64,000 bases of DNA from an uncultured Candidatus Saccharibacteria bacterium (GTDB lineage: Bacteria; Patescibacteriota; Minisyncoccia; Phycocordibacterales; UBA2100). The number at the start of each line of letters is the position of its first letter. The first letter of the stretch is position 1. The notes below the pieces were generated by a model. It was not told the origin of the DNA, did no database searches, and was given only the letters and a program-made list of their open reading frames with translations. The DNA is taken from contig CAYNRJ010000001.1 of the NCBI GenBank assembly GCA_964399865.1, positions 2,315 to 66,314 of the forward strand, read 5' to 3'. The position numbers were made by a program, and so were the translations under genes. Positions 1-64,000 of the stretch are shown here, piece after piece.

Positions 1-3000
1 CGAAATGCATACTTTGCCGGAAGCGTCGGTATCGGTACTACATCTCCTGCGTATGCCCTCGATATAGCGGGATTTATAAACATTAATGAATATTCTGGAT
101 ACAAACAGAACGGTTCGACGATCCTCTTCGCCACAACGACAACAGGTCTTCTAGGGGTAGGCATCAATGCTCTTGCCAGCGCGATCTCAACTTCGACAGA
201 TGCCACTTCCGCTACGTACAGTGTAGCGGTTGGTGAGAACGCGCTTCGCTACGCGACCTCTTCAGACTTTAATACTGCCGTGGGCTGGAGCGCACTTCGA
301 GGGAGTTCTAGTGCTACGGCTAATAACTCTGGTGAACGTAATGTTGCTGTTGGATATGACTCGCTTCTTGCAAATACAACGGGCTCTCGAAACGTAGCGT
401 CAGGGTTTACCTCAATGTTGAACAATACGACAGGTTCAGACAATGTTGCTATCGGAAATGGTGCGCTCATGATTGCTACAAGTTCTTCTAATAACATAGC
501 TATTGGCACAGAGGCTCTTATTTCTCTGAGGACAAGCTCGGTCAACGATCTAGAGGGGAGTATAGCGATAGGATATGACGCTGGCGCAAGCGTAGTCTAC
601 GGAGGTGCAAACATCTTCATCGGTCATCTCGCTGGAGATAATCTCACCGGGGGCAGCAACAATATTATTATGGGGTATAGCATTGATGCTCCTTCAGCAA
701 CTCTTAGTGGCCAGCTCAATATTGGCAATATAATCTTTGGTACAGGCGTTGATTCAACAGGTACGACAATCGATACAAACGCACTTATAGGCATCGGGAC
801 ATCGACACCATGGGGTCGTTTGTCGGTCACTAATGTCGGAACAGAGCCATCTTTTGTTGTTCAGGACGAAGCCTCGCCAGACAACAGTCCGTTTATCATC
901 GACGCCACGGGGAACGTCGGAATCGGCACCACTTCTCCGTTCGCAAAACTCTCCGTCGTCGGTCAAACCGTAGGTGAATACTTCACCGCAACATCTACGG
1001 CTCGTGTATCTACGTTCCCATACGCATCAACCACCGCTATTACTGTTTCTGGTACCGCATCCTCTACATTACTTGTTGTCTCCGGTCTCAATGCAGCAGA
1101 CTGTGACGTGAAGGCGAGTGTGAACGGAGTCTTTTCTTGTGGCACTGACGCAGGAGGTGCCGGCGCGTCTCTCCAGGGTTCCTATGATGCAGGAGATACG
1201 ATTGAGACATCGGATGCAAACCCGATCGTTATTACCGAAACAGCCGCTGCGGCAAGTTCGCACAATCTGCTTGAGCTCGCTCCGAATCCGGCAGCTGGGG
1301 GCACGTTCTCCGGTAGCGCTCTGCAGATAACGATGGACGCAACTGACGCGAATGCGTATGCCGGTAATGGTCTCCGCATCGTCGTCGATCAATCACAAGT
1401 CGCATCGACGGCATACCCAATTCTTATTGAGGATGATGCTGGTGTAGACATATTCGCAGTTGCAGAGAACGGCGGACTCACCATCAACGGCGCGAATAGT
1501 GACGTCGTGCGCAGTTCGACCGCAGATTTCGCGCTCGGCACTGTCGGAGCAGGGCTCTCGAATGCAAATGGTCAGCTAAGTATGTCGAATGGAACAGTGC
1601 TGACCTCTAGCAACGGCATCATTACGACAGGGAGTCAGCCATCCGTGGATGCAGCCGTAAGCACCGGTGCACTTTCGATCGCAATTGCGAACGGGAAATA
1701 TCTAGTCATACGTGGAGGTGGAACGAATGCGATGTCTATTTATGATTCTGTAGCAGGCACGTTCACTGCTTCTTCGAGAACCTTGAACGGAACAGCTGGC
1801 GGTGGAACGCTCGCACTACCTCGTCCAGGAGGTACATACCGCATTCTTCATGGAAGCGGCTCACAGACGACCACGACTCTCATTGATCCTCAGGGGAATA
1901 TGTACCTCGGGTTTGGAACAACTACGGCCATGAACGCAGCCGTCGCGACTGGCACCGTCGCGTTTAGGCGACCTGACGGAAGATTCTTGATCGCAAACGG
2001 ACAAGGTGCCGGCACGACTCAGATTTATGATCCAATCGGTGATGTGTTCGTCGCAGGTCCTACGAACAGCGGTGGTGTCACTTGGGGCGCGGGAGCACTC
2101 GTCATCCCTATGGCCTCAAGTACGAGCGGAATCAGTTCAAGAGCACTATTTGTAACAGGGGGTGCGGCCGGCACAACTCAGATTTATAACAGCAGTGACG
2201 GTTCGGTATCAGGCATTGGTCCTCGCGGCTCATTCACTGTTGGACCACCGCTCGGTACGGGATGTGAAATAAACAACTGGGGTTCCGTAGCGATTGGGCG
2301 ACCAGACGGTAAATATGTGATTCTCTCCAAGATAAATGCCTCAGCGGTCTTCGATCCGATATTGGGTACGATGACGTGCCGCACATCTAACGGTCCTGGT
2401 GTCGCACTCGGTGTCGGCGCGCATGCGATTCCCCTCCAGAACGGTACTTTCCTCATCATCGTTGGTAGTGGTTCGACCGCATCGTATATTTACAATCCAA
2501 ATACCGACACGTTTACTTCACACGGGACCGCTCTCTCTGTCATCGGTGATGGCGCGCACTCTATTCTGAGGCAGGATGGCACATGGCAGATTCTCGCCGG
2601 AGGTACAACTACTCCAACAACCACAAATAATTTCGACACTGGTCTCCCAATGGCAGGCTCTGCTACGCGCTACACCTCAGATGATATTTCAACGACTGCT
2701 TTGAATCTCTCGTCAACGCTTAAGTGGGTAGCAGACGCACAAACGGCAATGGTTGGAAACGTAAACGCTACGTCCAGTCTCCAAATACTGGTACGCACGG
2801 CTGTAAATAGTGGCGGCTGTACAGCCCCCCTTGATGCAGCAACTGATAGGGAAATCCGTAACTCAGGAGACTTGATTGGTGCTGGTTCGACCGACAATTG
2901 TATCCGTATTACGGTTAACATGAGTCGACCAATACCAAAACGCATTATAGATGAACGCGGTACATTTACAGGAAACGGCTCAACTGTCACAGCGCTCGAT

Positions 3001-6000
3001 TATTACAACGTAAGTCTCCAGGAGCTCGTCGTCGATAACTCCTCGTTCCTCCGTCGTAACAACTTTGCATTTAATGTGGCAAGCGCTGATGCCGCCGCTC
3101 CACAGAGTGACGCTTCTGGTCCGGTCCTCACGAGAGCTGAAGCTCTTTCGGACAGAGTCTATCTTCCTTGGGGTCGTATTAATCCTACAACAGCGTCAGG
3201 AAGTACAGGATATTACTTTGGTACAACAACAATTGCTCATCCGCCAATTCCGCAAGCGCAGGCAACGACGAGTACAATTGTCATTGAACGGCCTAACAAA
3301 ACGTTCGTGATTATTGCTTCTCTTACGACTCCAGCCGCAAACGCTGCTCTGTATGATCCGAACACGCAGACGTTCACATCTCAGTCTGGAAGTAATATTC
3401 CAACCGCCGCGAATGGTCCTGGAGGCTTTGCGCTGAAACTCCCTAGCGGCAAGTTCCTAGTTGTTCTCGGAAATAATACTGTAACCACGAACTTCTACGA
3501 TCCTATTACGAATACCTTTAGCGCCGGGCCAGATCTTACTGTCGCGGCAAACCTTGGTGCAATCGCGATTCCGAATGCCGATGGAACGTACACCATTACC
3601 CACGGTGCTGGTGCTACAACATCGTCAATATTCGATCCAATACGCTACACGACGCAAAGAATGGCAACTGGCCCTACACAAACAACAGGCACTGCCTGCG
3701 GTGCTGCGGCTATACCGCTTCGTAACGGAAATTACAAGATTATCGTTGGTGCTGCAGACGGGGCAGCTGCAGCAGCAACAACGATGAACTATGATCCGCG
3801 CGCGAAAGTGTTTATTGCAGGTACAAATATGGTTACAAACGCCGTTGGCTGTGGATCGCAGGTCTTCCAAAGGGCAGACGGATTCTGGGAAGTGACTGGC
3901 GGCGGTACGACGTCAGGTGCAGGTACGCTCGTCACCAACATCATTAACCCAGACTCTGGTCAGACATCCATTGGTGCTCCGATGACTACTAACACCGCTG
4001 GAAAGGGTCAACTTCTCATTCCAAGACCTGACGGCACATTCTTACTTATCAGCGGTAACAACACAGTCAACACCAACATCATCATTCCGTATGGTGTCGG
4101 ACCTGCAGCATCTGCGGTCTCAGGCGTATCACAGCTCGGCGTTGCTCCAATTGGTCCTCCGCTTAACTTAGCTGTTGGTAATGGCTCTGTTGCCTTCCAA
4201 AGACCGGATGGTAAATTCGTTATCATTAACGGAAATGCAACAAGCAGCACACAGCTCATTGACGTTGGATGGTATCCGGACGGGCAGTATCTTTCTGAGC
4301 AGATTCAAATTCCTGCGCTCCCAGCAAACGCTGTACTTAACTGGAAGCAGACACCAGATAACTTTGTCTCAATGCGTGTGAGAGTTGCCTCATCACAGGC
4401 AAATCTCGCAACCTCGACATTTATTACTGTCGGGAAGCCTGGAACCAGTATCGCTAATGCGGGTGGCGAGACGTGGGCACAGATAGAAATTAACTTCCGC
4501 CGCGACTTCCCTGCATATAGTGGCGCAAAAGATAGCGTGTATGGAGGTTCCAGCAACAACGTCTATCCGTACCGCAATATCTCAACTCCGTCAGTATTTC
4601 AATTCCAGCTCAGTAATGGCCAGGATCTCCTCACACTCCAGACGAACGGTCGTAATCTGATGCGAGTTACATCTGATGGAAACATCTACTCTGCCGCCAA
4701 CGGTGGATTCTATAGTGGTGGTGCTGACTTGGCGGAAAATTACACTTCCACACAGACGCTCGTTGCTGGTGAGGTCGTGATGATCGATCCATCGAACGCA
4801 CAGGGTGTCATTCGCGCGACTGGTCAGTATCAAAATACGATACTCGGCGTTGTTTCGACTGAGCCAGGCTTCATTGCCGGCGCATTTACTGAAAATTCCT
4901 ACCCAATCGGTCTTATCGGTCGTGTACCTGTGAAGATCTCAACCGAGAATGGCCCAATTCGCTCAGGTGACATCCTCACTTCTGCGTCGATTTCTGGTTA
5001 TGCAATGCGCGCAACACAAGCTGGCCGCTCCCTTGGTAAGGCACTCGAGAATTTCGATGAGAGTACGGCGACCCCATGTCCTGCCGAGGGGCTCGGGAAT
5101 GTCGAATCTACAAAATGCGGAACGATCATGATGTTCGTTAACCTAGTCGATTACCTTGGTTCGCCAATAGAGCTAATGATGGATGAGGCAGGATTCTCAA
5201 TAGACGAGCCAGTACTAGCTTCCGAGGTTTCTGCGGACGAGGACGTACTCGAGGGCCTAGCGCTCGTCGCAGAGGCTCCGTCCGCTGACGAAAAGGCTGC
5301 CGCACGGAGAGCGCGCATACTCGCGTTCCTCCAGAACCTGAAAGAGCAGCGGGGAGCAATGGGCATAAGTTCTGAGATATTCACTGATCGCATTAGTTCT
5401 GCGTTCGAGATTGTCTCGCCACAGCTAACGACGGACACGCTTTCCGCAAATACGATCGCCGGGGTCTCAGGTGGTGTATCAGTCGCACTTGCTACAGGTA
5501 CACAATTCGCGATTATCAATAAAGACGCGTCGGGAAGCGCCTCTTCAACACCAGTAGCATCGTTTGATGCTTCTGGAAACCTATTTATCGGCGGTGATCT
5601 CGTCATTTTTGGTCGACCGTACTTTACAACTGACACTGCGGGCTTTGCTGTCGTGAAGGCGGGGAGTTCAAAAGTTGAAGTTATATTCGACCGAGAATAT
5701 CTCGAGCAGCCAATTGTAAACGCAAACATCTCGCTCGACGCTCTCCCTGACGAAGCGCAAGCGGCTGCTGCTGCGGAAGCAATCTTTTCGGATGATATCC
5801 GTTACCTTGTCACGGAAAAGAGCGCAAAAGGCTTCACGGTGCTTCTCAACAAACCGGCTTCTAAAGACATTCAGTTTAGTTGGATCGCTCTCGCGGTGAA
5901 GGGAGCTAAGACGTTCCAGTCAGCTGCTCCAGAAGGCGTTGATGTCGAAAACCCAGAACTTCCTGTTGAACCACAAGAATCTCCGGTGGAAGAAAACGAG

Positions 6001-6483
6001 GGTGGAGGCGAGTCGGAGCAGTCGGTCGAGGAGGAAATTGCGGAGGAGGAAACAGGGGGCTCTGGAGATGCGCCCCCACAAGTGACGGTGATAGGAGAGA
6101 GTCCTGTACGTATTGAAATAGGAACGGGGTATTCCGATCAGGGGGCGCTCGTTTCCGATGACCATGATACTGGGATCGGTCTCACGACGTTTGTAAACGG
6201 AGCGTTTTCCCTCGCAGTGCAATTGGACACCTCAACAACGACTTCATACGAGATCAAGTATCGCGCAACGGATTCAGCAGGGAACGTGACAGAAAAGACT
6301 CGCATTGTAGAAGTATATGAACCCGAAATACCAGTTTCTGAGGCGCAACCAGAATCTCTACCAGAGCCTGAGTCAGAACCAGCTCCTGAGCCGGAAGTAG
6401 TCGTAGGCTCAGCTCCTCAGTCAGAGTCCGCGGTAGAAGCTGAACCTAGCCCAGAACTTTCCTCTGAAATTGTAGAAGAGTAA
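1..6483 (+). CDS. Giant surface protein, 5'-partial. The frame is open from nt 1 (…YFAGSVGIGTTSPAYALDIAG…), so the gene starts upstream of the window. Mosaic: N-terminal tail-fibre-like G/N/T/S-rich repeats; about 12 repeats of ~45 aa carrying (I/F)YDP motifs (beta-propeller/Kelch-like); an internal phage tail-fibre intramolecular-chaperone / peptidase S74-like domain; a DUF5011-like Ig domain; an acidic P/E-rich tail.
   Basis: No stop codon in frame 1 from nt 1. Repeats such as NVAVGYDSLLANTTGSRNVASGF..DNVAIGNGAL; periodic TQIYDPIGDVF / SYIYNPNTDTFTSHG / ALYDPNTQTFTSQSG / TNFYDPITNTFSAGP / SIFDPIRYTTQ / MNYDPRAKVFIAG; the segment GGADLAENYTSTQTLVAGEVVMIDPS…LGVVSTEPGFIAG…IGRVPVKISTENGPIRSGDILTSASISGYAMRAT; the segment PQVTVIGESPVRIEIGTGYSDQGALVSDDHDTGI…YRATDSAGNVTEKTRIVEVYE; and a C-terminal run PESLPEPESEPAPEPE. 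Confidence 0.75.
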   Translation, partial: RNAYFAGSVGIGTTSPAYALDIAGFININEYSGYKQNGSTILFATTTTGLLGVGINALASAISTSTDATSATYSVAVGENALRYATSSDFNTAVGWSALRGSSSATANNSGERNVAVGYDSLLANTTGSRNVASGFTSMLNNTTGSDNVAIGNGALMIATSSSNNIAIGTEALISLRTSSVNDLEGSIAIGYDAGASVVYGGANIFIGHLAGDNLTGGSNNIIMGYSIDAPSATLSGQLNIGNIIFGTGVDSTGTTIDTNALIGIGTSTPWGRLSVTNVGTEPSFVVQDEASPDNSPFIIDATGNVGIGTTSPFAKLSVVGQTVGEYFTATSTARVSTFPYASTTAITVSGTASSTLLVVSGLNAADCDVKASVNGVFSCGTDAGGAGASLQGSYDAGDTIETSDANPIVITETAAAASSHNLLELAPNPAAGGTFSGSALQITMDATDANAYAGNGLRIVVDQSQVASTAYPILIEDDAGVDIFAVAENGGLTINGANSDVVRSSTADFALGTVGAGLSNANGQLSMSNGTVLTSSNGIITTGSQPSVDAAVSTGALSIAIANGKYLVIRGGGTNAMSIYDSVAGTFTASSRTLNGTAGGGTLALPRPGGTYRILHGSGSQTTTTLIDPQGNMYLGFGTTTAMNAAVATGTVAFRRPDGRFLIANGQGAGTTQIYDPIGDVFVAGPTNSGGVTWGAGALVIPMASSTSGISSRALFVTGGAAGTTQIYNSSDGSVSGIGPRGSFTVGPPLGTGCEINNWGSVAIGRPDGKYVILSKINASAVFDPILGTMTCRTSNGPGVALGVGAHAIPLQNGTFLIIVGSGSTASYIYNPNTDTFTSHGTALSVIGDGAHSILRQDGTWQILAGGTTTPTTTNNFDTGLPMAGSATRYTSDDISTTALNLSSTLKWVADAQTAMVGNVNATSSLQILVRTAVNSGGCTAPLDAATDREIRNSGDLIGAGSTDNCIRITVNMSRPIPKRIIDERGTFTGNGSTVTALDYYNVSLQELVVDNSSFLRRNNFAFNVASADAAAPQSDASGPVLTRAEALSDRVYLPWGRINPTTASGSTGYYFGTTTIAHPPIPQAQATTSTIVIERPNKTFVIIASLTTPAANAALYDPNTQTFTSQSGSNIPTAANGPGGFALKLPSGKFLVVLGNNTVTTNFYDPITNTFSAGPDLTVAANLGAIAIPNADGTYTITHGAGATTSSIFDPIRYTTQRMATGPTQTTGTACGAAAIPLRNGNYKIIVGAADGAAAAATTMNYDPRAKVFIAGTNMVTNAVGCGSQVFQRADGFWEVTGGGTTSGAGTLVTNIINPDSGQTSIGAPMTTNTAGKGQLLIPRPDGTFLLISGNNTVNTNIIIPYGVGPAASAVSGVSQLGVAPIGPPLNLAVGNGSVAFQRPDGKFVIINGNATSSTQLIDVGWYPDGQYLSEQIQIPALPANAVLNWKQTPDNFVSMRVRVASSQANLATSTFITVGKPGTSIANAGGETWAQIEINFRRDFPAYSGAKDSVYGGSSNNVYPYRNISTPSVFQFQLSNGQDLLTLQTNGRNLMRVTSDGNIYSAANGGFYSGGADLAENYTSTQTLVAGEVVMIDPSNAQGVIRATGQYQNTILGVVSTEPGFIAGAFTENSYPIGLIGRVPVKISTENGPIRSGDILTSASISGYAMRATQAGRSLGKALENFDESTATPCPAEGLGNVESTKCGTIMMFVNLVDYLGSPIELMMDEAGFSIDEPVLASEVSADEDVLEGLALVAEAPSADEKAAARRARILAFLQNLKEQRGAMGISSEIFTDRISSAFEIVSPQLTTDTLSANTIAGVSGGVSVALATGTQFAIINKDASGSASSTPVASFDASGNLFIGGDLVIFGRPYFTTDTAGFAVVKAGSSKVEVIFDREYLEQPIVNANISLDALPDEAQAAAAAEAIFSDDIRYLVTEKSAKGFTVLLNKPASKDIQFSWIALAVKGAKTFQSAAPEGVDVENPELPVEPQESPVEENEGGGESEQSVEEEIAEEETGGSGDAPPQVTVIGESPVRIEIGTGYSDQGALVSDDHDTGIGLTTFVNGAFSLAVQLDTSTTTSYEIKYRATDSAGNVTEKTRIVEVYEPEIPVSEAQPESLPEPESEPAPEPEVVVGSAPQSESAVEAEPSPELSSEIVEE

Positions 6484-6504
6484 AGAGGTTAGCAGCTTCT
6501 CTTA

Positions 6505-7506
6505 TTATCGATACTGCGAGTCTATTTTTTTATAAACAAATTCTGAAATGTCGGCGACGGCTCTCTCGAGAGTAGGCACTTCTTCGCCCCGAGTCATGAT
6601 GCAGAGAAGGTAGGGGTGTTTGGGATAATAGACTATACCGCAGTCGTGCAAATGACGCTCACCATCGTTGATTTGTCTTTCGCCGAATTTATGAGCTACG
6701 AGAATTTTGTCTGGCACACCCTTACGCAAGCCTTCGGTGAAATCGATTTTCGAAAGTAGCGACAGTGCCTGCTCTGAATGTGCTTGGGAGAGGAATGACG
6801 CGTTATAAAGGATTCTAAAAAAAGCGGCGTATTGTTTTACGGAAAGAGCTGAACTCGGATCGTTTAGTACATTTGCGTCGACATCCAATAGATCGTACAG
6901 GTGTCTAATATCATCTCCTGGGAGATCCGTAAGTAGGAGAAATAACGACTCGTTGTCGGAGTAGATGATCATTCTCTCGATAAGCTCACTTACCGTATAT
7001 GCTTTCCCGACTTCAAGAGTCTCCTCTGGCAAAATCGTTTGCTCGACAGGTGACGCGCGTTTTTCTTGAAATGTAATTTCTTTCTGCAAGATGCTCGGGT
7101 TGTCCTCAGCGGCGCGGAAAAATGCCATCATGACCGGTACCTTCAATAAGCTCGCAGGAATGAATGGATCATCTTGTTGAATACCAAAGGTCGGGCCGTT
7201 GTTCAGGTCACGGAAATATACTGCTATCTCACTCGCGGAAGTTTTTTTCTCTAGAGAGGTTACTAGTTTTTCAAGGTCCGACCGGAAGTTTATTTTTTCT
7301 GCGTCGATCGTTCCTTGTGCAATCTCGCATTCAAGGAGTGGATTGGTAAGCACACCTTCACCTGAGCGGACCTGTGCTGATGTGCTGGAGTGCGGTGTGG
7401 ACTTGTGAAGGTTTGCGTATCCGATCGCTCCGAGGGCTGCTCCGAGCGCAAGCGTTACGGTGAAGGAAAATACCCTACGCATGTGCCACCATGCTAGCAC
7501 AGGCAA
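6505..7506 (-). CDS. Secreted serine hydrolase, class A beta-lactamase / PBP-like. An alternative start at the internal Met (MRRVFSF…, about nt 7482) gives a cleaner signal peptide.
   Basis: N-terminal hydrophobic signal; SxxK (ASLLK), SDN (YSDNES) and a KTG-like (HKFGE) motif in the class A order. Confidence 0.5.
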   Translation of the reverse strand: MPVLAWWHMRRVFSFTVTLALGAALGAIGYANLHKSTPHSSTSAQVRSGEGVLTNPLLECEIAQGTIDAEKINFRSDLEKLVTSLEKKTSASEIAVYFRDLNNGPTFGIQQDDPFIPASLLKVPVMMAFFRAAEDNPSILQKEITFQEKRASPVEQTILPEETLEVGKAYTVSELIERMIIYSDNESLFLLLTDLPGDDIRHLYDLLDVDANVLNDPSSALSVKQYAAFFRILYNASFLSQAHSEQALSLLSKIDFTEGLRKGVPDKILVAHKFGERQINDGERHLHDCGIVYYPKHPYLLCIMTRGEEVPTLERAVADISEFVYKKIDSQYR

Positions 7507-7551
7507 GACTCTCTCTCTACGTTTTCAACAAAGTACATATCGACCTTCCGC

Positions 7552-8037
7552 ATGCCCGTGAAAACGTGCTTTAATTACAGCGATATAGAGCGAGCTATTG
7601 ATTTTTTTATTATGCCAACCCCAAGCGTTTCGGTCCCATGGATGAATTCAAAAATTGTCATCGCTATTCTAGTTTTTCTACTAGTTGGGGCTGGTGGGGC
7701 AGCATATTACTTTTACTCAAAGGCATCGGTTGTGCAGACAGAATCACAGGAAGACACGCAAAAAGAAGTTCAATCACTTATTGATGAAATAGGGAAGTTA
7801 ATCATGCTTCCTGAAGGTGAGACGCCGACAATTGCAACGGTTTCTAACCCAGAGCGTCTCAAGGATCAACCTTTTTTCGCCAAGGCAAAAGCGGGAGATA
7901 AAGTTCTCATTTATACGATAGCGAGGAAAGCGTTTTTGTATGATCCTGTCGCAGGAAAACTCATAGAAGTCGCACCTCTTAGTACGGCCACGGGCGCTGA
8001 AGTGGAGACAGATGTTTCAGGAGCGATTTCTGAGTAA
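7552..8037 (+). CDS. Hypothetical single-pass membrane protein; the likely true start is the internal Met near nt 7642 (MNSKIVIAILVFLLVGAGG…).
   Basis: ORF with one N-terminal TM helix followed by a soluble domain. No recognisable motif. Confidence 0.4.
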   Translation: MPVKTCFNYSDIERAIDFFIMPTPSVSVPWMNSKIVIAILVFLLVGAGGAAYYFYSKASVVQTESQEDTQKEVQSLIDEIGKLIMLPEGETPTIATVSNPERLKDQPFFAKAKAGDKVLIYTIARKAFLYDPVAGKLIEVAPLSTATGAEVETDVSGAISE

Positions 8038-8060
8038 GTCTAATACGCATACAGGTATTT

Positions 8061-9401
8061 ATGGCATACCGAACAAACACTATAGCGATCGGTATTATGC
8101 TGGGACTATTTTTTCTGTTTTCTTCCGTTTCTCTTGCGGATGAATTTACTTCCGGTGATTATAAAATAGTCGATCCCGTCATCGTGCCGTCGGGATTCGC
8201 GACGTCTTCTAGCTTTCAGTTGTGGAGCACCATCTCTGAATTAGCAACAGGAACAAGCACGGCGACAACGTTTTCTCTAAGTTCCGGATTTCTTACATTC
8301 CCATTCGTCTCTACCCCGGTAGTTTCTGCAACTGCTGGTGACGCTCAAGTATCAATTTCGTGGAGCGCTTCGGAAGGATTCCTCGGATGGAGTATATCGG
8401 GGTATGACATCGCTCGGGCCACGGTTTCTGGCGGTCCATACACATACTCAGATGTTGGAAATGTTCTTAGTAGTACAAGAACCGGCCTCACTAATGGGAC
8501 CACGTACTATTTTGTTGTCGTTCCGAAGGATATATTTGGGAATAGAATCGCCACTTCGACAGAAGTATCCGCGACGCCGGTTGCATCAAGTGGGGGCGGA
8601 GGTGGTGGTGGAGGAGGTGGTGGCGGGGGCGGTGGAGGAGGCGGTGGAGCAGCAGCGCCGTCCGGTGCGAATGTATTCTTTTCAGGACGCGCGTATCCTG
8701 GAAGTACCGTAGTTCTCCTTAAGGACGCGCAGGTGGCCGCTACAACTGTTGCAGGAGCAGATGCGAAATTCCAAATCGCCCTCGGAGGGCTTTCAACCGG
8801 GAACTTTATATTCTCAATGTATGGTGAAGATAAAGCTGGCAATCGCTCCTCGCTCCTGTCGTTTCCGGTGAGCGTAACAGCCAATGTGTTTACGAATGTC
8901 GGTGGTATTTTCATTTCACCATCGATTACAACTGACAAGGCTGAGGTGAGAAAAGGAGACAATATAGCAATCTTCGGACAATCATCGCCAAAGTCAGACA
9001 TAGTCATCGCGGTGAACTCTGAAGAAGAATTATTCGCGCAGGTAAAGGCGGATGATAGTGGAGCGTATCTCCTAAATTTTGACACATCGGTTCTCGAGAT
9101 GGGAAGTCACACAGCAAAATCAAAGGCGGCATTGGCAGGGGAGATAAGTACATACAGCAAAGCTGCCGCGTTTACCGTAGGAACAAAAAATGTGGTTGCT
9201 CTCGTTACTACGAAGAAAGCCACAAAGGGTGACGCAAGTGGAGACGGAAAAGTGAACCTCGTAGATTTTTCAGTTGCTGCCTATTGGTATAAACGCCCGC
9301 TCACCCCAGCCTTTAGGGAAATCGAGAAGACGATGCTCAACGGCGACGGACAAGTAACACTCGCTGACTTCTCCATCATAGCCTATCACTGGGGAGGATG
9401 A
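8061..9401 (+). CDS. Secreted dockerin-containing protein: signal peptide, FN3 domain, 20-residue poly-Gly linker, two Ig-like / CarboxypepD_reg-like domains, C-terminal type I dockerin (two Ca-binding F-hand repeats).
   Basis: FN3 signature (QVSISWSAS…LTNGTTYYFVV). Dockerin repeats GDASGDGKVNLVDFSVAAYWY and LNGDGQVTLADFSIIAYHW at the C-terminus. Confidence 0.7.
   Translation: MAYRTNTIAIGIMLGLFFLFSSVSLADEFTSGDYKIVDPVIVPSGFATSSSFQLWSTISELATGTSTATTFSLSSGFLTFPFVSTPVVSATAGDAQVSISWSASEGFLGWSISGYDIARATVSGGPYTYSDVGNVLSSTRTGLTNGTTYYFVVVPKDIFGNRIATSTEVSATPVASSGGGGGGGGGGGGGGGGGGGAAAPSGANVFFSGRAYPGSTVVLLKDAQVAATTVAGADAKFQIALGGLSTGNFIFSMYGEDKAGNRSSLLSFPVSVTANVFTNVGGIFISPSITTDKAEVRKGDNIAIFGQSSPKSDIVIAVNSEEELFAQVKADDSGAYLLNFDTSVLEMGSHTAKSKAALAGEISTYSKAAAFTVGTKNVVALVTTKKATKGDASGDGKVNLVDFSVAAYWYKRPLTPAFREIEKTMLNGDGQVTLADFSIIAYHWGG
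8592..8651 (+). repeat. GGN trinucleotide tract encoding 20 consecutive glycines (low-complexity, slippage-prone coding repeat).
   Basis: ggg ggc gga ggt ggt ggt gga gga ggt ggt ggc ggg ggc ggt gga gga ggc ggt gga read directly; translates to G20 inside the dockerin-protein ORF. Confidence 0.9.
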
Positions 9402-10324
9402 TATTGAGTATGCAGATAACAACAAAAAAAATTAGTATGTACGGATTGCTCTCTCTGCTCGTTGGCGTTTTGTACGTCTTAAGTATGACGGATGTTTACG
9501 CAGCAGAAATCATCGCTAGAACTCCGTCCGGAGTCGGCGTGGGAGATGCATTTACTGTCTCGGTTTTGCTCGACACAGAAGATGAGCGCATCAATGCTTT
9601 AGAGGGAACTCTCCAGTACACACGCTCTACACTCGTGCTCCGAGAATTGCGCACGGGTAATTCGATCGTTAATTTCTGGGTTGAGCAACCTAGTATAGAT
9701 AAACCTGGGTCCGTACGCTTTGCAGGGGTAACTCCGGGAGGCTTTCATGGAAATGAGGGAGAGATCTTTACTCTCGTATTTGAAGCGGTTAAAAGCGGTC
9801 GGGCGGAGATATCTCTTCAAGATGGAAAAGCGTATAGAAATACTGACGATGGAATTGCCTTCCCGCTCGTAGCTCGCATCCCCGCGTTTGCAATTAGCGA
9901 AAAGGGAGGAGGGATGTCGGTGCAGTCAATTTTAGAAACTGACAAGACACCACCTGAGTCCTTTACTCCCATGATTGCCACGGATCAATCTCTTTTTGAG
10001 GGGCGATCATTTATCGTTTTTGCAACGCAAGATAAAGGATCAAGTGTCGATCATTATGAAGTAGCAGAGCGCAAAGGATTTCCGTTTGCCCTCTTACGAA
10101 AAATGGTTTGGCAAAAAGCGGTGAGCCCGTTCGTGCTCTCTGATCAGTCGCGTATGTCATATGTATACGTGAAAGCTGTCGACAAAGCGGGAAATGAGCG
10201 CATCGCGCGGTTATCCCCTTCGCATCAATTTTTCTACTTTAGTAACACAGCGCTTATCGCTATACTTCTTGTATTGTTCGGCTCGGTGTTACTTTTTTAT
10301 GTACGAAAACGCAAGATTCGGTAG
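9398..10324 (+). CDS. Type I membrane protein with an extracellular cohesin-like domain (signal peptide, cohesin, C-terminal TM anchor); start ATGA-overlaps the upstream stop.
   Basis: AEIIARTPSGVGVGDAFTVSVLLDTEDERINALEGTLQYTRSTLVL…GSVRFAGVTPGG…EIFTLVFEAVKSGRAEISL matches the cohesin pattern. C-terminal hydrophobic helix ALIAILLVLFGSVLLFYV followed by RKRKIR. Confidence 0.6.
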   Translation: MILSMQITTKKISMYGLLSLLVGVLYVLSMTDVYAAEIIARTPSGVGVGDAFTVSVLLDTEDERINALEGTLQYTRSTLVLRELRTGNSIVNFWVEQPSIDKPGSVRFAGVTPGGFHGNEGEIFTLVFEAVKSGRAEISLQDGKAYRNTDDGIAFPLVARIPAFAISEKGGGMSVQSILETDKTPPESFTPMIATDQSLFEGRSFIVFATQDKGSSVDHYEVAERKGFPFALLRKMVWQKAVSPFVLSDQSRMSYVYVKAVDKAGNERIARLSPSHQFFYFSNTALIAILLVLFGSVLLFYVRKRKIR

Positions 10325-11513
10325 GCTGTTAGGGTATGTAAGCATAGGATTTGTCGCGAGCCTATGTTTTTTTATATCTGCAGGGGTGACACACGCTGCG
10401 ACTCTCTCGCTTTCACCATCATCCGGCTCATATTCGGCCGGAGATACTCTGACAGTATCAATCCTAGTTTCGAGTACGGATCAAGCCATCAATGCTGCGT
10501 CTGGTACCATACATTTTCCCGAAGATGTATTGCAGGTACTCTCCATCTCTAAAGCGAATTCAATTTTGACCCTATGGGTACAAGAGCCTTCCTTTTCCAA
10601 TACTTCTGGCACGGTAGATTTTGCCGGCGTAGTGCCCAATCCAGGCTATACCGGTAGTGGAGGTAATCTCATAACCGTACGCTTCCGTGCTCGTTCTCCG
10701 GGTACTGCAAACCTTACAATTTCACCTGCCGAGACGCTTGCAAACGACGGCAGCGGCACGAATGTATTAGCCGGTGCTTCTGGTGCAACGATCACGATTA
10801 CTTCGGCAAAGGCAACCATACAAGATTCACAAAGGCCACCTGCTGAAGATCTGGAGGAATCGGCAGAGGAAGTTGAGTCTGACACCGGTATACAACCACC
10901 GATTATAACGAGCTCAACGAAACGTGTCCCCCTCGGAGGGGCAGCTGAAGTAACAGGTTCTTCTATTTATCCTGGTGCTACGGCGGAGCTTACACTTCAG
11001 GGTTCTGGCGGTATTATTCTCACGGTTAACGGTTCCGTCGGAGAGAACGGGGTATTTTCTCTAACCCAACAGCATTCCATAATTCCAGGTGAGTACATTG
11101 GATCAGTGGTTGTCCATCAGGGCAATGCCCAAAGCTCTCCCTCTGAGCCGTTCGTCATAACGTTTGAAGGGGAGCCATTCCTTTCAAAAGCGCTCGATTT
11201 TCTGATGCAGCCGATGCTTCTTATCACGTATGGCTTTATAGCGGCATTCGGGATAGGACTTGTGCTCGGCAGATACTTCTTTAGGTCGAAAAAACTTACC
11301 GTGAACGATGCCCTCTATGATGTAGATGTTGAGGTGCATAAATCGTTCCTCAAGCTTCGCGAACGTATTAATCAGTCAATTGCAGAATTACAGCGAGAGA
11401 GTGAAAATCGTGAACTCACCGATGCGGAAGCGCGATTCATTAAGCAAATGACGGGAACCATTAAAGATACCGAGAAGGCAGTCGAGAAAGATATACACCA
11501 GGCCGAGCATTAA
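10299..11513 (+). CDS. Second cohesin-domain type I membrane protein (signal peptide, cohesin, Ig-like region, TM, charged coiled-coil cytoplasmic tail). Start chosen at ATG 10299 (MYENARFGRLLGYV…); the ORF track extends upstream to 10194.
   Basis: AATLSLSPSSGSYSAGDTLTVSILVSSTDQAINAASGTIHFPEDVLQVLSISKANS…GTVDFAGVVPNPGYTGSGGNLITVRFRARSPGTANLTI is paralogous to the upstream cohesin. TM LLITYGFIAAFGIGLVLG; C-terminal E/K-rich tail. Confidence 0.6.
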   Translation: MYENARFGRLLGYVSIGFVASLCFFISAGVTHAATLSLSPSSGSYSAGDTLTVSILVSSTDQAINAASGTIHFPEDVLQVLSISKANSILTLWVQEPSFSNTSGTVDFAGVVPNPGYTGSGGNLITVRFRARSPGTANLTISPAETLANDGSGTNVLAGASGATITITSAKATIQDSQRPPAEDLEESAEEVESDTGIQPPIITSSTKRVPLGGAAEVTGSSIYPGATAELTLQGSGGIILTVNGSVGENGVFSLTQQHSIIPGEYIGSVVVHQGNAQSSPSEPFVITFEGEPFLSKALDFLMQPMLLITYGFIAAFGIGLVLGRYFFRSKKLTVNDALYDVDVEVHKSFLKLRERINQSIAELQRESENRELTDAEARFIKQMTGTIKDTEKAVEKDIHQAEH

Positions 11514-11584
11514 TCGAGGAAGGGAGGTGTACTCGATTTCCCCTCCGTGCTGATTTCGGCAAGTCAAAATGGTAAAATTGCAAT

Positions 11585-11719
11585 ATGGAAGGCTTAAATA
11601 CTTTTTTGAAAATGCTGATCGATTTTCTCGTGCAGATACTCACGCTTTTTGTTAATTTTTTTATCGCCCTTCTCAATCTTATTTTGGACTTCGCACGTAG
11701 TATTGCGGGAATGGTATAG
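11585..11719 (+). CDS. 44-aa hydrophobic micro-protein (MEGLNTFLKMLIDFLVQILTLFVNFFIALLNLILDFARSIAGMV), not in the ORF track because it is under 60 aa.
   Basis: ATG at 11585 to TAG at 11717-11719; a single predicted TM helix; followed 10 nt later by a perfect GC hairpin. Confidence 0.35.
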   Translation: MEGLNTFLKMLIDFLVQILTLFVNFFIALLNLILDFARSIAGMV

Positions 11720-11720
11720 A

Positions 11721-11748
11721 AACAAAACGCGGGGCCATTTGGCCCCGC
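11721..11748 (-). terminator. Rho-independent terminator hairpin (gcggggcc-attt-ggccccgc) with the U-run on the minus-strand side. Terminates the minus gene 11779..11970; it also lies just 3' of the plus micro-ORF.
   Basis: Perfect 8-bp GC stem at 11729-11748; AAACAAAAC on the plus strand gives a U-rich tract on minus-strand RNA. Confidence 0.6.
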
Positions 11749-11778
11749 GTCGTCACACTTCAGAAGAGAATAGAGAAA

Positions 11779-11970
11779 TTATTCTTCTGGTGTTGGATTC
11801 GTTCCGATATTCACCTCAAGTCCGTTGTTCGTTTCCTCAACGGGTGCAGCTTTGCCGTACTTCATATACCACCATACTCCGCCACCCACCAAAATGAGAA
11901 GCACAAGCACGATGAGGATCGTGTTCACTCCGCTTCCGCTATTCACATTTCCTGTATTTGTATCGTCCAT
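11779..11970 (-). CDS. Small signal-anchored protein with a TM helix followed by a GGGVWWY motif.
   Basis: ILIVLVLLILVGGGVWWYMKYG; shares the TM-GGVWW(W)Y module with the divergent gene at 12059. Confidence 0.4.
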   Translation of the reverse strand: MDDTNTGNVNSGSGVNTILIVLVLLILVGGGVWWYMKYGKAAPVEETNNGLEVNIGTNPTPEE

Positions 11971-12058
11971 GGATATAGATTAATTATTAATATTTGTATG
12001 TTCCTCATAGTATCACGCACTGAAGAGCACGATTCAGCCTTGAATATTCAGGGAGTGG

Positions 12059-12640
12059 ATGTACAGTTTATACATGATAAAAAACGTTTACATTCCCACG
12101 ATACTCATCACGGTCTTCCTCACAATTGCCGGAGGAGTGTGGTGGTGGTACCTAGGATCTCCTTCGCTTGACGAATTGAAAGCGCGCATACGTACCCCGA
12201 TCGCACGTGAAGAAGAGACGCCTGCCGCAGAGACGTCGCAAGTTTTCGTTGCGTTCTTGGATACCGCAGGAACGACAAACGGAAAGGAGAGGGGTTGCGA
12301 CAAGGTGGTTATGGTTCCGTATACGATAGATAAGACGAGAGCACCGCTTACGATCGCTCTCTTTATCTTGTTCGATATTGATGAGGAGAACGCCAATGGA
12401 CTCTTCAGCTACATCGCGCGCACGAATGATACACTCGCTTTCGACCGTGCGACCGTGGTAGATGGCACAGCTCATATCTATCTCACGGGATCTCTCACCG
12501 GGCTCGCAGGAGTCTGCGATGATCCACGTGCTGCAATTCAAATTGAGGAGACAGCCCTCCAATTCCCAACGGTGCAGCGAGTGCAGCTATACCTGAACGA
12601 AGAGCCTACAACCCTCATCCCTGACATGCGTGGGGAATAG
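12059..12640 (+). CDS. Signal-anchored protein with a possible GerMN-like domain.
   Basis: N-terminal TM plus AGGVWWWYLGSP. The C-terminal segment TVVDGTAHIYLTGSLTGLAGVCDDPRAAIQIEETALQFPTVQRVQLYLNEEP resembles GerMN (sporulation/germination M) domains; weak. Confidence 0.35.
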   Translation: MYSLYMIKNVYIPTILITVFLTIAGGVWWWYLGSPSLDELKARIRTPIAREEETPAAETSQVFVAFLDTAGTTNGKERGCDKVVMVPYTIDKTRAPLTIALFILFDIDEENANGLFSYIARTNDTLAFDRATVVDGTAHIYLTGSLTGLAGVCDDPRAAIQIEETALQFPTVQRVQLYLNEEPTTLIPDMRGE

Positions 12641-12651
12641 TATCTACAAGT

Positions 12652-13047
12652 ATGAAAACAACACGAGAAAAACTAGCTGACCTGTTTGGGTTCGGGTTCG
12701 CGCTGTGGCTCTTCGGATTTGTCCTCGGTATGATGCTGTTCTCTATCGTTCCAACAGCATATCTCGGTCTTGTCATTACACCGTTCGCGTTTGCCGCCGC
12801 TCTCTGGGTTTGTCTGAGACGTTTTCGAGGGAGAGGTGATAGTGGCTTGTACCTTCTCTCTGTGGGCGCTGTATGGCTCTTTATCGCCGTTTCGTTCGAC
12901 TACATATTTCTTGTAAGAGCGTTTTCTGTGGCGAATTATTACGATTTTGATGTGTTTTTGTATTATTTCATTACATTTTTCCTCCCTATTGCGGTGGGGC
13001 GAAGAAATACACAGAGTGCGCCTATACAAGCAGAAGAGGGTATATAG
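12652..13047 (+). CDS. Hypothetical polytopic membrane protein (3-4 TM).
   Basis: Hydrophobic helices, no motif. Confidence 0.4.
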   Translation: MKTTREKLADLFGFGFALWLFGFVLGMMLFSIVPTAYLGLVITPFAFAAALWVCLRRFRGRGDSGLYLLSVGAVWLFIAVSFDYIFLVRAFSVANYYDFDVFLYYFITFFLPIAVGRRNTQSAPIQAEEGI

Positions 13048-13056
13048 TTGTGGTAT

Positions 13057-13227
13057 ATGGCAATGGAAAAGATAAAGATTGAGCAGCACACCGTTTCGGG
13101 AGGTGTATGGATCGCATTCTGGCTCTTCACGATCGGGTACCTCAAGCTGACGTTTTGGCAGGGAGTACTCGCAGTTGTGATTTGGCCGTATTACCTTGGC
13201 AACGCGCTCAGCTCAGTAGCACAGTAG
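13057..13227 (+). CDS. 56-aa two-helix membrane micro-protein (MAMEKIKIEQHTVSGGVWIAFWLFTIGYLKLTFWQGVLAVVIWPYYLGNALSSVAQ).
   Basis: ATG 13057 to TAG 13225-13227; in an operon-like position between membrane-protein genes. Confidence 0.3.
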   Translation: MAMEKIKIEQHTVSGGVWIAFWLFTIGYLKLTFWQGVLAVVIWPYYLGNALSSVAQ

Positions 13228-13266
13228 TTCGAAAATCGCCGCTCTTGGTGCGGTAGAATAAAGAAA

Positions 13267-13821
13267 ATGGAATCCAAAGCGACTTTTAAGCGCCATCTAA
13301 AGAGGGATCTTGTTCTTATCGCGCTCAGTACCGCTGCGGCTATAGCGGTAAGTCAGAGTGGGCTGTTTGAGCAGCTCTTTCACATGGACGTGCAGAGTAA
13401 ATATATCGCTGCATTTATCGCAGGAGTATTTTTTACTTCATTTTTCTCAACTCCCTTTGCGATCGCGATGTTCATATCACTTGCGCCCGATATGAGTGTG
13501 CCGGTCATGGTTTTAATTGGCGCGACGGGCGCGCTCCTCGGAGACCTATTTCTTTTTGGATTAATACGAAATACGTTTGCTGCGGATGTTGAATATCTCC
13601 TCGGAAAGAAGCATGTACATAAAAGATTTAAAGCAGCATTTGATCGGCGAGTGTTTCGCTGGATATTGCCATTTGTAGGTGCGCTCATCATCGCTTCACC
13701 GCTTCCCGATGAACTTGGCATTACCCTGATGGGAGTCTCCACTATGAGTGTACGGACCCTGCTTCCCATTTCTTTTGCAATGAATGCGCTTGGAATCTCA
13801 CTTATTGCGCTCATTGCATAA
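13267..13821 (+). CDS. Hypothetical polytopic membrane protein (about 5 TM).
   Basis: Hydrophobicity pattern only. Confidence 0.4.
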   Translation: MESKATFKRHLKRDLVLIALSTAAAIAVSQSGLFEQLFHMDVQSKYIAAFIAGVFFTSFFSTPFAIAMFISLAPDMSVPVMVLIGATGALLGDLFLFGLIRNTFAADVEYLLGKKHVHKRFKAAFDRRVFRWILPFVGALIIASPLPDELGITLMGVSTMSVRTLLPISFAMNALGISLIALIA

Positions 13822-13838
13822 AGGGGTATAGTTTTTAC

Positions 13839-14144
13839 ATGACGAAAAACCCTTACCTAAACGCGGTTTTTGCGGGCCTGTATATCGTCGCTATAGTTCT
13901 CTTCATCACCGTGGTACTTGAGAACACAGAAGGTCCAGATACGATCCTTGCCCCTATCACCATGCTCTCATTATTGGTGCTATCTGCTGCAACAATGGCA
14001 TACCTCTTTTTCTACCAACCGCTCATGATGTATCTCGAAGGGAACAAGCAGGACGCTGTTCGATTTTTCGTCAAAACTCTGGCCGCCTTTGCGGGCGTTA
14101 CGGGTATCGTGATAGTTGCGCTACTTATCACGTCAACGAAATAG
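13839..14144 (+). CDS. Hypothetical membrane protein (3 TM).
   Basis: Hydrophobicity pattern only. Confidence 0.4.
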   Translation: MTKNPYLNAVFAGLYIVAIVLFITVVLENTEGPDTILAPITMLSLLVLSAATMAYLFFYQPLMMYLEGNKQDAVRFFVKTLAAFAGVTGIVIVALLITSTK

Positions 14145-14189
14145 CGCATATTAGATATTACTTATAATCATTCTTAATTAATACATCGT

Positions 14190-14825
14190 ATGAAAAGTTC
14201 ACTACTTATGATGCTTATCGGCGGCGCAGTCATTGTCGCAGGAGGCGGATATCTCATTTTAAATAACTCAAACTCCGATGGAGCAAATGAAGAGATGAGT
14301 CAGCAGGCACCTGATGCATCTGGCACTTTTGCTTCAGTGATGCAGAGCAACAAAGATCTCGAATGTAGTTTCGAATATAACGATGGGGACGGAAATGTCT
14401 CGTCGGGTATCGTCTACATGACTAAAGGAGCGCAGCAGATACGTGGCGATTTCAACATACAGCAAAGCGGCGCGGGGGCCATGGAAATGCATGTTATTCG
14501 CTCTGGTGGGTACAATTACATCTGGGGCCCGGCACTTCCGCAAGGAATTAAAACAAGAGTAGAAGCTGGAGATGAAACAAAATTAATAGAAGGAGGTGAA
14601 GAGGGTGGGGGCATTAGTGAAGACACATCATATTACTGTGAGTCCTGGACACCCGATCAAAATAAATTCTCACTCCCCGTCGACATAGAATTCTCGGATA
14701 TTAGTGCCCGTATTGAAGGAAGCGCATCCATTAGTGACACAACTGCACTGCGATGCGTCGCATGCAATCAAATACCAGCGGGCAGCGGTAGAGAGCAATG
14801 CCTCGCAGCGCTCTCGTGTAATTAA
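14190..14825 (+). CDS. Hypothetical secreted/anchored protein with a Cys-containing C-terminal region.
   Basis: N-terminal TM / signal (LLMMLIGGAVIVAGGGYLIL); six Cys. Confidence 0.4.
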   Translation: MKSSLLMMLIGGAVIVAGGGYLILNNSNSDGANEEMSQQAPDASGTFASVMQSNKDLECSFEYNDGDGNVSSGIVYMTKGAQQIRGDFNIQQSGAGAMEMHVIRSGGYNYIWGPALPQGIKTRVEAGDETKLIEGGEEGGGISEDTSYYCESWTPDQNKFSLPVDIEFSDISARIEGSASISDTTALRCVACNQIPAGSGREQCLAALSCN

Positions 14826-14871
14826 TTGTTTCTTCACGCGAATGTGTTTCTCTTGTTGAGGGTGTTTCGAG

Positions 14872-14898
14872 CCACAACACAGTGTGGGGGATTTTTTG
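14872..14898 (+). terminator. Hairpin (ccacaacac…gtgtgg) plus a T6 run; it terminates the upstream operon and overlaps the ORF-track GTG start at 14884, which argues for the downstream ATG start of the GH18 gene.
   Basis: ccacaacacagtgtgggggattttttg. Confidence 0.4.
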
Positions 14899-14931
14899 TA
14901 TGATTTTCGCGACTGGTTCGTCGTATATACT

Positions 14932-16389
14932 ATGAGTAACATGAAAACGCAGGTATTACGTGGTTTTGTAGCGGCGATGGCGGTAGTTCTTGCTACTCCG
15001 CAAGCGGTTTTTGCACAGACAGCGCCTTTTGAGGTTTCGGGTTGGATACCGTATTGGCGAGCTGATAAGGGTGTAGAAAGTATCCTTCCGCACCTAGGGA
15101 AATTCACGGAAGTGAATCCTTTCGTCTATACCGTAAAACAAGATGGCTCGTTATTTCTCCCCGAACCTTTGGATACAGGTGCATGGGCCACGCTTCGTGC
15201 GAAATCAAAAGAGCTGAATGTACGATTCATGCCGACAGTGATGTGGGCGAACGCGGACGCAATCCACGACGTTCTTAGTAACCCCGAGAAGCGTGCTGAA
15301 CACATCCGCGGCATTGTAAGTCAGGTGTATGGCCGAGGATTTGAAGGTATCGATATCGATTATGAAGGCAAATACGCCAAAACTCGTCCATACTTTTCCC
15401 TGTTCTTGAAAGAACTTAGTACCGCGATGGGCTTCGATAAATGGATCATGTGTACGATAGAAGCGCGCACACCGCTTGACTCGCGTTACTCGTCACCGGA
15501 ATCTATTCCAAAGGACATTGAATATGCGAACGATTTTGTGGAGATAAACAAGTACTGTGATCAGGTGCGCGTTATGGCGTATGACCAGGGTAGGTATGAC
15601 TTGAAACTTAATGATGCGAACACTGATCCGTACATACCGGTCGCCGACAGTAAGTGGGTTGAGAAAGTGATGCGACTGACGATGCAAGATATTGATAAAA
15701 ATAAACTCCTTATCGGTGTTGCAACATATGGATATGAATACGATATGTTCCCCTCGACAGACGGCAGCGGAGATATGTCTTACTCTCGCTTGTGGTCGTT
15801 CAATCCCGGATATGTCGCAGAAACCGCAACAAAAACAGGTATTGCTCCTATACGTAATTCCGCCGGTGAAATGTCACTCGTATATCCTGCGTCTCAGTCT
15901 GTAGATCCCGCCATACCGCTCCCGAACGCCACACGTGTCATGACATGGAGCGATGCGGAAGCCATTCGTCAAAAAGCTGAGCTTGCAAAAACGCTCGGAC
16001 TTGCCGGTATCGCGATATTTAAAATTGACGGAGGACAAGATCCAAAACTCTGGGATGTGCTTGCGAGCTATAAGGGGGACACCTCAAATGCGAGCGCAGT
16101 TCGCACGGCGCCATCGCCTGCAAGCGGGCTTATTGCATCGTCACTTATTGTGCCAGCAGTCGATCTTCAGTTTGGCGCGCGACGAGAAGAGGTGCGAGCT
16201 CTCCAAAAAATCCTCAATGCCAGTGGGCATATTATAGCGACGACAGGCGGTGGGTCACCTGGTAACGAAACCACATACTTTGGACCTGCGACACGAGCTG
16301 CACTTATCAAATTCCAGAAGGCAAAAAATATTACCCCTGCTGTCGGATACTTTGGTCCAAAAACTCGCGCAGCCTTTGCCTCGCTCTAA
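14932..16389 (+). CDS. Secreted GH18 (chitinase-like) glycoside hydrolase with a C-terminal peptidoglycan-binding (PG_binding_1-like) domain.
   Basis: Signal peptide MSNMKTQVLRGFVAAMAVVLATPQAVFAQ. GH18 catalytic motif FEGIDIDYEG (DxxDxDxE). C-terminal LQKILNASGHI…TYFGPATRAALIKFQKAKNI…GYFGPKTRAAF. Confidence 0.7.
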   Translation: MSNMKTQVLRGFVAAMAVVLATPQAVFAQTAPFEVSGWIPYWRADKGVESILPHLGKFTEVNPFVYTVKQDGSLFLPEPLDTGAWATLRAKSKELNVRFMPTVMWANADAIHDVLSNPEKRAEHIRGIVSQVYGRGFEGIDIDYEGKYAKTRPYFSLFLKELSTAMGFDKWIMCTIEARTPLDSRYSSPESIPKDIEYANDFVEINKYCDQVRVMAYDQGRYDLKLNDANTDPYIPVADSKWVEKVMRLTMQDIDKNKLLIGVATYGYEYDMFPSTDGSGDMSYSRLWSFNPGYVAETATKTGIAPIRNSAGEMSLVYPASQSVDPAIPLPNATRVMTWSDAEAIRQKAELAKTLGLAGIAIFKIDGGQDPKLWDVLASYKGDTSNASAVRTAPSPASGLIASSLIVPAVDLQFGARREEVRALQKILNASGHIIATTGGGSPGNETTYFGPATRAALIKFQKAKNITPAVGYFGPKTRAAFASL

Positions 16390-16445
16390 GCTATCCAGAG
16401 TGTCTTCATGAAAAACGCGTAAAACGCGTGTAGTACTATAGGCAT

Positions 16446-17645
16446 ATGGATCTAGAGAAGGCCGCACACGAAGTATTTTTGAAAAATCGACGGAATATAA
16501 ACGGCCATCACTACACTCTTCCTTCCTCTGATCACTACCCGTATCAATGGCTTTGGGATTCTTGCTTTCATGCAATTGTACTCGCGCGCACAGAGCCGCA
16601 GATAGCACGGGAAGAAATACAGGCACTTCTATCACGCCAATTCGAGAACGGACTTGTTCCACACATTATCTATTGGACTCCAGGCATCCTTCATCTGTTT
16701 AGGTGGGGGACTGAAGGCACGAGCTCACTTACGCAGCCCCCGATGCTCGCGTACGCGGTATGGGAAATACATACGAAATCTCCCGATATGCCCTTCTTGG
16801 AGTCGGTGTTCCCAGCACTTCTCCGCTACTATAAATTCCTGTTAACGGAACGCGATCCGCGCGGGCATCACCTGGCGGGAATTATTAACCCTGACGAATC
16901 TGGCGAGGATAATTCGCCGCGCTTTGATGAGCCTCTTGGGGCAGGCCCGGATATATCTCTCGATGATCATCTCCAAAAACGGCATGAGCTCGTGGATGAG
17001 AATCGTGTCTGTAAATTTGATGCCGCGACCTGCATGCGATATCACTTCTGGGTCAAAGACGTTCTATTTAATACGGTCTTGGTAGAGAATTTGAGAGCCC
17101 TGGCACGAATTGCTTCTGCGCTCAATCGCGAGGACGAGGCACACTTACTTTATAAAGACGCCAATAGTGTGGCGGCAGCGATGCGCGAGCATATGTTTGA
17201 AGATGGCGTGTACTGGTCCACGAGCGGCGCTGACTTTAAAAAACTTAAAGTGAATACCTGGTCACATTTTGTTCCGATGTTTGCGGGGCTGTACTCAAAG
17301 GAAGAGGCGGAGGATGTTATGCGTACACATTTTCGTAATGACAATACTTTCAAGGCGTCCTTTGGTATTCGTACTGTATCAAAACAGGAACAATCCTACC
17401 GTTCCTCGTCCGCTGTCGATGATTTTTCTTGGCGGGGACCCATATGGTTCGCATCACAGTGGTTTATTTACAAAGGTCTCCAGCGGTACGGATACATTGA
17501 AGATGCTGCATGGATACGGGAAACAAGTATTCGGTTATTGGAGAAATCTGGGTTTCGGGAATGTTTTAACCCGGACACTGGAGTCGGGTATGGTGCACGG
17601 CACTTCACATGGGGTGCATTAATCCTTGATATGATGGAGGAATGA
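16446..17645 (+). CDS. Six-hairpin (alpha/alpha)6 glycoside hydrolase (GH63/GH37/GH15-superfamily-like; possibly a trehalase or mannosylglycerate-hydrolase-type enzyme).
   Basis: HYPYQWLWDSCFHAIVL motif near the N-terminus, typical of (alpha/alpha)6-barrel glycosidases; sits in a sugar-metabolism cluster. Confidence 0.45.
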   Translation: MDLEKAAHEVFLKNRRNINGHHYTLPSSDHYPYQWLWDSCFHAIVLARTEPQIAREEIQALLSRQFENGLVPHIIYWTPGILHLFRWGTEGTSSLTQPPMLAYAVWEIHTKSPDMPFLESVFPALLRYYKFLLTERDPRGHHLAGIINPDESGEDNSPRFDEPLGAGPDISLDDHLQKRHELVDENRVCKFDAATCMRYHFWVKDVLFNTVLVENLRALARIASALNREDEAHLLYKDANSVAAAMREHMFEDGVYWSTSGADFKKLKVNTWSHFVPMFAGLYSKEEAEDVMRTHFRNDNTFKASFGIRTVSKQEQSYRSSSAVDDFSWRGPIWFASQWFIYKGLQRYGYIEDAAWIRETSIRLLEKSGFRECFNPDTGVGYGARHFTWGALILDMMEE

Positions 17646-18442
17646 GTCATATCGCGTTCGATATAGGTGGCACATCTGTGCGAGTCGCTGTCGCGAAGGA
17701 AGATGGATTGGGAGAAGTAAAGAAGCAGCAAACACCGCAATCTCCCCAGGAAGCAGTCGCTCTCATCGCATCCCTTGCTCGCGAACTTTGCGGAGAAGAG
17801 AAAATTGATGCTGCAGCGGGCTGTATTCGCGGCCGCGTCGTCGACGGTGTGTTCCTCAAAGACAAGGGACTTCCAGAATGGGAAGGATTCGAACTTGTAA
17901 AAGAACTATCAAATGCACTCGGTAGCTCAGTGAGTGTCTCTCATGATGCGAGCCTCGCAGCTCTTGGAGAGGCGCGATATGGCGCTGGGGCGGGATCTGA
18001 TATTTGTGTGTTCGTTACGGTTTCGACTGGAGTCGGTGGTGGACGCGTGGTCGCGGGCGAAATGGATCGCACCACTTACAACCCAGAAATCGGGAGACAG
18101 CTTATTAATGGGCAAGAACTCGAGGATCTAGTCTCGGGGAGTGCGGTCCACAAAAAATTTGGCATTCACCCGCGCGAACTGGACTCGGAAGAGGAGCGTA
18201 ACAATCTTGCAGATATTCTTGCGATCGGACTCTACAACACGACGCTCCATTGGTCGCCGGAAACAATCGTTCTGGGAGGTTCAATGATTCTCGGTGTGAA
18301 TCCGATTCCGCTTGAAAGAGTGGAGAAGTCCTTTGTCTCTCGAGTAACAATGTATCCAAAGGCACCGTCCCTTAGAATGGCAAAACTTGGCGATAATGCA
18401 GGCCTGGAAGGTGCCCGCGCCCTACTTTTTAGAGGCAAATAG
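17642..18442 (+). CDS. ROK-family sugar kinase (glucokinase-like).
   Basis: N-terminal IAFDIGGTSVRVAVA motif; ROK-like glycine-rich segments; ATGA overlap with the upstream gene. Confidence 0.65.
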   Translation: MSHIAFDIGGTSVRVAVAKEDGLGEVKKQQTPQSPQEAVALIASLARELCGEEKIDAAAGCIRGRVVDGVFLKDKGLPEWEGFELVKELSNALGSSVSVSHDASLAALGEARYGAGAGSDICVFVTVSTGVGGGRVVAGEMDRTTYNPEIGRQLINGQELEDLVSGSAVHKKFGIHPRELDSEEERNNLADILAIGLYNTTLHWSPETIVLGGSMILGVNPIPLERVEKSFVSRVTMYPKAPSLRMAKLGDNAGLEGARALLFRGK

Positions 18443-18581
18443 TATCCCCGCGTCCATCTTTGAGGAAACCTCGATTTACTGTATAATTGGCTAGTTCTGG
18501 AAATTCGAGAAAAATCCTGATATTTGGCCGTAAAATCCGCCTTTCCCGCATTGAACTGGCAGAAAAAGAGGACAAGCAAAA

Positions 18582-20831
18582 TTGTCCAAAAACGTCCTAA
18601 AAATCACCCCAATGAAGCATATCCTTTTGATAATCGGCGGAGGTATCGTGGTACTGAGCGCGATGACCTTTGTCTTTACGATAACGCAGGTAGAGCAGGA
18701 GCGTGCATCGCTTTCTGCCGATCTTCAATATCGCACACGACTTCTCGCGGACTCACTCAAGGAATCAGTAGAGCCCTCATATCGCGCAGGAATGATGGAA
18801 TCTGTTGAGGCACTCGTCGCGAAATTTACTGACCGCGAACGTCTTGCTGGACTCGCAGTTCTCGATCGTGACGGAGTTATTCTGACGGCGTCTGGAGAAA
18901 TTCCGGAGCCAGTGCAGAGTAATATGCCGCTCGTGACTCGGGCCATGGACTTCAACGCCTCAGAGGGTGAGTTTTTGCGAAGCGGAAGGAGTCATTTCTA
19001 CGTATTTGCTTCACCGCTTAGAGCCAATGAACTACCAGAGGGAGTGCTTCTCGTCATTCAGGACGCAGACTACATTGATAGTGCTGTTCTCAGTATCTTG
19101 TGGAACAACTTTGTTCGTTTTGCGGTGCAGGTGCTGTTCTATTCAGCAGTTGTTCTTCTGATCGTACGCTGGATCATCGTTAAACCACTTTCGCGCCTTG
19201 CAGAATCGGTGAAATCCGTGCGCGCAGGAAAGGGGGGAGCGGATTCTACGCTCGAGCACCCGTTCTTCTTTCAGCCGCTTGCGCACGAAATATTCAAAAT
19301 GTCTAAAAGTCTCACTCAGGCGCGATCTGCTGCGAGCGAGGAGGCGCGTATGCGATTGGAGAAACTCGACACACCTTGGACCGCGGAGCGATTAAAGGAA
19401 TTCGTGAAAGGTCATCTTAAAGATAGACCGATCGTACTCGTCTCAAATCGCGAGCCGTATGTGCACAACAGGGTAAATGGGGAAACGCAGTTCACTGTTC
19501 CTGCGAGCGGTCTAGTTACAGCGCTTGAGCCGGTCATGGAAGCGTGCGGCGGCCTTTGGATAGCGCATGGAAGCGGATCTGCAGATAGAGAAACTGCCGA
19601 TGAGGGCGGCAAGTTACAGGTCCCACCGGAAGAACCACACTACACACTAAAGAGAGTTTGGCTTACGCAAAAGGACATCCAGGGATTTTATACTGGCTTT
19701 TCCAATGAAGCTTTGTGGCCTCTTTGTCACACGGCGCACAATCGCCCCATATTCCGAAAAGAAGACTGGCTCGCGTATCGCCGCGTAAATGGAAAATTCG
19801 CTGAGGCACTCCTCGGCGAGATCAAGAATCTGCAGAATCCGATCATTCTCGTCCAGGATTATCATTTCGCACTCTTGCCGCACATGATCAAGAAAGCGCG
19901 ACCGGATGCGAGCGTCGGTCTTTTCTGGCACATTCCATGGCCGGGTGCCGAAAGTTTTAGTATCTGTCCTTGGAGAAAAGAATTACTCGACGGTATGCTC
20001 GGCGCCGACCTTATCGGCTTCCACACGCAGCAGTACTGCAACAACTTTATGGATACCGTGGGTAAGGAAATTGAAGCTCGTATAGATTTCGAACGATTTG
20101 GCATAAGTCGTGATGGGCATATTTCTCAGATCGAGGCTTTCCCAATTTCGATCGCCTTTACGAATGTGGATGCTCCTCACGACGAGACTGAAAATAAGGG
20201 CGTCTTTAAAAATCTTGGTATCGAGACCGAATTTATTGGTCTGGGTGTAGATCGTCTCGACTACACGAAGGGTATACTTGAGCGCTTTAAGGCGATCGAG
20301 TTCTTCCTTGATGCGCACAGAGATTATGTCGGGAAATTCACCTTCCTTCAGATTTCATCACCCTCAAGAGAAACGTCACAAAAATATCGTGAATACTCAG
20401 AAGAGTGCTCAGAAGCGGCGCAGCGCATCAATGATAAATTCGCAACAGGTGATTGGAAACCGATCGTATTCGAGAAACGACACTTTTCGCATGAGGAGCT
20501 TCGTCCTCTGTATGCGAACGCGGATTTCTGTCTTGTAACCTCCCTTCACGATGGCATGAACCTTGTCGCAAAGGAGTTCGTTGCTGCGCGAAACAATGAG
20601 AGTGGAGTACTTATCCTCAGTCAGTTTGCAGGTGCATCACGTGACCTCAAGGGATCGATCGTCATTAATCCCTATAGTGCCGAGGATGGTGCGGAGGCGA
20701 TCCATTCGGCTCTTACCATGTCACCCACAGAGCAACATCGTCGTATGAAAGCAATGAGAAATATCGTACGCGATAACAACGTCTACCGATGGTCCGCAGA
20801 ATTCCTAAAGACGCTCGCAAACCTCGTGTAA
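18582..20831 (+). CDS. otsA: Fusion protein: N-terminal TM, ~140-aa extracytoplasmic (Cache/PDC-like) domain, TM, HAMP-like linker, then trehalose-6-phosphate synthase (GT20, OtsA).
   Basis: TM1 HILLIIGGGIVVLSAMTFVFTI; TM2 FVRFAVQVLFYSAVVLLIVRWIIV; then IVLVSNREPY…WIAHGSG…LWPLCH…FWHIPWP…GADLIGFHT…, a canonical OtsA. Confidence 0.8.
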   Translation: MSKNVLKITPMKHILLIIGGGIVVLSAMTFVFTITQVEQERASLSADLQYRTRLLADSLKESVEPSYRAGMMESVEALVAKFTDRERLAGLAVLDRDGVILTASGEIPEPVQSNMPLVTRAMDFNASEGEFLRSGRSHFYVFASPLRANELPEGVLLVIQDADYIDSAVLSILWNNFVRFAVQVLFYSAVVLLIVRWIIVKPLSRLAESVKSVRAGKGGADSTLEHPFFFQPLAHEIFKMSKSLTQARSAASEEARMRLEKLDTPWTAERLKEFVKGHLKDRPIVLVSNREPYVHNRVNGETQFTVPASGLVTALEPVMEACGGLWIAHGSGSADRETADEGGKLQVPPEEPHYTLKRVWLTQKDIQGFYTGFSNEALWPLCHTAHNRPIFRKEDWLAYRRVNGKFAEALLGEIKNLQNPIILVQDYHFALLPHMIKKARPDASVGLFWHIPWPGAESFSICPWRKELLDGMLGADLIGFHTQQYCNNFMDTVGKEIEARIDFERFGISRDGHISQIEAFPISIAFTNVDAPHDETENKGVFKNLGIETEFIGLGVDRLDYTKGILERFKAIEFFLDAHRDYVGKFTFLQISSPSRETSQKYREYSEECSEAAQRINDKFATGDWKPIVFEKRHFSHEELRPLYANADFCLVTSLHDGMNLVAKEFVAARNNESGVLILSQFAGASRDLKGSIVINPYSAEDGAEAIHSALTMSPTEQHRRMKAMRNIVRDNNVYRWSAEFLKTLANLV

Positions 20832-20835
20832 TCGC

Positions 20836-21597
20836 ATGAATGAGGATTTTTCTTCCGTACTAGATATCGTTCGCTCCGTGCGGCCGCTACTTCTGCCGCA
20901 CTGGGGAAAGGCGGGGACTGTGGAGTATAAGGAAGCAAACAATCATGGCGCAGTAACGTATTACGATCGTGAGTCGGAGAGGATCCTTTCAACTGCATTA
21001 CGAGAGAAGTATCCCGACATTGGATTTGTAGGGGAAGAGAGCGGTGGGGACAGAACGGTCTCGCGCTTTTGGCTTGCAGACCCGATAGACGGCACAGTCG
21101 CTTTTATCGAAGGAAAGCCGTATTGCACCACGATGCTTGGGCTCATTGAGGAGGGAAAGCAACGGTTAGGAGTTATTTATGATTTCGTTACCGACACTAT
21201 GTATCACGCCGAAAAGGGAAAAGGGGCGTATGAAGAAAATACTCGCATTCATGTGAGCGATCGTATGCCGCCAGACATCCAGCTTGGTGTAGAAACTCAT
21301 GATGGAGAGCTACTGCAAAGAGTTTCTGCCAAGTATCCACTTTTTAAAACCATGACCGCGGGTCACGAATTCGTTCAAGTAGCTAAAGGCGCGATAGAAG
21401 GTCGAGTTTGTTTCAATCCGTTTGGTAAAGACTACGATTTTGCGCCGGGGACATTACTCGTGGCGGAGGCAGGAGGAATTGTCGCAAACATTGGAAAGAA
21501 TACGTACGATTATACAAATTTGAATTTTATAGCAGCGAATAAGCCCGTATATGAGGCTTTAACAAAGGGGTCGGAGGCGATATTTCCGATTGCTTGA
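20836..21597 (+). CDS. Inositol monophosphatase family protein (IMPase/SuhB-like).
   Basis: FWLADPIDGT motif and overall IMPase pattern. Confidence 0.7.
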   Translation: MNEDFSSVLDIVRSVRPLLLPHWGKAGTVEYKEANNHGAVTYYDRESERILSTALREKYPDIGFVGEESGGDRTVSRFWLADPIDGTVAFIEGKPYCTTMLGLIEEGKQRLGVIYDFVTDTMYHAEKGKGAYEENTRIHVSDRMPPDIQLGVETHDGELLQRVSAKYPLFKTMTAGHEFVQVAKGAIEGRVCFNPFGKDYDFAPGTLLVAEAGGIVANIGKNTYDYTNLNFIAANKPVYEALTKGSEAIFPIA

Positions 21598-21615
21598 GGG
21601 AGGGTACAATAAGAC

Positions 21616-24303
21616 ATGCTCGGAGCATGGCACACAGAGGAGGTCTCAGATATTTTGCACGCGTTAAAGGCCTCTGAAAATGGGCTTAGTACTGAAGAAG
21701 CCTCACGAAGACTTAAAGAATCGGGCCCCAACTCCCTACCTGAAGCAAAGAGCGAGAGTATCGCGCTCCTATTTGTCCGCCAATTCAAGAGTTCCCTCAT
21801 TTACGTTCTCCTGGGCGCAAGCGCAGTCATGTTTCTTATGGGGGAATCCGTTGACGCCCTCATCATCCTCGCGGTCCTTCTTTTCAATGCGATCGTGGGA
21901 GCGATTCAGGAGGGGCGCGCGCAGAATACGCTGCGCGCGCTAAAACATTTCGTCGAAACTAACGCGACCGTGATGCGAGGAAATGTTGAGACAATAATTC
22001 CGGATACAGAAGTTGTCGAAGGCGATAGTATTATCTTGCAGGAAGGAGAGAAAGTGCCTGCGGACGCGCGTCTCATGCTTTCACACTCACTTCGAGTGGA
22101 TGAGGCGGCGCTCACCGGTGAATCAGAGCCTGTCACAAAAACTGCCGCGGTACTCTCGAAAATTGATTTGCCGATCACGGATCAGGACAACATGCTCTTT
22201 AAGGGTACGTATGTAGTTGCGGGAAATGGTAAAGCTGTCGTTGTTGCAACAGGTGAGAGAACAGTGATCGGAAAAATTGCAGAAGAGATATCATCTTCAG
22301 CTGTTGAGATCCCACTTGCCGCAAATATCAGATCTCTTTCTCATCTCATCATTGGCGCCGTACTTGCAATATGCGTTGTACTTTTTTTCTACGGGCTTGC
22401 GGTCGGCTATTCAATATCACTTATGTTTGGCACGGCGGTCGCGATCGCAGTGTCAGCGATTCCCGAGGGACTTCCGATCGTTCTTACTCTCGTCCTCGCA
22501 ACCGGCGTGTGGCGAATGGGTAAACGGAACGCACTTGTGAAGCGTCTGCCTGCCGTCGAAGCACTGGGACAAGCGAGGGTCATCGCGGTCGATAAAACAG
22601 GAACACTTACCAAGAACGAAATAATTGTTGAGAAGTTATACATACACGGAGAAGCAAATGGTAAAGGTGATCTTTTTGATATCTCGGGCGTTGGATACGC
22701 CCCAGAGGGTAATGCATCGATCGGTGGCACCAACACGACTCCCGAAATGCATCATGGACTTGCACGGGCCGGGCGAATCGCAGCACTTTCGGCGAATGCG
22801 CGTGTTTTATATTCGGAGGAACTTTCACGTTGGCGTGTGACTGGGGACCCCACAGAAGCAGCACTTCTTGTATTTGCACAGAAGCTGGGACTTAGTAAAG
22901 AGGATATTGAACGGGGCTCGCCTCTTATCGCGGAATTGCCGTTTGACTCTGCAGTCAAATATCACGCACTCGTACATCGTGATGGAAGAGAGCTTTTCTT
23001 ATCAGTCGTAGGGGCGCCGGAAGTCATTCTTTCGATGTGCAACGCGTCTCTGCAGAACGGTGAGCACAAGCATTTATCGGAAACTGAACGAGCGAAAATC
23101 GAAGAGCAATTCCTACGACTTTCCGAAATGGGTCTCAGAGTAGTCGCGCTAGCTGAGAAAAGGCACATTAAAGAAACCTTGGCCGCTGAGGATGTGGGTG
23201 CGCTCACGTTCGTCGCGCTTGTTGGCATGAAAGACGGACTTCGTCCCGAGGTTCCGGACGCGATGCGAAGAGCGATAGCGGCGGGTATTCGCGTGGTCAT
23301 GATAACCGGCGATCATGCCGTCACCGCGCGAGCCATCGGCAAGGAAGCGGGGATATTTCAGGAGGGGGATGCAGTTCTTACGGGTGAGGAAATGAACGCA
23401 CTGTCGGACAATCAGCTTTCACAAAGGATCGGGAAGGTGAGTGTGTTCGCGCGCATGACTCCGGAGCATAAGCTCCGCATCATCAAAGCGTATCGTTTGC
23501 GCGGAGAAATTATTGCGATGACAGGCGATGGTGTGAACGATGCCCCGTCCCTCGTTGCTGCGGATCTAGGTGTCGCTATGGGTGGTATTGGTACGGAAGT
23601 CGCAAAAGAAGCGTCGGACATTATTCTTCTTGATGATAATTTCGGATCGATCGTTTCCGCCGTTGAGGAAGGAAGAAGTATTTATAAAACACTTAAGAAA
23701 GTGATCCTATATCTTTTCTCTACAAATATTGGTGAGGTGCTCGTGATAACAGGCGCACTTATACTTACCCTCCCACTTCCACTCCTCCCATCGCAGATCA
23801 TTTGGCTCAATTTCGTTACAGATGGTTTTCTTACAGCGGCGCTTGCTATGGAGCCAAAAGAGAAAGGGCTTCTGACGAAAACATTTGAGCGGCCAAAAAA
23901 GTATCTCATTGATGGCCTCATGACGAGGCGGATGGTTCTTATGGCGATTACCATGGCGATCGGCACCCTCGGGCTCTTTGTGTTCTATGTCGATGATATT
24001 GCAAAAGCGCTTACTGTGTCTCTTACAGCGCTCGCGGTATTCCAGTGGTTTAACGCATGGAATGTGCGATCAGAAACGGAATCCGTATTTACAATGAATC
24101 CATTCTCGAATTTGTTTCTCGTGGGTGCGACACTCATTGTTGTCGTCTTGCAGGTTCTCGCAGTCTACACATCATTCCTACAGGGCGTGCTTCACACGGT
24201 GCCGATCTCTCTTTCAGAGTGGGCGCTCATCGTTGGCGTAGCGTTCTCCATTGTTATTGTGGAAGAAGTACGGAAAATCTTTGCAAGACAGCGGGCACTT
24301 TGA
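21616..24303 (+). CDS. Cation-transporting P-type ATPase (type II, Ca2+/Mg2+-like).
   Basis: DKTGTLT phosphorylation motif, TGDGVNDAPSL hinge, about 10 TM segments. Confidence 0.85.
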   Translation: MLGAWHTEEVSDILHALKASENGLSTEEASRRLKESGPNSLPEAKSESIALLFVRQFKSSLIYVLLGASAVMFLMGESVDALIILAVLLFNAIVGAIQEGRAQNTLRALKHFVETNATVMRGNVETIIPDTEVVEGDSIILQEGEKVPADARLMLSHSLRVDEAALTGESEPVTKTAAVLSKIDLPITDQDNMLFKGTYVVAGNGKAVVVATGERTVIGKIAEEISSSAVEIPLAANIRSLSHLIIGAVLAICVVLFFYGLAVGYSISLMFGTAVAIAVSAIPEGLPIVLTLVLATGVWRMGKRNALVKRLPAVEALGQARVIAVDKTGTLTKNEIIVEKLYIHGEANGKGDLFDISGVGYAPEGNASIGGTNTTPEMHHGLARAGRIAALSANARVLYSEELSRWRVTGDPTEAALLVFAQKLGLSKEDIERGSPLIAELPFDSAVKYHALVHRDGRELFLSVVGAPEVILSMCNASLQNGEHKHLSETERAKIEEQFLRLSEMGLRVVALAEKRHIKETLAAEDVGALTFVALVGMKDGLRPEVPDAMRRAIAAGIRVVMITGDHAVTARAIGKEAGIFQEGDAVLTGEEMNALSDNQLSQRIGKVSVFARMTPEHKLRIIKAYRLRGEIIAMTGDGVNDAPSLVAADLGVAMGGIGTEVAKEASDIILLDDNFGSIVSAVEEGRSIYKTLKKVILYLFSTNIGEVLVITGALILTLPLPLLPSQIIWLNFVTDGFLTAALAMEPKEKGLLTKTFERPKKYLIDGLMTRRMVLMAITMAIGTLGLFVFYVDDIAKALTVSLTALAVFQWFNAWNVRSETESVFTMNPFSNLFLVGATLIVVVLQVLAVYTSFLQGVLHTVPISLSEWALIVGVAFSIVIVEEVRKIFARQRAL

Positions 24304-24333
24304 GCCCACTAATAAGAGAGTACAATGTACTAG

Positions 24334-24732
24334 ATGAAAGGATACATATCGAACATAGAAGAGGAGTCACTCAGTAACGACAATTTTAGAAGAGTCGTCT
24401 ATACCGCGAAGAACTTCCAACTCGTCGTGATGTCGCTCGAACCAGGAGGCGAAATCGGCGAAGAAACGCATGACGTCGATCAATTCATTCGCATTGAGAA
24501 GGGAGAAGGTAAGGCAATTCTCGATGAAGTCGCGCACTCAATAAGTGATGGGTACGCAGTCATTATTCCTGCGGGAACGACGCATAACATCTTGAATACG
24601 GGAGGAGAGCAGATGAAGATTTACTCACTCTACTCGCCCCCTCATCATAGGGATGCTGTTGTACATAAGACAAAGGAGGATGCGGAAGCAGATTCGGAGG
24701 AATTTGACGGTAAAACGACAGAATCGCTCTAA
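24334..24732 (+). CDS. Cupin-domain protein.
   Basis: Small beta-barrel pattern …AVIIPAGTTHNILNTGGEQ…. Confidence 0.45.
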   Translation: MKGYISNIEEESLSNDNFRRVVYTAKNFQLVVMSLEPGGEIGEETHDVDQFIRIEKGEGKAILDEVAHSISDGYAVIIPAGTTHNILNTGGEQMKIYSLYSPPHHRDAVVHKTKEDAEADSEEFDGKTTESL

Positions 24733-24791
24733 ACGCTACTAAGCGCGGTAGGGGGCGACAAAGCCTAGAGAATACGGTATATTGAGGCTAT

Positions 24792-24810
24792 CTCCGGTAC
24801 GGAGTTTTTA
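24792..24810 (+). terminator. Hairpin ctccg-gta-cggag plus T5; it ends 5 nt before the typA ATG and its 3' arm contains the GGAG that is the likely typA RBS.
   Basis: tctccggtacggagtttttattttATG. Confidence 0.35.
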
Positions 24811-24814
24811 TTTT

Positions 24815-26596
24815 ATGGAAATTCGAAACATAGCGATTATTGCTCACGTCGACCACGGAAAGACAACACTTACGGATGCGCTTTTGAAGCAAACGGGAGT
24901 TGGTGAGGAAGGAGTATCAATGGACTCAAACGATCTTGAGCGTGAGCGCGGTATTACGATTTATTCCAAAAACGCCTCGATTCCATACAAGGGCACAAAG
25001 ATAAACCTTGTAGATACTCCTGGGCACTCCGACTTCGGTTCAGAAGTGGAGCGCGTGCTCCGATCGATCGATTGCGTGCTCCTCGTGGTTGATGCTCAGG
25101 AAGGCCCCATGCCTCAGACACGATTCGTTCTTAAGAAATCACTGGAACTCGGCATTAAACCGATCGTCGTTATAAATAAAATCGACAAGCCGGCGGCTGA
25201 CCCAGCTCGCGCTGAAGAGCAGGTTCTCGAACTCTTCCTCGAGCTCGGTGCTTCAAATGATCAGTCAAACTTCCCTGTCGTATACGCGATCGGCAAACAG
25301 GGTATCGCAAAAATTAAATTGACCGACGATTCAAAAGATTTGACCCCGCTTCTTGAGACTATTCTCACTCACGTGCCTCCTGCAAATAAAGAAGCTGTTG
25401 GGGTTCCTGCGCGCCTACAACCATTCAACCTTGCGTACGATAACTTCCTCGGTCGTCTTGCGATCGTTCGTGTATACGACGGCACTCTGAAGACGGGGGA
25501 TTCTGTATTCGTCAAAAAGCCAACAGGCGAGGCACGTCCCGGGAAGATCACAAAGATGTATACCTTTAAGGGTCTACAGAAAGTAGAAAGTACCGAAGTA
25601 GGTAGCGGAGACATCGCGCTTATCGCAGGTCTTCCAGATATTTATATCGGAGAAACAGTGACGACTGACCAAAATGCTGAAGCGCTCCCAGCTATTGCCA
25701 TCGATGAGCCAACAATTACGCTCAACTTCTTGGTTAACAACTCGCCTTTTGCTGGTCGCGAAGGTAAGTTCGTCACATCACGCCAGATTCGCGAGCGCTT
25801 GGAAAAAGAGCTCGAAGTGAACGTCGGTCTTCGCGTTGCATTTGATAGTGGAGATACATTTAAAGTATCAGGCCGTGGCGAACTCCATGTCGCGATCTTG
25901 CTCGAAAACATGCGTCGTGAGGGATACGAAATGCAGGTCTCTCAGCCGCAGGTAATTTTCCGTGAAGAGAATGGAAAGAAGCTAGAGCCTTTCGAGGAAG
26001 TCATCGTTGATACTCCACAGGAATACCAGGGCTCCATTATGGAGAGACTCGGTACTCGTAAATTTGTCATGAAAGATATGAAGATGCACGAAAATCAGGT
26101 GCGTCTCATTTTTGAAGGTCCTACTCGTGGACTCCTTGGCTACCGCAACCAATTCATTCTCGACACTCGAGGTGAAGGAATACTCTCTTCTCGCGTTATC
26201 GGTTTCCAGCCGCATGCGGGCGAGATAAAGAAGCGTGCAGTTGGCTCGATGATCTCTATGGCTGCCGGCAAGGCGCTCGGCTTCTCACTCTGGAATCTTC
26301 AGGAACGCGGTGTTCTCTACATCGGACCTGCAGTTGAAGTGTATGAGGGTATGGTTATCGGCAACACGTCAAAGGGAGAGGAAATGTCCGTAAACCCTAC
26401 AAAAGGAAAACAGCTCACCAACATGCGAGCATCTGGTTCTGACGAAGCAATCCAGCTTATCCCACCATACGAACTCACTATCGAAAAAGGTCTTGAAGTC
26501 ATGTCTGAGGACGAATACTTGGAGATCACTCCTCTCAGCGTGCGCCTACGTAAGCAGAAGTTGTCTGAAACCGAGCGTTCAAAAGCGAAAAGATAA
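24815..26596 (+). CDS. typA: GTP-binding protein TypA/BipA; start moved to the internal Met (MEIRNIAIIAHVDHGKTTL).
   Basis: G-domain AHVDHGKTTL, DTPGH, NKID; length and C-terminal domain typical of BipA. Confidence 0.9.
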   Translation: MEIRNIAIIAHVDHGKTTLTDALLKQTGVGEEGVSMDSNDLERERGITIYSKNASIPYKGTKINLVDTPGHSDFGSEVERVLRSIDCVLLVVDAQEGPMPQTRFVLKKSLELGIKPIVVINKIDKPAADPARAEEQVLELFLELGASNDQSNFPVVYAIGKQGIAKIKLTDDSKDLTPLLETILTHVPPANKEAVGVPARLQPFNLAYDNFLGRLAIVRVYDGTLKTGDSVFVKKPTGEARPGKITKMYTFKGLQKVESTEVGSGDIALIAGLPDIYIGETVTTDQNAEALPAIAIDEPTITLNFLVNNSPFAGREGKFVTSRQIRERLEKELEVNVGLRVAFDSGDTFKVSGRGELHVAILLENMRREGYEMQVSQPQVIFREENGKKLEPFEEVIVDTPQEYQGSIMERLGTRKFVMKDMKMHENQVRLIFEGPTRGLLGYRNQFILDTRGEGILSSRVIGFQPHAGEIKKRAVGSMISMAAGKALGFSLWNLQERGVLYIGPAVEVYEGMVIGNTSKGEEMSVNPTKGKQLTNMRASGSDEAIQLIPPYELTIEKGLEVMSEDEYLEITPLSVRLRKQKLSETERSKAKR

Positions 26597-26792
26597 GGGG
26601 AACGAAACTCTTTTTCGCCATATGTTCTCCGGAGCACGGATATTTTTCTGCTGAAAAATTCCTCGAGCTCGCGCCGCCGCGCTCGCTGGGCTCCGTCAAA
26701 CACATGCCGAAGCGAGTTTCTAAAGGGAGGAGCTGGGGGAAATACAAAACCGGCAGGGACCGGCACGCCTCGTTAAATGGTATGATTTTCAT

Positions 26793-27188
26793 ATGACAAA
26801 ACGCGCAATGCCAGAGTCGGAGGAAGAGTGGCAGAAGATGCTTACACCCGAGCAGTATAAAGTGCTGCGTGAGAGGGGAACTGAAGCACCCTTCTCCGGC
26901 AATTTTCTAGATGAGAAAGCGGATGGTACATACGCATGCGCAGCATGCGGAAATCCTCTGTTTGCGTCGGATGCAAAATTTGATTCAGGGACTGGCTGGC
27001 CTTCTTTTGACGACGCTCTTCCTGGGGCTGTGGAAACTCACCGCGACGGAACGCTCGGTATGGAGCGAACAGAAATAACCTGCGCTCGCTGCGGGTCACA
27101 CCTCGGTCATGTGTTTGATGACGGTCCCACAAAGACGGGTAAGCGCTACTGCATTAATTCAGTTTGCTTGGACCTCGAGGAAAAATAA
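26793..27188 (+). CDS. msrB: Peptide-methionine (R)-S-oxide reductase MsrB.
   Basis: CxxC…CxxC zinc site (CAACGNPLF … [16 protein letters not shown]) and GWPSF. Confidence 0.9.
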
Positions 27189-27190
27189 CC

Positions 27191-27748
27191 ATGACATTGA
27201 ATCGCGTCCTTATCGGAGCAGGGTTACTAATTGCTCTCCAAGCGATCGTTCTTTTTCTATTCGGGCAACCCGCTATTTGCGAATGTGGCGTCGTGAAAGT
27301 GTGGGAAGGTGCGGTCCTCAGCTCGGGAAATTCTCAGCACATAAGCGATTGGTACACGTTTTCCCACGTTATTCATGGATTCCTGTTCTATTTAGCGCTT
27401 TGGTATTTCTTCCCTCGCATGTCGATTGGGCTCCGTTTTCTTCTTGCCCTTGGTCTCGAGATCGCTTGGGAGATCTTTGAGAATACTCCAATGATTATTG
27501 AACATTACAGACAACAGGCGCTTGCACAGGGGTACACAGGAGACAGTATCCTCAACTCGGTCATGGATACTGCCGCAATGGCACTTGGATTTCTGTTGGC
27601 TCGAAAATGGGCGGTATGGACGATCATTCTCTCTGCCTTAGTGATGGAAATTTTTGTCGGCTACTCCATTCGGGATAACCTTACGCTCAATACGATTGGT
27701 CTAATTCACCAATTCGAATTCATTAGTGAGTGGCAAATGGGAGGATAA
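27191..27748 (+). CDS. Hypothetical polytopic membrane protein (DUF2585-like), start at the internal Met MTLNRVLIG….
   Basis: 5-6 TM helices; no catalytic motif. Confidence 0.4.
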   Translation: MTLNRVLIGAGLLIALQAIVLFLFGQPAICECGVVKVWEGAVLSSGNSQHISDWYTFSHVIHGFLFYLALWYFFPRMSIGLRFLLALGLEIAWEIFENTPMIIEHYRQQALAQGYTGDSILNSVMDTAAMALGFLLARKWAVWTIILSALVMEIFVGYSIRDNLTLNTIGLIHQFEFISEWQMGG

Positions 27749-27848
27749 TGAATGGTAACTATCGAATAATGAAGTACACTGTGGTGATGCATGCACTTCA
27801 TGAAAGAGAAGGAAAGTGCGTGCGTCTTACTAGCAGAGAATATTCATC

Positions 27849-28136
27849 ATGAGTGATTTCCTAAAGATGGATGTGTTCTTCTTCGTTTCGACGATCGCAG
27901 TTGCGATCGTAACATTGCTCATCGTTCTCATCATGATCCGTGTTTTCCGGATACTTGGTCATGTGGAAGAGATATCAAAAATCGTAAGTGAGGAGGGCAA
28001 TTTGGTGCGCGGGGATATCGCAGAGCTTAGAGCATCCATCAAGACAGAAGGATTCAAGCTTTCCACGACGATTGGATCTTTCGGAAAAATTATTCAGCGT
28101 ATATTCATTAAGAAAAGTAATAATAAAAAAATATGA
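27849..28136 (+). CDS. Small membrane-anchored protein (DUF948/YtxG-like, weak).
   Basis: One N-terminal TM plus an amphipathic C-terminus. Confidence 0.3.
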   Translation: MSDFLKMDVFFFVSTIAVAIVTLLIVLIMIRVFRILGHVEEISKIVSEEGNLVRGDIAELRASIKTEGFKLSTTIGSFGKIIQRIFIKKSNNKKI

Positions 28137-28543
28137 AAACAAAAGGAAAAGTGGGGTTAGGGCTTCTAGCAGCAACAGCTACCGCAGCGGGGGTTGCCGC
28201 TGGGTACTATTTTTACGCCAGTAAAAATGCCAAGAAGAATCGTAAAATCGTCTCGAAATGGGCAGTCGATCTAAAAAAAGATGTTATCAAACAGGCAAAG
28301 AAAGTAGGTAGCATAGATCAAGCTACAATCGCGAATATCATAGATAAGGCTTCGGAGACGTATCAGACGGTTAAGAGCGTAGGTCCAGCAGAACTCTCCC
28401 GCGCGACGAAGGAATTGAAAAATAATTGGAAGGAGCTGGTAGATGAGCTTTCCTCAGGAGGAAAGCGGGCCACATCTGCGGTCAAGAAATCAGTCAAAAA
28501 AGCAAAATCGACATCCACGAAAGTTAAGAAGATCACCTCGTAG
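28133..28543 (+). CDS. Lys-rich small membrane-anchored protein (ATGA-coupled to the upstream gene).
   Basis: N-terminal TM (GLGLLAATATAAGVAAGYYFY) and a K-rich helical tail. Confidence 0.3.
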   Translation: MKTKGKVGLGLLAATATAAGVAAGYYFYASKNAKKNRKIVSKWAVDLKKDVIKQAKKVGSIDQATIANIIDKASETYQTVKSVGPAELSRATKELKNNWKELVDELSSGGKRATSAVKKSVKKAKSTSTKVKKITS

Positions 28544-28572
28544 CCCCGCTGACTGCCGGGGTCCGGTTCTTT
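28543..28572 (+). terminator. Rho-independent terminator (gccccg…cggggt followed by ccggttcttt).
   Basis: tagccccgctgactgccggggtccggttcttt. Confidence 0.45.
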
Positions 28573-28592
28573 ACTCATGGTATATTCATGCC

Positions 28593-29315
28593 ATGAATGA
28601 AAAAGCACGCCTGAACTCTAAGGAGATTGAGCGGAGGAGGCGGGCCAAAATGCCGGAAAAAAGTCCGCTAAAGCTTCAGAGAGAAAATGAACAGCTGAAA
28701 GCAGAAAATATTGACCTATCGGCGAATAATGCCGAATTAGAATCTCAGGCTACCCACGACCCACTGACAGGTCTCTTAAATCGACGAGGTTTGGCACAGG
28801 GTTTTAATCAAAATATTCGACTACTCAAACATTCGTTTGGGTATGATCGCGTCGCGTATTTCCTTATCGATGTCGACGATTTTAAGATCTTCAATACGCA
28901 ATTCGGTCAGCCGGGAGGCGACAAGGTACTCGCGAGTATGGGGAAAGTGTTGTCAGAATTATTCAAGCGTCACGGCGAGGACCCCAGAATGATATCTCGA
29001 AGAGGTATTGATGTCGTAGCGCGCCTCGGTGGGGATGAATTTGTGTTTTGTTGCTTGGTGAAAGGTGATGAAGAGGTAGACATAATCGCTGATATGATAA
29101 TTTCTGCAGTGCAAGAAAATGCAACTAAGCTTGCGGGGCTAGAAGGAAGTCCCGATGTAACAGTAAGTATCGGTGTTGGAGCAGTAGATAATTCTTCTCT
29201 AGGCGAAGAAGACGTATATAAAAGAGTCGCCTCCGCACTCTTGGAGGCCAAAGCTGGGGGTAAGAATTCTTTCGTGAACATCGGTCTTGTAGAATCTGAT
29301 GAAATAAAATCATGA
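28593..29315 (+). CDS. GGDEF-domain diguanylate cyclase with only an N-terminal coiled coil (no sensor domain). Start placed at the internal ATG 28593, after the terminator.
   Basis: RLGGDEFVF active-site motif; upstream heptad-like EKSPLKLQRENEQLKAENIDLSANNAELESQ. Confidence 0.75.
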   Translation: MNEKARLNSKEIERRRRAKMPEKSPLKLQRENEQLKAENIDLSANNAELESQATHDPLTGLLNRRGLAQGFNQNIRLLKHSFGYDRVAYFLIDVDDFKIFNTQFGQPGGDKVLASMGKVLSELFKRHGEDPRMISRRGIDVVARLGGDEFVFCCLVKGDEEVDIIADMIISAVQENATKLAGLEGSPDVTVSIGVGAVDNSSLGEEDVYKRVASALLEAKAGGKNSFVNIGLVESDEIKS

Positions 29316-30349
29316 GATTATATTCGAAAATTGTTTTACCTCTCGTGCACCTGCTCTCAGGTTTTGATGGAGAGCGGGCGCATTACATTGCGCTTTTCAT
29401 GCTGCGCCTCTGTGGTATCTGGCCGCTTAGCCGAATTATCTCGCTTTTTACATTCGTTCGAAATGAGCGAACGGTGTTCGGCATCACCTTCCCAAACCCC
29501 GTAGGGACTGCGGCTGGGTTTGATAAGCATGCCGAGGCGCTCAAAGGTATCAAAGCATTTGGCTTCGGCTTTGCCGAAGTTGGTTCCGTAACACCGCTTC
29601 CACAAGCGGGCAATCCAAAGCCTCGACTGTTTCGTCTCGATAAAGACCGAGGCGTTATCAATCGCATGGGATTCAATAGTAAGGGCGTGGGTTTTATGGC
29701 GAAACAGCTCAAGAAATATCGTTCACTCGGGATTCCCGTTGGTGTTAACTTGGGAAAAAATAAAGACACTCCGATCGAGAATGCTGCGGACGATTACGAA
29801 AAAGGGATCAGAGCTCTGTATCAATATGCCGATTATTTTGCCATTAATATAAGTTCTCCAAACACGAAAGACCTTCGCTCGCTCCAGGAAAAAGATAAAT
29901 TAGTCGCACTCCTCGATCGAGTAAATACTGCACTTCGTGACATGGCAGGAGGAGATCGAGTAAAGCCCGTACTCCTCAAGATCGCTCCTGACCTTACAAC
30001 TGGAGAATTAGATGACGTACTTGAAGTTTGTCGAGGTCGTGTTCAGGGAATCATTGTTCACAATACAACGATCGAGCGACCGGATTATTTGCGTTCCCCG
30101 CATAAGTCAGAAACGGGTGGACTCAGTGGTAAGCCACTTACAGAACGTTCTGTCGAGCTCGTGAAATACGTACATAAGACGCTTCCAGACACTCCAATAA
30201 TTGGCGTAGGTGGCATCTTTACAGCAGAGGATGCACTTCGCATGCTGGACGCTGGCGCATCCCTCATTCAGCTGTATACGGGCCTCGTATTTGAAGGTCC
30301 GCTTCTTGCGCACCGCATAAATAAAGCCATCAAGAAACGCAATGCCTGA
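29312..30349 (+). CDS. pyrD: Dihydroorotate dehydrogenase (quinone), class 2.
   Basis: GFGFAEVGSVTP, NRMGFNSKG, IIGVGGI motifs. Confidence 0.85.
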   Translation: MRLYSKIVLPLVHLLSGFDGERAHYIALFMLRLCGIWPLSRIISLFTFVRNERTVFGITFPNPVGTAAGFDKHAEALKGIKAFGFGFAEVGSVTPLPQAGNPKPRLFRLDKDRGVINRMGFNSKGVGFMAKQLKKYRSLGIPVGVNLGKNKDTPIENAADDYEKGIRALYQYADYFAINISSPNTKDLRSLQEKDKLVALLDRVNTALRDMAGGDRVKPVLLKIAPDLTTGELDDVLEVCRGRVQGIIVHNTTIERPDYLRSPHKSETGGLSGKPLTERSVELVKYVHKTLPDTPIIGVGGIFTAEDALRMLDAGASLIQLYTGLVFEGPLLAHRINKAIKKRNA

Positions 30350-31316
30350 GGAAGTAACAGCGCGTGTGGAGAGGGCGATCGCGGAAAAAGTATTTCCTGG
30401 CGCTGTAATTGGCGTTGTTCGAAAAAACGGTATTCGCGAAATTCGTGCATTCGGAAGTCACACGTATGAGAAGGACTCGCCACCAGTGGAAGAAGATACC
30501 GTATACGATGTAGCTTCTGTCACAAAATCTATTCCGCTTGCGTCGCTTGCCCTTATGCAGATCGGAAATGGAAAGCTCGAGCTCGAAGACCCTATTTCCA
30601 AGCATTTGCCGGAATTAAAGAACGACCATGGAGCAACTATCGGGGATCTTTTGACGTATCGTGTCACGGGGGTACGTTTTTCGACCTTGCAAGATAAAAG
30701 CGCTGACGAAATTATTCAGTACGTGTTCACTCATGGCTTCGATGGTCCCTCGGGCGCCTCAAAGTACACAAATCTACCCGCGTTCGTTCTCGGGCTTATT
30801 GTGGAGCGTCTTGAAGGCAAGTCCCTTGAGACGCTCGGACGGGACTCTTTTTTTAAGCCACTTCGCATGACGAGTACCACATTCTTTCCTTCCGGGAATG
30901 CAAATATAGCGCCTACTGAAATTGATAACGGGGAGACCATTCAGGGAATTCCGCACGATGAAGGTGCACGTGTTTTTGCGAAGGCGAATCGAACCGTAGG
31001 GAATGCTGGACTATTTTCAACTGCACCTGATCTTCTCAATTTTCTCGATGCTCTAATTGAAGGTGATTTTGCAGCGGTCACCCTTGGTGCTAGGAACGGT
31101 CTTGGTTGGCAGTTAAATGATCCGAATTTCATGGGGAAGCACACAGGGCTTGCGACATTCGGCAAGACTGGGTTTACCGGGACGAGCGTCCTCTGTGATA
31201 TCGAAAGAAAGATAGGACTTGTGATCCTCTCGAACCGTACGTACCCGAAACGCCCTCCGACGGACGCTGCGATTTTCGAGCTCCGAAGGGACATCGCTGA
31301 TATTGTCTTAGGATAA
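30342..31316 (+). CDS. Serine hydrolase of the beta-lactamase family (class C / PBP-like).
   Basis: SVTKS (SxxK) near the N-terminus; overall PF00144-like pattern. Confidence 0.6.
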   Translation: MPEEVTARVERAIAEKVFPGAVIGVVRKNGIREIRAFGSHTYEKDSPPVEEDTVYDVASVTKSIPLASLALMQIGNGKLELEDPISKHLPELKNDHGATIGDLLTYRVTGVRFSTLQDKSADEIIQYVFTHGFDGPSGASKYTNLPAFVLGLIVERLEGKSLETLGRDSFFKPLRMTSTTFFPSGNANIAPTEIDNGETIQGIPHDEGARVFAKANRTVGNAGLFSTAPDLLNFLDALIEGDFAAVTLGARNGLGWQLNDPNFMGKHTGLATFGKTGFTGTSVLCDIERKIGLVILSNRTYPKRPPTDAAIFELRRDIADIVLG

Positions 31317-31318
31317 GT

Positions 31319-32026
31319 ATGATTATTCCTCACGATAAACAGCGAAAAAAGTGGGAGAAGGAACATGCTGAGCCGTACGCGTTGAAACAAATGAATGTGC
31401 GTAAAGGGTCCAGCAGCCTTGTGTCCTTTCTACAGTTCTTAAAAGATCGACATTTACAAAACCTTACCGGAATTGAAATGGGGTGTGGAAAGGGGCGAAA
31501 TGTGATCTGGTGTGTCGAGCAGCCAGAGATCAAGCAGATGACTGGATTCGATTTTTCGGATACGGCGATCAAAGTCGCTAAAGAGCGAGCTGGGAATGAA
31601 GGTGTGTTAAATAAGACCAATTTTTTGGTCGCCGATGCGACTACCGAATGGCCATTTGCAGATTCAACATTTGATTTTGGAATAGATTGCACAGCGTCGA
31701 CCGATATAGAAAATCCTGCCGGTAGACAGTTTGCAGTTTTAGAAATGAAACGGGTCTTAAAGTCTAAAGGCTACTTTCTTGTGTACGTTATGTCTACGGA
31801 CGATGAGTATCATCAGTTAATGATCGCGCGTTCCCCGGCAGAAGAAAAAAATGCTTTTTATCACGCAGATACTGGGAAATTTGAAAAAGTATTTGATGAT
31901 CGGGAGCTGGATAGTATGTACTCTGACTTTACTCTCGCAGAGGCACGCCGCGTAGAGAAGAAAAGTATATTTTTTGGGAAAGAGTATAGGAATAAAATGC
32001 ATTGGCGCGTGTACCAAAAACCCTGA
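31319..32026 (+). CDS. Class I SAM-dependent methyltransferase.
   Basis: Motif I GIEMGCGKGRN plus an acidic motif II. Confidence 0.65.
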   Translation: MIIPHDKQRKKWEKEHAEPYALKQMNVRKGSSSLVSFLQFLKDRHLQNLTGIEMGCGKGRNVIWCVEQPEIKQMTGFDFSDTAIKVAKERAGNEGVLNKTNFLVADATTEWPFADSTFDFGIDCTASTDIENPAGRQFAVLEMKRVLKSKGYFLVYVMSTDDEYHQLMIARSPAEEKNAFYHADTGKFEKVFDDRELDSMYSDFTLAEARRVEKKSIFFGKEYRNKMHWRVYQKP

Positions 32027-32067
32027 TATTTCGCAATAAATATGGTAAAGTGGCTCTCTAATCCTTT

Positions 32068-33894
32068 ATGTGCGGTATTTTTGCTTATACAGGCGCAAAT
32101 GGAAAAGAGGCCAGCAACCTTCTCCTCGAGGGCCTCACATCCTTGGAGTACCGCGGCTATGATTCAGCGGGCATCTACACGCCCGAAAGTGGTCATATTA
32201 AGACTCCCGGCGCCGTAGCTGAGCTGCGCGCAAAGGTACCGAAAGCTTTCGTTGGGAAAAGTGGCATCGCGCATCTTCGCTGGGCAACTCACGGCGAGCC
32301 GACGGAAGTAAATGCGCACCCACATACAGGAAATGAGGGAGACGTGTGGGTAGTACATAACGGAATCATAGAAAATTTTAAAGAACTAAAGAAAACACTG
32401 GAAGCAAAAGGTCACACCTTTCTTTCGCAGTCTGATACAGAAATTTTAGCGCACCTCGTTGAAGAGTATTTGAAGACTGAGAAAAATTTTGAAGAGGCGG
32501 TGTTAAAGGCCCTCAATGAAGTGCAGGGAACATACGGTATTGCCATTCAATATAAGGGCGAACCGGACAAGCTTATTGCAGCACGCATGGGATCCCCGAT
32601 CGTCGTAGGAGTCGGAGAAAATGAGCACTTCATTGCCTCTGACCCATCACCTATCCTTAAGCACACAAAGAAAGTAATCTTCCTTAACGATGGAGAGATC
32701 GCTGTCCTAACACCCAAAACTCATACCATCTATAAACTTTCGAGCGAAGAGATAACGCGAGCTCCTGAGACGCTAGATTGGAATGCTGAGGAGGCACAAA
32801 AAGGCGGTCACGAACATTTCATGATTAAAGAAATCCTAGAAGCTCCCGAAGTTGTAGAAAACACACTTCGAGGTCGCCTGCTACCTGCAAAAGGTATGGC
32901 AAAGCTCGGCGGACTCGAGCAGGTGGCCGATGAATTAGCGAAAATCGAGCGCATCATAATCGTTGCGTGCGGAACGGCCTATTACGCGGGATTGGTTGGA
33001 GAATATATGTTGGAGGAATTCGCCGGGATTCCCGTCGAAGTGGAGCTTGGGAGCGAGTTTAGATACCGCAGTCCCGTCTTGAATCAAAAGACTGCCGTAA
33101 TCGCGATCTCACAATCTGGTGAGACGGCCGATACACTCGCAGCTATCCGCGAGGGAAAAGAAAAGGGCGCTCTTACTCTCGGCATAGTAAACGCGGTAGG
33201 CTCGACCATAGCGAGAGAAACAGATGCAGGTGTCTACAATCACGCAGGTCCTGAAGTTGGTGTTGCTTCAACAAAAGCTCTCATTTCACAGCTCACCGCG
33301 CTCGCGCTATTTACGATCTTCCTCGGTCGGCAGCGGAACATGAGTGAGAATACTGGAAAGGAGATCGCGACAGAACTTAAGGCGCTACCTAAGAAGATCG
33401 AGAAGATATTAGCTGCTCGTGCAGAAATTGAAAAGCTAGCGAAAAAATATGTAAGTGCCCGCGACTTTTTATTCATTGGCAGAAAATACAATTACCCAAT
33501 CGCGTTCGAAGGCGCTTTGAAATTGAAAGAGGTTTCTTACATTCACGCCGAAGGATATGGCGCAGGGGAGATGAAGCATGGTCCTATCGCGATGATAGAT
33601 GAAAATTTCCCAACACTCGCGCTCGCGCTGAAGGATTCCGTATACGAAAAGATGATCTCGAATATTCAGCAATTGAAGGCTCGAAAAGGTCCCGTGGTAG
33701 CACTTGCGACAGAAGGGGATGCGGAGATCGCAAAGCTAACCGATGATGTTATGTATGTACCAGAAACCTCAGAAATGCTTTCGCCGATCCTGAACGTCAT
33801 CCCGTTGCAACTGTTTGCCTACTATTTCGCAAAGGAAAAGGGATTGAACGTTGATCGTCCAAGAAACCTCGCAAAGTCTGTGACAGTCGAATAG
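32068..33894 (+). CDS. glmS: Glutamine--fructose-6-phosphate aminotransferase.
   Basis: N-terminal MCGIFAY (Cys2 nucleophile), two SIS domains, C-terminal …SVTVE. Confidence 0.95.
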   Translation: MCGIFAYTGANGKEASNLLLEGLTSLEYRGYDSAGIYTPESGHIKTPGAVAELRAKVPKAFVGKSGIAHLRWATHGEPTEVNAHPHTGNEGDVWVVHNGIIENFKELKKTLEAKGHTFLSQSDTEILAHLVEEYLKTEKNFEEAVLKALNEVQGTYGIAIQYKGEPDKLIAARMGSPIVVGVGENEHFIASDPSPILKHTKKVIFLNDGEIAVLTPKTHTIYKLSSEEITRAPETLDWNAEEAQKGGHEHFMIKEILEAPEVVENTLRGRLLPAKGMAKLGGLEQVADELAKIERIIIVACGTAYYAGLVGEYMLEEFAGIPVEVELGSEFRYRSPVLNQKTAVIAISQSGETADTLAAIREGKEKGALTLGIVNAVGSTIARETDAGVYNHAGPEVGVASTKALISQLTALALFTIFLGRQRNMSENTGKEIATELKALPKKIEKILAARAEIEKLAKKYVSARDFLFIGRKYNYPIAFEGALKLKEVSYIHAEGYGAGEMKHGPIAMIDENFPTLALALKDSVYEKMISNIQQLKARKGPVVALATEGDAEIAKLTDDVMYVPETSEMLSPILNVIPLQLFAYYFAKEKGLNVDRPRNLAKSVTVE

Positions 33895-33896
33895 CT

Positions 33897-34961
33897 CTAG
33901 ATCTTTTCGATCTTCTCCCAAGGGCGGCCAGCGACACCAAAGTGTCCGTACGCAGCGGTAGCTTGATAGATCGGACGACGTAGATTGAGGCGTTCGATGA
34001 TAGCGCGCGGTCGGAAATCGAAATTCTTAGTGACGATGTCCGTGAGATTTTTTCCAGTGTCGCTGAAAGCTTCCACCATGACAGGTTCAGCTCGGCCGAT
34101 TGCGTACGCGACGGAAACAAGGACTTTATCACCATAGCCATTCGCGACGAGGTTCTTCGCAACGAAGCGACACATGTATGCAGCAGATCGATCTACCTTA
34201 GACGGGTCTTTTCCTGAGAAACAGCCGCCGCCGTGTGGCATAAGACCGCCGTATGTATCAACCATGATTTTGCGGCCTGTAAGCCCTGCGTCAGCTGCGA
34301 AGCCTCCGATCTCAAATTTACCCGTAGGATTGACGAGAATCTCAATATTTTTTACTGACCCAAGTACCGGAGTGAATAGGTGCTTAATGAGTCCCGCGCG
34401 AATATCCTCTTGAGTGACATTTTTCGCGTGCTGAGTCGATGTGAGTCCTGTTATGACCTTACCTTTGCTTATGGTTACCTGAGTCTTCCCGTCTGGCTTA
34501 AGCCATTTTAGGGTCTTCTCGCGGCGCAATTTTTCAAGACGTCGAGCGAGTGCGTGTGAAAGCACCACTCCAAGCGGGAGCATCTCTTTCGTCTCGTTGG
34601 TCGCGTAGCCATACATGATGCCCTGGTCGCCCGCGCCTTCTCGGTCGACTCCCATCGCAATGTCTGGGGATTGCTGCGCTACCTTTACTAAGATATCTAG
34701 TTTTTCAGTGTAGCCGATATCTTTATAGACCTTCTCCGCAATTTTCTTGTAGTTAATTTTTGCTTTTGTCGTGACCTCACCGCCGATCATTAAAGTTCCG
34801 TGGCTGCCGAATGTTTCTACAGCAACGCGTGAGTACGGGTCTTGTCGGAGGCATTCATCAAGAATTGCGTCCGAAATCTGGTCACAGACTTTGTCTGGAT
34901 GTCCCGAGGTTACGCTTTCCGTTGTGTACCTATTTAATAGGTGAAGCATGTATATCAACAA
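33897..34961 (-). CDS. metK: S-adenosylmethionine synthetase (the Met at 34949 is possibly the true start). Its stop is 2 nt from the glmS stop (convergent).
   Basis: GHPDKVCDQISDAILD, GAGDQG, GGGCFSGKDPSKVDRSAAY. Confidence 0.9.
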   Translation of the reverse strand: MLIYMLHLLNRYTTESVTSGHPDKVCDQISDAILDECLRQDPYSRVAVETFGSHGTLMIGGEVTTKAKINYKKIAEKVYKDIGYTEKLDILVKVAQQSPDIAMGVDREGAGDQGIMYGYATNETKEMLPLGVVLSHALARRLEKLRREKTLKWLKPDGKTQVTISKGKVITGLTSTQHAKNVTQEDIRAGLIKHLFTPVLGSVKNIEILVNPTGKFEIGGFAADAGLTGRKIMVDTYGGLMPHGGGCFSGKDPSKVDRSAAYMCRFVAKNLVANGYGDKVLVSVAYAIGRAEPVMVEAFSDTGKNLTDIVTKNFDFRPRAIIERLNLRRPIYQATAAYGHFGVAGRPWEKIEKI

Positions 34962-35178
34962 AATATCTCCCCGACGGGAGATTATTGTTAAAGATATCTT
35001 CCCATACGGGCTGGATGGAGCACATTACTCTTACGAGCACGCTGCTGGTGGTTGGGAGCCAGAAACTCCTTTGCCTCGCTGAAACTTCAGCGAAAGCGGG
35101 TAGCCACACTCTCGATACGATATTTAGTTGTAAGGGAATAGTAGCAGTCCTTCCGAGTGCATGCAATACTGGCCGATA

Positions 35179-35754
35179 ATGAGAAAAGTCATTCTGGCCT
35201 CGGCCTCAAAGTGGCGCAAAATCCTTCTCGAAAGAGCGGGGGTACGGTTTTTGGTTGAAGTGAGCGGTCACCCGGAGGATCTCAAACAGAAACTCTCGCC
35301 AAAAAACTTAGTTCAGAAACTTGCTCTTGAAAAAGCAATGGTCGTTGGCAGTCATCACAAAGATGCGATCATCATCGGCGCAGATACCGTGGCAGTTTTT
35401 CGTGGGAAGGCTATTGGGAAACCCAAAACAGCTGTAGAGGCAAGAAAAATTCTGACTGGACTGTCAGGATCCGAGCACAGCCTTGTTACAGGCTTTGTGA
35501 TTCTCGATACTAAAACAAACCGAATTGTCAGAAAGAGTGTTGAAACAAAAGTGTGGTTTCGAAAACTAACTGCTGATGAAATCAATGCATACGTAAAAAC
35601 AAAGGAGCCTTTAACGGTCGCAGGGGGATACGCAATACAAGGGGGTGGCTCAAGCTTCGCGTCTCGCATTAGCGGTGATTTTTATAACATCGTGGGACTG
35701 CCTTTGTCAGAAGTAGTAACAGAGCTAAGGAAATTCGGGGTTAAAATACCATAA
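35179..35754 (+). CDS. maf: Maf-like nucleoside-triphosphate pyrophosphatase.
   Basis: VILASAS…R, ADTVAV, GKP motifs. Confidence 0.8.
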   Translation: MRKVILASASKWRKILLERAGVRFLVEVSGHPEDLKQKLSPKNLVQKLALEKAMVVGSHHKDAIIIGADTVAVFRGKAIGKPKTAVEARKILTGLSGSEHSLVTGFVILDTKTNRIVRKSVETKVWFRKLTADEINAYVKTKEPLTVAGGYAIQGGGSSFASRISGDFYNIVGLPLSEVVTELRKFGVKIP

Positions 35755-35803
35755 CTCCTCATTGCTGAGGGCCCAATAACAGGATAGAGTTTCCTACAAT
35801 ACT

Positions 35804-36748
35804 ATGAAAAAGGTCGTCACGATCGGCGGTGGCACGGGTAGTTATACGGTACTACGCGGCCTCAAGGAGTTCCCACTCGATATCACCGCAGTAGTTTCGA
35901 TGTTCGACTCTGGTGGATCGTCAGGAATTCTGCGCGATGAATTCGGTGTACTTCCCCCAGGAGATGTTCGACGATGCCTGGTCGCCCTTTCTGATGGATC
36001 TCGTGCGGAAATCCTCCGTCAGCTTTTTAATTATCGTTTCGAGAATGGAGGGTCTCTCAAGGGACATAGTTTCGGCAACCTACTTCTCGTCGCGCTCTCC
36101 TCAGTGTATGGAAGCGATATCGAAAGTATTCGCAAGGCATCGGAGCTCCTTGATATTAAAGGAAAGGTGCTCCCTGTGACTCTCGACAAGGCCGATCTTC
36201 ACGCGATCCTCGAAGACGGTACGGAAATTGTTGGCGAGACGAATATAGATATTCCAAAGCATAATGGCGACCTACGGATCAAGAAGCTATTCCTCAGTCC
36301 TGAGGCGAAGATCTTTGAAGAAACCGACAAAGCTATACGAGATGCGGACCTCATTGTTATTGGCCCTGGGGATCCATATTCTTCGGTTATTCCGAATCTC
36401 TTGGTCGGTGGCATGAAAGAAGCGTTGAAAGAAAGTAAGGCAAAGAAAGTGCTGATTTCAAACCTGATGTCCGAGTGGGGAGAGACGAATGAATTTTCTG
36501 CATCCGATATTGCCCGCGAACTTCTCGCCTACAGCGGATTCGCAAAATTTGATTACGTAATCTGCAACACCGCACCGATGGATGCGGGACTCATAGCAGC
36601 ATATGCAAAGGAAAAGAAGGTTCCAATTACATGCGATCCGGGATTGGACTCTTGCGGAGAAAAAGTCATTACGGGAAACTTTTTCTCGGAGGCTGATATC
36701 GCTCGCCATGACTCTACAAAACTTGCGAAAGTAATAGCCGAATTATAA
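35804..36748 (+). CDS. YvcK / gluconeogenesis-factor family (CofD-like, UPF0052).
   Basis: VVTIGGGTGSYTVLRGLK and LPPGDVRRCLVAL motifs. Confidence 0.7.
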   Translation: MKKVVTIGGGTGSYTVLRGLKEFPLDITAVVSMFDSGGSSGILRDEFGVLPPGDVRRCLVALSDGSRAEILRQLFNYRFENGGSLKGHSFGNLLLVALSSVYGSDIESIRKASELLDIKGKVLPVTLDKADLHAILEDGTEIVGETNIDIPKHNGDLRIKKLFLSPEAKIFEETDKAIRDADLIVIGPGDPYSSVIPNLLVGGMKEALKESKAKKVLISNLMSEWGETNEFSASDIARELLAYSGFAKFDYVICNTAPMDAGLIAAYAKEKKVPITCDPGLDSCGEKVITGNFFSEADIARHDSTKLAKVIAEL

Positions 36749-36767
36749 ACGTGATAAGCTCTACCAT

Positions 36768-37199
36768 ATGAATCTCAGAATAAGTATCGCGCTCATAGTT
36801 TTCTTGATCGTCATAGCACTCGGTGTATTTCTTATTGTTGCCCCTTCGCCCGAAGAGAACGAAGCACTACCACCGTTTACGTCTGAAATGGTAAAAGTAT
36901 CGTCACCTCTTCCGGGGGCGACTGTCTCGAAGACCTTTACGGCGACAGGGTTTGCTCGTGGCATGTGGTTCTTCGAGGCGTCTTTCCCCGTAGAAATTCG
37001 TGATCCACAAAACAATCTTGTTGGGCAGGGTATAGCACAGGCAAACGGCGATTGGATGACTGAGGAATTTGTGCCATTCACCGCGCCAATCACGGTGAAT
37101 GCCTACACGGGACCTGCGACCCTTGTACTCAAAAAAGATAATCCATCAGGCTTACCAGAGAATGACGCGTCGGAATCCTTTGACATCGTAATTCAGTAA
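36768..37199 (+). CDS. Secreted/anchored protein with a Gmad2-like Ig domain.
   Basis: N-terminal TM; …GFARGMWFFEASFPVEIRDPQNNLVGQGIAQANGDWMTEEFVPF…. Confidence 0.35.
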   Translation: MNLRISIALIVFLIVIALGVFLIVAPSPEENEALPPFTSEMVKVSSPLPGATVSKTFTATGFARGMWFFEASFPVEIRDPQNNLVGQGIAQANGDWMTEEFVPFTAPITVNAYTGPATLVLKKDNPSGLPENDASESFDIVIQ

Positions 37200-37205
37200 A
37201 CCAAC

Positions 37206-37550
37206 ATGGAAGAACCGACCGAGAGCCCAGCGAATTTTGAAAAAAGGTTAGCTGAGGTGCGAGTCTTCACCGCAGAGTTCTCACAGTATTTGGATACGCT
37301 AAAAGCATGGATCAAGAGTGAACAGGGCCTCTTAGGTATTGAAAATTCGCCTGAAATCTCAAAGACTGCGCTTTCTAAGCTTCAAGAGAGATACGACACC
37401 GCAGAAAGAGAATTGGATGAGCTTGAAATGGATCCGGCTAATAAGAGGAAGTTCGTGACTACCAAGGAGGCGAAAGATCAGATTCGCCTCTGCATCATCG
37501 AAAACTCAGAGCACTTTTTGAATCCTCCGGAAGAACCTTCGGCGGAGTAA
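37206..37550 (+). CDS. Hypothetical coiled-coil protein.
   Basis: ORF only. Confidence 0.3.
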   Translation: MEEPTESPANFEKRLAEVRVFTAEFSQYLDTLKAWIKSEQGLLGIENSPEISKTALSKLQERYDTAERELDELEMDPANKRKFVTTKEAKDQIRLCIIENSEHFLNPPEEPSAE

Positions 37551-37559
37551 CGCGGAGCC

Positions 37560-38228
37560 ATGTCTAAAGATAGACAAGACAAACTTATCCGCGCTAAAAA
37601 GATTGTCGCGTACCTCAAACGTACATATCCAAAACCAAAAAGTGAGTTGAAATATGCGACACCATTTCAGTTTGTTGTTTCGGTCATCCTTTCTGCGCAG
37701 TGCACGGATAAAACAGTGAATCGGGTGACGGAGGCTCTGTATAAGAAATACAAGACGTCCAGTGATTTCGCCGCCGCCGATCCGAAAGTATTTGAGAAGG
37801 AGATATCGTCGGTGACGTTTTTCAAGAATAAAGCCAAATACGTAATTGAAGCAGCAAAAATCGTGTCTCGTGATTTTGGTGGCGAGGTCCCGAGAACGGC
37901 AGAAGAACTCCAAAAAATGCCGGGAGTCGGGTACAAAACCGCCCACGTTGTTTTAGGAGAGTTGTTTGATGAGTGGGAGGGGATTCCGACAGACACACAC
38001 GTAAAGAGGTTTGCGCATCGATTTGATCTTACAAATCAGCAGGATCTGAAGAAAATATCGAAGGACCTTGAATCGCTGGTTCCGAAGAAAGACTGGAAGT
38101 ACGTAAACAATGGTCTCGTTCTATACGGTCGTTATGTGTGCAATGCACGACCTCATGAGTGTGATAAACATCCTCTGACTAAGTTATGGCCGGAGGCAGG
38201 AAAGAGGTGGCCAAGAGTGTCGAAGTAA
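37560..38228 (+). CDS. nth: Endonuclease III-like HhH-GPD DNA glycosylase.
   Basis: HhH LPGVGYKTAHVVLG, catalytic D, C-terminal Cys cluster (only part of the 4-Cys FeS pattern is visible). Confidence 0.75.
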   Translation: MSKDRQDKLIRAKKIVAYLKRTYPKPKSELKYATPFQFVVSVILSAQCTDKTVNRVTEALYKKYKTSSDFAAADPKVFEKEISSVTFFKNKAKYVIEAAKIVSRDFGGEVPRTAEELQKMPGVGYKTAHVVLGELFDEWEGIPTDTHVKRFAHRFDLTNQQDLKKISKDLESLVPKKDWKYVNNGLVLYGRYVCNARPHECDKHPLTKLWPEAGKRWPRVSK

Positions 38229-38297
38229 GCAGATTGACGAATAGGTAAAATTAAGGCATAATATTAGCCGCGTAATAGTGCAAATTGGGAGTTACAG

Positions 38298-38918
38298 ATG
38301 CGGAAAATCGTCATGCATGGCGCCACTGTGTGCGTCATTGGCCTCTCCGGGGTCGCGGCGCTCTTCTATAACATCATGATACTGCAGGATGAGGTGCAGC
38401 CCGTCCTAGCAATGTGGCTGCTCGCTGCGGCTGGGTCTGCGATGAGTTTCGCAACGTATTGGTCAACAGTACGCCAGCGACTGCCCCCGTCTCTGAGAAT
38501 CCTTCAGAACGTGGGCAACGTTGTCGATGTTGTCGCCAATACCTCGGTCCTCGCCACGACCCTGTTCGCGGGATGGGTGCTCGACCACGACATTCGCTTC
38601 GTCTTCTCGAACTTCGAGCACGGCTGCATCGTCGCTGTGGCGATCCTGTTCGTCTTTTGGCGGATCACCAAGTGGCATGTGCTGGCGAACGTGATGGTCC
38701 AGGTTGTGATGACGGTCGCCTACGTGCCGCTCATCGTGTATCTGTGGAATGCGGCCGAGACGAGCGAGCCGGTCGTGCTCTGGGGCATGATCTGGCTTGC
38801 GGCGCTTCTCGCGATGGTGCCCGCCGTCATGTCAGGCAACAAGCTCGCAATGCTCTACAACGGGCGGCGGCTTATCGTGATGTCCGTCGTCATCGTTCTT
38901 ATACTTCGACTCGTCTAG
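38298..38918 (+). CDS. Hypothetical 6-TM membrane protein encoded with markedly high GC / GC3 (atypical for this window).
   Basis: Codons end overwhelmingly in G/C (ctc, gcg, gtc, ggc …); multiple overlapping long ORFs in other frames are a side-effect of the high GC. Confidence 0.5.
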   Translation: MRKIVMHGATVCVIGLSGVAALFYNIMILQDEVQPVLAMWLLAAAGSAMSFATYWSTVRQRLPPSLRILQNVGNVVDVVANTSVLATTLFAGWVLDHDIRFVFSNFEHGCIVAVAILFVFWRITKWHVLANVMVQVVMTVAYVPLIVYLWNAAETSEPVVLWGMIWLAALLAMVPAVMSGNKLAMLYNGRRLIVMSVVIVLILRLV

Positions 38919-38928
38919 GCGAGTCTTC

Positions 38929-38975
38929 GAGGGCCGCGGCAACTTCGGTTGCCCGCGGCCCTCTCGCTTTTTGTC
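38929..38975 (+). terminator. Strong GC-rich rho-independent terminator (gagggccgcgg…ccgcggccctc followed by tcgctttttgt).
   Basis: Sequence read directly; 11-bp GC stem followed by a T5 run. Confidence 0.65.
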
Positions 38976-39014
38976 CCTACCGTATTCGTCAGAGTATTGC
39001 TATTGTATTGATAC

Positions 39015-39764
39015 ATGAAGGTTATCGTCGATGGTCTCGCGACCGAATACCGCGATGAGGGGCAAGGACTCGTCATTCTCATGCTTCATGGGTGGATGAA
39101 CGCAGTCGATAGTTTTGATGAAATCACGAAGCGTCTACATAACTCCCATCGCATAATTCGCGTGGACTTACCCGGATTTGGCGGTACAGAAAGACCCCAA
39201 GATTCGTGGGATGTCGGAAAGTACGCCTCATTCGTTGCGCATTTTATAGAGAAAATAGGCCTTGGCACGTATGCTTTAGTCGGGCACTCGTTTGGAGGAA
39301 GAATCACAATTAAAGGAGCTTCTGAAGGCATTTTGCGCCCCTCTCGCATAATTCTGATCGGTGCTGCAGGTATTCCACGAAAGCGGACTTTGTACCACAA
39401 GCTCTTAACAGCCTTGGCAAAAATCGCGAAATTCTTTACAGCAATCCCGCCGCTCTCAATTTGGCGTCAACAAATAAGGAAGAAGGTATACGAGCGAATT
39501 GGGAGCGATTATTTTCTCGCGGGCAGGCTTTCGGATATTTATCTAAAGGTCATTAAAGAAGATCTAAGCGTACATGCAACAAATATCTCGGTTCCGACTT
39601 TGCTTTTGTGGGGAGAGAACGATACAGCTACACCTGTCGCTGATGGAAAGAAGTTCGCAACGCTCGTTAAAGGCTCGATACTCAAAACATATCCAAATGT
39701 TGGACATTTCGTGCACCAAGAAAGGCCTGATGAAGTAGTAGCTGAAATAAAGAAATTCGTATGA
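39015..39764 (+). CDS. Alpha/beta-fold hydrolase.
   Basis: HGW…, GHSFGG nucleophile elbow, C-terminal GHFVHQERP. Confidence 0.75.
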   Translation: MKVIVDGLATEYRDEGQGLVILMLHGWMNAVDSFDEITKRLHNSHRIIRVDLPGFGGTERPQDSWDVGKYASFVAHFIEKIGLGTYALVGHSFGGRITIKGASEGILRPSRIILIGAAGIPRKRTLYHKLLTALAKIAKFFTAIPPLSIWRQQIRKKVYERIGSDYFLAGRLSDIYLKVIKEDLSVHATNISVPTLLLWGENDTATPVADGKKFATLVKGSILKTYPNVGHFVHQERPDEVVAEIKKFV

Positions 39765-41185
39765 AGAAGTTTCTCTCTCGTTATCACCCACGTGCGATAC
39801 GCTCACTCGTATATATGCTTCAGGCGAGTGAGTACGGGGTCCGTGAGTATCTACACTGGCTTCACCGCACTTCCGATTTTCTTGATGTGGAACGCAGAAA
39901 GCAGCTTACTTTTACCAAAAAGGCGTTGATACTTCTCGGTATAGGTTGGGGGATCGTATTGGCGGTCATTGTTGCGATTGTTTTTGCATTCATATTATTT
40001 CCTCAGCCGTGGAACATCGCAGCCTCAATACTTCTGGTGTTGCTTACGCCCTTTATGCTCTCGTATGGGCTTGCGCTCGCGGTATGGAAGCTACGCCTCT
40101 TACAATTTCCAATTGAATACATTTTTACAAAGCTCGCCCATCTTTCCCTAAAGCGCCATAAGGGAGTGAAAATTGCGATAGCAGGAAGCTATGGCAAAAC
40201 AAGTATGCGGGAGATCCTCAAGACTGTTCTTTCAGAAGGGAAGAAAGTGGCCGCTCCTCCTGGGAGCTACAACACACCACTAGCTGTCGCGAAATTTGTG
40301 CGCGGATTAAAGGGGGACGAAGACGTTCTTATATTTGAAATCGGAGAATATTATCCCGGAGATGTGCGAAAGCTTGCGCGGATAGTCTGTCCCGAATGGG
40401 GCATCATTACGGGGATCAATGAAGCGCACCTCGAGAAATTCAAAACACTCGAACGTACCGCCAGAACTATTTTTGAGCTGGCCTACGAAGTGAAGCCGAC
40501 GCATTTATACGTAAATGACGAAAGTACGCTTGTGCGCAAACATGCCACGATCGGAAACATTCTCTACACACGTCTCGGAACAGAATCATGGCTCGTGAGT
40601 GACCCTACGACGGGACTTACCGGAACTACGTTTAAGATCTCAAATGGACCCGAGGTAATACAAGGCGAGTCGAAACTTCTCGGACTTCATATGCTCGGGC
40701 CCCTTTCCGTTGCCGTCGATTTAGCTAAGCGACTCGGACTCACAACTGAGCAGATCCAGAAAGGCATTGCGAAAACGAAGCCGTTCGACCATCGCTTGGA
40801 GGTCAAACAGTGGGAAGGTGGTGTTACATTTCTTGATGATAGTTATAACGGTAATCCAGATGGCGTAAAGGCGGTTATTTCGTTCCTCTCAGGGCTCAGT
40901 GCGCGGAGATTTTATGTGACTCCCGGACTAGTAGAGGCTGGTTCTCATGTGCGAGAAGTGCACGAAGAAATAGGCAAACAGCTCGCGAAAGCGAATATTG
41001 AAAAAGTGGTTCTTATCCGCAATTCTGTTACGCCTCATATTCGGAATGGCCTTAAGGAAGCTAGCTTCAAGGGTGATCTACTCGAATATCACGACATGCC
41101 TACAGCTCTTAATGCCTTGCGCTCTCTAACGCTCCCGGGAGATGTTGTATTGATCCAGAACGACTGGCCCGACCAGTATAAGTGA
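39761..41185 (+). CDS. murF: Mur ligase family protein (MurF-like UDP-MurNAc-peptide ligase) with an unusual N-terminal ~115-aa membrane domain (2 TM).
   Basis: IAIAGSYGKTSMREIL P-loop, Mur ligase middle and C-terminal pattern; TMs LILLGIGWGIVLAVIVAIVFAFILF and ILLVLLTPFMLSYGLALAVW. Confidence 0.6.
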   Translation: MKKFLSRYHPRAIRSLVYMLQASEYGVREYLHWLHRTSDFLDVERRKQLTFTKKALILLGIGWGIVLAVIVAIVFAFILFPQPWNIAASILLVLLTPFMLSYGLALAVWKLRLLQFPIEYIFTKLAHLSLKRHKGVKIAIAGSYGKTSMREILKTVLSEGKKVAAPPGSYNTPLAVAKFVRGLKGDEDVLIFEIGEYYPGDVRKLARIVCPEWGIITGINEAHLEKFKTLERTARTIFELAYEVKPTHLYVNDESTLVRKHATIGNILYTRLGTESWLVSDPTTGLTGTTFKISNGPEVIQGESKLLGLHMLGPLSVAVDLAKRLGLTTEQIQKGIAKTKPFDHRLEVKQWEGGVTFLDDSYNGNPDGVKAVISFLSGLSARRFYVTPGLVEAGSHVREVHEEIGKQLAKANIEKVVLIRNSVTPHIRNGLKEASFKGDLLEYHDMPTALNALRSLTLPGDVVLIQNDWPDQYK

Positions 41186-41330
41186 GGGTAGCGACGCTCG
41201 CCGACACTGCACTCTTCGGGTCGCTATCTGACCGTGCTCTGTCAGCGCTCGGGCTTGACGCCGATGCGTCTGCGCAGACCCTCAGAGCGCACCGTCGACT
41301 CGCTTTGCATGGGATGGAATCTAGAGAAAT
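41186..41330. repeat. GC-rich multi-hairpin spacer between murF-like and ddl; it shares the 15-mer ctgcgcagaccctc(a/g) and other short motifs with the element after groEL.
   Basis: Hairpins gcgac…gtcgc, ctgac-cgtgctct-gtcag, gacgc-cgat-gcgtc, tgcgc-agaccctcaga-gcgca read directly. Confidence 0.4.
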
Positions 41331-41383
41331 ACCACAGAAATATACCCTTCGACGGGCTCCTCTGGTGGGGTAGAATGAAGTGT

Positions 41384-42550
41384 ATGAAGACGATAGCGGT
41401 CATTTTTGGGGGTAAAAGTGCAGAGCACGACGTTTCCATAATCACTGCTCATATTCCGATAATCGAAACACTTATTGCGAGTGGAAAGTTTGATGTGTGG
41501 CCCGTATACATTGCAAAGGATGGTGCGTGGTACGCCGATAAAGTGATGAACGATCTAGCGTTCTTCAAGCAGGCAGGATGGGAAGGAAAGGTAGGTAAGA
41601 TGAAGAAGGTAGAGTTATTGTTCGATAACGGATTGAAATTAAAGTGGCCGGGCCTTGTGCAGAAGAAAGTCGCAATTGATGTGGTATTTCCAGCGATGCA
41701 TGGAACGTATGGCGAAGACGGTTCGCTTATGGGGCTGCTTCGCATGGCCGGAGTTCCCTTCGTTGGGTGCGATATTTTTGCCTCCGCTGTTGCGATGGAT
41801 AAAGTCCTCACGAAGCAGGTGATCGCGGCAGAGCTCATCCCGATAGTGCCGTACATATGGTTTACTCGTTCCGAGTGGGAAAAAGATAAACATACAATAC
41901 TTGAAAAAGCTAAAGCGCTGCATCTTCCAGTTTTCGTAAAGCCTGTGCACCTCGGGTCTTCGATTGGCATAACGAAAGCAAAAACAGAGCATGAGCTCAT
42001 TAATGCTATTGATGTAGCGTGTCACTATGATGACAAGGTTCTTGTCGAAATTGCAATCGAGCCTCTCATCGAGATCACACTCCCAATAATGGGAAATGAT
42101 GAGCCTCGTACAGCTGAATGCGAACAGCCGCTCAACAAGACAGAATTTTTTGACTTTAAAGATAAGTATCTCTCAGGTGGCGGTAAAAAAGGCGGGAGCG
42201 GTGGAGCAAATAATGCCTATAGTGACATTCCTGCCAAAATTGGTGACGAGCTCACGAAAAAGGTAAAGGAGATGGGTCTTAAAGTGTATCGGGCGCTAGG
42301 GCTTGCAGGAACCTCTCGCGTAGATTTCCTTATACATGCGGACACGAAAGAGGTGTATGTGAATGAAGTAAATACATTGCCAGGCAGTTTGTATCATCAC
42401 AATTGGAAAAAGGCCGGGGTCTCTAATATGGATCTCGTGCTCGAACTTGTCCGTCTCGCAGAAGATCGTTTTCAAAAACAGAAGGATACGACTCACACAT
42501 TCACCTCCGATATATTGCAAAAAGTAGGCGGACCAAAACTTCAGAAATAG
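41384..42550 (+). CDS. ddl: D-alanine--D-alanine ligase (start at internal Met MKTIAVIFGGKS).
   Basis: IAVIFGGKSAEHDVSI, ATP-grasp motifs, Gly-rich insertion GGGKKGGSGG. Confidence 0.8.
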   Translation: MKTIAVIFGGKSAEHDVSIITAHIPIIETLIASGKFDVWPVYIAKDGAWYADKVMNDLAFFKQAGWEGKVGKMKKVELLFDNGLKLKWPGLVQKKVAIDVVFPAMHGTYGEDGSLMGLLRMAGVPFVGCDIFASAVAMDKVLTKQVIAAELIPIVPYIWFTRSEWEKDKHTILEKAKALHLPVFVKPVHLGSSIGITKAKTEHELINAIDVACHYDDKVLVEIAIEPLIEITLPIMGNDEPRTAECEQPLNKTEFFDFKDKYLSGGGKKGGSGGANNAYSDIPAKIGDELTKKVKEMGLKVYRALGLAGTSRVDFLIHADTKEVYVNEVNTLPGSLYHHNWKKAGVSNMDLVLELVRLAEDRFQKQKDTTHTFTSDILQKVGGPKLQK

Positions 42551-42553
42551 AAC

Positions 42554-43264
42554 ATGTCCGAAAAGAGAAAATTCGCGGTATTTGATGTCGACGGGACCAT
42601 TTTTCGATCAAGCCTATTAATCCAAGTTGTAGATAAGCTTATCGATACTGGGGCGTTCCCTCCTGAAGCTCAAAAAATGTATGAGCGAGAACATGAAAAA
42701 TGGCTTGATCGGGAAGGTGATTACGAAGAGTACGTAGATGGTGTGGTACGAACCTTTCGCCAGCATTTGAAGGGGATTCACTACAGTGTGCTCGCCGATA
42801 CTGCAGATGCCATGGTCGAGAGACAATGGAAAAGAACATACCGCTACACTCGCGACCTTTTAAAGAGTTTAAAAGAAAGGGGTTATTTTCTCCTTGCAGT
42901 CTCGCATTCCCCCAAAACTGTCCTCGATAAATTTTGCCCACGACTTGGATTCGATAAAGCCTACGGCATTGTGTATGAGATCGGGCCGCAGGAGTGCTTC
43001 ACAGGAGGGATCGTCGACGAACATCTCATTATGAACAAGGCGAATATCGTTCGTCGTGCCGTTGAAAAAGAGGGGCTCACGCTCTCCCATTCTATCGGAG
43101 TTGGAGATACGGAATCTGATGTTCCATTTCTAGAGCTAGTAGCAAAGCCACTTTGCTTTAACCCAAACAAAAAACTCTACCGTTATGCAAAACGCATGGG
43201 TTGGAAAGTGATAGTTGAACGGAAAGATGTCGTATACGAGCTTGGGAAGAGTGATTTGGTATAG
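42554..43264 (+). CDS. HAD-superfamily hydrolase (HAD-IB / phosphoserine-phosphatase-like).
   Basis: FAVFDVDGTIF motif I, GVGDTESD motif IV. Confidence 0.65.
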   Translation: MSEKRKFAVFDVDGTIFRSSLLIQVVDKLIDTGAFPPEAQKMYEREHEKWLDREGDYEEYVDGVVRTFRQHLKGIHYSVLADTADAMVERQWKRTYRYTRDLLKSLKERGYFLLAVSHSPKTVLDKFCPRLGFDKAYGIVYEIGPQECFTGGIVDEHLIMNKANIVRRAVEKEGLTLSHSIGVGDTESDVPFLELVAKPLCFNPNKKLYRYAKRMGWKVIVERKDVVYELGKSDLV

Positions 43265-43282
43265 GGGGGGGTGATGCTGACG

Positions 43283-43393
43283 TCGCGACAGCCAGTGCAT
43301 ATTTTGCCGTCGCTGTCTGTGCCTGCTGGCACAGCGCTGCCTCTCGGCTCGTCAGCCTGCGAGACACGGCAAAATACGCACCGGTTGCCACTC
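43283..43393. ncRNA. Copy A of a repeated GC-rich structured element (candidate structured RNA): a long closing helix around two internal hairpins. It is preceded by a G8 homopolymer directly after the stop codon.
   Basis: Core 43297-43379: gcatattttgccg | gtcgctgtctg tgcc-tgct-ggca cagcg | ctgcc tctcg ggct-cgtc-agcc tg cgaga | cac cggcaaaatacgc. Homologous to 51303-51383 with compensatory changes. Confidence 0.45.
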
Positions 43394-43458
43394 CTTACAA
43401 TGCAGGTTGGTGAGTTAAGAGATGGGGGCGAAGGACGGATTTGATATAATGGTGTTGT

Positions 43459-43692
43459 ATGAACAAAAAGCTATATCGAATACCACAAAAAGCCATGATC
43501 GCTGGCGTTATAGCCGGTTTTGCCGACTACTTTAAGGTTGATGTAACGATGTTGCGCATAGTCTTTGTCCTCTTCGTTCTGGCGACAGGTTTGTTTCCAG
43601 GGGTGATTGGTTACATAGTTGCCGTCCTCATTATGCCTATTGAATCGACTGTCATTCATGAGGTCAAAGACGAATTCTCACAGCAGGGATAG
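43459..43692 (+). CDS. PspC-domain membrane protein.
   Basis: KLYRIPQKAMIAGVIAGFADYFKVDVTMLRIVFVLFVL matches PspC domain consensus. Confidence 0.65.
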   Translation: MNKKLYRIPQKAMIAGVIAGFADYFKVDVTMLRIVFVLFVLATGLFPGVIGYIVAVLIMPIESTVIHEVKDEFSQQG

Positions 43693-44461
43693 GGAGATCA
43701 TCGCATTCAGACAGAACGTCTGGAAACATTACCAGGCGAATGGTCGTCACGATCTTCCGTGGAGAAAAACAAAAAATCCGTATCGGATACTAGTGTCAGA
43801 AGTGATGCTCCAACAGACGCAGGTATCCCGTGCATTGTCGAAGTACAAAGAATTTTTGAGATCGTTCCCAACGGTACGCGCACTCGCACATGCACCACTT
43901 CAGGATGTCTTAAAGATTTGGAGCGGGCTTGGATACAATCGTCGCGCAAAATTCCTCTACGAAGCCGCAAAAAAGGTCACCACGCAATATAAAGGGCGCT
44001 TTCCTAAAGAGTATTCTGCCTTGCGCACTCTTCCAGGCGTAGGTGATTACACGGCGAAGGCAGTTCGCGTGTTCGCCTTTAATGAGCCCGAGACTCTAAT
44101 TGAGACGAACGTACGCACTGTCTTTATTCACACCTTCTTTCCCACAAGGAAGATATCTGACACCTCAGTGCTTAAGCTGGCGCGTATAGCGGCAGAGGGC
44201 CAGGATCCGCGTAGGTGGCATTCTGCACTGATGGATTACGGCGCGCATTTAAAGCAATCCGGCGTACGTATAAACTCACGAAGCAAGCACTATGTTAAGC
44301 AATCCAAATTTGAAGGGTCGCTTCGGCAGGTCCGTGGAGCGATCTTAAAAGCAGTTACACAAATGACTCCCATTGAGGAAGTGCGTAGTCGATACACTGC
44401 TCAGTTTGATTCAGTATTTGCGACACTTGTGAGAGAGGGGCTTATTACACGCTCACAATAA
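43658..44461 (+). CDS. MutY/EndoIII-family HhH-GPD glycosylase (A/G-specific adenine glycosylase-like N-terminus), apparently lacking the C-terminal 4Cys FeS cluster; it overlaps the end of the PspC gene.
   Basis: FRQNVWKHYQANGRHDLPWRKTKNPYRILVSEVMLQQTQVSRALSKYKEFLRSFPTVRALAHAPLQDVLKIWSGLGYNRRAKFLYEAAKKV closely follows the MutY N-terminal pattern; no Cys cluster near the C-terminus. Confidence 0.65.
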   Translation: MRSKTNSHSRDREIIAFRQNVWKHYQANGRHDLPWRKTKNPYRILVSEVMLQQTQVSRALSKYKEFLRSFPTVRALAHAPLQDVLKIWSGLGYNRRAKFLYEAAKKVTTQYKGRFPKEYSALRTLPGVGDYTAKAVRVFAFNEPETLIETNVRTVFIHTFFPTRKISDTSVLKLARIAAEGQDPRRWHSALMDYGAHLKQSGVRINSRSKHYVKQSKFEGSLRQVRGAILKAVTQMTPIEEVRSRYTAQFDSVFATLVREGLITRSQ

Positions 44462-46409
44462 CCGGGATCACGATAGGGCGCTTTGTTGTTCTCTGAAGAA
44501 GGAAGCGAGACACAGATTCAGCGAGATCTTCACGAGCTGCATCGAGGTCTGCTGCGCGAGGATTTCTCATTGAGGTCTCAACACTCTTGCGGATAATAAG
44601 ACGTGTCTGGTCCATCAATTCCTTGTTGTCACGAAGGTACACGAATCCGCGCGAGATAATGTCGGGCGACTTATGGAGACGGCCGCTACGGCGATCAACT
44701 GTCGCAACAACCACGCAGAAACCTTCTTGCCCAAGTGCCTTGCGGTCACGCATGAGGACATCGGAGAGGGTGGATACTGTGTTGCCTTCAACGACATGTA
44801 ATTCAGAAGGCGCTTTAACGGGAAGCTTCACGATCTTTTCTCCGCCGTTCTGGATCTCAATAAGAGAGCCGTTGTCTGGGACCATAATGTTCTCCGGCTT
44901 TACGCCCATTTCAACAGCAAGGTCTACGTGGACACGAAGCATGTAGTGATAGCCGTGGACTGGAATAAAGAATTTTGGTTTGATCTGACGATGGATCCAC
45001 GCGGCTTCCTCACGGTTGCCGTGACCCGAGGCATGCACATCGCTCGCGTGATAGGTGATGATGTGTGCACCCTGACGGGAGAGGTTGTCTTTCAATTTCT
45101 GCACAGCACGCTCGTTTCCTGGGATGACGGAAGATGAAAGCACGACTGTGTCAGTCGGCTGAAGACGGATGTATTTGTGCGTCTTGTTACCAATACGAGC
45201 AAGAGAAGCGAATTCGTCGCCCTGAGCACCCGTTGCGAGGATAATTATCTTTTCTGGTGCGTACTGTGCGAGATTCTCGACAGCAACCACGGTATCGTCT
45301 TTGTATTTGATGAGTCCGATCTCGCGAGCGATCTCAATGTTGGTGCGCATAGACCTTCCGTCGATGACGATCTTCTTGCCGTTCTCTTCAGCGAAATGGA
45401 CGACGCGGATAAGACGCTCAAGGTGGGAGGCGAACATCGCGACGATGAGTCGGCCCTTTGTCTTTTTAATTATGTCTTCAAGCGTGCGGTACACGATCGC
45501 TTCTGGGATGGACCAGCCAGGCTGCCATACGTTGGTGGAGTCCATGAGTAGGGCAAGCACTTTGCGATGATGGAACACAGAGAATTCCTGATGCTCCTCT
45601 TCGCTTGGCTCGCCTGCGTCGTGGTTCAGCTTGATGTCTCCAGTGAAAACAACGTCACCGTAGGGAGTTTCGATGATGATACCCATGGAATCCGGCACAG
45701 TGTGAGTGACACCGAAGAATCGGATCGTCGTCGCACCAAGTTTGATGACCTCATCCTTTTCAACTTCGCGAATGTTGAGTTGTGGCAGGTGAGAGAATTC
45801 TTCCTGGCGTTTTTTTACCATCATGCCGGTCAGTTTTCGTGTGTAGATAGTCGGATTCCCAATACGATCAATGATGTAGGGAATACCGCCTATGTGGTCT
45901 AGGTGACCGTGCGAAATAAGTAGACCTCGGATCTTGTCGCGACGCTCTTCAAGGTATGTTGTGTTGGGAAGGATGTAATCAACGCCGGGCGTCTCGTCCT
46001 CGCGGAATTGGAAACCACAGTCGAGAATAAAAATATCATTTCCGACTTCGACTGCTGTCATGTTGCGACCGATCTCCTCGACTCCACCGAGAGGAATTAT
46101 GCGGACTGTGTCTTCAGCAGGAATAGGAAGAGGAGCTGATGCGGGTCTGACTTGGCCCTCTCGCTTGTGTTCTACGCGAGTTTTACCGCGTCGTGGTGGA
46201 TGCATACCGCGTCCTCCGCCACCCATGCGGCGGGGTCCACGGCTCGGTCCACGGTCTCCGAAACCTCTCCTCATTGGAGGGCGAGCTGTGCCTGGACGAC
46301 TTGGCTGTGGCGGACGAGCGCCTCCTCGGGTGTCGCCAGAAGCAGCGCCTTCGGATTTCTCAGAAGGAGGAACGTAGGAGTTTGTTGGATTAGGTTCGTT
46401 AGGGGTCAT
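44445..46409 (-). CDS. rnj: Ribonuclease J (beta-CASP metallo-beta-lactamase) with a ~100-aa R/G/P-rich N-terminal extension.
   Basis: HGHLDHIGG, beta-CASP motifs; N-terminal …RGGARPPQPSRPGTARPPMRRGFGDRGPSRGPRRMGGGGRG…. Confidence 0.85.
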   Translation of the reverse strand: MTPNEPNPTNSYVPPSEKSEGAASGDTRGGARPPQPSRPGTARPPMRRGFGDRGPSRGPRRMGGGGRGMHPPRRGKTRVEHKREGQVRPASAPLPIPAEDTVRIIPLGGVEEIGRNMTAVEVGNDIFILDCGFQFREDETPGVDYILPNTTYLEERRDKIRGLLISHGHLDHIGGIPYIIDRIGNPTIYTRKLTGMMVKKRQEEFSHLPQLNIREVEKDEVIKLGATTIRFFGVTHTVPDSMGIIIETPYGDVVFTGDIKLNHDAGEPSEEEHQEFSVFHHRKVLALLMDSTNVWQPGWSIPEAIVYRTLEDIIKKTKGRLIVAMFASHLERLIRVVHFAEENGKKIVIDGRSMRTNIEIAREIGLIKYKDDTVVAVENLAQYAPEKIIILATGAQGDEFASLARIGNKTHKYIRLQPTDTVVLSSSVIPGNERAVQKLKDNLSRQGAHIITYHASDVHASGHGNREEAAWIHRQIKPKFFIPVHGYHYMLRVHVDLAVEMGVKPENIMVPDNGSLIEIQNGGEKIVKLPVKAPSELHVVEGNTVSTLSDVLMRDRKALGQEGFCVVVATVDRRSGRLHKSPDIISRGFVYLRDNKELMDQTRLIIRKSVETSMRNPRAADLDAAREDLAESVSRFLLQRTTKRPIVIPVIVSV

Positions 46410-46444
46410 ATAGGAATTTCTAATACGTAATTAATAGATATCTG

Positions 46445-48238
46445 TTACTCAGACACATTTGTAAAGATGCTCCACACTCTCTCTGTGTCTGTGTACCACT
46501 CGTGTACATTAAGAAAGCGTTCACTTGCTGAAACTAGCGCGCCAAACTCAGCACCCTGCACTTTTGAAGGAAGTACATAGATAAGGTGGGGGGCAAAGAG
46601 GAAGATAGCAGGTCGCTCCTCCTCAATGATTTCTGCAAACGATCCGTAGAGGGCTTCGCGTTCCTTTCGGTTGGTCGTTGCGCGGGCGTCCGCCAAGAGA
46701 GTATCAGCTTTCGAGTTCGTGTAAAGAGCTAAGTTGAGACCAGGATCATTTCTCTGACTTGAGTGCCAGAACGCAAAGAGGTCGAGGGAACGTCCGACAA
46801 CTTCTCCGAAAAGCAGTGCGTCATACGCACGTGGGCGGATGATATTCGTGTTCAATTCAGAGATCGGATATACGTGCAGCTCGACATGGATACCTGCTGC
46901 CTGCCACATTGAAGTAAGAGTTTCTGCAACGGCGGTGAGCTCGGGAGAATCTGCAGTCGATATAGCAAACTGGAGTTTTTGCTCACCGTTTTTGCCGCGT
47001 ACCCATAGTCCGGCCTCCTCATCGAATGTCCAACCGCCCTCCTCTAAAATCGCTCGTGCGTCTTCCGCGCCGGTGAAAGTCTCGGTTACCTCTTCTGATG
47101 TGCTGGTGGAAGCCTGACTCAGTACACCTACAGGAATTGGACCTGAAAGCGGAGACGCGTAGCCGTGCAGGACTGAATCAATGAGTTCTTGTTTGTTGAC
47201 GGCCACCGCCAAGGCTTCACGGACCGACGCATTCGCGAGCACGGTCGCGTGACCTTGATTCAAAAATACTCCAAAGACGCGTGGAAGCGGGGTCTGTATA
47301 ACACGCGCACTGTCGTCGAGGCGGACAAGCTCTGAAGGGGACGCTCCGGCAAAACTATCAATCACGCCGGAATTCCACGCATCAACCAAAGCTGTTTCGT
47401 TTGGGAAAAAAGTGATGAGTATTTTCTTGATATGTGGTTTTCCGAGCGCGAATTTCTTAAATGGACGGAGTTCGTATCCTGTCGTTACGTCTGTGGGATC
47501 CGTATGCACCGCATGTATGCGGTACGGCCCACTGCCAATAGGTTTTATATTGACTGGTGAAAATGGGAACTCTTCCGTCGAAATGTCTTGCCATACATGC
47601 GCAGGAAGAATTCCTAATGTCGTGTTCTCAAGGAACGGTGCATATGGGCGAGGGAGCGTAAAAATTACCGTGTGATCATCCGGCGCTGCGACAGTCACGC
47701 CATCCCAATCGGCCCTTCTTGGGCTTCGTATATCAGCATTTTGTGCGGCGTGCACCGTGAACACAACGTCTGATGCGGTAACAGGCGTACCATCGTGGAA
47801 TTCTAGGTCGGGACGGAGGGTGAATGTGTAAGTCAGACCGTCAGGAGATATTTCATATGCGGAAGTAAGGTCAGGAATGATAGAACCATCAGGTGATACC
47901 CGAGTGAGTCCCGAATACACAAGCGCGGTCAGGTCTTTGTCAGCTTCGGATATGGCAAGAAGAGGGTTAATAAACCGTGCTGAGCCCATGACTCCTTCTT
48001 CAATAGCGCCACCGTCGACAGGGACAGTGACTGATGAGGCCGCGTTTAATTTCGCGAGGAATACGAGCGTGCTTGCCGCGAGCGCTACGGTAAGGATATA
48101 TAAAAGGAATCTTTCACTCGGAGAAAAACGTGGAAGCATGTTCTCCAGACCGAGGAACAGTTGAACATCGCGCGGTTTTGTGAGCGCAGATCGAAGATCT
48201 TTTGATTCTGTGGTGTATACGTTCTGATTTTGGTCCAT
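46445..48238 (-). CDS. ABC transporter substrate-binding protein, family 5 (peptide/nickel type), membrane-anchored.
   Basis: N-terminal TM anchor; size and the Dpp/Opp-SBP-like pattern. Confidence 0.65.
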   Translation of the reverse strand: MDQNQNVYTTESKDLRSALTKPRDVQLFLGLENMLPRFSPSERFLLYILTVALAASTLVFLAKLNAASSVTVPVDGGAIEEGVMGSARFINPLLAISEADKDLTALVYSGLTRVSPDGSIIPDLTSAYEISPDGLTYTFTLRPDLEFHDGTPVTASDVVFTVHAAQNADIRSPRRADWDGVTVAAPDDHTVIFTLPRPYAPFLENTTLGILPAHVWQDISTEEFPFSPVNIKPIGSGPYRIHAVHTDPTDVTTGYELRPFKKFALGKPHIKKILITFFPNETALVDAWNSGVIDSFAGASPSELVRLDDSARVIQTPLPRVFGVFLNQGHATVLANASVREALAVAVNKQELIDSVLHGYASPLSGPIPVGVLSQASTSTSEEVTETFTGAEDARAILEEGGWTFDEEAGLWVRGKNGEQKLQFAISTADSPELTAVAETLTSMWQAAGIHVELHVYPISELNTNIIRPRAYDALLFGEVVGRSLDLFAFWHSSQRNDPGLNLALYTNSKADTLLADARATTNRKEREALYGSFAEIIEEERPAIFLFAPHLIYVLPSKVQGAEFGALVSASERFLNVHEWYTDTERVWSIFTNVSE

Positions 48239-48386
48239 GTTTGCTGTTCACAATTGGCTTTTTCTTCAACCTCGTGTGTACAGACCTTTGAGCTACAGAG
48301 CGCGAATAGGCGCTGCTAAGCAGGAGAAGCGGGAAGTTGAGGAGGTGTAAGGTCTGCAAGAATGCAGAAAAAACCGATTGAAAGGT

Positions 48387-48620
48387 TTAACTAATAATTA
48401 AATTGACGAATGCTGATACCGCGAAGAGAATTCCGAGTGCAATGGTAGCACGAAAGAGGGTCTTCTCCATTCCGCGACGGGTGTGGAAACCAGTAGAAAA
48501 GTTGTCAGAGCCGAACGCGCCTCCAAGGGATGCTCCTGTGCGCTGCAAAATGATGGCACCGATAAGAAGTATGCCGAGCACGATTTGCACGTAAGGAAGG
48601 ACCGTATGGAGGAAACTCAT
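48387..48620 (-). CDS. secG: Preprotein translocase subunit SecG.
   Basis: MSFLHTVLPYVQIVLGILLIGAIILQRTGASLGGAFGS…, two TMs with the G-rich loop. Confidence 0.75.
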   Translation of the reverse strand: MSFLHTVLPYVQIVLGILLIGAIILQRTGASLGGAFGSDNFSTGFHTRRGMEKTLFRATIALGILFAVSAFVNLIIS

Positions 48621-48725
48621 TGCAAATATACTAGCACAGCACGAAAGAGAGGGCAAATAGAGTAAAAATATGAAAAATCTGGCCGCGGCGGACTCCTCGC
48701 ACTGAGGAAGTCCGCCGCGAAGCCA

Positions 48726-49199
48726 TCAATCGCGCAGCCCGTGGTTCAGGAAGCTCGCACAGATCGTGCCGCCGATCACGCTCGCGAGAGCGATCACCGT
48801 CCATTCAGTGAAGCCGAGCGCTTCGATCCCGCGGAGGTTGATCGTGATGAACGAAATGATTCCTGCCGAGACGACCGAAAACACGCCGACCATGACGAGC
48901 CTCCACGCCGACCATAGTGGGCCCATACCTTTCTTGATGAGGGCTCGGATCTGGATCAAGCCGAACCAGAGGCTCGAAATAGTGGCGGCTCCAGCGCCGA
49001 GCCACCATTGCCAGCTCTCCGCCGGGCTCGCCATTGCAAGAGCGATTGCCGTGACGGCAGCAATCGCGAGAGTGATTTCCTTTGCGGTCATTCTATCACC
49101 TTTGTTGTCGATTGCGACGCCATATCCCAGGCGTCTTGGGTACCCTATTTTCATTACAGCATCTTCAGAGCAAGAGGTCAAGTTGACCCATCTCTTCAT
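48726..49199 (-). CDS. Hypothetical 4-TM membrane protein (probable start at internal Met MTAKEITLAIAAV, about nt 49091); elevated GC relative to its flanks.
   Basis: Hydrophobic helices; G/C-rich codons. Confidence 0.4.
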   Translation of the reverse strand: MKRWVNLTSCSEDAVMKIGYPRRLGYGVAIDNKGDRMTAKEITLAIAAVTAIALAMASPAESWQWWLGAGAATISSLWFGLIQIRALIKKGMGPLWSAWRLVMVGVFSVVSAGIISFITINLRGIEALGFTEWTVIALASVIGGTICASFLNHGLRD

Positions 49200-49274
49200 T
49201 TTCCGTATATTTTCCGAGCAGCGCGCAAGCGCTTATCTACTCGAGATTTATTAAAAGACCTAGCAATTTTTCTT

Positions 49275-49607
49275 ATGAAGAAAACACAGAAAAAAGCCGC
49301 TCCTGTTAACGGATTTAAATTCAGACCAGCCGGCGATCGCATACTTGTGAAGCCACAGGCAGTCGAAGATGAGAAATCTCCGTCCGGAATCATTATTCCT
49401 GACACCGCGCAGAAGGAAAAGCCAGAGCGAGGTGTGGTTGTTGCGGTAGGACCTGGAAAAGTCGGAGACGATAACGAAGTCGTTCCAGTTTCTATAAAAG
49501 TTGGAGACAAAGTTATGTTCTCAAAGTATGGGTACGACGAAGTAACGATCGATGATGTCGAGTATTACATCGTTTCCGAGTCCGGAATCCTCGGCACCTT
49601 CAAATAA
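49275..49607 (+). CDS. groES: Co-chaperonin GroES with a ~14-aa basic N-terminal extension (start at internal Met MKKTQKK).
   Basis: …[14 protein letters not shown]…[28 protein letters not shown]…. Confidence 0.9.
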   Translation: [110 protein letters not shown]

Positions 49608-49631
49608 TCATTATTCCTTAACGAAAATACT

Positions 49632-51281
49632 ATGGCAAAACAAGTAATCTTTGATCAAGACGTACGAAATGCACTGAAGCGCGGCATAGATATCGTCGCA
49701 GGCGCAGTGCGCGTGACGATCGGCCCTCGCGGAAGGAATGTTGCGATAGGAAAGTCATGGGGCGGGCCCACGATCACCAATGATGGTGTTTCAATTGCAA
49801 AAGAAATCACGCTCGCGGACAAATTTGAAGACATGGGCGCTTCCATTGTCAAGGAAGTTGCAACAAAGACGAATGACAAAGCAGGAGACGGCACCACAAC
49901 AGCGGTCGTCCTCACTCAGGCGATCATTCACGAGGGTTTGAAGCGCACAGCACTCGGTGCGAACGCGATGATGGTGCGTCGTGGTATCGAAGCAGCAGCA
50001 AAGGACGCCGTTGAAGAGCTGAAGAAAATGGCGAAGCCGATAAAGACAAAGGAGGAAAAGCGTCAGATCGCTACAATTTCTGCGGAATCATCTGAGCTCG
50101 GCATCACTATCGCTGACATCGTAGACAAGGTCGGCAAGGACGGCGTGGTGACTGTCGAAGAATCGCAGTCCATCGGTATTGAATCTGACTACGTCGAAGG
50201 AATGGAGTTCGACAAGGGGTATGTGTCTGCATATCTCATCACGAACGCAGAGCGAATGGAGGCAGAAATGAAAGATGCACCGATCCTCATCACTGACAAG
50301 AAGATTTCTACGATTAAAGATATTCTTCCGCTCCTCGAGAAGGTCGCGCAGTCTGGAAAGAAGGATCTCTGCATCATCGCAGATGATGTTGATGGAGAAG
50401 CTCTTGCAACTCTCATCGTCAACAAACTTCGTGGTGTATTTAATGTGCTCGCGATCAAAGCGCCAGGATACGGCGACCGCAAGAAAGAGATGCTCGCGGA
50501 TATCGCAGTCACTGTTGGGGCATCGGTTGTGTCCGAAGACCTTGGTGTGAAGCTTGAGAATACAGAACTTGCAATGCTCGGGAAGGCAAGTCGTGTCGTT
50601 GCTACAAAGGATTCGACTATTATCGTCGGAGGTAAGGGAAAGAAAGGAGATATCGACAAGCGCGTATCGCAGCTTAAGAAGCAACTCGAAAATACGGACT
50701 CGAAATTCGACAAAGAAAAATTGGAGGAGCGAGTTGCGAAGCTCTCGGGTGGCGTTGCAGTCATTCGTGTAGGAGCTGCGACTGAGACAGAGATGAAATA
50801 TTTGAAAGACAAGATCGAGGACGCGGTCAATGCAACGAAAGCCGCAATTTCCGAGGGTATCGTCGCTGGAGGTGGAACTGCGCTCGCAAAAGTCGCTGAC
50901 AAACTATCAAAGAAAGTAGATCCAAATGCTCACGACGAGCACACGATAGGCTACCGGATACTTGTATCCGCGCTCACCGCGCCATTTCTCCAGATTGTAA
51001 AGAATTCCGGTCGTGAAGATGGCGCAGTGCTCCTTCGCGATGTTGTCGCAAAGGGCGGCGCATGGGGATTTGATGCAGCTGCAGAAAGTGTCGAAGGAAA
51101 GATCGTCGACATGTATGAAGCTGGCATCATCGATCCGGTGAAAGTAACTCGTAGTGGTGTTGAAAATGCAGCATCTGCCGCTGCAGTACTTCTCACTACA
51201 GAAGCTGCCATCGCAGATATTCCAGAAGAGAAGAAGGCTCCAGTAGGAGGTGGTATGGGGATGGGAGGGGACATGGAGTAG
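49632..51281 (+). CDS. groEL: Chaperonin GroEL.
   Basis: Canonical sequence throughout, C-terminal GGM repeat (GGGMGMGGDME). Confidence 0.97.
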   Translation: MAKQVIFDQDVRNALKRGIDIVAGAVRVTIGPRGRNVAIGKSWGGPTITNDGVSIAKEITLADKFEDMGASIVKEVATKTNDKAGDGTTTAVVLTQAIIHEGLKRTALGANAMMVRRGIEAAAKDAVEELKKMAKPIKTKEEKRQIATISAESSELGITIADIVDKVGKDGVVTVEESQSIGIESDYVEGMEFDKGYVSAYLITNAERMEAEMKDAPILITDKKISTIKDILPLLEKVAQSGKKDLCIIADDVDGEALATLIVNKLRGVFNVLAIKAPGYGDRKKEMLADIAVTVGASVVSEDLGVKLENTELAMLGKASRVVATKDSTIIVGGKGKKGDIDKRVSQLKKQLENTDSKFDKEKLEERVAKLSGGVAVIRVGAATETEMKYLKDKIEDAVNATKAAISEGIVAGGGTALAKVADKLSKKVDPNAHDEHTIGYRILVSALTAPFLQIVKNSGREDGAVLLRDVVAKGGAWGFDAAAESVEGKIVDMYEAGIIDPVKVTRSGVENAASAAAVLLTTEAAIADIPEEKKAPVGGGMGMGGDME

Positions 51282-51295
51282 AGGGCCACTCGGCT

Positions 51296-51392
51296 TGCGA
51301 TCAGCATTTCTGCGGTCGCTGTCTGCCGCTGGTGCGGCAGCGCTGCCTCTCGGCCCGCCGGCCTGCGAGACACCGCATAAACGCTGATCGCA
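51296..51392. ncRNA. Copy B of the repeated structured element, immediately 3' of groEL.
   Basis: Closing helix ttgcgatcagcatttctgcgg / ccgcataaacgctgatcgcaa; hairpin cgctg tctg ccgc-tggt-gcgg cagcg; hairpin tctcg ggcc-cgcc-ggcc tg cgaga. Confidence 0.45.
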
Positions 51393-51466
51393 ACCCTCGC
51401 TTTAGGTTGAAAAAATTACATCGTCGTGCCTGCGCAGACCCTCGAAAAACAATTACTCCCTCGCTA

Positions 51467-51515
51467 GAAGTTTTAAAAAGTTGAAGCTCCGGCCGCAGCG
51501 TGCGCCCGGAGCTTC
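51467..51515 (-). terminator. Terminator for the minus-strand gene 51534..51851 (10-bp stem gaagctccgg / ccggagcttc; U-run on the minus side).
   Basis: agttttaaaaagttgaagctccggccgcagcgtgcgcccggagcttc. Confidence 0.55.
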
Positions 51516-51533
51516 GAGTCGCGAAGAGTGTTC

Positions 51534-51851
51534 TCACGACAGGTGACCTGCTTCATCGGCGATGACTCTTCTGGCCATGTCTTCACAGCCCATGTCGAAT
51601 AAGCCGAGATCGTCTGCGTCATAGCGCGAAAGGTACTCTGCCGCTTCAGCGAGCCATTCGAGTGGCGATATCCCGTCCTTTTCGCCGACAGGGATCATTC
51701 GATCTCCACTTTCTGTGCGGAAGACGTACAGGATTTGAATGAGAGGCCTACCCCGCTCCTCCTTGGTAACGAGTGCATCTAATAGTCGGACCGCACCCAC
51801 GCAGCCCGCATCGCTGAACAGTTTTCTTGCCCGCTCTACTTCTGGAGCCAT
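51534..51851 (-). CDS. Hypothetical 105-aa cytoplasmic protein.
   Basis: ORF only. Confidence 0.35.
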   Translation of the reverse strand: MAPEVERARKLFSDAGCVGAVRLLDALVTKEERGRPLIQILYVFRTESGDRMIPVGEKDGISPLEWLAEAAEYLSRYDADDLGLFDMGCEDMARRVIADEAGHLS

Positions 51852-51945
51852 CCGTTTCTCCCGTCGTAACCTTCTCGCAAGAAGGACACTATTTTTACAG
51901 TACTACCTTCATTAAGTAGAGGCAAATATGCTATAATTTCTTTAT

Positions 51946-52506
51946 ATGACAATCATCTATATTCTATTAGGAGTCTTTGTAGTAGTCGCCCTGTGGGTCA
52001 TCTGGGCCTACAACCGATTCGTTTCGCTTACCAACCGTACTGAGGAAGGATGGTCGGATATTGAGGTGCAAATGAAGCGTAGATACGACCTTATTCCGAA
52101 CCTCGTCAACACAGTTAAGGGATACGCTTCTCACGAAGCAGGAACCCTGCAGAAGGTGACAGAGGCTCGTACACAGGCAATGGGAGCACAGACTGTTGCG
52201 CAGCACGCACAGGCAGAAAATATGCTTACTGATGCTCTCAAATCTCTCTTCGCCGTTTCGGAGGCATATCCGGATCTCAAAGCGAATACGAATTTCGTCG
52301 AACTTCAGCGCGAGCTTTCTGACACTGAAAATAAAATTCAGGCAGCACGACGTTTCTACAACTCTGTTGTTATTGAACTTCAGAACGCTCTCGAGCAATT
52401 TCCAACGAACATCGTTGCGGGGATCTTCAAATTCAAGACTCGTGAATTCTTTGAACTCGCAGGAGATGAGCAGGCAGCTCGCCAGCCTGTGAAAGTTAGC
52501 TTCTAG
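51946..52506 (+). CDS. lemA: LemA family protein.
   Basis: N-terminal TM; YNRFVSLTNRTEEGWSDIEVQMKRRYDLIPNLV. Confidence 0.85.
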   Translation: MTIIYILLGVFVVVALWVIWAYNRFVSLTNRTEEGWSDIEVQMKRRYDLIPNLVNTVKGYASHEAGTLQKVTEARTQAMGAQTVAQHAQAENMLTDALKSLFAVSEAYPDLKANTNFVELQRELSDTENKIQAARRFYNSVVIELQNALEQFPTNIVAGIFKFKTREFFELAGDEQAARQPVKVSF

Positions 52507-52511
52507 TCAGA

Positions 52512-53402
52512 ATGGCGTCTCTCTATACACATCAATCCGCAAATATTAGAAAGACCTGGATGCTCATGGGTGGCTTTCTGATTTTGATTATCGGGATCGG
52601 TTGGCTTATCTCACAGATATACGGTAACTCATACATTCTCTACGGAGCTGTCGCATTCTCTCTCTTTATGAATGTGACGGCGTACTGGTTTTCTGACAAG
52701 ATCGCTCTCGCTTCGACAGGAGCGAAACAGGCGGACGAAGCTCAGTATCGTGAGCTGCATCGCATTCTTGAAAACCTTGCCATCACTGCGGGGCTCCCTA
52801 AGCCACGACTTTATGTGGTGAATGATCCAGCACCGAACGCATTTGCAACGGGCAGAAATCCGAAGCATGCGGTTGTCGCAGTAACCACAGGACTACTCGA
52901 GCGACTCGACAGAAGTGAACTTGAGGGCGTTATCGCCCACGAACTTTCTCACATCGGAAATCGCGATATTCTCGTGATGACCGTCGCAGTCGTTCTTGCA
53001 GGAGTGGTGGCCATGATCGCAGATCTGTTTTTACGTATCAGTTTCTTCGGAGGAGGGGATAGAGACAATAAGAATCCGGTCCTCCTTATCGCAGGAATCG
53101 TTGCAATAATCGTTGCGCCGATTGCTGCGCAATTAATACAACTCGCAGTCTCTCGTCGTCGAGAATTCCTCGCAGACGCTTCTGGCGCTCTTCTTACGCG
53201 GTATCCGGATGGTCTTGCTTCCGCACTCCAAAAAATTTCCTCATACGGAGCGCCAATGAAGCGCGCGAATCACGCGACTGCACACCTATTCATATCGAAT
53301 CCGTTCGGTGCGCACGAAGCGGGCCGATTTATCGCAAAGATATTTGCAACGCATCCTCCGATGGAGGATCGCGTCGCAGCTCTCACGGGAATGCGTGTTT
53401 GA
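52512..53402 (+). CDS. htpX: Zinc metalloprotease HtpX (M48).
   Basis: HELSHIGNRD (HExxH), 4 TM. Confidence 0.85.
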   Translation: MASLYTHQSANIRKTWMLMGGFLILIIGIGWLISQIYGNSYILYGAVAFSLFMNVTAYWFSDKIALASTGAKQADEAQYRELHRILENLAITAGLPKPRLYVVNDPAPNAFATGRNPKHAVVAVTTGLLERLDRSELEGVIAHELSHIGNRDILVMTVAVVLAGVVAMIADLFLRISFFGGGDRDNKNPVLLIAGIVAIIVAPIAAQLIQLAVSRRREFLADASGALLTRYPDGLASALQKISSYGAPMKRANHATAHLFISNPFGAHEAGRFIAKIFATHPPMEDRVAALTGMRV

Positions 53403-53477
53403 CCACCGTATTGTTTCGTGTTTAAATAAGAACAAGTCACCAACCGGTGGCCTTTGCACATTTGGAGGGCGAAGAAA

Positions 53478-53723
53478 GTGGCACTCGATAGGAATGGGAA
53501 GGCGGAGAAGCAACTCAAGGTGGTCAACGATCCCGAGGGTCGCGCTGTGCCGGTCTACATACTGGTCAACGTCGCGGACCTCAAACGTGGTCAGTCGTTC
53601 CGGGTAACGACAACTTCGGTGACAACCGTGGAGGTCGTGCGCAAGAAGAGGCCGGCGAAAACGATCGCCTCAGTTCGGCCTGGTTCAAACACTAAAAGCT
53701 ACCGACCTAGGAAGAAGAAGTAG
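53478..53723 (+). CDS. Small basic protein (GTG start with a GGAGGG RBS; the ORF-track ATG at 53454 is an alternative).
   Basis: K/R-rich C-terminus (RKKRPAKTIASVRPGSNTKSYRPRKKK). Confidence 0.35.
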   Translation: MALDRNGKAEKQLKVVNDPEGRAVPVYILVNVADLKRGQSFRVTTTSVTTVEVVRKKRPAKTIASVRPGSNTKSYRPRKKK

Positions 53724-53799
53724 CTCCTTCGCGAACGGGCGGCCCTCTCTGGAGGGCCGCCTGCGACTTTTTATGAGTATTCAGAAACCGAAATTTCTG

Positions 53800-53805
53800 T
53801 ATAAT
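53800..53805 (+). promoter_or_regulatory. TATAAT -10 hexamer 9 nt upstream of the tRNA 5' end.
   Basis: ctgtataatgcgccgatc|GGAGGG…. Confidence 0.3.
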
Positions 53806-53814
53806 GCGCCGATC

Positions 53815-53899
53815 GGAGGGTTCGCATAGTGGTCTAGTGCACACGCTTGGAAAGCGTGCGTGCCGCAAGGCACCGAGAGTTCGAATCTCTCACCCTCCG
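53815..53899 (+). tRNA. tRNA-Ser (anticodon GGA), class II with a long variable arm; no encoded CCA; followed by a T8 run.
   Basis: GGAGGGT-TC-GCA-TAGTGGTCTAG-TGC-A-CACGC-TTGGAAA-GCGTG-CGTGCCGCAAGGCACC-GAGAG-TTCGAAT-CTCTC-ACCCTCC-G folded by hand. Confidence 0.85.
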
Positions 53900-53931
53900 C
53901 TGAGATTTTTTTTAGCGCTCCTGCGCTTTAA

Positions 53932-54213
53932 GTGTTACGATTTCAATACCAACGAAAGGAGGTGAGTTCTTTGCATCTCAAGGTAAACCTCTTCCTTACG
54001 GGGGATGGGTTTGTCGAAGAGGCGGCTAGGCTCGACGAATTACTTCTATCGCTTGGTCGAGTAAGCCTCTTCAACCGAAGTCCAGGGATCGCTCAATTCG
54101 AGCTAGATACTGAAAACGGTATCGACTCGATCCGACGTGCGATCACCGGCCATCGGTTCGATGGATCCGTAACGTGTGAGGAAGTACATGAAGAAGAAAT
54201 GGAACCGGCGTAA
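53932..54213 (+). CDS. Hypothetical small acidic protein (possible TTG start near 53971 after an AGGAGG RBS).
   Basis: ORF only. Confidence 0.3.
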   Translation: MLRFQYQRKEVSSLHLKVNLFLTGDGFVEEAARLDELLLSLGRVSLFNRSPGIAQFELDTENGIDSIRRAITGHRFDGSVTCEEVHEEEMEPA

Positions 54214-54335
54214 GTCGGCATTTCAGGGGCTCGGAAACGACGCATGGTGCACATACATGCGCACGTCCGAGCCCTCCAACTTATACTGTTTGCACACTCT
54301 CTCCTTCGCGCGGCTATCTTGTTTCGCTACATGAT

Positions 54336-54758
54336 ATGCTCATAGTATCTATGACATCATTTCTTTTTGCCTACCCTTTTTTGGTTCTTACAATAGTCGC
54401 ACTCGATCTCTTGTGGCTTGGAGTTGTGATGAAGGATTTTTATCGAGCTAATCTCGGGCACTTGATGGGAGACAGCGTTGTGTGGGGCGCAGCAATTGCT
54501 TTTTATTTTCTATTTGCCGCAGGTCTATTGTATTTTGCTGTCATGCCTGCAGTCGAAACAGCGTCTCTTGTTCGAGCGATTTCGCTCGGCGCTCTCATAG
54601 GTTTCCTATCATACGCAACGTATGACCTCACTAACCATGCAACACTCCGTGATTGGCCGCTCATCGTAACTATCGTTGATATTGCATGGGGAGCAGTCCT
54701 GTCTGCCACGGCGGCAGGAGTAGGGTTTCTGGCAGTGAAGATACTTGGGTCTTTTTGA
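54336..54758 (+). CDS. DUF2177-like membrane protein.
   Basis: 4 TM; LDLLWLGVVMKDFYRANLGHLM. Confidence 0.45.
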   Translation: MLIVSMTSFLFAYPFLVLTIVALDLLWLGVVMKDFYRANLGHLMGDSVVWGAAIAFYFLFAAGLLYFAVMPAVETASLVRAISLGALIGFLSYATYDLTNHATLRDWPLIVTIVDIAWGAVLSATAAGVGFLAVKILGSF

Positions 54759-54825
54759 CCTCTCGTATCTGGCCTGATGGATACGGAGGTATATACTCTA
54801 GGGACTTATAAGTAATTTTTTATAT

Positions 54826-55248
54826 ATGGATATTGCAATAAATTATTGGGCAGTAATCGCGTGTGGTGTATCAGCGATGGTGCTGGGATTCCTCTGGTAC
54901 GGACCAATATTCGGTAAGCAGTGGAAAGCCCTCATGGGGTATACCGATGAATCCATGAAGGCTATGAAGATGAAGCCGAATACCGCGTATGCCCTTATGG
55001 CTGTCGCTGCGCTTATTGAGGCATATGTGCTTGCTCACATGCTCGGAATTTCTGAGAAAGCCTGGGGAATGATGGATCTTTCTCTTGCGCTTCAGGGAGG
55101 ATTCTGGCTGTGGCTAGGTTTTGTTGCAACGACACAGATTGGTGCAGTGCTCTGGGAAAATAAGTCTTGGAAACTATTCTTTCTTAACGCTGCGTACTCG
55201 CTTATTTCTGTTGAGATAATGGCGACAATTCTTGCGCTTTGGAAATAA
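54826..55248 (+). CDS. DUF1761-like membrane protein.
   Basis: INYWAVIACGVSAMVLGFLWYGPIFGKQWKALMGY. Confidence 0.45.
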   Translation: MDIAINYWAVIACGVSAMVLGFLWYGPIFGKQWKALMGYTDESMKAMKMKPNTAYALMAVAALIEAYVLAHMLGISEKAWGMMDLSLALQGGFWLWLGFVATTQIGAVLWENKSWKLFFLNAAYSLISVEIMATILALWK

Positions 55249-55279
55249 AAACTCGAAGTAGGAAAGTATAAAAAGAAGT

Positions 55280-55332
55280 GGAGGTCGCCGTTGGGCGACC
55301 TCCGTTGTTTGGGATGGCGCGGTTGCGCCATC
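55280..55332. terminator. Two tandem GC hairpins (ggaggtcgcc-gttg-ggcgacctcc and gatggcgc-ggtt-gcgccatc); the first is a bidirectional terminator for the convergent genes.
   Basis: Perfect 10-bp and 8-bp stems; T/A-rich runs on both sides of hairpin 1. Confidence 0.6.
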
Positions 55333-55364
55333 CGCTTGTGCGAACGGGAGCTCCAGACGCGTAG

Positions 55365-55835
55365 CTAGCCGGCCGCGAGGCCGAGGCCACGGGCGCCGCC
55401 GGCACTGCCGCTGTCGCCGAAGGCGAGACGCGCCGACGCATGTGGCGCACTCCGGAGGCCGTCGGCGATGCCGCCGAAGAGCGCGTAGAACGGAGCGACG
55501 AGACCCGCCATGGCGACGATCGCGTAGTCGACCAGCGTCGGATCGAGACGGACGCCCTGGAGCCAGTCATTGACGGCCATGGCGACGTTGTCGGCGAGGT
55601 CGAGCGTGTAGCCGCTGATGGCGAGCGCGAGCATCGCAAACGGATCGGTGCCGCCGGTGTCGTTCAGGGCCGGCATCTCGAGCACGTTCTCGGTGTAGTA
55701 GACCTGGCCGGTGTCGTTGCCGAAGATCATCGGCGACGGTTCGTTCGGAGCCGTGATCGTCACTGCCGACAGGGCGGTCGAACCGGCGAGTACCACAGCC
55801 AGACCTGCGAGGCCCAGCGTTCGTGCGAGTTTCAT
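55365..55835 (-). CDS. Secreted protein (signal peptide) encoded at about 65% GC with extreme GC3; atypical for this genome.
   Basis: MKLARTLGLAGLAVVLAGSTALSAVTITA…; codons ctc/gcc/ggc/acc/gac dominate; the other long ORFs spanning this interval (four of the five in the track) are spurious. Confidence 0.5.
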   Translation of the reverse strand: MKLARTLGLAGLAVVLAGSTALSAVTITAPNEPSPMIFGNDTGQVYYTENVLEMPALNDTGGTDPFAMLALAISGYTLDLADNVAMAVNDWLQGVRLDPTLVDYAIVAMAGLVAPFYALFGGIADGLRSAPHASARLAFGDSGSAGGARGLGLAAG

Positions 55836-56064
55836 CGTAGTCCTCGTTCAAGTTAGACCCTCGACGACCGATTATCGGTCGTAGTAGGGCAGCTCACGTC
55901 CCTCCGTCCGCATGTTTCCATGAGGTGAGCGGCGTGTATCTCAACCGTACTGCTGAGGCCATAATGCGTCAAGAAGAGGTTGGGAGTAGCTACGCGGGTG
56001 CTTTTTGTAGTTGACTTCGGGAATTTATTTGATAAGATGCTTACCTATTTAGTATCTTACATAT

Positions 56065-56499
56065 ATGAAAGATCGCGAACAGAAGGTGGCCGAGCTCATG
56101 GAAGATTTTCATTCCTTGAAGCATTCCATGGCGTTTCAGCCACCCCGAAATACCTCTGTGCCTCATATCACCCCCTCTCAGTGGAGCGCGCTTATGGTCG
56201 TAGGTACTCATATTGGCAGTACGGTAAAAGATGTTGCCGCCTCTTTGTGCATCACAAGCAGTGCTGCCACTCAGCTAGTGGACGGATTGGTAAAAAGCGG
56301 ATATGTTTTGCGCCAGCCAAGCAAGAAAGACCGCCGAACAGTGCAACTCATCCTTCCAAAGAAGACTTCTGTACAAATGGAGAAAATGAAGAGGCAATTT
56401 TTACGCAAATTTGTCGACCTGTTCGACGTACTAGACGACGAGGAGTTTGATCTATACCTGAAACTTAATAAAAAAATTACTCACAAATTTAAGAAATAA
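56065..56499 (+). CDS. MarR-family transcriptional regulator.
   Basis: wHTH: LTPSQWSALMVVGTHIGSTVKDVAASLCITSSAATQLVDGLVKSGYVLRQPSKKDRRTV. Confidence 0.75.
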   Translation: MKDREQKVAELMEDFHSLKHSMAFQPPRNTSVPHITPSQWSALMVVGTHIGSTVKDVAASLCITSSAATQLVDGLVKSGYVLRQPSKKDRRTVQLILPKKTSVQMEKMKRQFLRKFVDLFDVLDDEEFDLYLKLNKKITHKFKK

Positions 56500-56500
56500 T

Positions 56501-58057
56501 ATGAATATACTTCGCAAAATCGTTCAGTTCATAAAGAACCTTCAACTCTGGGCAAAGATTGTGGGAGGAATACTCCTTGCGGTTGTTCTCATCTTGATTG
56601 TGAGCGCCATAACAAAATCTGGCGATGCTACAGATACGCCCCTAAACGTTGCCCATGTGCAAGTCTCAACAGTCGCGAGCTTGTCTGACGAAGCAGGTCC
56701 ACTTCCTGTTACTGGCAAAGTGACCTCTGTAAATAAGGCAAGTATTCTTGCGGTCTCTTCTGGTGAGATCGTAAGTCTCAGACGCTCCCTCGGCGATCGT
56801 GTTGCAGCTGGCGAAGTGATCGCAAGTTTTGAGAATAGTAGCCAGCGAGCTGCCGTGCTCCAAGCCCAGGGTGCATATGAAGGTGCTCTTGCCGCTCTCG
56901 CTAAAGCAAAGGGAAGTCAGAGCGGATCAAATGCTACCGTGTCGGCAAACGCAGCGCTAAAGAGTGCATACGCTACGCTAGACGATGCAGTGCATACGAA
57001 AGCAGATACGCTTTTCACTAACCCTCGCACAAGCATTGCTGACCTCATCCTACTTGTGCCTGATGATCAGCTCGTACGACGTATTGAAAGTCAGAGAGTT
57101 CAGCTCGAACCTCAGCTTCAGAGCGTAAGTACGTTTGGCTCCGATCCATCGAACGCCAATATCGACTCAAACATTACAACTATGACAGACCGTGCCAGAG
57201 TAGTTGAGGCACTTCTCAGTGATCTAGTTTCAGCTCTCACAAAGGCTATTCCGACAACGGACGTGACGTCAACCGAAATTGCGACTTATCAAGCATCAAT
57301 CGGAGCTGCTCGGAGCGCTGTTATAGGAGTCATGTCGTCTTTGTCGGCTGCAAAGAGCGCCTACAACAGTACCGTCTCAGGAACATCATCAAACATAGAG
57401 ACAGCAAATGATATCGCAAGTGCTGAAGCAAATGTAAAAACTGCTCTTGGCGGGTTGAATGCGGCTAACTCAAATCTTGAAAAAACAATAATTCGCGCAC
57501 CAATTTCGGGCACCATCGTAAGTCTCCCGATCACGCGAGGTGGGTACGTGTCTGCATTTACGCAGGTTGCTCAAATATCAAACCCGAGCGCGCTTGAGAT
57601 CGAGGCATACGTGACTTCAGCCGACGCTAAGACGCTCGCAGTCGGCGGTAAAGTTCTGATCGAAGGAGGAGCAAACGGCGTGATCGTGTTTATCGCACCA
57701 GCAATCGATCCATCGACAGGTAAGATCCAAGTGAAGATCGGAATTCCAGGGAGTCAAAGCACTCTCACAGATGGTGATACTGTGACTCTTACGCTTAGTC
57801 GCGCCACCGCAAACAATGCAAAAACTACGGTACAGAAATCGATCAGCATTCCTCTAGCCGCTACAAAAATTACACCGAACGGACCAATAGTGTTTACGGT
57901 GAGTTCGAGCACGCTTGTTTCAAAGCAAATAAAACTAGGCGCGATTCTAGGCGGGAAGGTGACTGTGACCGAAGGTCTTACTCTCGATATGGAGATCGTG
58001 ACTGATGCCAGAGGACTTTCCGATGGGCAAAATGTGATCGTCGATCAAACAGAGTAA
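56501..58057 (+). CDS. Efflux RND periplasmic adaptor (MFP/HlyD-like) with a long coiled-coil hairpin.
   Basis: N-terminal TM; IIRAPISGTIVSLPITRGGYVS lipoyl/beta-barrel motif. Confidence 0.7.
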   Translation: MNILRKIVQFIKNLQLWAKIVGGILLAVVLILIVSAITKSGDATDTPLNVAHVQVSTVASLSDEAGPLPVTGKVTSVNKASILAVSSGEIVSLRRSLGDRVAAGEVIASFENSSQRAAVLQAQGAYEGALAALAKAKGSQSGSNATVSANAALKSAYATLDDAVHTKADTLFTNPRTSIADLILLVPDDQLVRRIESQRVQLEPQLQSVSTFGSDPSNANIDSNITTMTDRARVVEALLSDLVSALTKAIPTTDVTSTEIATYQASIGAARSAVIGVMSSLSAAKSAYNSTVSGTSSNIETANDIASAEANVKTALGGLNAANSNLEKTIIRAPISGTIVSLPITRGGYVSAFTQVAQISNPSALEIEAYVTSADAKTLAVGGKVLIEGGANGVIVFIAPAIDPSTGKIQVKIGIPGSQSTLTDGDTVTLTLSRATANNAKTTVQKSISIPLAATKITPNGPIVFTVSSSTLVSKQIKLGAILGGKVTVTEGLTLDMEIVTDARGLSDGQNVIVDQTE

Positions 58058-58062
58058 ATCGT

Positions 58063-61000
58063 ATGGTGAAATTTTGGAATTTCTTTCTGCTCAGGAAACA
58101 GTTCAGCTATGTGCTCATAGCCGTGCTTCTCATTGCGGGAGCATACTCACTCCTGAATATTCCGAAGGAGAACTTCCCTTCAATAAACATTCCACAAGCT
58201 TTCGTTACAGCGTCTCTTCCAGGGGCATCCGCCGAAGACATGGAGACCTTGGTAACTAATAAACTTGAGGCTCAGATTTCCGGCATCAGCAATATTGACA
58301 CGATCACTTCAACCTCGGGGGAAGGAATAACTCAGATCATCGTGCAGTTCACAGGGAATGCGGACACCAATCAATCCATCCAGGATTTGCGTGATGCGGT
58401 CGCAAGAGCAACTCCGAACCTTCCCTCTGACGTCACGACCCCGCAAGTCATCAAACTCAATTTCAGCGATCAGCCAATAGTAGTCGTCTCGATATCCGGT
58501 AATTTGTCCCCCCTTGAATTTTCTGATCTTGGTCAGGAGATCTCTGATGAGCTTTTAAATATCTCAGGTGTGTCAGAAGTCAGTGTCGCGGGTATTCCGA
58601 AGCGTGAAGTGAACGTTATCGTGCGCAAGGAGCGCCTGGAGCAGTACGGACTACGTATTACCGACGTCATCGGTGCAATTAGTGGAAGTAATGCTGCGCT
58701 GCCTGCGGGCCGCATATCAATAGAAGGGATCAATTACAACGTTAATTTTAAGGGTGGGATTACTGACCCGGATCAACTAAGGGACATAGCAATCTCTACA
58801 CGAAGTGGGGTACCTATATATTTGAGAGACATTGCGGAAATATCGGATGGGTTAGCGGCAGCAAGTACGTACTCTCGCGTTTCCCTCCACGGAAAGCCAA
58901 GTGAACAAGCGATCACGCTTCAGGTCTTAAAACAGTCCACGGGAAGCGTGCAGGGCGTCGCAAATGCAGTAAAGGAGAAAATTGTTGAATTACAGAAAAC
59001 ATCTCTTGCTGGCCTTGATGTCTTCGTCCCGCCTTCAACGGACCAAGGAATACAGGTGAGCGAGCAGCTCGGGTCTCTTACAGAAACTGGTGTCATTACA
59101 GTTATTCTCGTTATCTTGGTCCTATTAGTGACGATCGGATGGCGCGAATCTCTTGTTGCTGCGCTCGCAATCCCTCTCTCATTCCTCATCGCATTCATCG
59201 GACTTCACTTCACAGGGAACACTCTCAACTTCATAAGCCTTTTCGCGCTTATTCTTGCCGTGGGTATTTTGGTGGACTCTGGCATTGTCGTTACGGAAGC
59301 CATACACGCACGCATGAAAGTATTCCCGACTGCAATCGAGGCGGCGTTTGCTGCGCTCCGTGACTACGCATGGCCGCTCGTGGCAGGGACGTTCGCGACG
59401 ATCGCTGTCTTTGCTCCGTTATTCTTCATTTCGGGGATCGTCGGTAAATTTATCGCAGGTATTCCGTACACCCTTATCTTCGTCCTCATTGCATCAATTT
59501 TCGTGGCTCTCGGCATCGTGCCTCTCATTGCGGTCATGTTTACAAAGAGAAATCCAAACCGCATGGAACAAATGCAGGAGGAGTACACTTCGAAAGTAAC
59601 GGTTTGGTATACGGAAAAATTGCGTGCATTCCTCGGGAAGCGACGCTTACAAAAAATATTCCTTACGTCCCTGATCGGCTTACTGTTTGTATCGTTCACG
59701 CTTCCGATGATAGGTCTTGTGTCCGTGACCTTCTTCCCGCAAGACGATTTGGATTTCGTGTATATCAACATCAAAAAAGCAGAAGGCACTGTTCTTGCTC
59801 AGACTGACCTGACTGTACGCGCTATCGAGGAAATACTCTACCAGGATGAGGATATAGAGTCGTTCCAAACGACTGTTGGGCAAAGCTCGATGCTTACGGG
59901 AGAAGGCTCATCCGGTAGCAATCAAGCGAACATAACAATAAATCTTCCAGAGGATCGTAAGAAAACGAGTACGGAAGTCTCAAATGACATCCGAGAAAAG
60001 CTTGCGGTAATTACTGACGCGGACATTCAGGTGCTGCAGCCAAGCAATGGACCCCCTGCGGGAGCGCCTATCCAGATCCAATTCGTTGGAGACAATACCG
60101 ACGAATTGATTCTAGCAACAGAAAAGGGTAAACAACTTCTTTCGTCACTCCCTAATGTACACACGATAACTTCAAGTACAGAAAAGAATGGCATCGAATT
60201 CAATCTCACGATCGATCGTGCAAAGGCAACTGCGCTCGGACTTAATACACAGCTCATCGCTCAGACCCTGCGTGCTGCCGTAAACGGCACAAAAGCGACA
60301 AGCATCACACAGACGAATCAAAACATCGATGTGGTCGTCAAGATGAATCTCAACCCTGCATACACTGATCCTTCGAATACTGCTGAAGCGACAATAGATA
60401 GTATTAAAAATCTCACAATTCAGGGGCCATCCGGGCCGGTACTACTTGGTTCAATTTTGAAGGACAGCCTAGATATGAGTAATGCGACAGTTTCTCACAA
60501 GGATAAAAAGCGCATTGAGACCATCTCTGCATATCCAAATGACACGACCACAGCGACCGCAGTTGTTGCTGAGTTCCAGAAACGATCAGGTGAGCTCAAC
60601 CTACCTTCTAGCGTCACGATCTCGTATGGCGGAGAGAGCGAGAGTATCAATCAGTCGTTTACGGAGATGTTCATCGCCCTCATTGCTGGATTAGTTCTCA
60701 TGTTCGTTATCCTCGTCATATCGTTTAACTCCATCCGCTACACATTGCAATTGTTATCCATCGTCCCGCTCGCACTCATCGGGGTCCTATGGGGGCTCGC
60801 AGTTACGGGACAATCACTCTCGTTCACATCGCTACTCGGTGTCATTGGTCTTGGCGGCGTTATAATTAACCACGCCATCATTCTCATGGATTCCCTCATT
60901 AAGAATCTGCACGCTGAGCCGGATAAAGATCTCTTGGATATTGTCGTTGAATCAAGCGAAACAAGATTCCGACCGATCGTGCTTACAACGATCGCAACGG

Positions 61001-61194
61001 TGATTGGCATGATCCCGCTTGCGATATCTAATCCTACCTGGGGACCATTCGCGTTCACGGTCATGTTCGGTCTGGCGTTCGCAATTTGTCTCACACTTGT
61101 ACTCGTCCCGATGATGTTCTATCGCTCAGTGCAGAAGCAGCGGGCTAAGATTGCAAAAAAGACACTCGCTGGTGCAACAAGTGCGACGAATTAA
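58063..61194 (+). CDS. RND-superfamily efflux permease (AcrB/MMPL-like, 12 TM, two large periplasmic loops).
   Basis: 1043 aa; characteristic TM1, large loop, TM2-6 duplicated; GILVDSGIVVTEAIHARM motif. Confidence 0.85.
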   Translation: MVKFWNFFLLRKQFSYVLIAVLLIAGAYSLLNIPKENFPSINIPQAFVTASLPGASAEDMETLVTNKLEAQISGISNIDTITSTSGEGITQIIVQFTGNADTNQSIQDLRDAVARATPNLPSDVTTPQVIKLNFSDQPIVVVSISGNLSPLEFSDLGQEISDELLNISGVSEVSVAGIPKREVNVIVRKERLEQYGLRITDVIGAISGSNAALPAGRISIEGINYNVNFKGGITDPDQLRDIAISTRSGVPIYLRDIAEISDGLAAASTYSRVSLHGKPSEQAITLQVLKQSTGSVQGVANAVKEKIVELQKTSLAGLDVFVPPSTDQGIQVSEQLGSLTETGVITVILVILVLLVTIGWRESLVAALAIPLSFLIAFIGLHFTGNTLNFISLFALILAVGILVDSGIVVTEAIHARMKVFPTAIEAAFAALRDYAWPLVAGTFATIAVFAPLFFISGIVGKFIAGIPYTLIFVLIASIFVALGIVPLIAVMFTKRNPNRMEQMQEEYTSKVTVWYTEKLRAFLGKRRLQKIFLTSLIGLLFVSFTLPMIGLVSVTFFPQDDLDFVYINIKKAEGTVLAQTDLTVRAIEEILYQDEDIESFQTTVGQSSMLTGEGSSGSNQANITINLPEDRKKTSTEVSNDIREKLAVITDADIQVLQPSNGPPAGAPIQIQFVGDNTDELILATEKGKQLLSSLPNVHTITSSTEKNGIEFNLTIDRAKATALGLNTQLIAQTLRAAVNGTKATSITQTNQNIDVVVKMNLNPAYTDPSNTAEATIDSIKNLTIQGPSGPVLLGSILKDSLDMSNATVSHKDKKRIETISAYPNDTTTATAVVAEFQKRSGELNLPSSVTISYGGESESINQSFTEMFIALIAGLVLMFVILVISFNSIRYTLQLLSIVPLALIGVLWGLAVTGQSLSFTSLLGVIGLGGVIINHAIILMDSLIKNLHAEPDKDLLDIVVESSETRFRPIVLTTIATVIGMIPLAISNPTWGPFAFTVMFGLAFAICLTLVLVPMMFYRSVQKQRAKIAKKTLAGATSATN

Positions 61195-61195
61195 T

Positions 61196-61654
61196 ATGCC
61201 CGAAGGATCTGTAGCTCTCTCCTGGAAAGACATCGAGAAGCTTGCAAAGGATCTCGCAGAGAAGGTGCGAGGGAGCGGATTTGAAGCTGATTGGCTCATT
61301 GGTATCGCAAACGGTGGTCTTGTCCCGCTTCTTTTAATGACGCGTGCACTCGGTGCTAAAAACACAACGACTATCTCCGCACGCTCATACGACGGCAAAG
61401 TACAAGGCGACGTGCTCGTGACGGCTCTCCCGGACATCGATTTGAAAGGTAAGAAAGTACTGTTGATTGACGAGACAGCGGAACACGGCACCACTCTAAG
61501 ACACGTATCCGACATATTGAAGAAACAGTATGAGGTAGGGGAATTAAGAACGGCTGTACTTGTCCGCAAAAATCATTGCGCGCTCGAAATTGATTACCAC
61601 GTTATGGAAACTAGTGCCTGGATCGACTTTCCGTGGGACGAGGCGAGTGGTTGA
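61196..61654 (+). CDS. Xanthine/guanine phosphoribosyltransferase-like type I PRTase.
   Basis: SWKDIEKLAKDLA, PRPP-binding loop VLLIDETAEHGTTL, C-terminal WIDFPWD; architecture like Gpt. Confidence 0.7.
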   Translation: MPEGSVALSWKDIEKLAKDLAEKVRGSGFEADWLIGIANGGLVPLLLMTRALGAKNTTTISARSYDGKVQGDVLVTALPDIDLKGKKVLLIDETAEHGTTLRHVSDILKKQYEVGELRTAVLVRKNHCALEIDYHVMETSAWIDFPWDEASG

Positions 61655-61782
61655 CAGAAAATAGGCGACTGATACATTTTTTGTATGCAAAAGAATGTGC
61701 AGGTAATGATGATGGCGATGATGACCCTCAAAGCGGAGGCGTTTTGCCTGCATATCTAATCTCAAACAGACATTCAGACAAA

Positions 61783-61808
61783 AACCCTCCGCTCGGAGGG
61801 TTTTTTGT
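61783..61808 (+). terminator. Rho-independent terminator (aaaaccctcc-gctc-ggagggtttttt).
   Basis: Sequence read directly. Confidence 0.7.
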
Positions 61809-61828
61809 TCTTTACATGGGAGGATGTC

Positions 61829-62038
61829 ATGCAATGTTCTGTATGCGGATATCCCGCGAAGATTTCGTTCTGGTCTCGGCCGATTCAAGGAGGCGCTCGC
61901 AAGGCCGTTTTCGTGTGTGACGAATCATGCAAGGCCCAGAAATTGGAGCTCCTTGCCGAAAACGGCTATAGGGAAGCCCCTCCAACTGAGATCTTAGGGT
62001 GGGATGTGTTTCGTCCACTTTTTACGGGGGACGAATAA
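61829..62038 (+). CDS. Small zinc-ribbon protein (CxxC…CxxxC).
   Basis: MQCSVCGYPAKISFW…VFVCDESCKAQ; GGGAGGA RBS. Confidence 0.4.
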   Translation: MQCSVCGYPAKISFWSRPIQGGARKAVFVCDESCKAQKLELLAENGYREAPPTEILGWDVFRPLFTGDE

Positions 62039-62072
62039 GCCGGCGACACAGGGAGTCGCCGGCTTCTTCTTT
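62039..62072 (+). terminator. Rho-independent terminator (gccggcgac-acaggga-gtcgccggc followed by ttcttcttt).
   Basis: Sequence read directly. Confidence 0.7.
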
Positions 62073-62099
62073 ATACGCACTGTGGTAGTATGAAGACTA

Positions 62100-62933
62100 A
62101 TGAGTCGTAGTTTCCGCGCACTTCTGGAAGACCGTTGGGCAGAAGGAAAGTTTTTGTGCGTGGGGCTCGACAGTGATCTCGCGAAAATACCTGAAAGCGT
62201 CCAGAAAGAAAATACTCGTGCAACGATCGTGGCCTTCAACCGCGCCATCGTGGATGCGACAAAGGATCTTGTATGTGCATACAAGCCGAATTCGGCGTTT
62301 TACGAGGCATATGGCGACGAAGGGGTTGCAGCTCTTCGAGAGACTATTCAATACATTAGAGATGCTGCTCCCGAGGTGCCGATCATCCTTGATGCTAAGC
62401 GGGCCGACATCCTGAGTACTAATGAACTCTATGCGCGCTCTGCATTCGATCATCTACAAGCAGACGCTCTCACTATCCAGCCATACCCAGGAAAGGCAGC
62501 GCTACAACCTTTTCTAGACCGCAAGGAAAAAGGCATCATTGTATGGTGCCGCACTTCAAATGAAGGGGCAGGGGAATTTCAAGATCTAAAAATCGATGGT
62601 AAGCCGCTGTATAAAGTTGTTGCAGAGCATGTGGCGCAAGAGTGGAATGCAAACGGCAACTGCCTCATAGTCGTAGGTGCAACATACCCAGAAGAATTGA
62701 GAGAGGTCCGAGCAATAGTGGGAGAGATGCCGATACTGATTCCAGGCGTCGGCGCGCAAGGGGGCGATATTCAAAAGGTGACGGAGGCTGGTCGGACTGC
62801 AAACGGTAAGGGCTTAATTGTGAGTGCCTCTCGCTCAATCATTTTCGCGTCCTCAGGTACAGACTTTGCAGAACAGGCACGAGTTCAAGCCACAGAACTT
62901 CATAGCCAACTTAAGAAGGCGATGATAGGATAA
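62100..62933 (+). CDS. pyrF: Orotidine 5'-phosphate decarboxylase (type 2, long form).
   Basis: LCVGLDSDL, ILDAKRADI, PGVGAQGG motifs. Confidence 0.8.
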   Translation: MSRSFRALLEDRWAEGKFLCVGLDSDLAKIPESVQKENTRATIVAFNRAIVDATKDLVCAYKPNSAFYEAYGDEGVAALRETIQYIRDAAPEVPIILDAKRADILSTNELYARSAFDHLQADALTIQPYPGKAALQPFLDRKEKGIIVWCRTSNEGAGEFQDLKIDGKPLYKVVAEHVAQEWNANGNCLIVVGATYPEELREVRAIVGEMPILIPGVGAQGGDIQKVTEAGRTANGKGLIVSASRSIIFASSGTDFAEQARVQATELHSQLKKAMIG

Positions 62934-62941
62934 TCCCTAAT

Positions 62942-63574
62942 ATGATGACCGATCAGGAGGTGCTGGAGACACTCGAGAATGTAGGAGCATTCCGTGCAGG
63001 TCATTTTGTGTATACGTCGGGAAGGCACGGTGATTCATACGTAAACAAGGACGCTCTCTATACCCATACACACGAACTCTCGAAGTTGTGCCGTTCTATT
63101 GCGGAGCGTTTTGCTGACAAAGGTATCGAAGTTGTCATTGGGCCCGCTGTTGGCGCTGCAATTCTCTCACAATGGGTAGCATATTTTCTTACGGAAATAA
63201 CAAAGAAAGAAGTTTTCGCGACATTCGCGGATAAAGATGGCCAAGGTGGGTTTATCGTTAAGCGCGGATACGAGAAGATAATTGCCGGAAAGAAAACCCT
63301 CGTCGTCGAGGATCTTACAACGACCGGCGGCTCACTGAAGAAAGTTGTAGAGGTCGCACGCGCAGGTGGTGCAGACGTGGTAGCAGCGGTTGTAGTCTGT
63401 AATAGAGGCGAAGTGAAGAAAGAGGACGTAGGTAATCCGACGGAATTTGTATCGTTGGTAAGTCTCGAGCTCGAGTCGTGGGCAGAGTCAGAATGCGAAC
63501 TATGTGCGAAGAATATTCCAGTAAATACGGATATTGGCCACGGAAAAGACTTCTTGGCCAGACAGAAAAAGTAG
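62942..63574 (+). CDS. pyrE: Orotate phosphoribosyltransferase.
   Basis: PRPP loop LVVEDLTTTGGSL; OPRTase length. Confidence 0.8.
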   Translation: MMTDQEVLETLENVGAFRAGHFVYTSGRHGDSYVNKDALYTHTHELSKLCRSIAERFADKGIEVVIGPAVGAAILSQWVAYFLTEITKKEVFATFADKDGQGGFIVKRGYEKIIAGKKTLVVEDLTTTGGSLKKVVEVARAGGADVVAAVVVCNRGEVKKEDVGNPTEFVSLVSLELESWAESECELCAKNIPVNTDIGHGKDFLARQKK

Positions 63575-63615
63575 TCGTGATATACTATTTTCATACCAGT
63601 TTAGTCTAAATTCCC

Positions 63616-64000
63616 ATGAAGAACTTTCTTATAGCCCTAATTGTTTTAGCAGTTCTAGGTGGGGGGTATCTTTGGTGGAAAAATGGCAATACCGAAGAAA
63701 CTCCAACACCAACAGACACGGTTTCTGGCGAGACCTCAGAAACGCCAGCAGGAATACCTGAAGGCGCTGTTATGGAAGACGGCACTATCCCAGACGAGAG
63801 CACTGGCTCTGGAAGTACGTTCACGATGACTCTAGTATCTTCTCACAATACCAACGCTTCATGCTGGAGTGTTATCGACGGTAACGTATACGATCTCACC
63901 AAATGGATCGGTCAGCACCCAGGAGGAGCTCAGGCAATCTCACAGCTCTGCGGTAAGGATGGTACGGCCGCATTTCATGGTCAGCATGGAGACCGGAAAC
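63616..64000 (+). CDS. Signal-anchored cytochrome b5-like heme-binding domain protein, 3'-partial (runs off the window).
   Basis: MKNFLIALIVLAVLGGGYLWW…; HNTNASCWSVIDGNVYDLTKWIGQHPGGAQAISQLCGKDGTAAFHGQHG matches the cyt-b5 HPGG pattern. Confidence 0.55.
   Translation, partial: MKNFLIALIVLAVLGGGYLWWKNGNTEETPTPTDTVSGETSETPAGIPEGAVMEDGTIPDESTGSGSTFTMTLVSSHNTNASCWSVIDGNVYDLTKWIGQHPGGAQAISQLCGKDGTAAFHGQHGDRK

Follow-up and report, generated by a model that had tools for sequence, protein, structure and literature searches.

Within the 64,000-nucleotide window analysed here, a giant open reading frame (ORF) contains an internal segment (aa 1546-1716, the limits of the local HMM envelope) that is a distant homologue of the C-terminal autochaperone of phi29 gp12 (MEROPS G2), and the motif that aligns with the gp12 cleavage site is conserved across its family. 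The reading that we favour, with a probability of about 0.5, is that this ORF encodes most of a fibre-type surface protein, secreted and probably trimeric, of a Kaiserbacteria cell, in which the domain nucleates the trimer and probably cuts the chain at A1575|D1576. Its main rival is a trimerisation module that does not cleave. The initial annotation had placed an internal phage-type autoprocessing domain in this region; that idea stands in so far as the segment is a homologue of an autoprocessing chaperone from a tail appendage (gp12), whereas the family and the chemistry that were named have to be replaced.

The ORF (Table 1; residues are numbered by counting codons from base 1) is open in frame 1 from the first base to a stop at 6481-6483, so it encodes at least 2160 aa and lacks its N-terminus. 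The length of 2067 aa given earlier is correct as a count from the first GTG, at position 280, but is not the length of the ORF. Because homology to a Kaiserbacteria protein begins at aa 26, upstream of this GTG, the gene runs off the 5' edge, as had been recognised initially. A complete orthologue of 2645 aa (L020) is collinear with the giant protein, with 51.5% identity over 1371 aa, and is followed by downstream genes that are identical in kind. This collinearity stops at aa ~1823, just past a helical linker, and the modules 3' of the autochaperone-type domain are swapped in both complete syntenic orthologues (L020 and L021), each of which has a hydrophobic signal-like segment at its N-terminus. 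Such a segment is also present in 84 of the 150 best-scoring members of the autochaperone family; a C-terminal hydrophobic segment was found in none of these 150, and no membrane anchor was found at the C-terminus of the giant protein.

The ORF sits in the chromosome of an ultra-small Kaiserbacteria (CPR) cell, not in a prophage: each named relative of its GroEL, at 83-84% identity, belongs to Kaiserbacteria, Patescibacteria or Minisyncoccia. The earlier description of the product as a giant extracellular mosaic from a bacterium of this kind is supported. A prophage or phage-derived tail-fibre gene, in which the domain would act as a phage intramolecular chaperone (IMC) in a phage context, could account for a match to a PHROG tailspike family and for the abundance of the domain family among phage virion proteins, but is very improbable given that the flanking 57 kb, in which no phage genes were detected, is made up of housekeeping and cell-envelope genes, that synteny of the locus is kept in two other genomes of different G+C, and that the orthologues have signal-like N-terminal segments.

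Table 1. Features of the giant ORF, with nucleotide positions in the window and residues where assigned.
Feature	Position (nt)	Residues (aa)	Strand	Basis or remark
5'-truncated giant ORF	1..6483		+	2160 codons + stop; frame 1 open
Fibre-like G/N/T/S-rich repeats, 'GxVGIGTTSP..L.V' motifs	1..1200		+	tailspike-like stretch aa 124-242
Kelch-type beta-propeller 1, 7 blades	1672..2640	558-880	+	blade alignment A5, PDB profile matches
Domain between propellers, uncharacterised	2641..3255	881-1085	+	conserved in L020 orthologue
Kelch-type beta-propeller 2, 7 blades	3256..4296	1086-1432	+	propeller-1 blade HMM
Beta-rich segment before autochaperone-type domain, uncharacterised	4297..4635	1433-1545	+	conserved in close homologues P0003-P0005 and in L020
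G2-like (phi29 gp12 D4-type) autochaperone domain	4636..5148	1546-1716	+	profile, hhalign, AF2/Foldseek
A1575-D1576-L-A1578-E1579, putative scissile bond A1575|D1576	4723..4737		+	in register with gp12 S691-D692-F-A-E695
Helical linker, 'SEIFTDR..' motif	5284..5403		+	helices aa 1762-1785, 1792-1801 (AF2); conserved in 38 homologues
H-type-lectin-like beta-sandwich 'FFGRPYFTTDTAGFA...FSWIALAVK'	5626..5925	1876-1975	+	Foldseek; pLDDT 88-98
Bacterial surface Ig-like domain PF16403 (ex-DUF5011)	6085..6315	2029-2105	+	HMM
P/E/S-rich acidic low-complexity tail	6316..6480	2106-2160	+	E 27%, P 20%, S 18%

Both sequence profiles and a predicted structure place the internal segment with domain D4 of gp12, the pre-neck appendage protein of phi29 (PF11962; PDB 3GQH, 3SUC). 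When a profile of 29 family members was compared with the PDB, only phi29 gp12 fell below E 0.01 (6qz9_A, 0.0036; 3gqh_A, 0.0059), and hhalign against gp12 gave a probability of 82.6% (E 9.7e-6), homology to gp12 residues ~675-800 being detectable by either route. The AF2 model of the domain (pLDDT 85.3, pTM 0.79) is all-beta with a D4-like fold, and a Foldseek search of the PDB with this model returned 3gqh_A first and 3suc fourth (TM ~0.51-0.54), so that gp12 ranks first by both profile and fold. Among the 69 BFVD matches at E<=1e-3 are entries annotated as 'Preneck appendage protein' or 'tail fiber protein'. As in gp12, an all-beta body has a D-x-A-E motif at its N-terminal edge and follows a fibre or shaft in the chain. 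The kinship is remote, since PF11962 scores 13.7-15.0 bits (E 0.016-0.043) under a gathering cutoff of 25 and identity in the structural alignment is ~15%; PF11962 is matched by 12 of 38 relatives at E<=0.1 (best 6.9e-5). Both this subthreshold score and the modest superposition on gp12 (TM ~0.5, rmsd near 8 Å) count against the favoured reading.

The motif speaks for cleavage. In the profile search and in hhalign alike, D1576 falls on gp12 D692 and E1579 on E695, which puts an Asp and a Glu at the equivalent of the gp12 site S691|D692...E695, and the crystallised cleaved fragment of gp12 (3gqh_A) starts at D692. We take D692 and E695 to be the catalytic residues at that site. Among 305 copies of the domain, the Asp is kept in 295, the Ala in 299 and the Glu in 299, the P1 residue being variable, and D[LFVIY]AE occurs once in the giant protein. 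Self-cleavage of the giant protein is plausible. Xiang and colleagues are said to have found in 2009 that the cleaved gp12 domain is released only with ATP; ATP is not available outside the cell, a further point against self-cleavage, and ATP-dependent release of this kind, unlike in phi29 gp12, is unlikely for an extracellular CPR protein.

The distribution of the family bears on how the domain may be used. It comprises ~33,000 clusters, a very large domain family for which there was no description in the libraries searched. In phages, tail-fibre-like virion proteins have the domain as their C-terminal part: of 120 short relatives, 100 have no more than 12 aa between it and the end of the chain, and it is at the extreme C-terminus of PA5oct gp359, a virion protein whose gene adjoins that for the long tail fibre. 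In contrast to gp12, the giant CPR proteins carry it internally within a cellular secreted protein, here with 444 residues after it (in line with the ~450 of the initial annotation), and often in tandem, with 2-3 copies in all 150 of the best-scoring members. These tandem copies are better suited to a structural module, because cleavage at every copy would give several pieces, and they weigh against self-cleavage. A module such as a beta-tulip-like knot or an autochaperone that is kept in the mature fibre, leaving one covalent chain, is a serious possibility that we place short of even odds; D-x-A-E would then be kept for folding or contacts between subunits, not for catalysis. There is precedent for such retention in the C-terminal autochaperone of the P22 tailspike, which stays in the mature protein (PMC3357383). 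The same general fold is also found in phage capsid cement or decoration proteins (Borrelia BB1, Sf11, Pam3, XM1 gp53 and TW1; Foldseek E 5e-4 to 4e-2), and a few members of the autochaperone family touch Pfam cement families, though the cement proteins differ in being small, stand-alone and part of the capsid instead of a fibre. We know of no capsid cement protein that cleaves itself, which again favours a structural role over self-cleavage. Difficult to accommodate if the chain stays whole are that the near-invariant residues are the very ones aligned to the gp12 cleavage site, and that internal copies are as well conserved as C-terminal phage-type copies.

The initial annotation had assigned the segment to the S74-type self-cleaving chaperones, for which fibre-like repeats upstream and a superficial resemblance of 'GGADLAENY' to 'SDxRLKxNI' could be cited. 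Peptidase_S74 (PF13884) matched nowhere at E<=1 in the whole protein or at E<=10 in segments, and S-x-x-R-x-K is absent throughout the 2160 aa; in the look-alike 'ADLAEN', Ala and Asn stand where S74 has Ser and Lys, the dyad known as S911/K916 in endoNF (PMC8326128). The structure prediction that had been proposed as a check yielded an all-beta model with gp12 D4 as its best PDB match, not the helical bundle and long tentacles of S74, and gp12 D4 itself differs from S74-type chaperones (PMC4690869). Sequence and predicted fold thus refute cleavage by a Ser-Lys dyad of an endosialidase-type chaperone, and we give it next to no weight. Lack of an S74 match and of the dyad had been named in advance as grounds for dropping the idea, but its core can be kept for another IMC family, with D1576...E1579 as an Asp/Glu motif where the cleavage site aligns. 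No relation in sequence or fold to S74 was detected for the CPR domain, yet S74 domains (endosialidase K1F, T5 pb1, GA-1 gp12) fill the same niche, as fibre-end trimerisation chaperones that remove themselves. In one relative, P0308, a genuine S74 domain (SSIRYKENI) occupies the equivalent position, ahead of the same cassette of helix, lectin-like domain and low-complexity sequence. This could also be cited for S74 in the giant protein, and it speaks against a non-cleaving module, since a self-cleaving chaperone seems to be needed at this position if the same cassette follows S74 in P0308.

The cassette itself looks functional and not disposable, because it is modular, lectin-like, swapped after aa ~1823 and also found in P0273, a prepilin-type protein; it is conserved in 38 homologues. 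Foldseek with its beta-sandwich returned the Helix pomatia and Helix aspersa agglutinins, SLL-2 and discoidins (C-terminal domain) at the top, then the tips of phage tailspikes and pyocin fibres, and the likeness to H-type lectins is weak (E 6.5e-3 to 1.6e-2; target TM ~0.52-0.54), with no Pfam match, H_lectin (PF09458) included, to aa 1876-1975. The DUF5011-like Ig domain and acidic tail reported earlier are both present, the former being found by the HMM search as PF16403 (score 41.2 bits, cutoff 27; E 1.7e-10; the match spans positions 2-71 of a 71-position profile) and being 58% identical to its counterpart in a Kaiserbacteria protein (L002). The P/E-rich tail, for which a pI of 4.05 is given, has analogues in homologues. 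That the internal domain is followed by further adhesin-type modules is supported.

If the favoured reading is right, the chain would run from a tailspike-like shaft through two Kelch propellers, the autochaperone-type domain and the helical linker to a distal cassette of H-type-lectin-like sandwich, Ig-like domain and acidic tail. The most likely job of the domain would be to nucleate and register the trimer, as in phages, after which A1575|D1576 would probably be hydrolysed by use of Asp1576 and Glu1579. Of the two products, the N-terminal one would be at least 1575 aa long and the C-terminal one, which is acidic, 585 aa (61 kDa). As the domain lies within the chain, the chaperone would not be lost on cleavage: the 61-kDa piece would carry it together with the lectin/Ig tip, and the two pieces could stay joined non-covalently. 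Trimerisation, cleavage, retention of both pieces and function as an adhesin are properties that we infer. [quoted passage not shown] Shedding of the 61-kDa piece, be it a lectin-like factor that acts in soluble form or a chaperone that is discarded, would be in keeping with the departure of the cleaved domain from phage fibres (PMC3357383, PMC13317679) and with a C-terminus that has no membrane anchor; we regard it as unlikely, because the lectin and Ig units are conserved and exchanged as modules, which suggests a role within the fibre. A cassette that is kept and exchanged in the manner of a functional tip would also be expected if the chain were never cut.

The part of the chain N-terminal to the domain was also refined. 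The phage tail-fibre-like repeats described initially are supported by a match of aa 124-242 to PHROG 4636 'tail spike protein' (E 7.5e-22); the region, for which no Pfam family was found at positions 1..1200, is 62% identical to a giant Kaiserbacteria ORF (L002). Propeller repeats had been recognised as some 12 of IYDP type, and while their propeller nature is supported by a Kelch-like blade profile, their number is 14, in two sets of 7. Each blade is a four-stranded repeat of ~45 aa, and 7 per propeller is within the 6-7 of Kelch propellers. An HMM of the first set finds all 7 blades of the second at 145 bits, whereas none of 100 shuffled sequences scored above 5.4, and the propellers match each other by blastp at E 1e-15. 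Only Kelch and galactose-oxidase propellers head the PDB matches of the blade profile (E 0.002-0.05), and as in galactose-oxidase-type proteins a beta-rich domain follows each propeller, that at aa 881-1085 having no family match. Unlike those proteins, the propeller is here in tandem duplicate, and Pfam Kelch_6 is matched weakly, including at aa 1164-1181 (16.3-16.8 bits against a cutoff of 25.3).

The initial annotation, which saw a self-cleaving, S74-like segment in the giant protein, followed a productive intuition to the wrong family, as the domain is of the G2 type. Membership in Peptidase_S74 is ruled out, with the Ser-Lys pair expected of it, by the lack of an HMM match at any threshold in the giant protein and by the absence from its entire length of S-x-x-R-x-K, the signature of the Ser-Lys dyad documented for S74 (PMC8326128). 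Instead, this segment (the G2-like domain) has a weak match to PF11962 (Peptidase_G2, 'IMC autoproteolytic cleavage domain', where IMC is intramolecular chaperone; E 0.016-0.043). When 131 homologous proteins were gathered and trimmed to a 29-sequence alignment, comparison of its profile with all PDB sequences returned only phi29 gp12 below E 0.01 (6qz9_A, 0.0036; 3gqh_A, 0.0059), and hhalign, comparing the alignment with aa 660-854 of gp12 as encoded by the phi29 genome, gave a probability of 82.6% (E 9.7e-6). The AlphaFold model built from the alignment is all-beta and confident (pLDDT 85.3, pTM 0.79), and the top Foldseek match to it in the PDB was 3gqh_A, the 'phi29 gene product 12 C-terminal fragment' (E 4.5e-4, TM 0.51/0.54), with uncleaved 3suc at rank 4 and mostly phage capsid cement proteins of similar fold among the remaining matches. 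Predicted viral structures added 69 matches at E<=1e-3, including proteins named 'Preneck appendage protein' and 'Tail fiber protein', and phmmer searches of PDB sequences with the whole giant protein or aa 1501-1800 gave nothing meaningful. The domain is thus very probably a homolog of the C-terminal D4 domain of gp12, a beta-stranded autochaperone that trimerizes the chain and is then cut off, and whose fold is unlike that of the S74 type (PMC4690869, PMC3357383, PMC13317679).

A further profile match, of its 'GRVPVKV...GD' part to aa 3721-3758 of PDB 9flp_A, falls in the Aureispira grappling-hook protein GhpA, likewise a giant bacterial surface fiber (5898 aa); a link to GhpA was rejected, since this single 38-residue match (E 0.98) is probably due to chance.

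Both alignments (profile against PDB, and hhalign) place A1575-D1576-L-A-E1579 of the giant protein on S691-D692-F-A-E695 of gp12, and residue 1 of the crystallized cleaved fragment (3gqh_A) is the Asp aligned with D1576. Across 305 domain copies in 151 proteins this Asp is retained in 295, and the Ala and the Glu in 299 each; at the position just before it, the residue can be Y, F, A, S, M or G. Xiang et al. in 2009, and MEROPS for family G2, are said to have reported that gp12 autocleavage requires D692 and E695; our own literature search on G2 catalytic residues found nothing relevant. The residues expected of this other phage IMC family are present and strongly constrained, and D1576/E1579 offer a concrete mutable site for probing maturation.

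In Pfam, NCBIfam and PHROGs the G2-like family is matched only weakly, below threshold, and no relevant papers were found that describe it or tie the domain to the CPR. An exhaustive HMM search recovered 32,971 representatives of clusters defined at 50% identity at E<=1e-3, 8,628 of them at E<=1e-30. Among short relatives obtained from a word index, the domain lies <=12 residues from the C-terminus in 100 of 120. It is also the extreme C-terminus of virion proteins in cultured phages, such as gp359 of PA5oct, which adjoins a long-tail-fiber gene, and is carried by Campylobacter CP220-like phages, Phosso and Atu_ph07; in tblastn against cultured phages the domain of the giant protein itself gave one hit, and a phage-like relative (P0101) was needed as query to see this distribution. 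The best 150 family members by score (P0121-P0270; 485-5766 aa), a ranking biased to multi-copy proteins, all contain 2-3 tandem copies (for example, P0123 aa 3926-4076 and 4142-4291; P0121 has three), nearly all of which retain the D-x-A-E motif. The copies are mostly followed by 150-800 residues, and most of the proteins finish with a small 'GF.V....F[DNS]W..' sandwich and an acidic or Pro-rich low-complexity stretch; a hydrophobic segment is found at the N-terminus of 84/150 of these proteins and at the C-terminus of 0/150. The members with a named source, from Candidatus Woesebacteria and Falkowbacteria, are annotated as 'hypothetical proteins'. In the giant surface fibers of the CPR, a phage G2-type autochaperone has apparently been relocated to the interior of the chain and, in other family members, to tandem sites. 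Giant surface proteins account for a big share of tiny CPR genomes and are nearly all unannotated; a built-in phage fold-then-cut chaperone could be a handle to annotate tens of thousands of "hypothetical" proteins.

The giant protein is a secreted CPR fiber protein with an internal domain of the gp12-D4 type, conserved cleavage-site residues and, beyond this domain toward the C-terminus, lectin- and Ig-type modules that are conserved yet exchangeable. As in phage fibers, the G2-like domain would nucleate and register the trimer after export, and would then probably hydrolyze A1575|D1576, separating the N-terminal shaft and propellers (at least 1575 aa) from a C-terminal piece of 585 aa (computed 61 kDa, pI 4.1). 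We put the probability that it cleaves in the giant protein at about 0.5; MyRF, in which an internal IMC splits a cellular protein, provides a precedent (PMC8326128). The main rival, to which we give somewhat less credence, is that the domain is kept uncleaved as a trimerization knot, consistent with the tandem copies in its relatives, with the cement proteins that share its fold and are not known to cleave, and with the autochaperone of P22, which stays uncleaved (PMC3357383). If the domain does cleave, the two pieces may remain associated, because the C-terminal modules look functional and the ATP that, reportedly from Xiang et al. in 2009, is needed to release the cleaved gp12 domain would be absent extracellularly.

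Coordinates of the features discussed (nt, position in the window or, for the two orthologs, in their own locus; aa, residue of the giant protein counted by codon from the first base of the window)
Feature	Location	Strand	Remarks
G/N/T/S-rich fiber repeats	aa 1-~400		PHROG 'tail spike protein' match, aa 124-242, E 7.5e-22
Kelch-type blades, two sets of seven	aa 558-880 and 1086-1432		14 blades, ~45 aa each
G2-like domain	aa 1546-1716		the segment earlier called S74-like
Conserved helices	aa 1762-1785 and 1792-1801		within aa 1717-2028
Beta-sandwich	aa ~1876-1975		confident model, pLDDT 88-98
PF16403 (formerly DUF5011)	aa 2029-2105		E 1.7e-10
Acidic tail	aa 2106-2160		E 27%, P 20%, S 18%
Beta-lactamase-like gene (PF13354)	nt 6505-7506	-	directly after giant gene
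Gene for 161-aa protein	nt 7552-8037	+	hydrophobic transmembrane-like stretch
tRNA-Ser(GGA)	nt 53815-53900		sole RNA gene detected in the window
L020 ortholog ORF	nt 3749-11686		2645 aa; 51.5% identity over 1371 aa (giant protein 483-1823, L020 1055-2380)
L021 ortholog ORF	nt 4964-12187		2407 aa; collinear, 33% identity; 161-aa neighbor; lectin-like module

In a reading-frame scan, frame 1 has no stop before the one at 6481-6483, which leaves 2160 codons open from the first base of the window. The view that the gene runs off the 5' edge holds, because homology to a Kaiserbacteria protein begins at aa 26, upstream of the GTG at 280; the length of 2067 aa does not, as it stems from an ORF lister that took this first GTG as the start, so that the positions in the initial annotation equal the codon numbers used here minus 93. 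G+C is ~51% across the ORF and 46-54% in the rest of the window. The exact 60-mer at the start of the window was not found in JGI metagenomes, and exact matches to neighboring proteins were confined to short Logan contigs (3-8 kb).

The anatomy drawn from sequence alone was largely right, because the domain map contains those parts, among them the DUF5011-like Ig domain. An HMM built from the first blade set (consensus xGxxAIxRPDGTxxIxxGxxxxTTxIYDPxxxxF) finds the seven blades of the second at 145 bits, against a maximum of 5.4 in 100 shuffles, and the top PDB matches of the blade profile are all Kelch/galactose-oxidase propellers (E 0.002-0.05); Pfam Kelch scores on the giant protein are sub-threshold, and its only NCBIfam match, OmpL47, is sub-threshold as well. 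In fold comparison, the beta-sandwich was matched best by H-type lectins (Helix agglutinins, SLL-2, discoidins), ahead of the tips of phage tailspikes and pyocin fibers. From these predicted Kelch, lectin-like and Ig-like modules, a role in adhesion or host attachment is plausible. An assignment of the N-terminal repeats to YadA heads was rejected, as Pfam gave it no support. A short two-cysteine module ('...SGLNAADCDVK....GVFSCGTD'; window 1099-1152, aa 367-384) recurs in three related loci (L002, L008, L013), at 59-76% identity in Kaiserbacteria, Sungiibacteriota and Saccharibacteria proteins, a conservation unusual for such fibers.

Two JGI metagenome contigs carry complete relatives (L020 and L021), from which the missing N-terminus can probably be read: at the N-terminus of each lie a hydrophobic signal-like segment and an 'N(F/Y)QG(K/R)L' domain. 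Each has two Kelch-type blade sets (seven plus six or seven by the blade HMM) and a single G2-like domain (GGADLAERY or SGADLAERY); Pfam gives no match in L020 and one, to GH30-C, that is not meaningful in L021. As in the window, the giant gene of L020 is followed by the PF13354 gene and then the 161-aa gene (11683-13510), and that of L021 by the 161-aa gene (12364-12837); this downstream synteny is kept across genomes of 39-50% G+C. Collinearity stops right after the helices, at ~aa 1823, and the tip modules beyond differ among all three proteins; the Kaiserbacteria protein of L002 shares fiber, G2-like and Ig modules in another arrangement and without propellers.

The cassette downstream of the G2-like domain (helices, lectin-like sandwich and low-complexity tail) has 38 homologs, and among those with enough upstream sequence it is paired with a G2-like domain in 14 cases. 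In P0308 (480 aa), a true S74 domain (SSIRYKENI) lies immediately upstream of the cassette; the two self-cleaving chaperone families thus appear interchangeable at this place, which suggests that the slot needs what both share. The cassette is also borne by a short prepilin-type protein, P0273, with the GFTLVE N-terminal methylation motif (PF07963), and occurs with the same helix in P0279, where the pilin motif was not detected; its presence on the pilin-like protein suggests that the cassette serves as an exposed tip that can be moved between proteins. The term 'mosaic' is thus apt for the giant protein.

Taken together, it is conceivable, although we consider it rather unlikely as a whole, that the CPR shifted a phage tail-fiber autochaperone, now a family of ~33,000 clusters, from the C-terminus to internal and, in the top-scoring members, tandem sites of giant secreted fibers, where self-cleavage after trimerization would create pre-cut, non-covalent joints before swappable lectin-tipped modules, that is, a break-away or exchangeable adhesive tip that works extracellularly and without ATP. 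Such a joint would resemble autoproteolytic joints of the SEA/GAIN type, as well as MyRF, but would use another protease family. A fold-then-cut chaperone within such fibers could be a way in which episymbionts build long trimeric adhesins extracellularly and swap their tips, and, if cleavage occurs, the self-cleaving G2 family would reach beyond phage virions into the surface architecture of cells.

A prophage origin of the giant gene was rejected, as the 57 kb that follow it encode ordinary chromosomal functions (beta-lactamase-like, Big_6 and cohesin-domain proteins, GH18 with a PG-binding domain, a GH63-like hydrolase, GT20 trehalose-P synthase, P-type ATPase, BipA, PyrD, GlmS, MetK, Mur ligase, Ddl, RNase J, GroES/GroEL and an AcrB-type pump) and no phage genes were detected there. 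The named relatives of GroEL at 83-84% identity all belong to Candidatus Kaiserbacteria, Patescibacteria or Minisyncoccia. Therefore, with this flank, the window comes from a CPR (Kaiserbacteria-like) chromosome, which agrees with the earlier remark that such proteins are typical of ultra-small bacteria.

More putative surface proteins are encoded just downstream, at window 8061-11513, the first (446 aa) with a Big_6 Ig domain and the next two in overlapping ORFs (9398-10324 and 10194-11513), with a cohesin domain in the second of these. A 749-aa ORF (18582-20831), just downstream of a GH63/MGH1-like hydrolase gene (16446-17645), has its GT20 trehalose-6-phosphate-synthase domain confined to aa 285-746, and its N-terminal ~285 residues have no family match. 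CPR cells are thought to be without an outer membrane, and the full-length AcrB/RND-type transporter at 58063-61194 (PF00873, E 9e-181) is unexpected in such a cell.

Follow-up and report, generated by a model that had tools for sequence, protein, structure and literature searches.

A conserved dockerin and two membrane-cohesin genes as a candidate surface anchor operon in Patescibacteria/CPR

The window, i.e. the whole 64-kb stretch of DNA analysed here, contains a gene for a giant surface protein at its left edge, followed by a beta-lactamase-like gene, a gene for a small membrane protein and three consecutive genes that we refer to as gA, gB and gC. Their features are listed below.

1..6483, + strand: giant surface protein, >2160 aa, with tail-spike-like repeats at its N-terminus, a conserved module at its C-terminus and a Bact_surface_Ig-like domain
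6505..7506, - strand: Beta-lactamase2-family protein (class A beta-lactamase-like; Pfam PF13354, E=5.5e-38)
7552..8037, + strand: small membrane protein with a single membrane pass, whose C-terminal domain is conserved; start uncertain (7552, 7613 or 7641)
8061..9401, + strand: gA, secreted stalk protein of 446 aa
8590..8649, + strand: poly-glycine linker of gA, ~19 Gly in mixed Gly codons
9222..9398, + strand: two-repeat dockerin of gA (aa 388-446), with loops DASGDGKVNLVD and MLNGDGQVTLAD and a helix after each
9398..10324, + strand: gB, type I membrane protein whose start overlaps the stop codon of gA (ATGA), with an alternative start at 9410 that is also the start of the database entry
10299..11513, + strand: gC, type I membrane protein, overlapping gB by 26 nt; the start at 10299 is that of database protein P0001

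The open reading frames of gA, gB and gC were confirmed at these positions. gA consists of a signal peptide (aa 1-26), a conserved N-domain with three SSxFxL-like motifs (aa 27-85), an FN3 domain (~aa 86-175), the poly-Gly linker, two Ig-like domains (~aa 203-374) and the C-terminal dockerin. Hydropathy shows a single N-terminal hydrophobic segment, compatible with a signal peptide. In Pfam, gA matches Big_6 (E=5.5e-8; also found in 20 of 22 orthologues) and, weakly, fn3 (E=0.053), and no catalytic domain was detected. The gA family profile further matches FN3 domains (titin; 3mpc, 3.7e-6). The poly-Gly tract differs in length between orthologues. The gA of this window represents a long form; many lineages possess a short form, Ig-Ig-dockerin, without N-domain and FN3. 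Among the best 120 homologues listed, gA identity amounts to 52-65%.

A type I dockerin has two tandem segments of ~22 residues, each consisting of a 12-residue Ca-binding loop with D/N at positions 1, 3, 5, 9 and 12, followed by a helix. The gA family consensus displays both segments, while the window copy combines an intact loop 1 (DASGDGKVNLVD) with a degenerate loop 2, in which position 1 is M and position 9 is T. The two Ca-binding loops and the two helices are conserved across 57 dockerins, and the consensus keeps D-x-N-x-D-x-x-x-N/D-x-x-D in both loops (D-L-N-x-D-x-R-V-N-L-V-D and D-L-N-G-D-G-K-V-D-L-V-D, with a helix after each). The AF2 model of the gA dockerin comprises three helices with a pLDDT of 82-92. 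Against Pfam Dockerin_1 (PF00404), the window gA scores 18.0 bits (E=0.0034), below the 22.9-bit cut-off and with one repeat aligned; the same family is matched at E<0.01 by 19 of 22 orthologues (best 3.9e-9), and a precomputed PF00404 match exists for many database orthologues. Furthermore, comparing the gA family profile with solved structures gave matches to dockerins that span the two repeats (2y3n_B at 1.1e-5, 2yik, 4fl4, 5nrm_B, 1daq, 2mte and 1clc), covering profile positions ~383-442.

gB is composed of a signal peptide, a cohesin (aa 36-167), an FN3/Ig-like domain (aa 186-272), a transmembrane segment (aa 283-305; 277-305 by hydropathy) and a short basic tail, its topology following from a signal peptide and a C-terminal transmembrane segment in the hydropathy profile. 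gB itself has no Pfam match, Cohesin included, and Pfam Cohesin is matched by 4 of 22 gB orthologues (best 1.5e-8). The AlphaFold2 model of gB (pLDDT 87.8) superposes as a nine-stranded beta jelly roll on solved cohesins, which account for 20 of the top 21 Foldseek matches in the PDB, led by the cohesin+FN3 structure 2w1n (1.6e-9) and 2vo8 (target TM 0.81); sequence identity in these structural matches is only 11-17%. Neither gB nor gC has a PDB sequence match, and both are very remote from characterised cohesins.

gC follows a similar plan, with a signal peptide, a cohesin (aa 33-165), one Ig-like domain (~aa 197-290), a transmembrane segment (aa 304-325; 301-325 by hydropathy) and a tail (aa 331-404); hydropathy recovers the signal peptide, the transmembrane segment and the charged tail. 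gC exceeds the 24.1-bit cut-off of Pfam Cohesin (PF00963; 25.2 bits, E=2e-5), and gB and gC are paralogues, sharing 35% identity over 106 aa (E=3e-18). The cytoplasmic tail of gC, ~74 aa long, charged and helical, is conserved across the family.

A sequence-only reading of this DNA had described three consecutive genes, for a secreted FN3/poly-Gly/Ig-like dockerin protein and two paralogous type I membrane cohesin proteins, the second with a charged cytoplasmic tail, downstream of a giant fibre-like protein and a beta-lactamase-like gene. The open reading frames, the domains of gA, the paralogy and topology of gB and gC, the conserved gC tail and both upstream genes bear this description out, the cohesin assignment coming from Pfam for gC and from the model for gB. 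The HMM searches that it proposed recognised gC, which reaches the Cohesin cut-off, but not gB, which has no match, nor the window dockerin, which falls below the Dockerin_1 cut-off.

The gene junctions abut or overlap (8037/8061, 9398/9401 and 10299/10324). The synteny is shared by related loci in a sample of 80 metagenome loci retrieved with a gB profile: among those with enough flank, to which the counts are restricted, a dockerin ORF lies directly upstream of gB in 52 of 52, and a gC-type cohesin lies downstream in 47 of 47. Since the gene order is identical in every related locus with enough flank, the recurrence of the three genes is far beyond chance. The trio also occurs in a Saccharibacteria MAG, in another Patescibacteria MAG and in loci L005 and L091-L094, and in many CPR genomes it adjoins housekeeping genes, namely those for Mur ligases, Obg and S-AdoMet synthetase. 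gA-gB-gC is a phylum-wide, tightly syntenic Patescibacteria/CPR operon, and we found no paper describing it in the literature. Its fixed order across CPR makes the trio look like a dedicated surface-anchoring complex, not a cellulose-degrading machine.

The small membrane protein, with one hydrophobic segment (aa 25-56), belongs to no Pfam family and shares 56% identity with its orthologue in L005. Its gene lies directly upstream of gA in L005, L021, L023, L029, L032, L048, L057, L092 and L093, and is probably the first gene of the operon. The Beta-lactamase2 gene is a frequent neighbour of the cluster; it is encoded on the opposite strand in the window and on the operon strand, between the giant and the small membrane protein gene, in L005, L021, L048 and L093. 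Other envelope-related neighbours are a Germane-domain protein and a GH18 protein with a PG_binding_1 domain. The GH18 gene, a GH63-like protein gene and other sugar-metabolism genes lie 3-9 kb downstream, and the flanking chromosomal genes include BipA, a P-type ATPase and trehalose genes.

The giant protein is longer than 2160 aa because its reading frame (frame 1, open from base 1) runs past the left edge of the window. Its N-terminal repeats alone match the PHROG tail spike family phrog_4636 (E=7.5e-22), and Pfam identifies Bact_surface_Ig-like (5.8e-10). Pfam did not detect the C-terminal chaperone domain Peptidase_S74 in this copy, which is incomplete at the left edge; the domain is recorded on the homologues in L092 and L093. 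HMM searches of the giant protein returned neither a cohesin nor a dockerin. In 12 of 14 loci, long-form gA is preceded by a homologue of the giant protein, whose gene overlaps the gA start in L091, and large surface proteins are also found upstream of many short-form loci. Compared to gA, which retains 57% identity, the giant protein is mostly unalignable; gA is far more conserved.

When comparing the two cohesins, we observed that the motifs INAxxG, WVxxP, FxGxxP and NDGxGT are invariant in both gB and gC. These residues map to predicted strands 3, 5 and 6 and to the loop after strand 8, a region that forms the dockerin-binding face in published type I complexes. The whole window contains a single dockerin and two cohesins. 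When 1.84 billion representative proteins were scanned for the gA-type dockerin, the best single-stretch matches lay at the C-terminus or no more than a few residues away from it, and the full-length-looking proteins among them are mostly ~250-525 aa long, i.e. members of the gA family. The gA-type dockerin is essentially confined to this family. As this dockerin type sits almost exclusively on gA-family C-termini, the gB and gC cohesins appear to serve one dedicated partner, and the trio appears to be a dedicated one-dockerin, two-cohesin set, not a platform for many exchangeable cargos. The same distribution speaks against the 'modular display' proposed in the sequence-only reading, whose view of a self-contained, non-cellulosomal set agrees with the single dockerin, the two cohesins and the lack of a dockerin-bearing enzyme in the window. 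Its link to the giant fibre-like protein is likewise supported, being conserved in 12 of 14 long-form loci. We infer that the gA dockerin binds the gB and gC cohesins in a Ca2+-dependent manner, that the complex is linked to the giant protein and that it acts either in fibre or adhesion anchoring or in envelope structure. Cognate binding is suggested by the genetic linkage (52/52 and 47/47 loci) together with the conservation of strand 3/5/6 residues.

We postulate, with a probability of roughly 0.55, that the small membrane protein gene, gA, gB and gC are an operon whose products assemble into a dedicated, non-covalent CPR surface anchor. gB and gC would sit in the cytoplasmic membrane as type I proteins with their cohesins outside the cell, and the two-repeat dockerin of secreted gA, probably Ca2+-loaded, would plug into the cohesin of gB and/or gC. 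The remainder of gA would project off the membrane as a beads-on-a-string stalk of Ig-Ig, poly-Gly, FN3 and N-domain. In the clade to which this genome belongs, the additional distal region of gA would most likely connect to or organise the giant tail-spike-like fibre. In that case, the complex would anchor a long surface appendage on the side of the cell, plausibly for attachment, and gC would tie it to the conserved cytoplasmic helical tail. Since short-form gA occurs in many lineages without the giant protein, fibre anchoring cannot be its ancestral or universal role. Against the anchor we weighed the score of the window dockerin below the Pfam cut-off, gB being without a sequence-level cohesin match, and the giant protein carrying neither a cohesin nor a dockerin. 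A more specific proposal, which we regard as unlikely and put forward tentatively, is that the trio forms the cell-side socket of a giant phage-tail-fibre-like appendage, in which gB and gC simultaneously clamp the two symmetric helices of the gA dockerin in a heterotrimer, the distal N-domain holds the fibre, and the gC tail couples the appendage, mechanically or as a signal, to the cell interior. Host adhesion and inward signalling through the gC tail, both raised in the sequence-only reading, are speculation.

The trio could instead belong to the core architecture of the envelope, for example as a strut across the wall or an S-layer/wall organiser, with no direct role in host adhesion or fibre anchoring; the cohesin-dockerin contacts would then serve to put together a housekeeping structure, and adjacency to giant proteins would be secondary. 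Its phylum-wide conservation in fixed order would suit such a complex, as would the minimal Ig-Ig-dockerin short form, the envelope-related neighbours (Beta-lactamase2, Germane-domain and GH18 with PG_binding_1) and the conserved gC tail, which suggests coupling to an intracellular partner. The 52-65% identity of gA among the best 120 homologues listed is at least as compatible with a core function in the envelope as with adhesion to a specific host, and its far stronger conservation than that of the giant protein is more in keeping with a housekeeping component of the envelope than with a host-specific adhesin. This explanation is possible, if somewhat doubtful; against it stand the tail-spike-like protein accompanying long-form gA in 12 of 14 loci and the large surface proteins upstream of many short-form loci. 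Alternatively, the domains may not bind each other at all, the dockerin being a Ca2+-binding stabilising module and the cohesin-like jelly rolls binding glycan, peptidoglycan or a host protein. Orphan non-cellulosomal cohesin- and dockerin-like modules are described as widespread (Peer et al. 2009, cited in PMC9012536 and PMC10066038), and gB and gC are remote from characterised cohesins. Strict 1:1:1 co-occurrence and adjacency in more than 50 loci, the conservation of both dockerin helices and the strand 3/5/6 positions common to both paralogues nevertheless render this quite improbable, and archaeal non-cellulosomal pairs have been shown to bind, according to work cited in PMC9012536.

A phage origin, i.e. 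a prophage or phage-derived tail-fibre cassette in place of a cellular surface system, would explain the PHROG tail-spike match of the giant protein's repeats and the Peptidase_S74 domain of its homologues. It is very improbable given that gA, gB, gC and the small membrane protein have no PHROG or PADLOC match, that the flanks are ordinary chromosomal genes, and that the trio is syntenic beside Mur ligases, Obg and S-AdoMet synthetase in many CPR genomes. Barely credible is a miniature cellulosome-like system showing carbohydrate-active enzymes on the surface: cohesin and dockerin domains are present and GH18, GH63-like and other sugar-metabolism genes follow 3-9 kb downstream, but there is no multi-cohesin scaffoldin, the sole dockerin of the window sits on gA, which has no catalytic domain, and this dockerin type is confined to gA-like proteins. 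This reading is effectively refuted: gB and gC have one cohesin each and no CBM, and the window holds no dockerin-bearing CAZyme.

A large part of bacterial diversity belongs to Patescibacteria/CPR, and the members cultivated so far live attached to other cells. How they build their envelopes and attachment structures is, to our knowledge, very poorly understood. The trio would represent a concrete, testable part of the CPR surface, with membrane-embedded cohesins, one of which carries a conserved cytoplasmic tail. The short form occurs in Saccharibacteria, some of which are cultivable and genetically manipulable. If the socket proposal were true, the complex would amount to an attachment organelle for episymbiosis that has not been described before. 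The presumed small, highly conserved, Ca2+-dependent pair could also serve as an orthogonal protein-assembly tag.

Compared to the anchoring scaffoldins of cellulosomes in Clostridia and Ruminococcus, the trio shares the jelly-roll cohesin, the two-repeat dockerin with EF-hand-like Ca loops and, if the pairing holds, a cell-bound cohesin protein holding a secreted dockerin protein. By structure, gB comes closest to cellulosomal cohesins and to the cohesin modules found on C. perfringens glycoside hydrolases, and the gA profile matches cellulosomal dockerins. In contrast to those systems, the trio lacks a multi-cohesin scaffoldin, a CBM and enzymes with dockerins, and has one dedicated dockerin protein; its cohesins are anchored by their own transmembrane helix instead of SLH domains or sortase, and its host is a CPR bacterium (~0.6-Mb contig). 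The Clostridium perfringens modules (GH84C cohesin+FN3, 2w1n; cohesin, 2vo8) resemble gB in their cohesin+FN3 two-domain arrangement and are likewise non-cellulosomal, single cohesins. They are, however, appended to secreted enzymes or toxins, which they link together, whereas the trio includes no enzyme and its cohesins are integral membrane proteins.

Within CPR, SEML1_0315 of the saccharibacterium Southlakia epibionticum is a dockerin-domain envelope protein reported to be essential by Tn-seq (Wang et al. 2023, PMC10633639). Like gA, it is a surface protein combining Ig/FN3-type domains with a dockerin; unlike gA, of which it is not an orthologue, it is 927 aa long, and its gene lies beside genes for a tRNA and a hydrolase, not next to cohesin genes. 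Orthologues of the trio were not located in the Southlakia epibionticum genome. Archaeoglobus fulgidus and ANME archaea also combine cohesins and dockerins in organisms that do not degrade cellulose, and roles in surface assembly or cell-cell interaction have been proposed for these proteins (PMC9012536). The archaeal proteins are described as differing greatly between close relatives, both in number and in architecture (PMC9012536), whereas the CPR trio is a three-gene operon of fixed order with strongly conserved sequences phylum-wide. As a whole, the trio would add a structural anchor, conserved and dedicated, to a cohesin-dockerin biology of variable systems that organise enzymes.

The three consecutive genes gA, gB and gC constitute a conserved operon of the CPR, which was not visible to the earlier sequence-only reading. 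gA encodes a secreted stalk protein that ends in a dockerin, and gB and gC encode paralogous type I membrane proteins that each carry a cohesin. That reading's observation of the three genes was confirmed in all its parts, namely domains, topology and coordinates. The locus is laid out as follows (window positions):

1-6483, + strand: giant ORF (>2160 aa; its left part lies beyond the window edge), encoding a tail-spike-like surface protein
6505-7506, - strand: Beta-lactamase2-family gene
7552-8037, + strand: small gene for a single-pass membrane protein
8061-9401, + strand: gA
9398-10324, + strand: gB
10299-11513, + strand: gC

Frame 1 reads open through the giant ORF from the window's very first base, and a GTG start at 280 was dismissed as an artefact of ORF listing. 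The stop of the small membrane-protein gene lies 23 nt from the start of gA, gB begins within gA (ATGA overlap) and gC within gB (26-nt overlap), and a search for promoters or terminators within these four + strand genes yielded no convincing candidate. Because of this tight spacing and the lack of convincing internal signals, the four genes look like one operon. The Beta-lactamase2 gene, on the opposite strand in the window, has the same strand as the operon in the related loci L005, L021, L048 and L093, where its place is between the giant and small membrane-protein genes; the difference in the window looks like a local inversion. Located 3' of the operon are the genes for a Germane-domain protein (12059-12640) and for a multi-pass membrane protein of 131 aa (12652-13047), both kept only in the closest relatives, L001 and L002. 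A sugar-related cluster (14884-21597) comprises a GH18+PG_binding_1 protein, an MGH1/GH63-like hydrolase, a ROK kinase, an inositol-monophosphatase-family protein and a GT20 (trehalose-6-phosphate-synthase-like) protein with a long N-terminal extension; no protein of this cluster bears a dockerin.

gA possesses a single hydrophobic segment, located at the N-terminus by hydropathy and fitting a signal peptide, and matches Big_6 (5.5e-8) and, weakly, fn3 (0.053) in Pfam. The cohesins and the dockerin named in the sequence-only reading were partly recovered by Pfam: gC matches Cohesin with 25.2 bits against a cut-off of 24.1, gB matches no Pfam domain, and the window gA reaches 18.0 bits for Dockerin_1, under the 22.9-bit cut-off. 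This sub-cut-off dockerin call is resolved at the level of the family, as 19 of 22 gA orthologues match Dockerin_1 (best 3.9e-9; Big_6 in 20/22) and the family profile matches solved dockerins across both repeats (2y3n_B at 1.1e-5, 4fl4, 5nrm_B and 1daq). The same profile also matches FN3 domains. In the AlphaFold prediction of gA, the three-helix dockerin (pLDDT 82-92) and the FN3 domain (about 85) are both confident. The full-length model is poor (mean pLDDT 59.8) and not confident outside these two domains, and a fold search with it returned generic FN3/Ig arrays only.

When 57 dockerins of related loci were aligned, the calcium-loop pattern D-x-N-x-D-x-x-x-N/D-x-x-D proved to be kept in both repeats, and the two dockerin helices to be nearly identical (VNLVDFSIAAYWYKR and VDLVDFSIMAYYWTG), their conserved residues including the F-S-I and Y-W positions. 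The window dockerin has an intact loop 1 and a degenerate loop 2, in which M occupies position 1 and T position 9. Two cysteines flank the first calcium loop (profile positions 4 and 14) in 28 dockerins, neither is present in 29, and one alone occurs in none; this invariable co-occurrence suggests a disulfide. The window dockerin is without the pair.

The cohesins of gB and gC are related to each other, with 35% identity across the same domain (E=3e-18). The AlphaFold model of gB has a pLDDT of 87.8, and 20 of its 21 top Foldseek matches are solved cohesins, the best being the cohesin+FN3 double module of C. perfringens GH84C (2w1n, 1.6e-9), with a target TM-score of up to 0.81 (2vo8). Neither the gB nor the gC profile picked up a cohesin among PDB sequences, and the cohesin identity of both proteins comes solely from fold comparison and Pfam. 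gB consists of signal peptide, cohesin, FN3-like domain, transmembrane helix (283-305) and a short basic tail. gC consists of signal peptide, cohesin, one Ig-like domain, transmembrane helix (304-325) and a charged tail of 74 residues (aa 331-404; 13 K/R, 16 D/E). This cytoplasmic tail is conserved family-wide (consensus HKAF..LRE.I...LEK...KR.LT.EE...EK.I.KEI), and matches to its HMM are confined to genes in the gC position, an isolated match in L034 lying directly 3' of a tail-less gC ORF. Common to gB and gC are the invariant residues INAxxG (strand 3), WVxxP (strand 5), FxGxxP (strand 6) and NDGxGT (after strand 8), which presumably sit on the 8-3-6-5 face that binds dockerins in type I complexes.

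Named homologues of all three proteins belong nearly exclusively to the Patescibacteria, including Parcubacteria, Magasanik-, Portnoy-, Sung-, Taylor-, Uhr-, Nealson- and Buchananbacteria and Peribacteraceae. gA has more than 1300 matches, the best 120 of which show 52-65% identity and are mostly about 420-470 aa long. A profile search of genome contigs with gA gave 3 loci only, dominated by the poly-Gly pattern, and was replaced by a metagenome scan with the gB profile, which collected 80 loci; every ORF in these loci was then searched by HMM for dockerins, for both types of cohesin, for the gC tail and for the N-domain of gA. Here, the gene order noted in the window recurred throughout: a dockerin ORF lies directly 5' of gB in 52/52 loci with an upstream flank of at least 1.2 kb, and a gC-type cohesin ORF lies 3' of gB in 47/47 loci with a downstream flank of at least 1.2 kb. 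The order is repeated in L008 (Saccharibacteria MAG), L009 (Patescibacteria MAG), L005 (Parcubacteria Gr01-1014_13) and four more long contigs (L091-L094). An additional cohesin gene is present in L020, L023, L025, L028, L044, L048, L093 and L094.

In L048, an extra gene (9980-10852) is gB-like, with cohesin and FN3-like domain, and has a single dockerin repeat (GDGKVNLVDFSIVAFYWTG) in place of the membrane-spanning helix, perhaps as the product of recombination or as an adaptor. In L050, gB and gC form one 873-aa ORF (2995-5616; cohesin-FN3-TM-cohesin-Ig-TM-tail), which would be a genuine fusion or else an artefact of assembly. In L093 (16355-21395), the three genes are followed within a few kb by genes of a type IV pilus (PilM, T2SSE ATPases); such genes are also found near a lone gC-type cohesin gene in L007 (19315-19710), a locus with no gA or gB.

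gA occurs in two forms. The short form, of about 300-360 aa, consists of signal peptide, optional poly-Gly, two Ig domains and dockerin, and includes the Saccharibacteria copy. The long form, of about 440 aa and found in the window, adds an N-domain, an FN3 domain and a poly-Gly linker. The N-domain (8139-8315, aa 27-85) contains three SSxFxL-like motifs and the invariant residues S31, P39, F77 and P81. It is conserved yet disordered in the AlphaFold model (aa 21-83, pLDDT < 35), and may fold only on a partner. A role of the poly-Gly tract as sortase acceptor was dropped, since the tract is internal in long-form gA and missing in L009; an antisense ORF (8507-9085, - strand, 192 aa with a poly-Pro run) mirrors this tract and is not a gene.

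Long-form gA is accompanied by an upstream homologue of the window giant protein in 12 of the 14 loci with enough upstream sequence (the window, L005, L021, L029, L032, L042, L048, L057 and L091-L094; absent from L023 and L025), frequently in the order giant, Beta-lactamase2, small membrane protein, gA, gB, gC. In L091, a 3020-aa giant gene overlaps the gA start. The giant proteins have mainly their C-terminal module in common (36-54% identity; roughly the last 300 aa in the window copy, about 5570-6480), and the remainder diverges. The N-terminal repeats of the window giant match a PHROG tail-spike family (7.5e-22), and two homologues contain Peptidase_S74. Upstream of the short-form genes there are often other large surface proteins that lack annotation, some of them with MBG/YDG or Kelch repeats. 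Three of these (L008 2421-6458, L009 1-6519, L079 3253-6420) end in a conserved domain of about 160 aa, with 35-41% identity among them, which is not related to the C-terminal module of the window giant. L065 carries a second, divergent set in the same contig (10553-17036), in which a 1455-aa MBG/YDG-repeat adhesin is followed by a 449-aa dockerin protein (poly-Gly, divergent dockerin) and a 259-aa cohesin-TM protein. The combination of a big adhesin, a dockerin adaptor and a membrane-bound cohesin may recur more generally in the CPR.

The 64-kb window contains exactly one dockerin and two cohesins. A census with a 64-residue dockerin query against 1.84 billion representative proteins returned 1038 matches with E<=1e-3, of which 214 reach E<=1e-10. 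In nearly all of the top matches that form a single stretch, the dockerin sits at the C-terminus or within a few residues of it; the apparently full-length entries, mostly of about 250-525 aa, belong to the gA family, and many shorter entries resemble fragments. The other matches come from large proteins of no relation to gA, in which 5-12 repeats match weakly (about 30% identity). Searches of the giant proteins for cohesin, dockerin or gA N-domain motifs gave nothing significant; the large protein of L081 has one weak partial cohesin-like match. Together, the census, the single window dockerin and the giants free of these domains argue against cellulosome-like or general display, and for a putative fixed assembly in which a single dockerin protein is combined with two cohesin proteins. 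The interpretation in the sequence-only reading is partly supported: the set is non-cellulosomal and its link with the giant protein recurs in long-form loci, but a modular display system is not supported, and adhesion to a host and inward signalling by the gC tail are speculative.

We postulate that the cohesins of gB and gC would be displayed on the extracellular side of the membrane, and that secreted gA would dock onto them via its dockerin, held non-covalently with its stalk outward. In the clade of the window, the distal end of gA would be linked to the giant fibre. Support for this binding is indirect, and comes from the strict co-inheritance and adjacency of the three genes, the conservation of both dockerin helices and the invariant residues common to both cohesin paralogues. 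The near-perfect symmetry of the dockerin and the presence of exactly two conserved cohesin paralogues would be compatible with alternative (dual-mode) binding and with a simultaneous 1:2 clamp alike. We infer that docking would depend on Ca2+, that gA would contact the giant protein and that the gC tail may signal.

A serious alternative to fibre anchoring is that the three proteins form a housekeeping envelope structure, as their strong conservation and an ancestral short-form gA without distal domains would suggest. That the cohesins and the dockerin do not pair with each other is improbable, being difficult to square with the genetic linkage of the genes. Cellulosome-like enzyme display is effectively excluded by the lone window dockerin and by the census, which places this dockerin type in the gA family. 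So is a phage origin: PADLOC and PHROG scans of gA, gB and gC gave no match, and the remaining window is ordinary chromosomal DNA with BipA, a P-type ATPase, trehalose-related genes, a GH18 protein with a peptidoglycan-binding domain and one tRNA.

The domain families of the parts are known already, and some homologues are labelled 'cohesin domain-containing' or 'dockerin type I repeat-containing' by NCBI. Open-access papers and preprints yielded no description of the operon in CPR, Patescibacteria, Parcubacteria or Saccharibacteria, and the three-gene membrane-anchored system and its link to CPR giant fibres appear undescribed. The only CPR dockerin found in the literature was SEML1_0315, an essential envelope protein of the saccharibacterium Southlakia epibionticum (PMC10633639). 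It was rejected as a member of the system, since this protein of 927 aa is a different one and has no cohesin genes next to it, and a search of that paper's supplements by cohesin-type fold names located no orthologues of the three proteins in Southlakia. The system is widespread and sharply delimited, and lends itself to direct testing; its function is a proposal.

Cohesin and dockerin modules outside cellulosomes are known from every domain of life (Peer et al. 2009, as cited in PMC9012536 and PMC10066038). Examples are the enzyme complexes of C. perfringens, represented by 2w1n, 2vo8 and 2jh2 among the fold matches of gB, and the ANME archaea (PMC9012536). PMC9012536 describes such systems as variable between close relatives. 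In contrast, gA, gB and gC form a fixed operon across a phylum, with a single dedicated dockerin protein. Unlike SLH- or sortase-anchored cohesins, those of gB and gC belong to integral type I membrane proteins, one of which, gC, has a conserved cytoplasmic tail.

Follow-up and report, generated by a model that had tools for sequence, protein, structure and literature searches.

The question raised by this locus, part of a 64-kb stretch of DNA that was analysed as a whole (the window), is why a gene for trehalose-6-phosphate synthase (OtsA) should begin with what resembles a membrane receptor, and whether that receptor sets the activity of the enzyme. The predicted ORF, 18582..20831 on the forward strand, is indeed present. 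We estimate a probability of about 0.6 that its product is a membrane-embedded sensor-enzyme in a single polypeptide, with catalysis set by an external signal through the linker that joins the two parts. The gene and its components are as follows.

18460..18487, + strand: promoter-like site (TTGAGG-16-TATAAT) within the 170 nt that separate the ROK kinase gene from sensor-otsA
18612..20831 (stop codon included), + strand: sensor-OtsA gene, 739 aa
18621..18689, + strand: TM helix 1, aa 4-26
18690..19109, + strand: single-Cache (PDC) extracytoplasmic domain, WalK-like, aa 27-166
19110..19184, + strand: TM helix 2, aa 167-191
19185..19316, + strand: HAMP-like unit (helix-connector-helix; membership not secure), aa 192-235
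19317..19427, + strand: signalling-helix linker, aa 236-272
19428..20828, + strand: GT20/OtsA catalytic domain with GT-B fold, aa 273-739

The preferred start is the ATG at 18612, which agrees with the family consensus and with a database gene call of 739 aa (P0071) that is 100% identical. The alternative TTG at 18582, which has an AAGAGGA Shine-Dalgarno-like motif ∼10 nt upstream, would add 10 cytoplasmic residues, and TM helix 1 is retained with either start. The promoter-like site matches the consensus at 10 of 12 positions, lies upstream of the TM region and is the sole good site of the intergenic region; the evidence for it is weak, as the region contains no more such sites than do shuffled sequences. 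The first-pass annotation had named a true start near residue 260, just before the GT20 domain, as a finding that would undo the fusion. A scan for ORFs and promoters found neither a stop codon nor a good internal start or promoter ahead of that domain, and the single long ORF is kept in at least 120 independent sequences. The internal start is thus not supported, and we rejected it.

The fusion is widespread. At least 120 full-length relatives align at 56-83% identity with 100% coverage, and independent assemblies supply at least 120 distinct sequences with an uninterrupted ORF of ∼735-765 aa, which also occurs at 16 genome loci; a profile of the sensor module matches 396 cluster representatives at E<1e-30. 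Carriers of the fusion are found among the Kaiser-, Taylor-, Doudna-, Staskawicz- and Magasanik-bacteria; outside the Patescibacteria, it is carried by a rare clade that is GC-rich. A protein search with the N-terminus of a GC-rich member (L017) yielded 17 metagenomic relatives, with no cultured fusion carrier among them. All of the relatives are annotated simply as ‘trehalose-6-phosphate synthase’, and full-text literature searches brought up no description of the sensor-OtsA architecture, only general remarks that trehalose synthesis is encoded by some Parcubacteria (PMC5220378, PMC6064768). The sensor cassette also occurs on a second metabolic enzyme, a GCS2-type carboxylate-amine ligase (P0290); when other long proteins matching the sensor profile were scanned for outputs, only GT20 fragments and this single GCS2 case were found. 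There is no paralogue of the sensor module elsewhere in the 64-kb window.

The C-terminal part of the protein is, as had been claimed, a complete GT20 OtsA domain. The Pfam Glyco_transf_20 match extends from aa 275 to 736, nearly the whole model, with an E value of 6.7e-120 and 401 bits (cut-off 32.5); NCBIfam models, PDB alignments, which include 5jij-family entries, and the predicted structure agree. Compared with the residues listed as binding glucose-6-phosphate and UDP-glucose in OtsA (PMC1769515, PMC3441724), the window protein retains 12 of 12 sites: R280, G300, W316, Y360, W369, D416, H440, R548, K553, R586, D647 and E655, equivalent in Escherichia coli to Arg9, Gly22, Trp40, Tyr76, Trp85, Asp130, His154, Arg262, Lys267, Arg300, Asp361 and Glu369. 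The numbering of Trp40 is ambiguous by one or two positions in the E. coli sequence, and the aligned Trp is invariant. Across 62 relatives, each of these substrate and catalytic residues is either invariant or shows at least 92% conservation. By this measure the domain is catalytically complete and apparently an active trehalose-6-phosphate synthase.

The N-terminal region is neither disordered nor devoid of membrane helices. Kyte–Doolittle windows mark two hydrophobic helices, at approximately aa 4-26 and 167-192, both of which are long helices in AlphaFold2 models, in agreement with the two TM helices initially proposed. The first is preceded by a short positive tail (MKH), and a K/R-rich N-terminal tail is found across the family. 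Between the helices, the AlphaFold2 model (pLDDT 82; secondary-structure order H-H-E-E-H-H-E-E-E) contains a PDC fold, in which the 140-aa ectodomain forms a long helix and then a five-stranded sheet with inserted helices (pLDDT ∼80-95). The protein crosses the membrane twice, in an N-in/C-in topology, and its WalK-type single-Cache domain faces outward.

Profile and fold comparisons confirm the expectation of a Cache/PDC-like ectodomain of ∼140 aa and relate it to that of WalK. The best Foldseek matches are WalK structures (erWalK, E 5e-8, target-normalised TM-score 0.76), and next in rank come KinD, DctB and chemoreceptor Cache domains; the family profile matches the Staphylococcus aureus WalK ectodomain in the PDB (5is1, 4ywz, 7dud) at E values of 9e-6 to 7e-5, and the NCBIfam HK_WalK model covers aa 13-250 (E 2e-4). 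The window protein itself falls below the Pfam Cache gathering scores (dCache_1 E 0.18, 11.7 bits versus 45), and the Cache_WalK cut-off of 27 is exceeded by some relatives, such as P0056 (31.3 bits) and P0018 (27.6 bits). Across the family, matches at E<1 are obtained to dCache_1 (17/62), sCache_3_2 (8/62) and Cache_WalK (7/62). Pairwise identity is 0.44 over the ectodomain and 0.40 over its core, a moderate conservation that would be compatible either with diverse ligands or with a structural role.

Following TM helix 2, the model has two helices joined by a 12-aa connector, and these coincide with a conserved order of elements: Pro192 (54 of 62 sequences), helix AS1, Gly206 (49 of 62), a variable connector, F219-F220 and P222 (all conserved), and helix AS2, in which E226, S233 and L234 are invariant. 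AS1 is hydrophobic at positions 193, 196, 200 and 203, the connector retains I/L214 as well as F219-F220, and AS2 has hydrophobic residues in heptad register at 223, 227, 230, 234, 237 and 241, a pattern that is unbroken to L252. This heptad pattern fits the HAMP-like linker anticipated for this region, yet Pfam HAMP remains below its cut-off (13.2 bits, E 0.11, versus 25; aa 185-236) and reaches E<1 in only 3 of the 62 relatives. When the HAMP-like unit and linker were used as a profile against PDB sequences, no HAMP chain was recovered, only chance-level matches (EXO70 etc., E>0.1). An hhalign comparison with HAMP gave a probability of 86% (P 5e-6, 53 columns), a tentative similarity given a shallow reference profile of five unverified HAMP sequences.

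The HAMP-like two-helix unit is followed by a coiled-coil signalling helix that runs straight into the synthase domain. This linker consists of QARsAASEEARMRLEKL, a break at D-T/S-P-W-T and the helix AERLKEFxKAYLKDR, after which the first GT20 strand begins. It is near-invariant, with a pairwise identity (0.80 for aa 236-272) higher than that of any other region, including GT20 (0.66), and it lies outside canonical OtsA, as PDB OtsA alignments start at aa 267-274. Confidence in the AlphaFold2 models, which are monomers, is lowest at the hinge (aa 246-251). In the GC-rich clade (L017) the SEEARMRLEKL helix is absent and only a W-T-x-x-R-L motif is kept.

The neighbouring genes bear on both the product of the enzyme and its fate. 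All of those listed in the first-pass annotation are present, namely GH18, a six-hairpin enzyme, a ROK kinase and an IMPase-family phosphatase, of which three are relevant here.

16446..17645, + strand: GH63/MGH1-like six-hairpin alpha-glycosidase
17642..18442, + strand: ROK-family sugar kinase, probable glucokinase
20836..21597, + strand: IMPase-family phosphatase, 4 nt downstream of sensor-otsA

Sensor-otsA is normally co-oriented with a trehalose-6-phosphate phosphatase gene that directly follows it: otsB (Pfam Trehalose_PPase) immediately succeeds it at 16 of the 23 independent loci. An IMPase-family gene occupies this slot in 4 of the 23 (the window, L011, L014 and L026), and a search of the 64-kb window gave no OtsB homologue. 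This positional replacement lends real support to the proposal that the IMPase-family protein substitutes for OtsB, and it makes the protein a candidate trehalose-6-phosphate phosphatase. The ROK kinase, identified by domain matches and also found near sensor-otsA in L012, is probably a glucokinase and as such would supply glucose-6-phosphate. The six-hairpin enzyme, a recurrent neighbour (8/23 loci), does belong to the six-hairpin fold family but is less trehalase-like than had been supposed; it scores 253 bits with the MGH1-like model versus 40 bits with Pfam Trehalase, and is nearer to mannosylglycerate/glucosylglycerate hydrolases (PDB 2z07, 5ohc) than to classical trehalases. The GH18 gene, whose product in the window carries a PG-binding domain, is not a conserved neighbour, and for this reason we excluded it from the unit. 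Rfam and tRNA scans of the window detected one tRNA-Ser only, irrelevant to the fusion.

Could the fusion be an artefact, in which a membrane protein gene has become joined to otsA through a frameshift, a chimeric assembly or a wrongly called start? Nothing speaks in its favor beyond the formal ambiguity between the two start codons, and we regard the idea as practically negligible, because full-length relatives with the same uninterrupted ORF are conserved so broadly; moreover, the junction is the region conserved best of all, and the stretch before the GT20 domain is uninterrupted. It is also improbable, if less extremely so, that the product of the GT20 domain is not trehalose-6-phosphate but a related phosphorylated glucoside, such as the glucosylglycerol-phosphate made by GgpS, and that the GH63-type neighbour hydrolyses it. 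Consistent with such a product, the NCBIfam OtsA equivalog cut-offs are not reached (445 bits versus 564.85 for TIGR02400; 492 versus 634 for NF011071), GgpS also matches (313 bits), the recurrent GH63-type neighbour resembles TTHA0978 and mycobacterial GgH, and the window has an IMPase-family phosphatase in place of OtsB. However, the OtsA models score ∼130-180 bits above GgpS, the glucose-6-phosphate-binding residues are all conserved, and the next gene in most loci encodes a Trehalose_PPase; in addition, a TreT-like trehalose synthase gene adjoins in L024, and the neighbour in the GC-rich clade appears, by eye, to resemble a GH15-type glucoamylase/trehalase.

The alternative that demands most discussion is that the N-terminal module is a tether or scaffold, which positions OtsA on the inner side of the membrane and dimerises it there with no control of catalysis by a signal, perhaps so that trehalose is made where the bilayer needs protection or is fed to an exporter or glycolipid pathway. 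The weak HAMP assignment, the moderate conservation of the ectodomain core and the lack of conserved partner signalling genes near the homologous loci examined would all fit a tether, as would the GT1-family glycosyltransferase gene that adjoins in L022 and the TreT-like gene in L024. We nevertheless consider a mere tether unlikely. If anchoring were the only function, a single TM helix would do, and the conserved TM-Cache-TM-HAMP-like unit would be superfluous; moreover, homology of this module to a bona fide sensor extends from end to end. No part of the protein is better conserved than the segment that links membrane and enzyme, and its coiled-coil register is retained, which fits a transmission element rather than a spacer and argues for functional coupling, against a plain membrane tether. 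We infer that catalysis is under signal-dependent control, which suggests that synthesis of a stress sugar may be switched directly from outside the cell.

A sensor-enzyme of this kind can be set beside several known systems. WalK (YycG), the histidine kinase of cell-wall homeostasis in Firmicutes, has the same succession of TM1, a single-Cache domain of ∼140-150 aa and TM2, then a HAMP where sensor-OtsA has its HAMP-like unit; unlike WalK, sensor-OtsA has no PAS, HisKA or HATPase domain and no response regulator, its C-terminal 467 aa are GT20, WalH/WalI-type partner genes were not seen near sensor-otsA, and identity to WalK is ∼13-14%. The protein appears to share the sensor module of WalK but does not belong to the kinase family. 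WalK's sCache domain is needed if the kinase is to respond to altered cell-wall D,L-endopeptidase activity (PMC7299342). With soluble OtsA/TPS enzymes (E. coli OtsA, fungal Tps1), sensor-OtsA shares the GT-B GT20 fold, the substrate and catalytic residues and the otsA-otsB gene order, and its best family score is to the Bacteroidota-type bifunctional TPS/TPP (NF011071, ahead of TIGR02400). In contrast to the canonical enzymes, which are cytoplasmic and begin at the equivalent of aa ∼267-274, it adds ∼270 aa of sensor and linker. Mycobacterial OtsA can be controlled post-translationally via its oligomer interfaces, but there soluble metabolites act on a soluble tetramer and not through a covalent transmembrane sensor.

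Single chains that carry a sensor outside the cytoplasm and, behind TM helices and a HAMP or signalling helix, an enzyme as output are familiar from Cache/HAMP receptor enzymes. HAMP-linked class III adenylyl cyclases, GGDEF diguanylate cyclases and the RsbU PP2C phosphatase are all such sensor-to-enzyme chains, and the Cache-like periplasmic domain of Chlamydia RsbU (PDB 6mab) is among our Foldseek structural matches. Cache/HAMP receptor modules drive kinases, cyclases, chemoreceptors and phosphatases, but to our knowledge none drives an enzyme of central sugar metabolism. The outputs of the known receptor enzymes produce or remove signalling molecules or phosphoryl marks, whereas that of sensor-OtsA is a glycosyltransferase of primary metabolism, making an osmoprotectant precursor. 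Sensor-OtsA would be a Cache-HAMP transmitter whose output is new and metabolic.

If the sensor does control the synthase, the protein would act as a dimer, as other Cache/HAMP receptors do. A ligand, or the state of the envelope or cell wall, would act at the Cache domain to move TM helix 2, although we know of no ligand for the WalK ectodomain itself. The HAMP-like bundle, together with the invariant signalling helix (aa 236-253), would pass this movement on, by way of the conserved D-x-P-W-T hinge and the helix at 258-269, to the GT-B enzyme's N-terminal lobe. Altered closure of the lobes, or altered pairing of the catalytic domains, would change the rate at which UDP-glucose and glucose-6-phosphate are converted to trehalose-6-phosphate, from which the downstream phosphatase (mostly OtsB; the IMPase-family enzyme in the window) would release free trehalose. 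The ROK kinase would be the source of glucose-6-phosphate, and the GH63-like hydrolase may recycle sugar. In these very small genomes, direct post-translational control would take the place of transcriptional control of otsBA. We know of no precedent for a GT-B glycosyltransferase controlled via a signalling helix, and the last step of transmission is therefore speculative. We put forward only tentatively, at a little under even odds, the specific proposal that a Cache-HAMP-signalling-helix transmitter gates a GT-B enzyme directly across the membrane, such that an extracellular or wall signal sets the rate of trehalose-6-phosphate synthesis with no transcriptional step.

The current annotation, which names the synthase alone, conceals the sensor, and the recurrent exchange of OtsB for an IMPase-family protein predicts a new, non-homologous trehalose-6-phosphate phosphatase. 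If sensor-OtsA is signal-regulated, it would represent a new output class for bacterial transmembrane signalling, and it would provide a defined system, with a simple sugar-phosphate assay, for the control of a GT-B enzyme by a signalling helix; since the family is large, many orthologues could be used for heterologous expression. The fusion of the same cassette to a GCS2-type ligase hints at a family of ‘receptor-enzymes’ that control stress metabolites in genome-reduced Patescibacteria, where the cue might come from the host or from the condition of the cell's own wall. Signal-regulated sensor-OtsA would be one of few tractable handles on what Patescibacteria sense around them.

We find that the open reading frame reported at 18582..20831 (+) is present in the window sequence, and that its 739-aa product, sensor-OtsA, has the complete GT20 domain and the two TM helices claimed in the first-pass annotation. 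Pfam GT20 spans aa 275-736 (E 6.7e-120; residues counted from ATG 18612), and strongly hydrophobic 19-residue windows are found by hydropathy at ~aa 4-26 and 167-192. ATG 18612 is favored as the start by the family consensus (MKQxLLI...) and by database entry P0071, which is identical at 739 aa and comes from a contig as large as 613 kb; the alternative TTG 18582, with an AAGAGGA motif ~10 nt 5′ of the codon, would lengthen the cytoplasmic tail by no more than ten residues. The same layout, listed here after a promoter-like site, is seen in the AlphaFold2 models of the first 274 aa (pLDDT 82) and of the full-length chain (pLDDT 83).

18460-18487: promoter-like site, TTGAGG-16-TATAAT, 5′ of the entire ORF
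aa 2-58: helix, TM1 extending into a long membrane-proximal helix
aa 78-151: strands region, following a short helix; five strands plus two inserted helices
aa 153-204: helix, TM2 plus cytoplasmic helix, followed by a 12-residue connector
aa 218-253 and 258-269: helices separated by a break, then the GT-B fold

The ectodomain had been described as Cache/PDC-like, and its relationship to the WalK sensor kinase bears this out. By itself, the window protein matches Pfam dCache_1 below threshold (E 0.18), but its relatives lie at or near the cut-offs for Cache_WalK, dCache_1, sCache_3_2, ArlS_N and SMP_2, such that the family taken together points consistently to Cache. Indeed, the family profile matches the crystallised S. 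aureus WalK ectodomain (E 9e-6), and NCBIfam's model for WalK covers aa 13-250 (E 2e-4). The best Foldseek matches of the sensor model are a full-length WalK model (259 columns aligned, E 3e-11) and crystal structures of the WalK ectodomain (target-normalised TM-score 0.76), followed by KinD, DctB and chemoreceptor Cache domains. The WalK sCache domain is needed for the response to changed D,L-endopeptidase activity (PMC7299342); by analogy, one may reasonably guess that sensor-OtsA responds to a signal from the cell wall or envelope.

The segment following TM2 has HAMP-type anatomy: P192, heptad hydrophobics at 193/196/200/203 and G206, a variable connector anchored by I/L214 and F219-F220, and then another amphipathic helix whose hydrophobic positions are 223/227/230/234/237/241. 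The proposed HAMP-like linker thus stands as a description of this anatomy, but formal HAMP membership is not secure. Pfam HAMP scores 13 bits (E 0.11) against a cut-off of 25, a profile of the post-TM2 region matched no HAMP chain in the PDB, and profile-profile comparison with a shallow reference set of five HAMP sequences gave 86% probability. We therefore retain the label ‘HAMP-like’.

Gene context was compared across 23 independent loci, including the window. Trehalose_PPase (otsB, PF02358) lies directly 3′ of sensor-otsA in 16 of the 23, an IMPase-family gene in four (the window and loci L011, L014 and L026), and neither in three; a GH63/MGH1-like hydrolase occurs within about two genes in eight.

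Window 14884-16389: GH18 domain plus C-terminal peptidoglycan-binding domain (PG_binding_1), one product
Window 16446-17645: GH63/MGH1-like hydrolase, recurrent neighbor
Window 20836-21597; L011 10217-10981; L014 10226-10978; L026 7237-8031: IMPase-family phosphatase, same strand as sensor-otsA

The IMPase-family gene, 2-20 nt 3′ of sensor-otsA, occupies the exact slot of otsB elsewhere, and no OtsB homologue was found within the 64-kb window. Its product resembles archaeal and bacterial inositol monophosphatases. The suggestion that it stands in for OtsB is supported by this position at four loci, good positional evidence for non-orthologous replacement by a candidate non-homologous trehalose-6-phosphate phosphatase, though position does not bear on activity. 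The six-hairpin enzyme is present as the GH63/MGH1-like hydrolase, but the solved proteins nearest to it are T. thermophilus TTHA0978 and the glucosylglycerate hydrolase of mycobacteria rather than GH37 trehalases. The GH18 gene is likewise present, but is not a conserved neighbor across the 23 loci. A ROK kinase adjoins sensor-otsA in the window and L012, and a TreT-like gene does so in L024.

Other neighbors were also observed. Peptidoglycan-binding domains recur near sensor-otsA in L003, L005 and L011, where the GH18 part is absent. A type II P-type cation ATPase (895 aa) is found at window 21616-24303, L003 5208-7856 and L008 2123-4780, with 57-59% identity between loci, and its presence near sensor-otsA may reflect a connection with ionic or osmotic stress. 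The window contains a giant ORF (2067 aa, 280-6483) and, a few genes beyond it, ORFs with Big_6 and cohesin domains (8061-11513), while cohesin and dockerin proteins adjoin sensor-otsA in L024; these are probably cell-surface proteins. The window also encodes a 290-aa GGDEF diguanylate-cyclase-domain protein (28443-29315), in an apparently Patescibacteria-type genome, and a full-length AcrB/RND-type transporter (58063-61194, 1043 aa, 603 bits), which seems unusual if the organism is a monoderm Patescibacterium.

We considered as lesser rivals that the GT20 domain makes a different glucoside and that the fusion is an artefact. With respect to the product, solved OtsA/Tps1 structures align end to end with the GT20 domain (best 6jbi, 272 bits). 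Using an E. coli OtsA reference checked against PDB 2wtx and published lists of glucose-6-phosphate and UDP-glucose-binding residues (PMC1769515, PMC3441724), we found all listed residues (R280, G300, W316, Y360, W369, D416, H440, R548, K553, R586, D647 and E655), and these twelve are invariant or nearly so among 62 relatives; judged from sequence, the active site is intact. OtsA-type NCBIfam models score 492 and 445 bits, well over glucosylglycerol-phosphate synthase (313 bits), with all three under the strict equivalog cut-offs. With respect to the fusion, the N-terminal 274 aa retrieved 70 relatives. Those that carry a taxon name belong to Kaiserbacteria and the Patescibacteria group, and several of the 70 run on into GT20. 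The full-length query retrieved at least 120 proteins of 729-765 aa (56-83% identity, coverage 96-100%, mostly 100%); the named ones, from Kaiser-, Taylor-, Doudna-, Staskawicz- and Magasanik-bacteria, are annotated solely as ‘trehalose-6-phosphate synthase’. Full-length copies occur in 16 species-representative genomes, and the sensor profile had 396 matches at E<1e-30 among 1.84 billion cluster representatives. We reject an assembly or annotation artefact because the fusion recurs across so many independent sequences and genomes. A divergent sensor-OtsA (39% identity) at L017 (2005-4314 of GC-rich contig CALFML010000282.1, binned as Myxococcales) keeps the W-T-x-x-R-L motif without the signalling helix; it lies between otsB and a putative GH15-type glucoamylase/trehalase gene. 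The architecture therefore occurs outside Patescibacteria, although this clade, with only 17 relatives found, appears rare.

The main rival is that the sensor module is a mere membrane tether or dimerisation device. Mean pairwise identity, computed by region over 62 sequences, is highest in the linker (aa 236-272), above GT20.

TM1: 0.37
Ectodomain: 0.44
TM2: 0.41
HAMP-like helix 1: 0.44
Connector of HAMP-like unit: 0.16
HAMP-like helix 2: 0.57
Linker aa 236-253: 0.80
Linker aa 254-272: 0.79
GT20: 0.66

Invariant positions include E226, S233, L234, A237, R238, A241, E244, A245, R246, R248, W256, T257, R260, L261, E263 and F264, and the heptad pattern is unbroken from the second HAMP-like helix through L252, where a conserved D-T/S-P-W-T break follows. 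The linker is specific to the fusion, because canonical OtsA starts only at the equivalent of ~aa 267-274. A segment that transmits a signal would be expected to show such conservation, whereas a passive spacer would hardly account for it.

The domain order, the sensor homology to WalK, the intact active site, the conservation of fusion and linker, and the operon-like phosphatase pairing are established. In the signalling mechanism that we propose, sensor-OtsA would assemble as a dimer, the Cache domain would perceive the signal, and this would pass from TM2 via the HAMP-like unit and then the signalling helix into the N-lobe of the GT-B enzyme, thereby modulating the synthesis of trehalose-6-phosphate. 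Full-text literature searches returned no description of an OtsA joined to a membrane sensor; genome papers go no further than to credit some Parcubacteria with the ability to make trehalose (PMC5220378, PMC6064768). The parts of sensor-OtsA and the receptor-enzyme logic are already known; as far as can be established, what is new is the output, a primary-metabolic GT-B glycosyltransferase. A 690-aa metagenomic protein (P0290; locus L028, 3373-5445) has the TM-Cache-TM-HAMP-like cassette, without the SEEARMRLEKL linker, joined to a GCS2/carboxylate-amine-ligase domain in place of GT20, and matches the sensor profile at E 1.3e-54. This single metagenomic sequence, from a 6.9-kb contig, hints that the sensor cassette may have a wider role in the control of metabolic enzymes.
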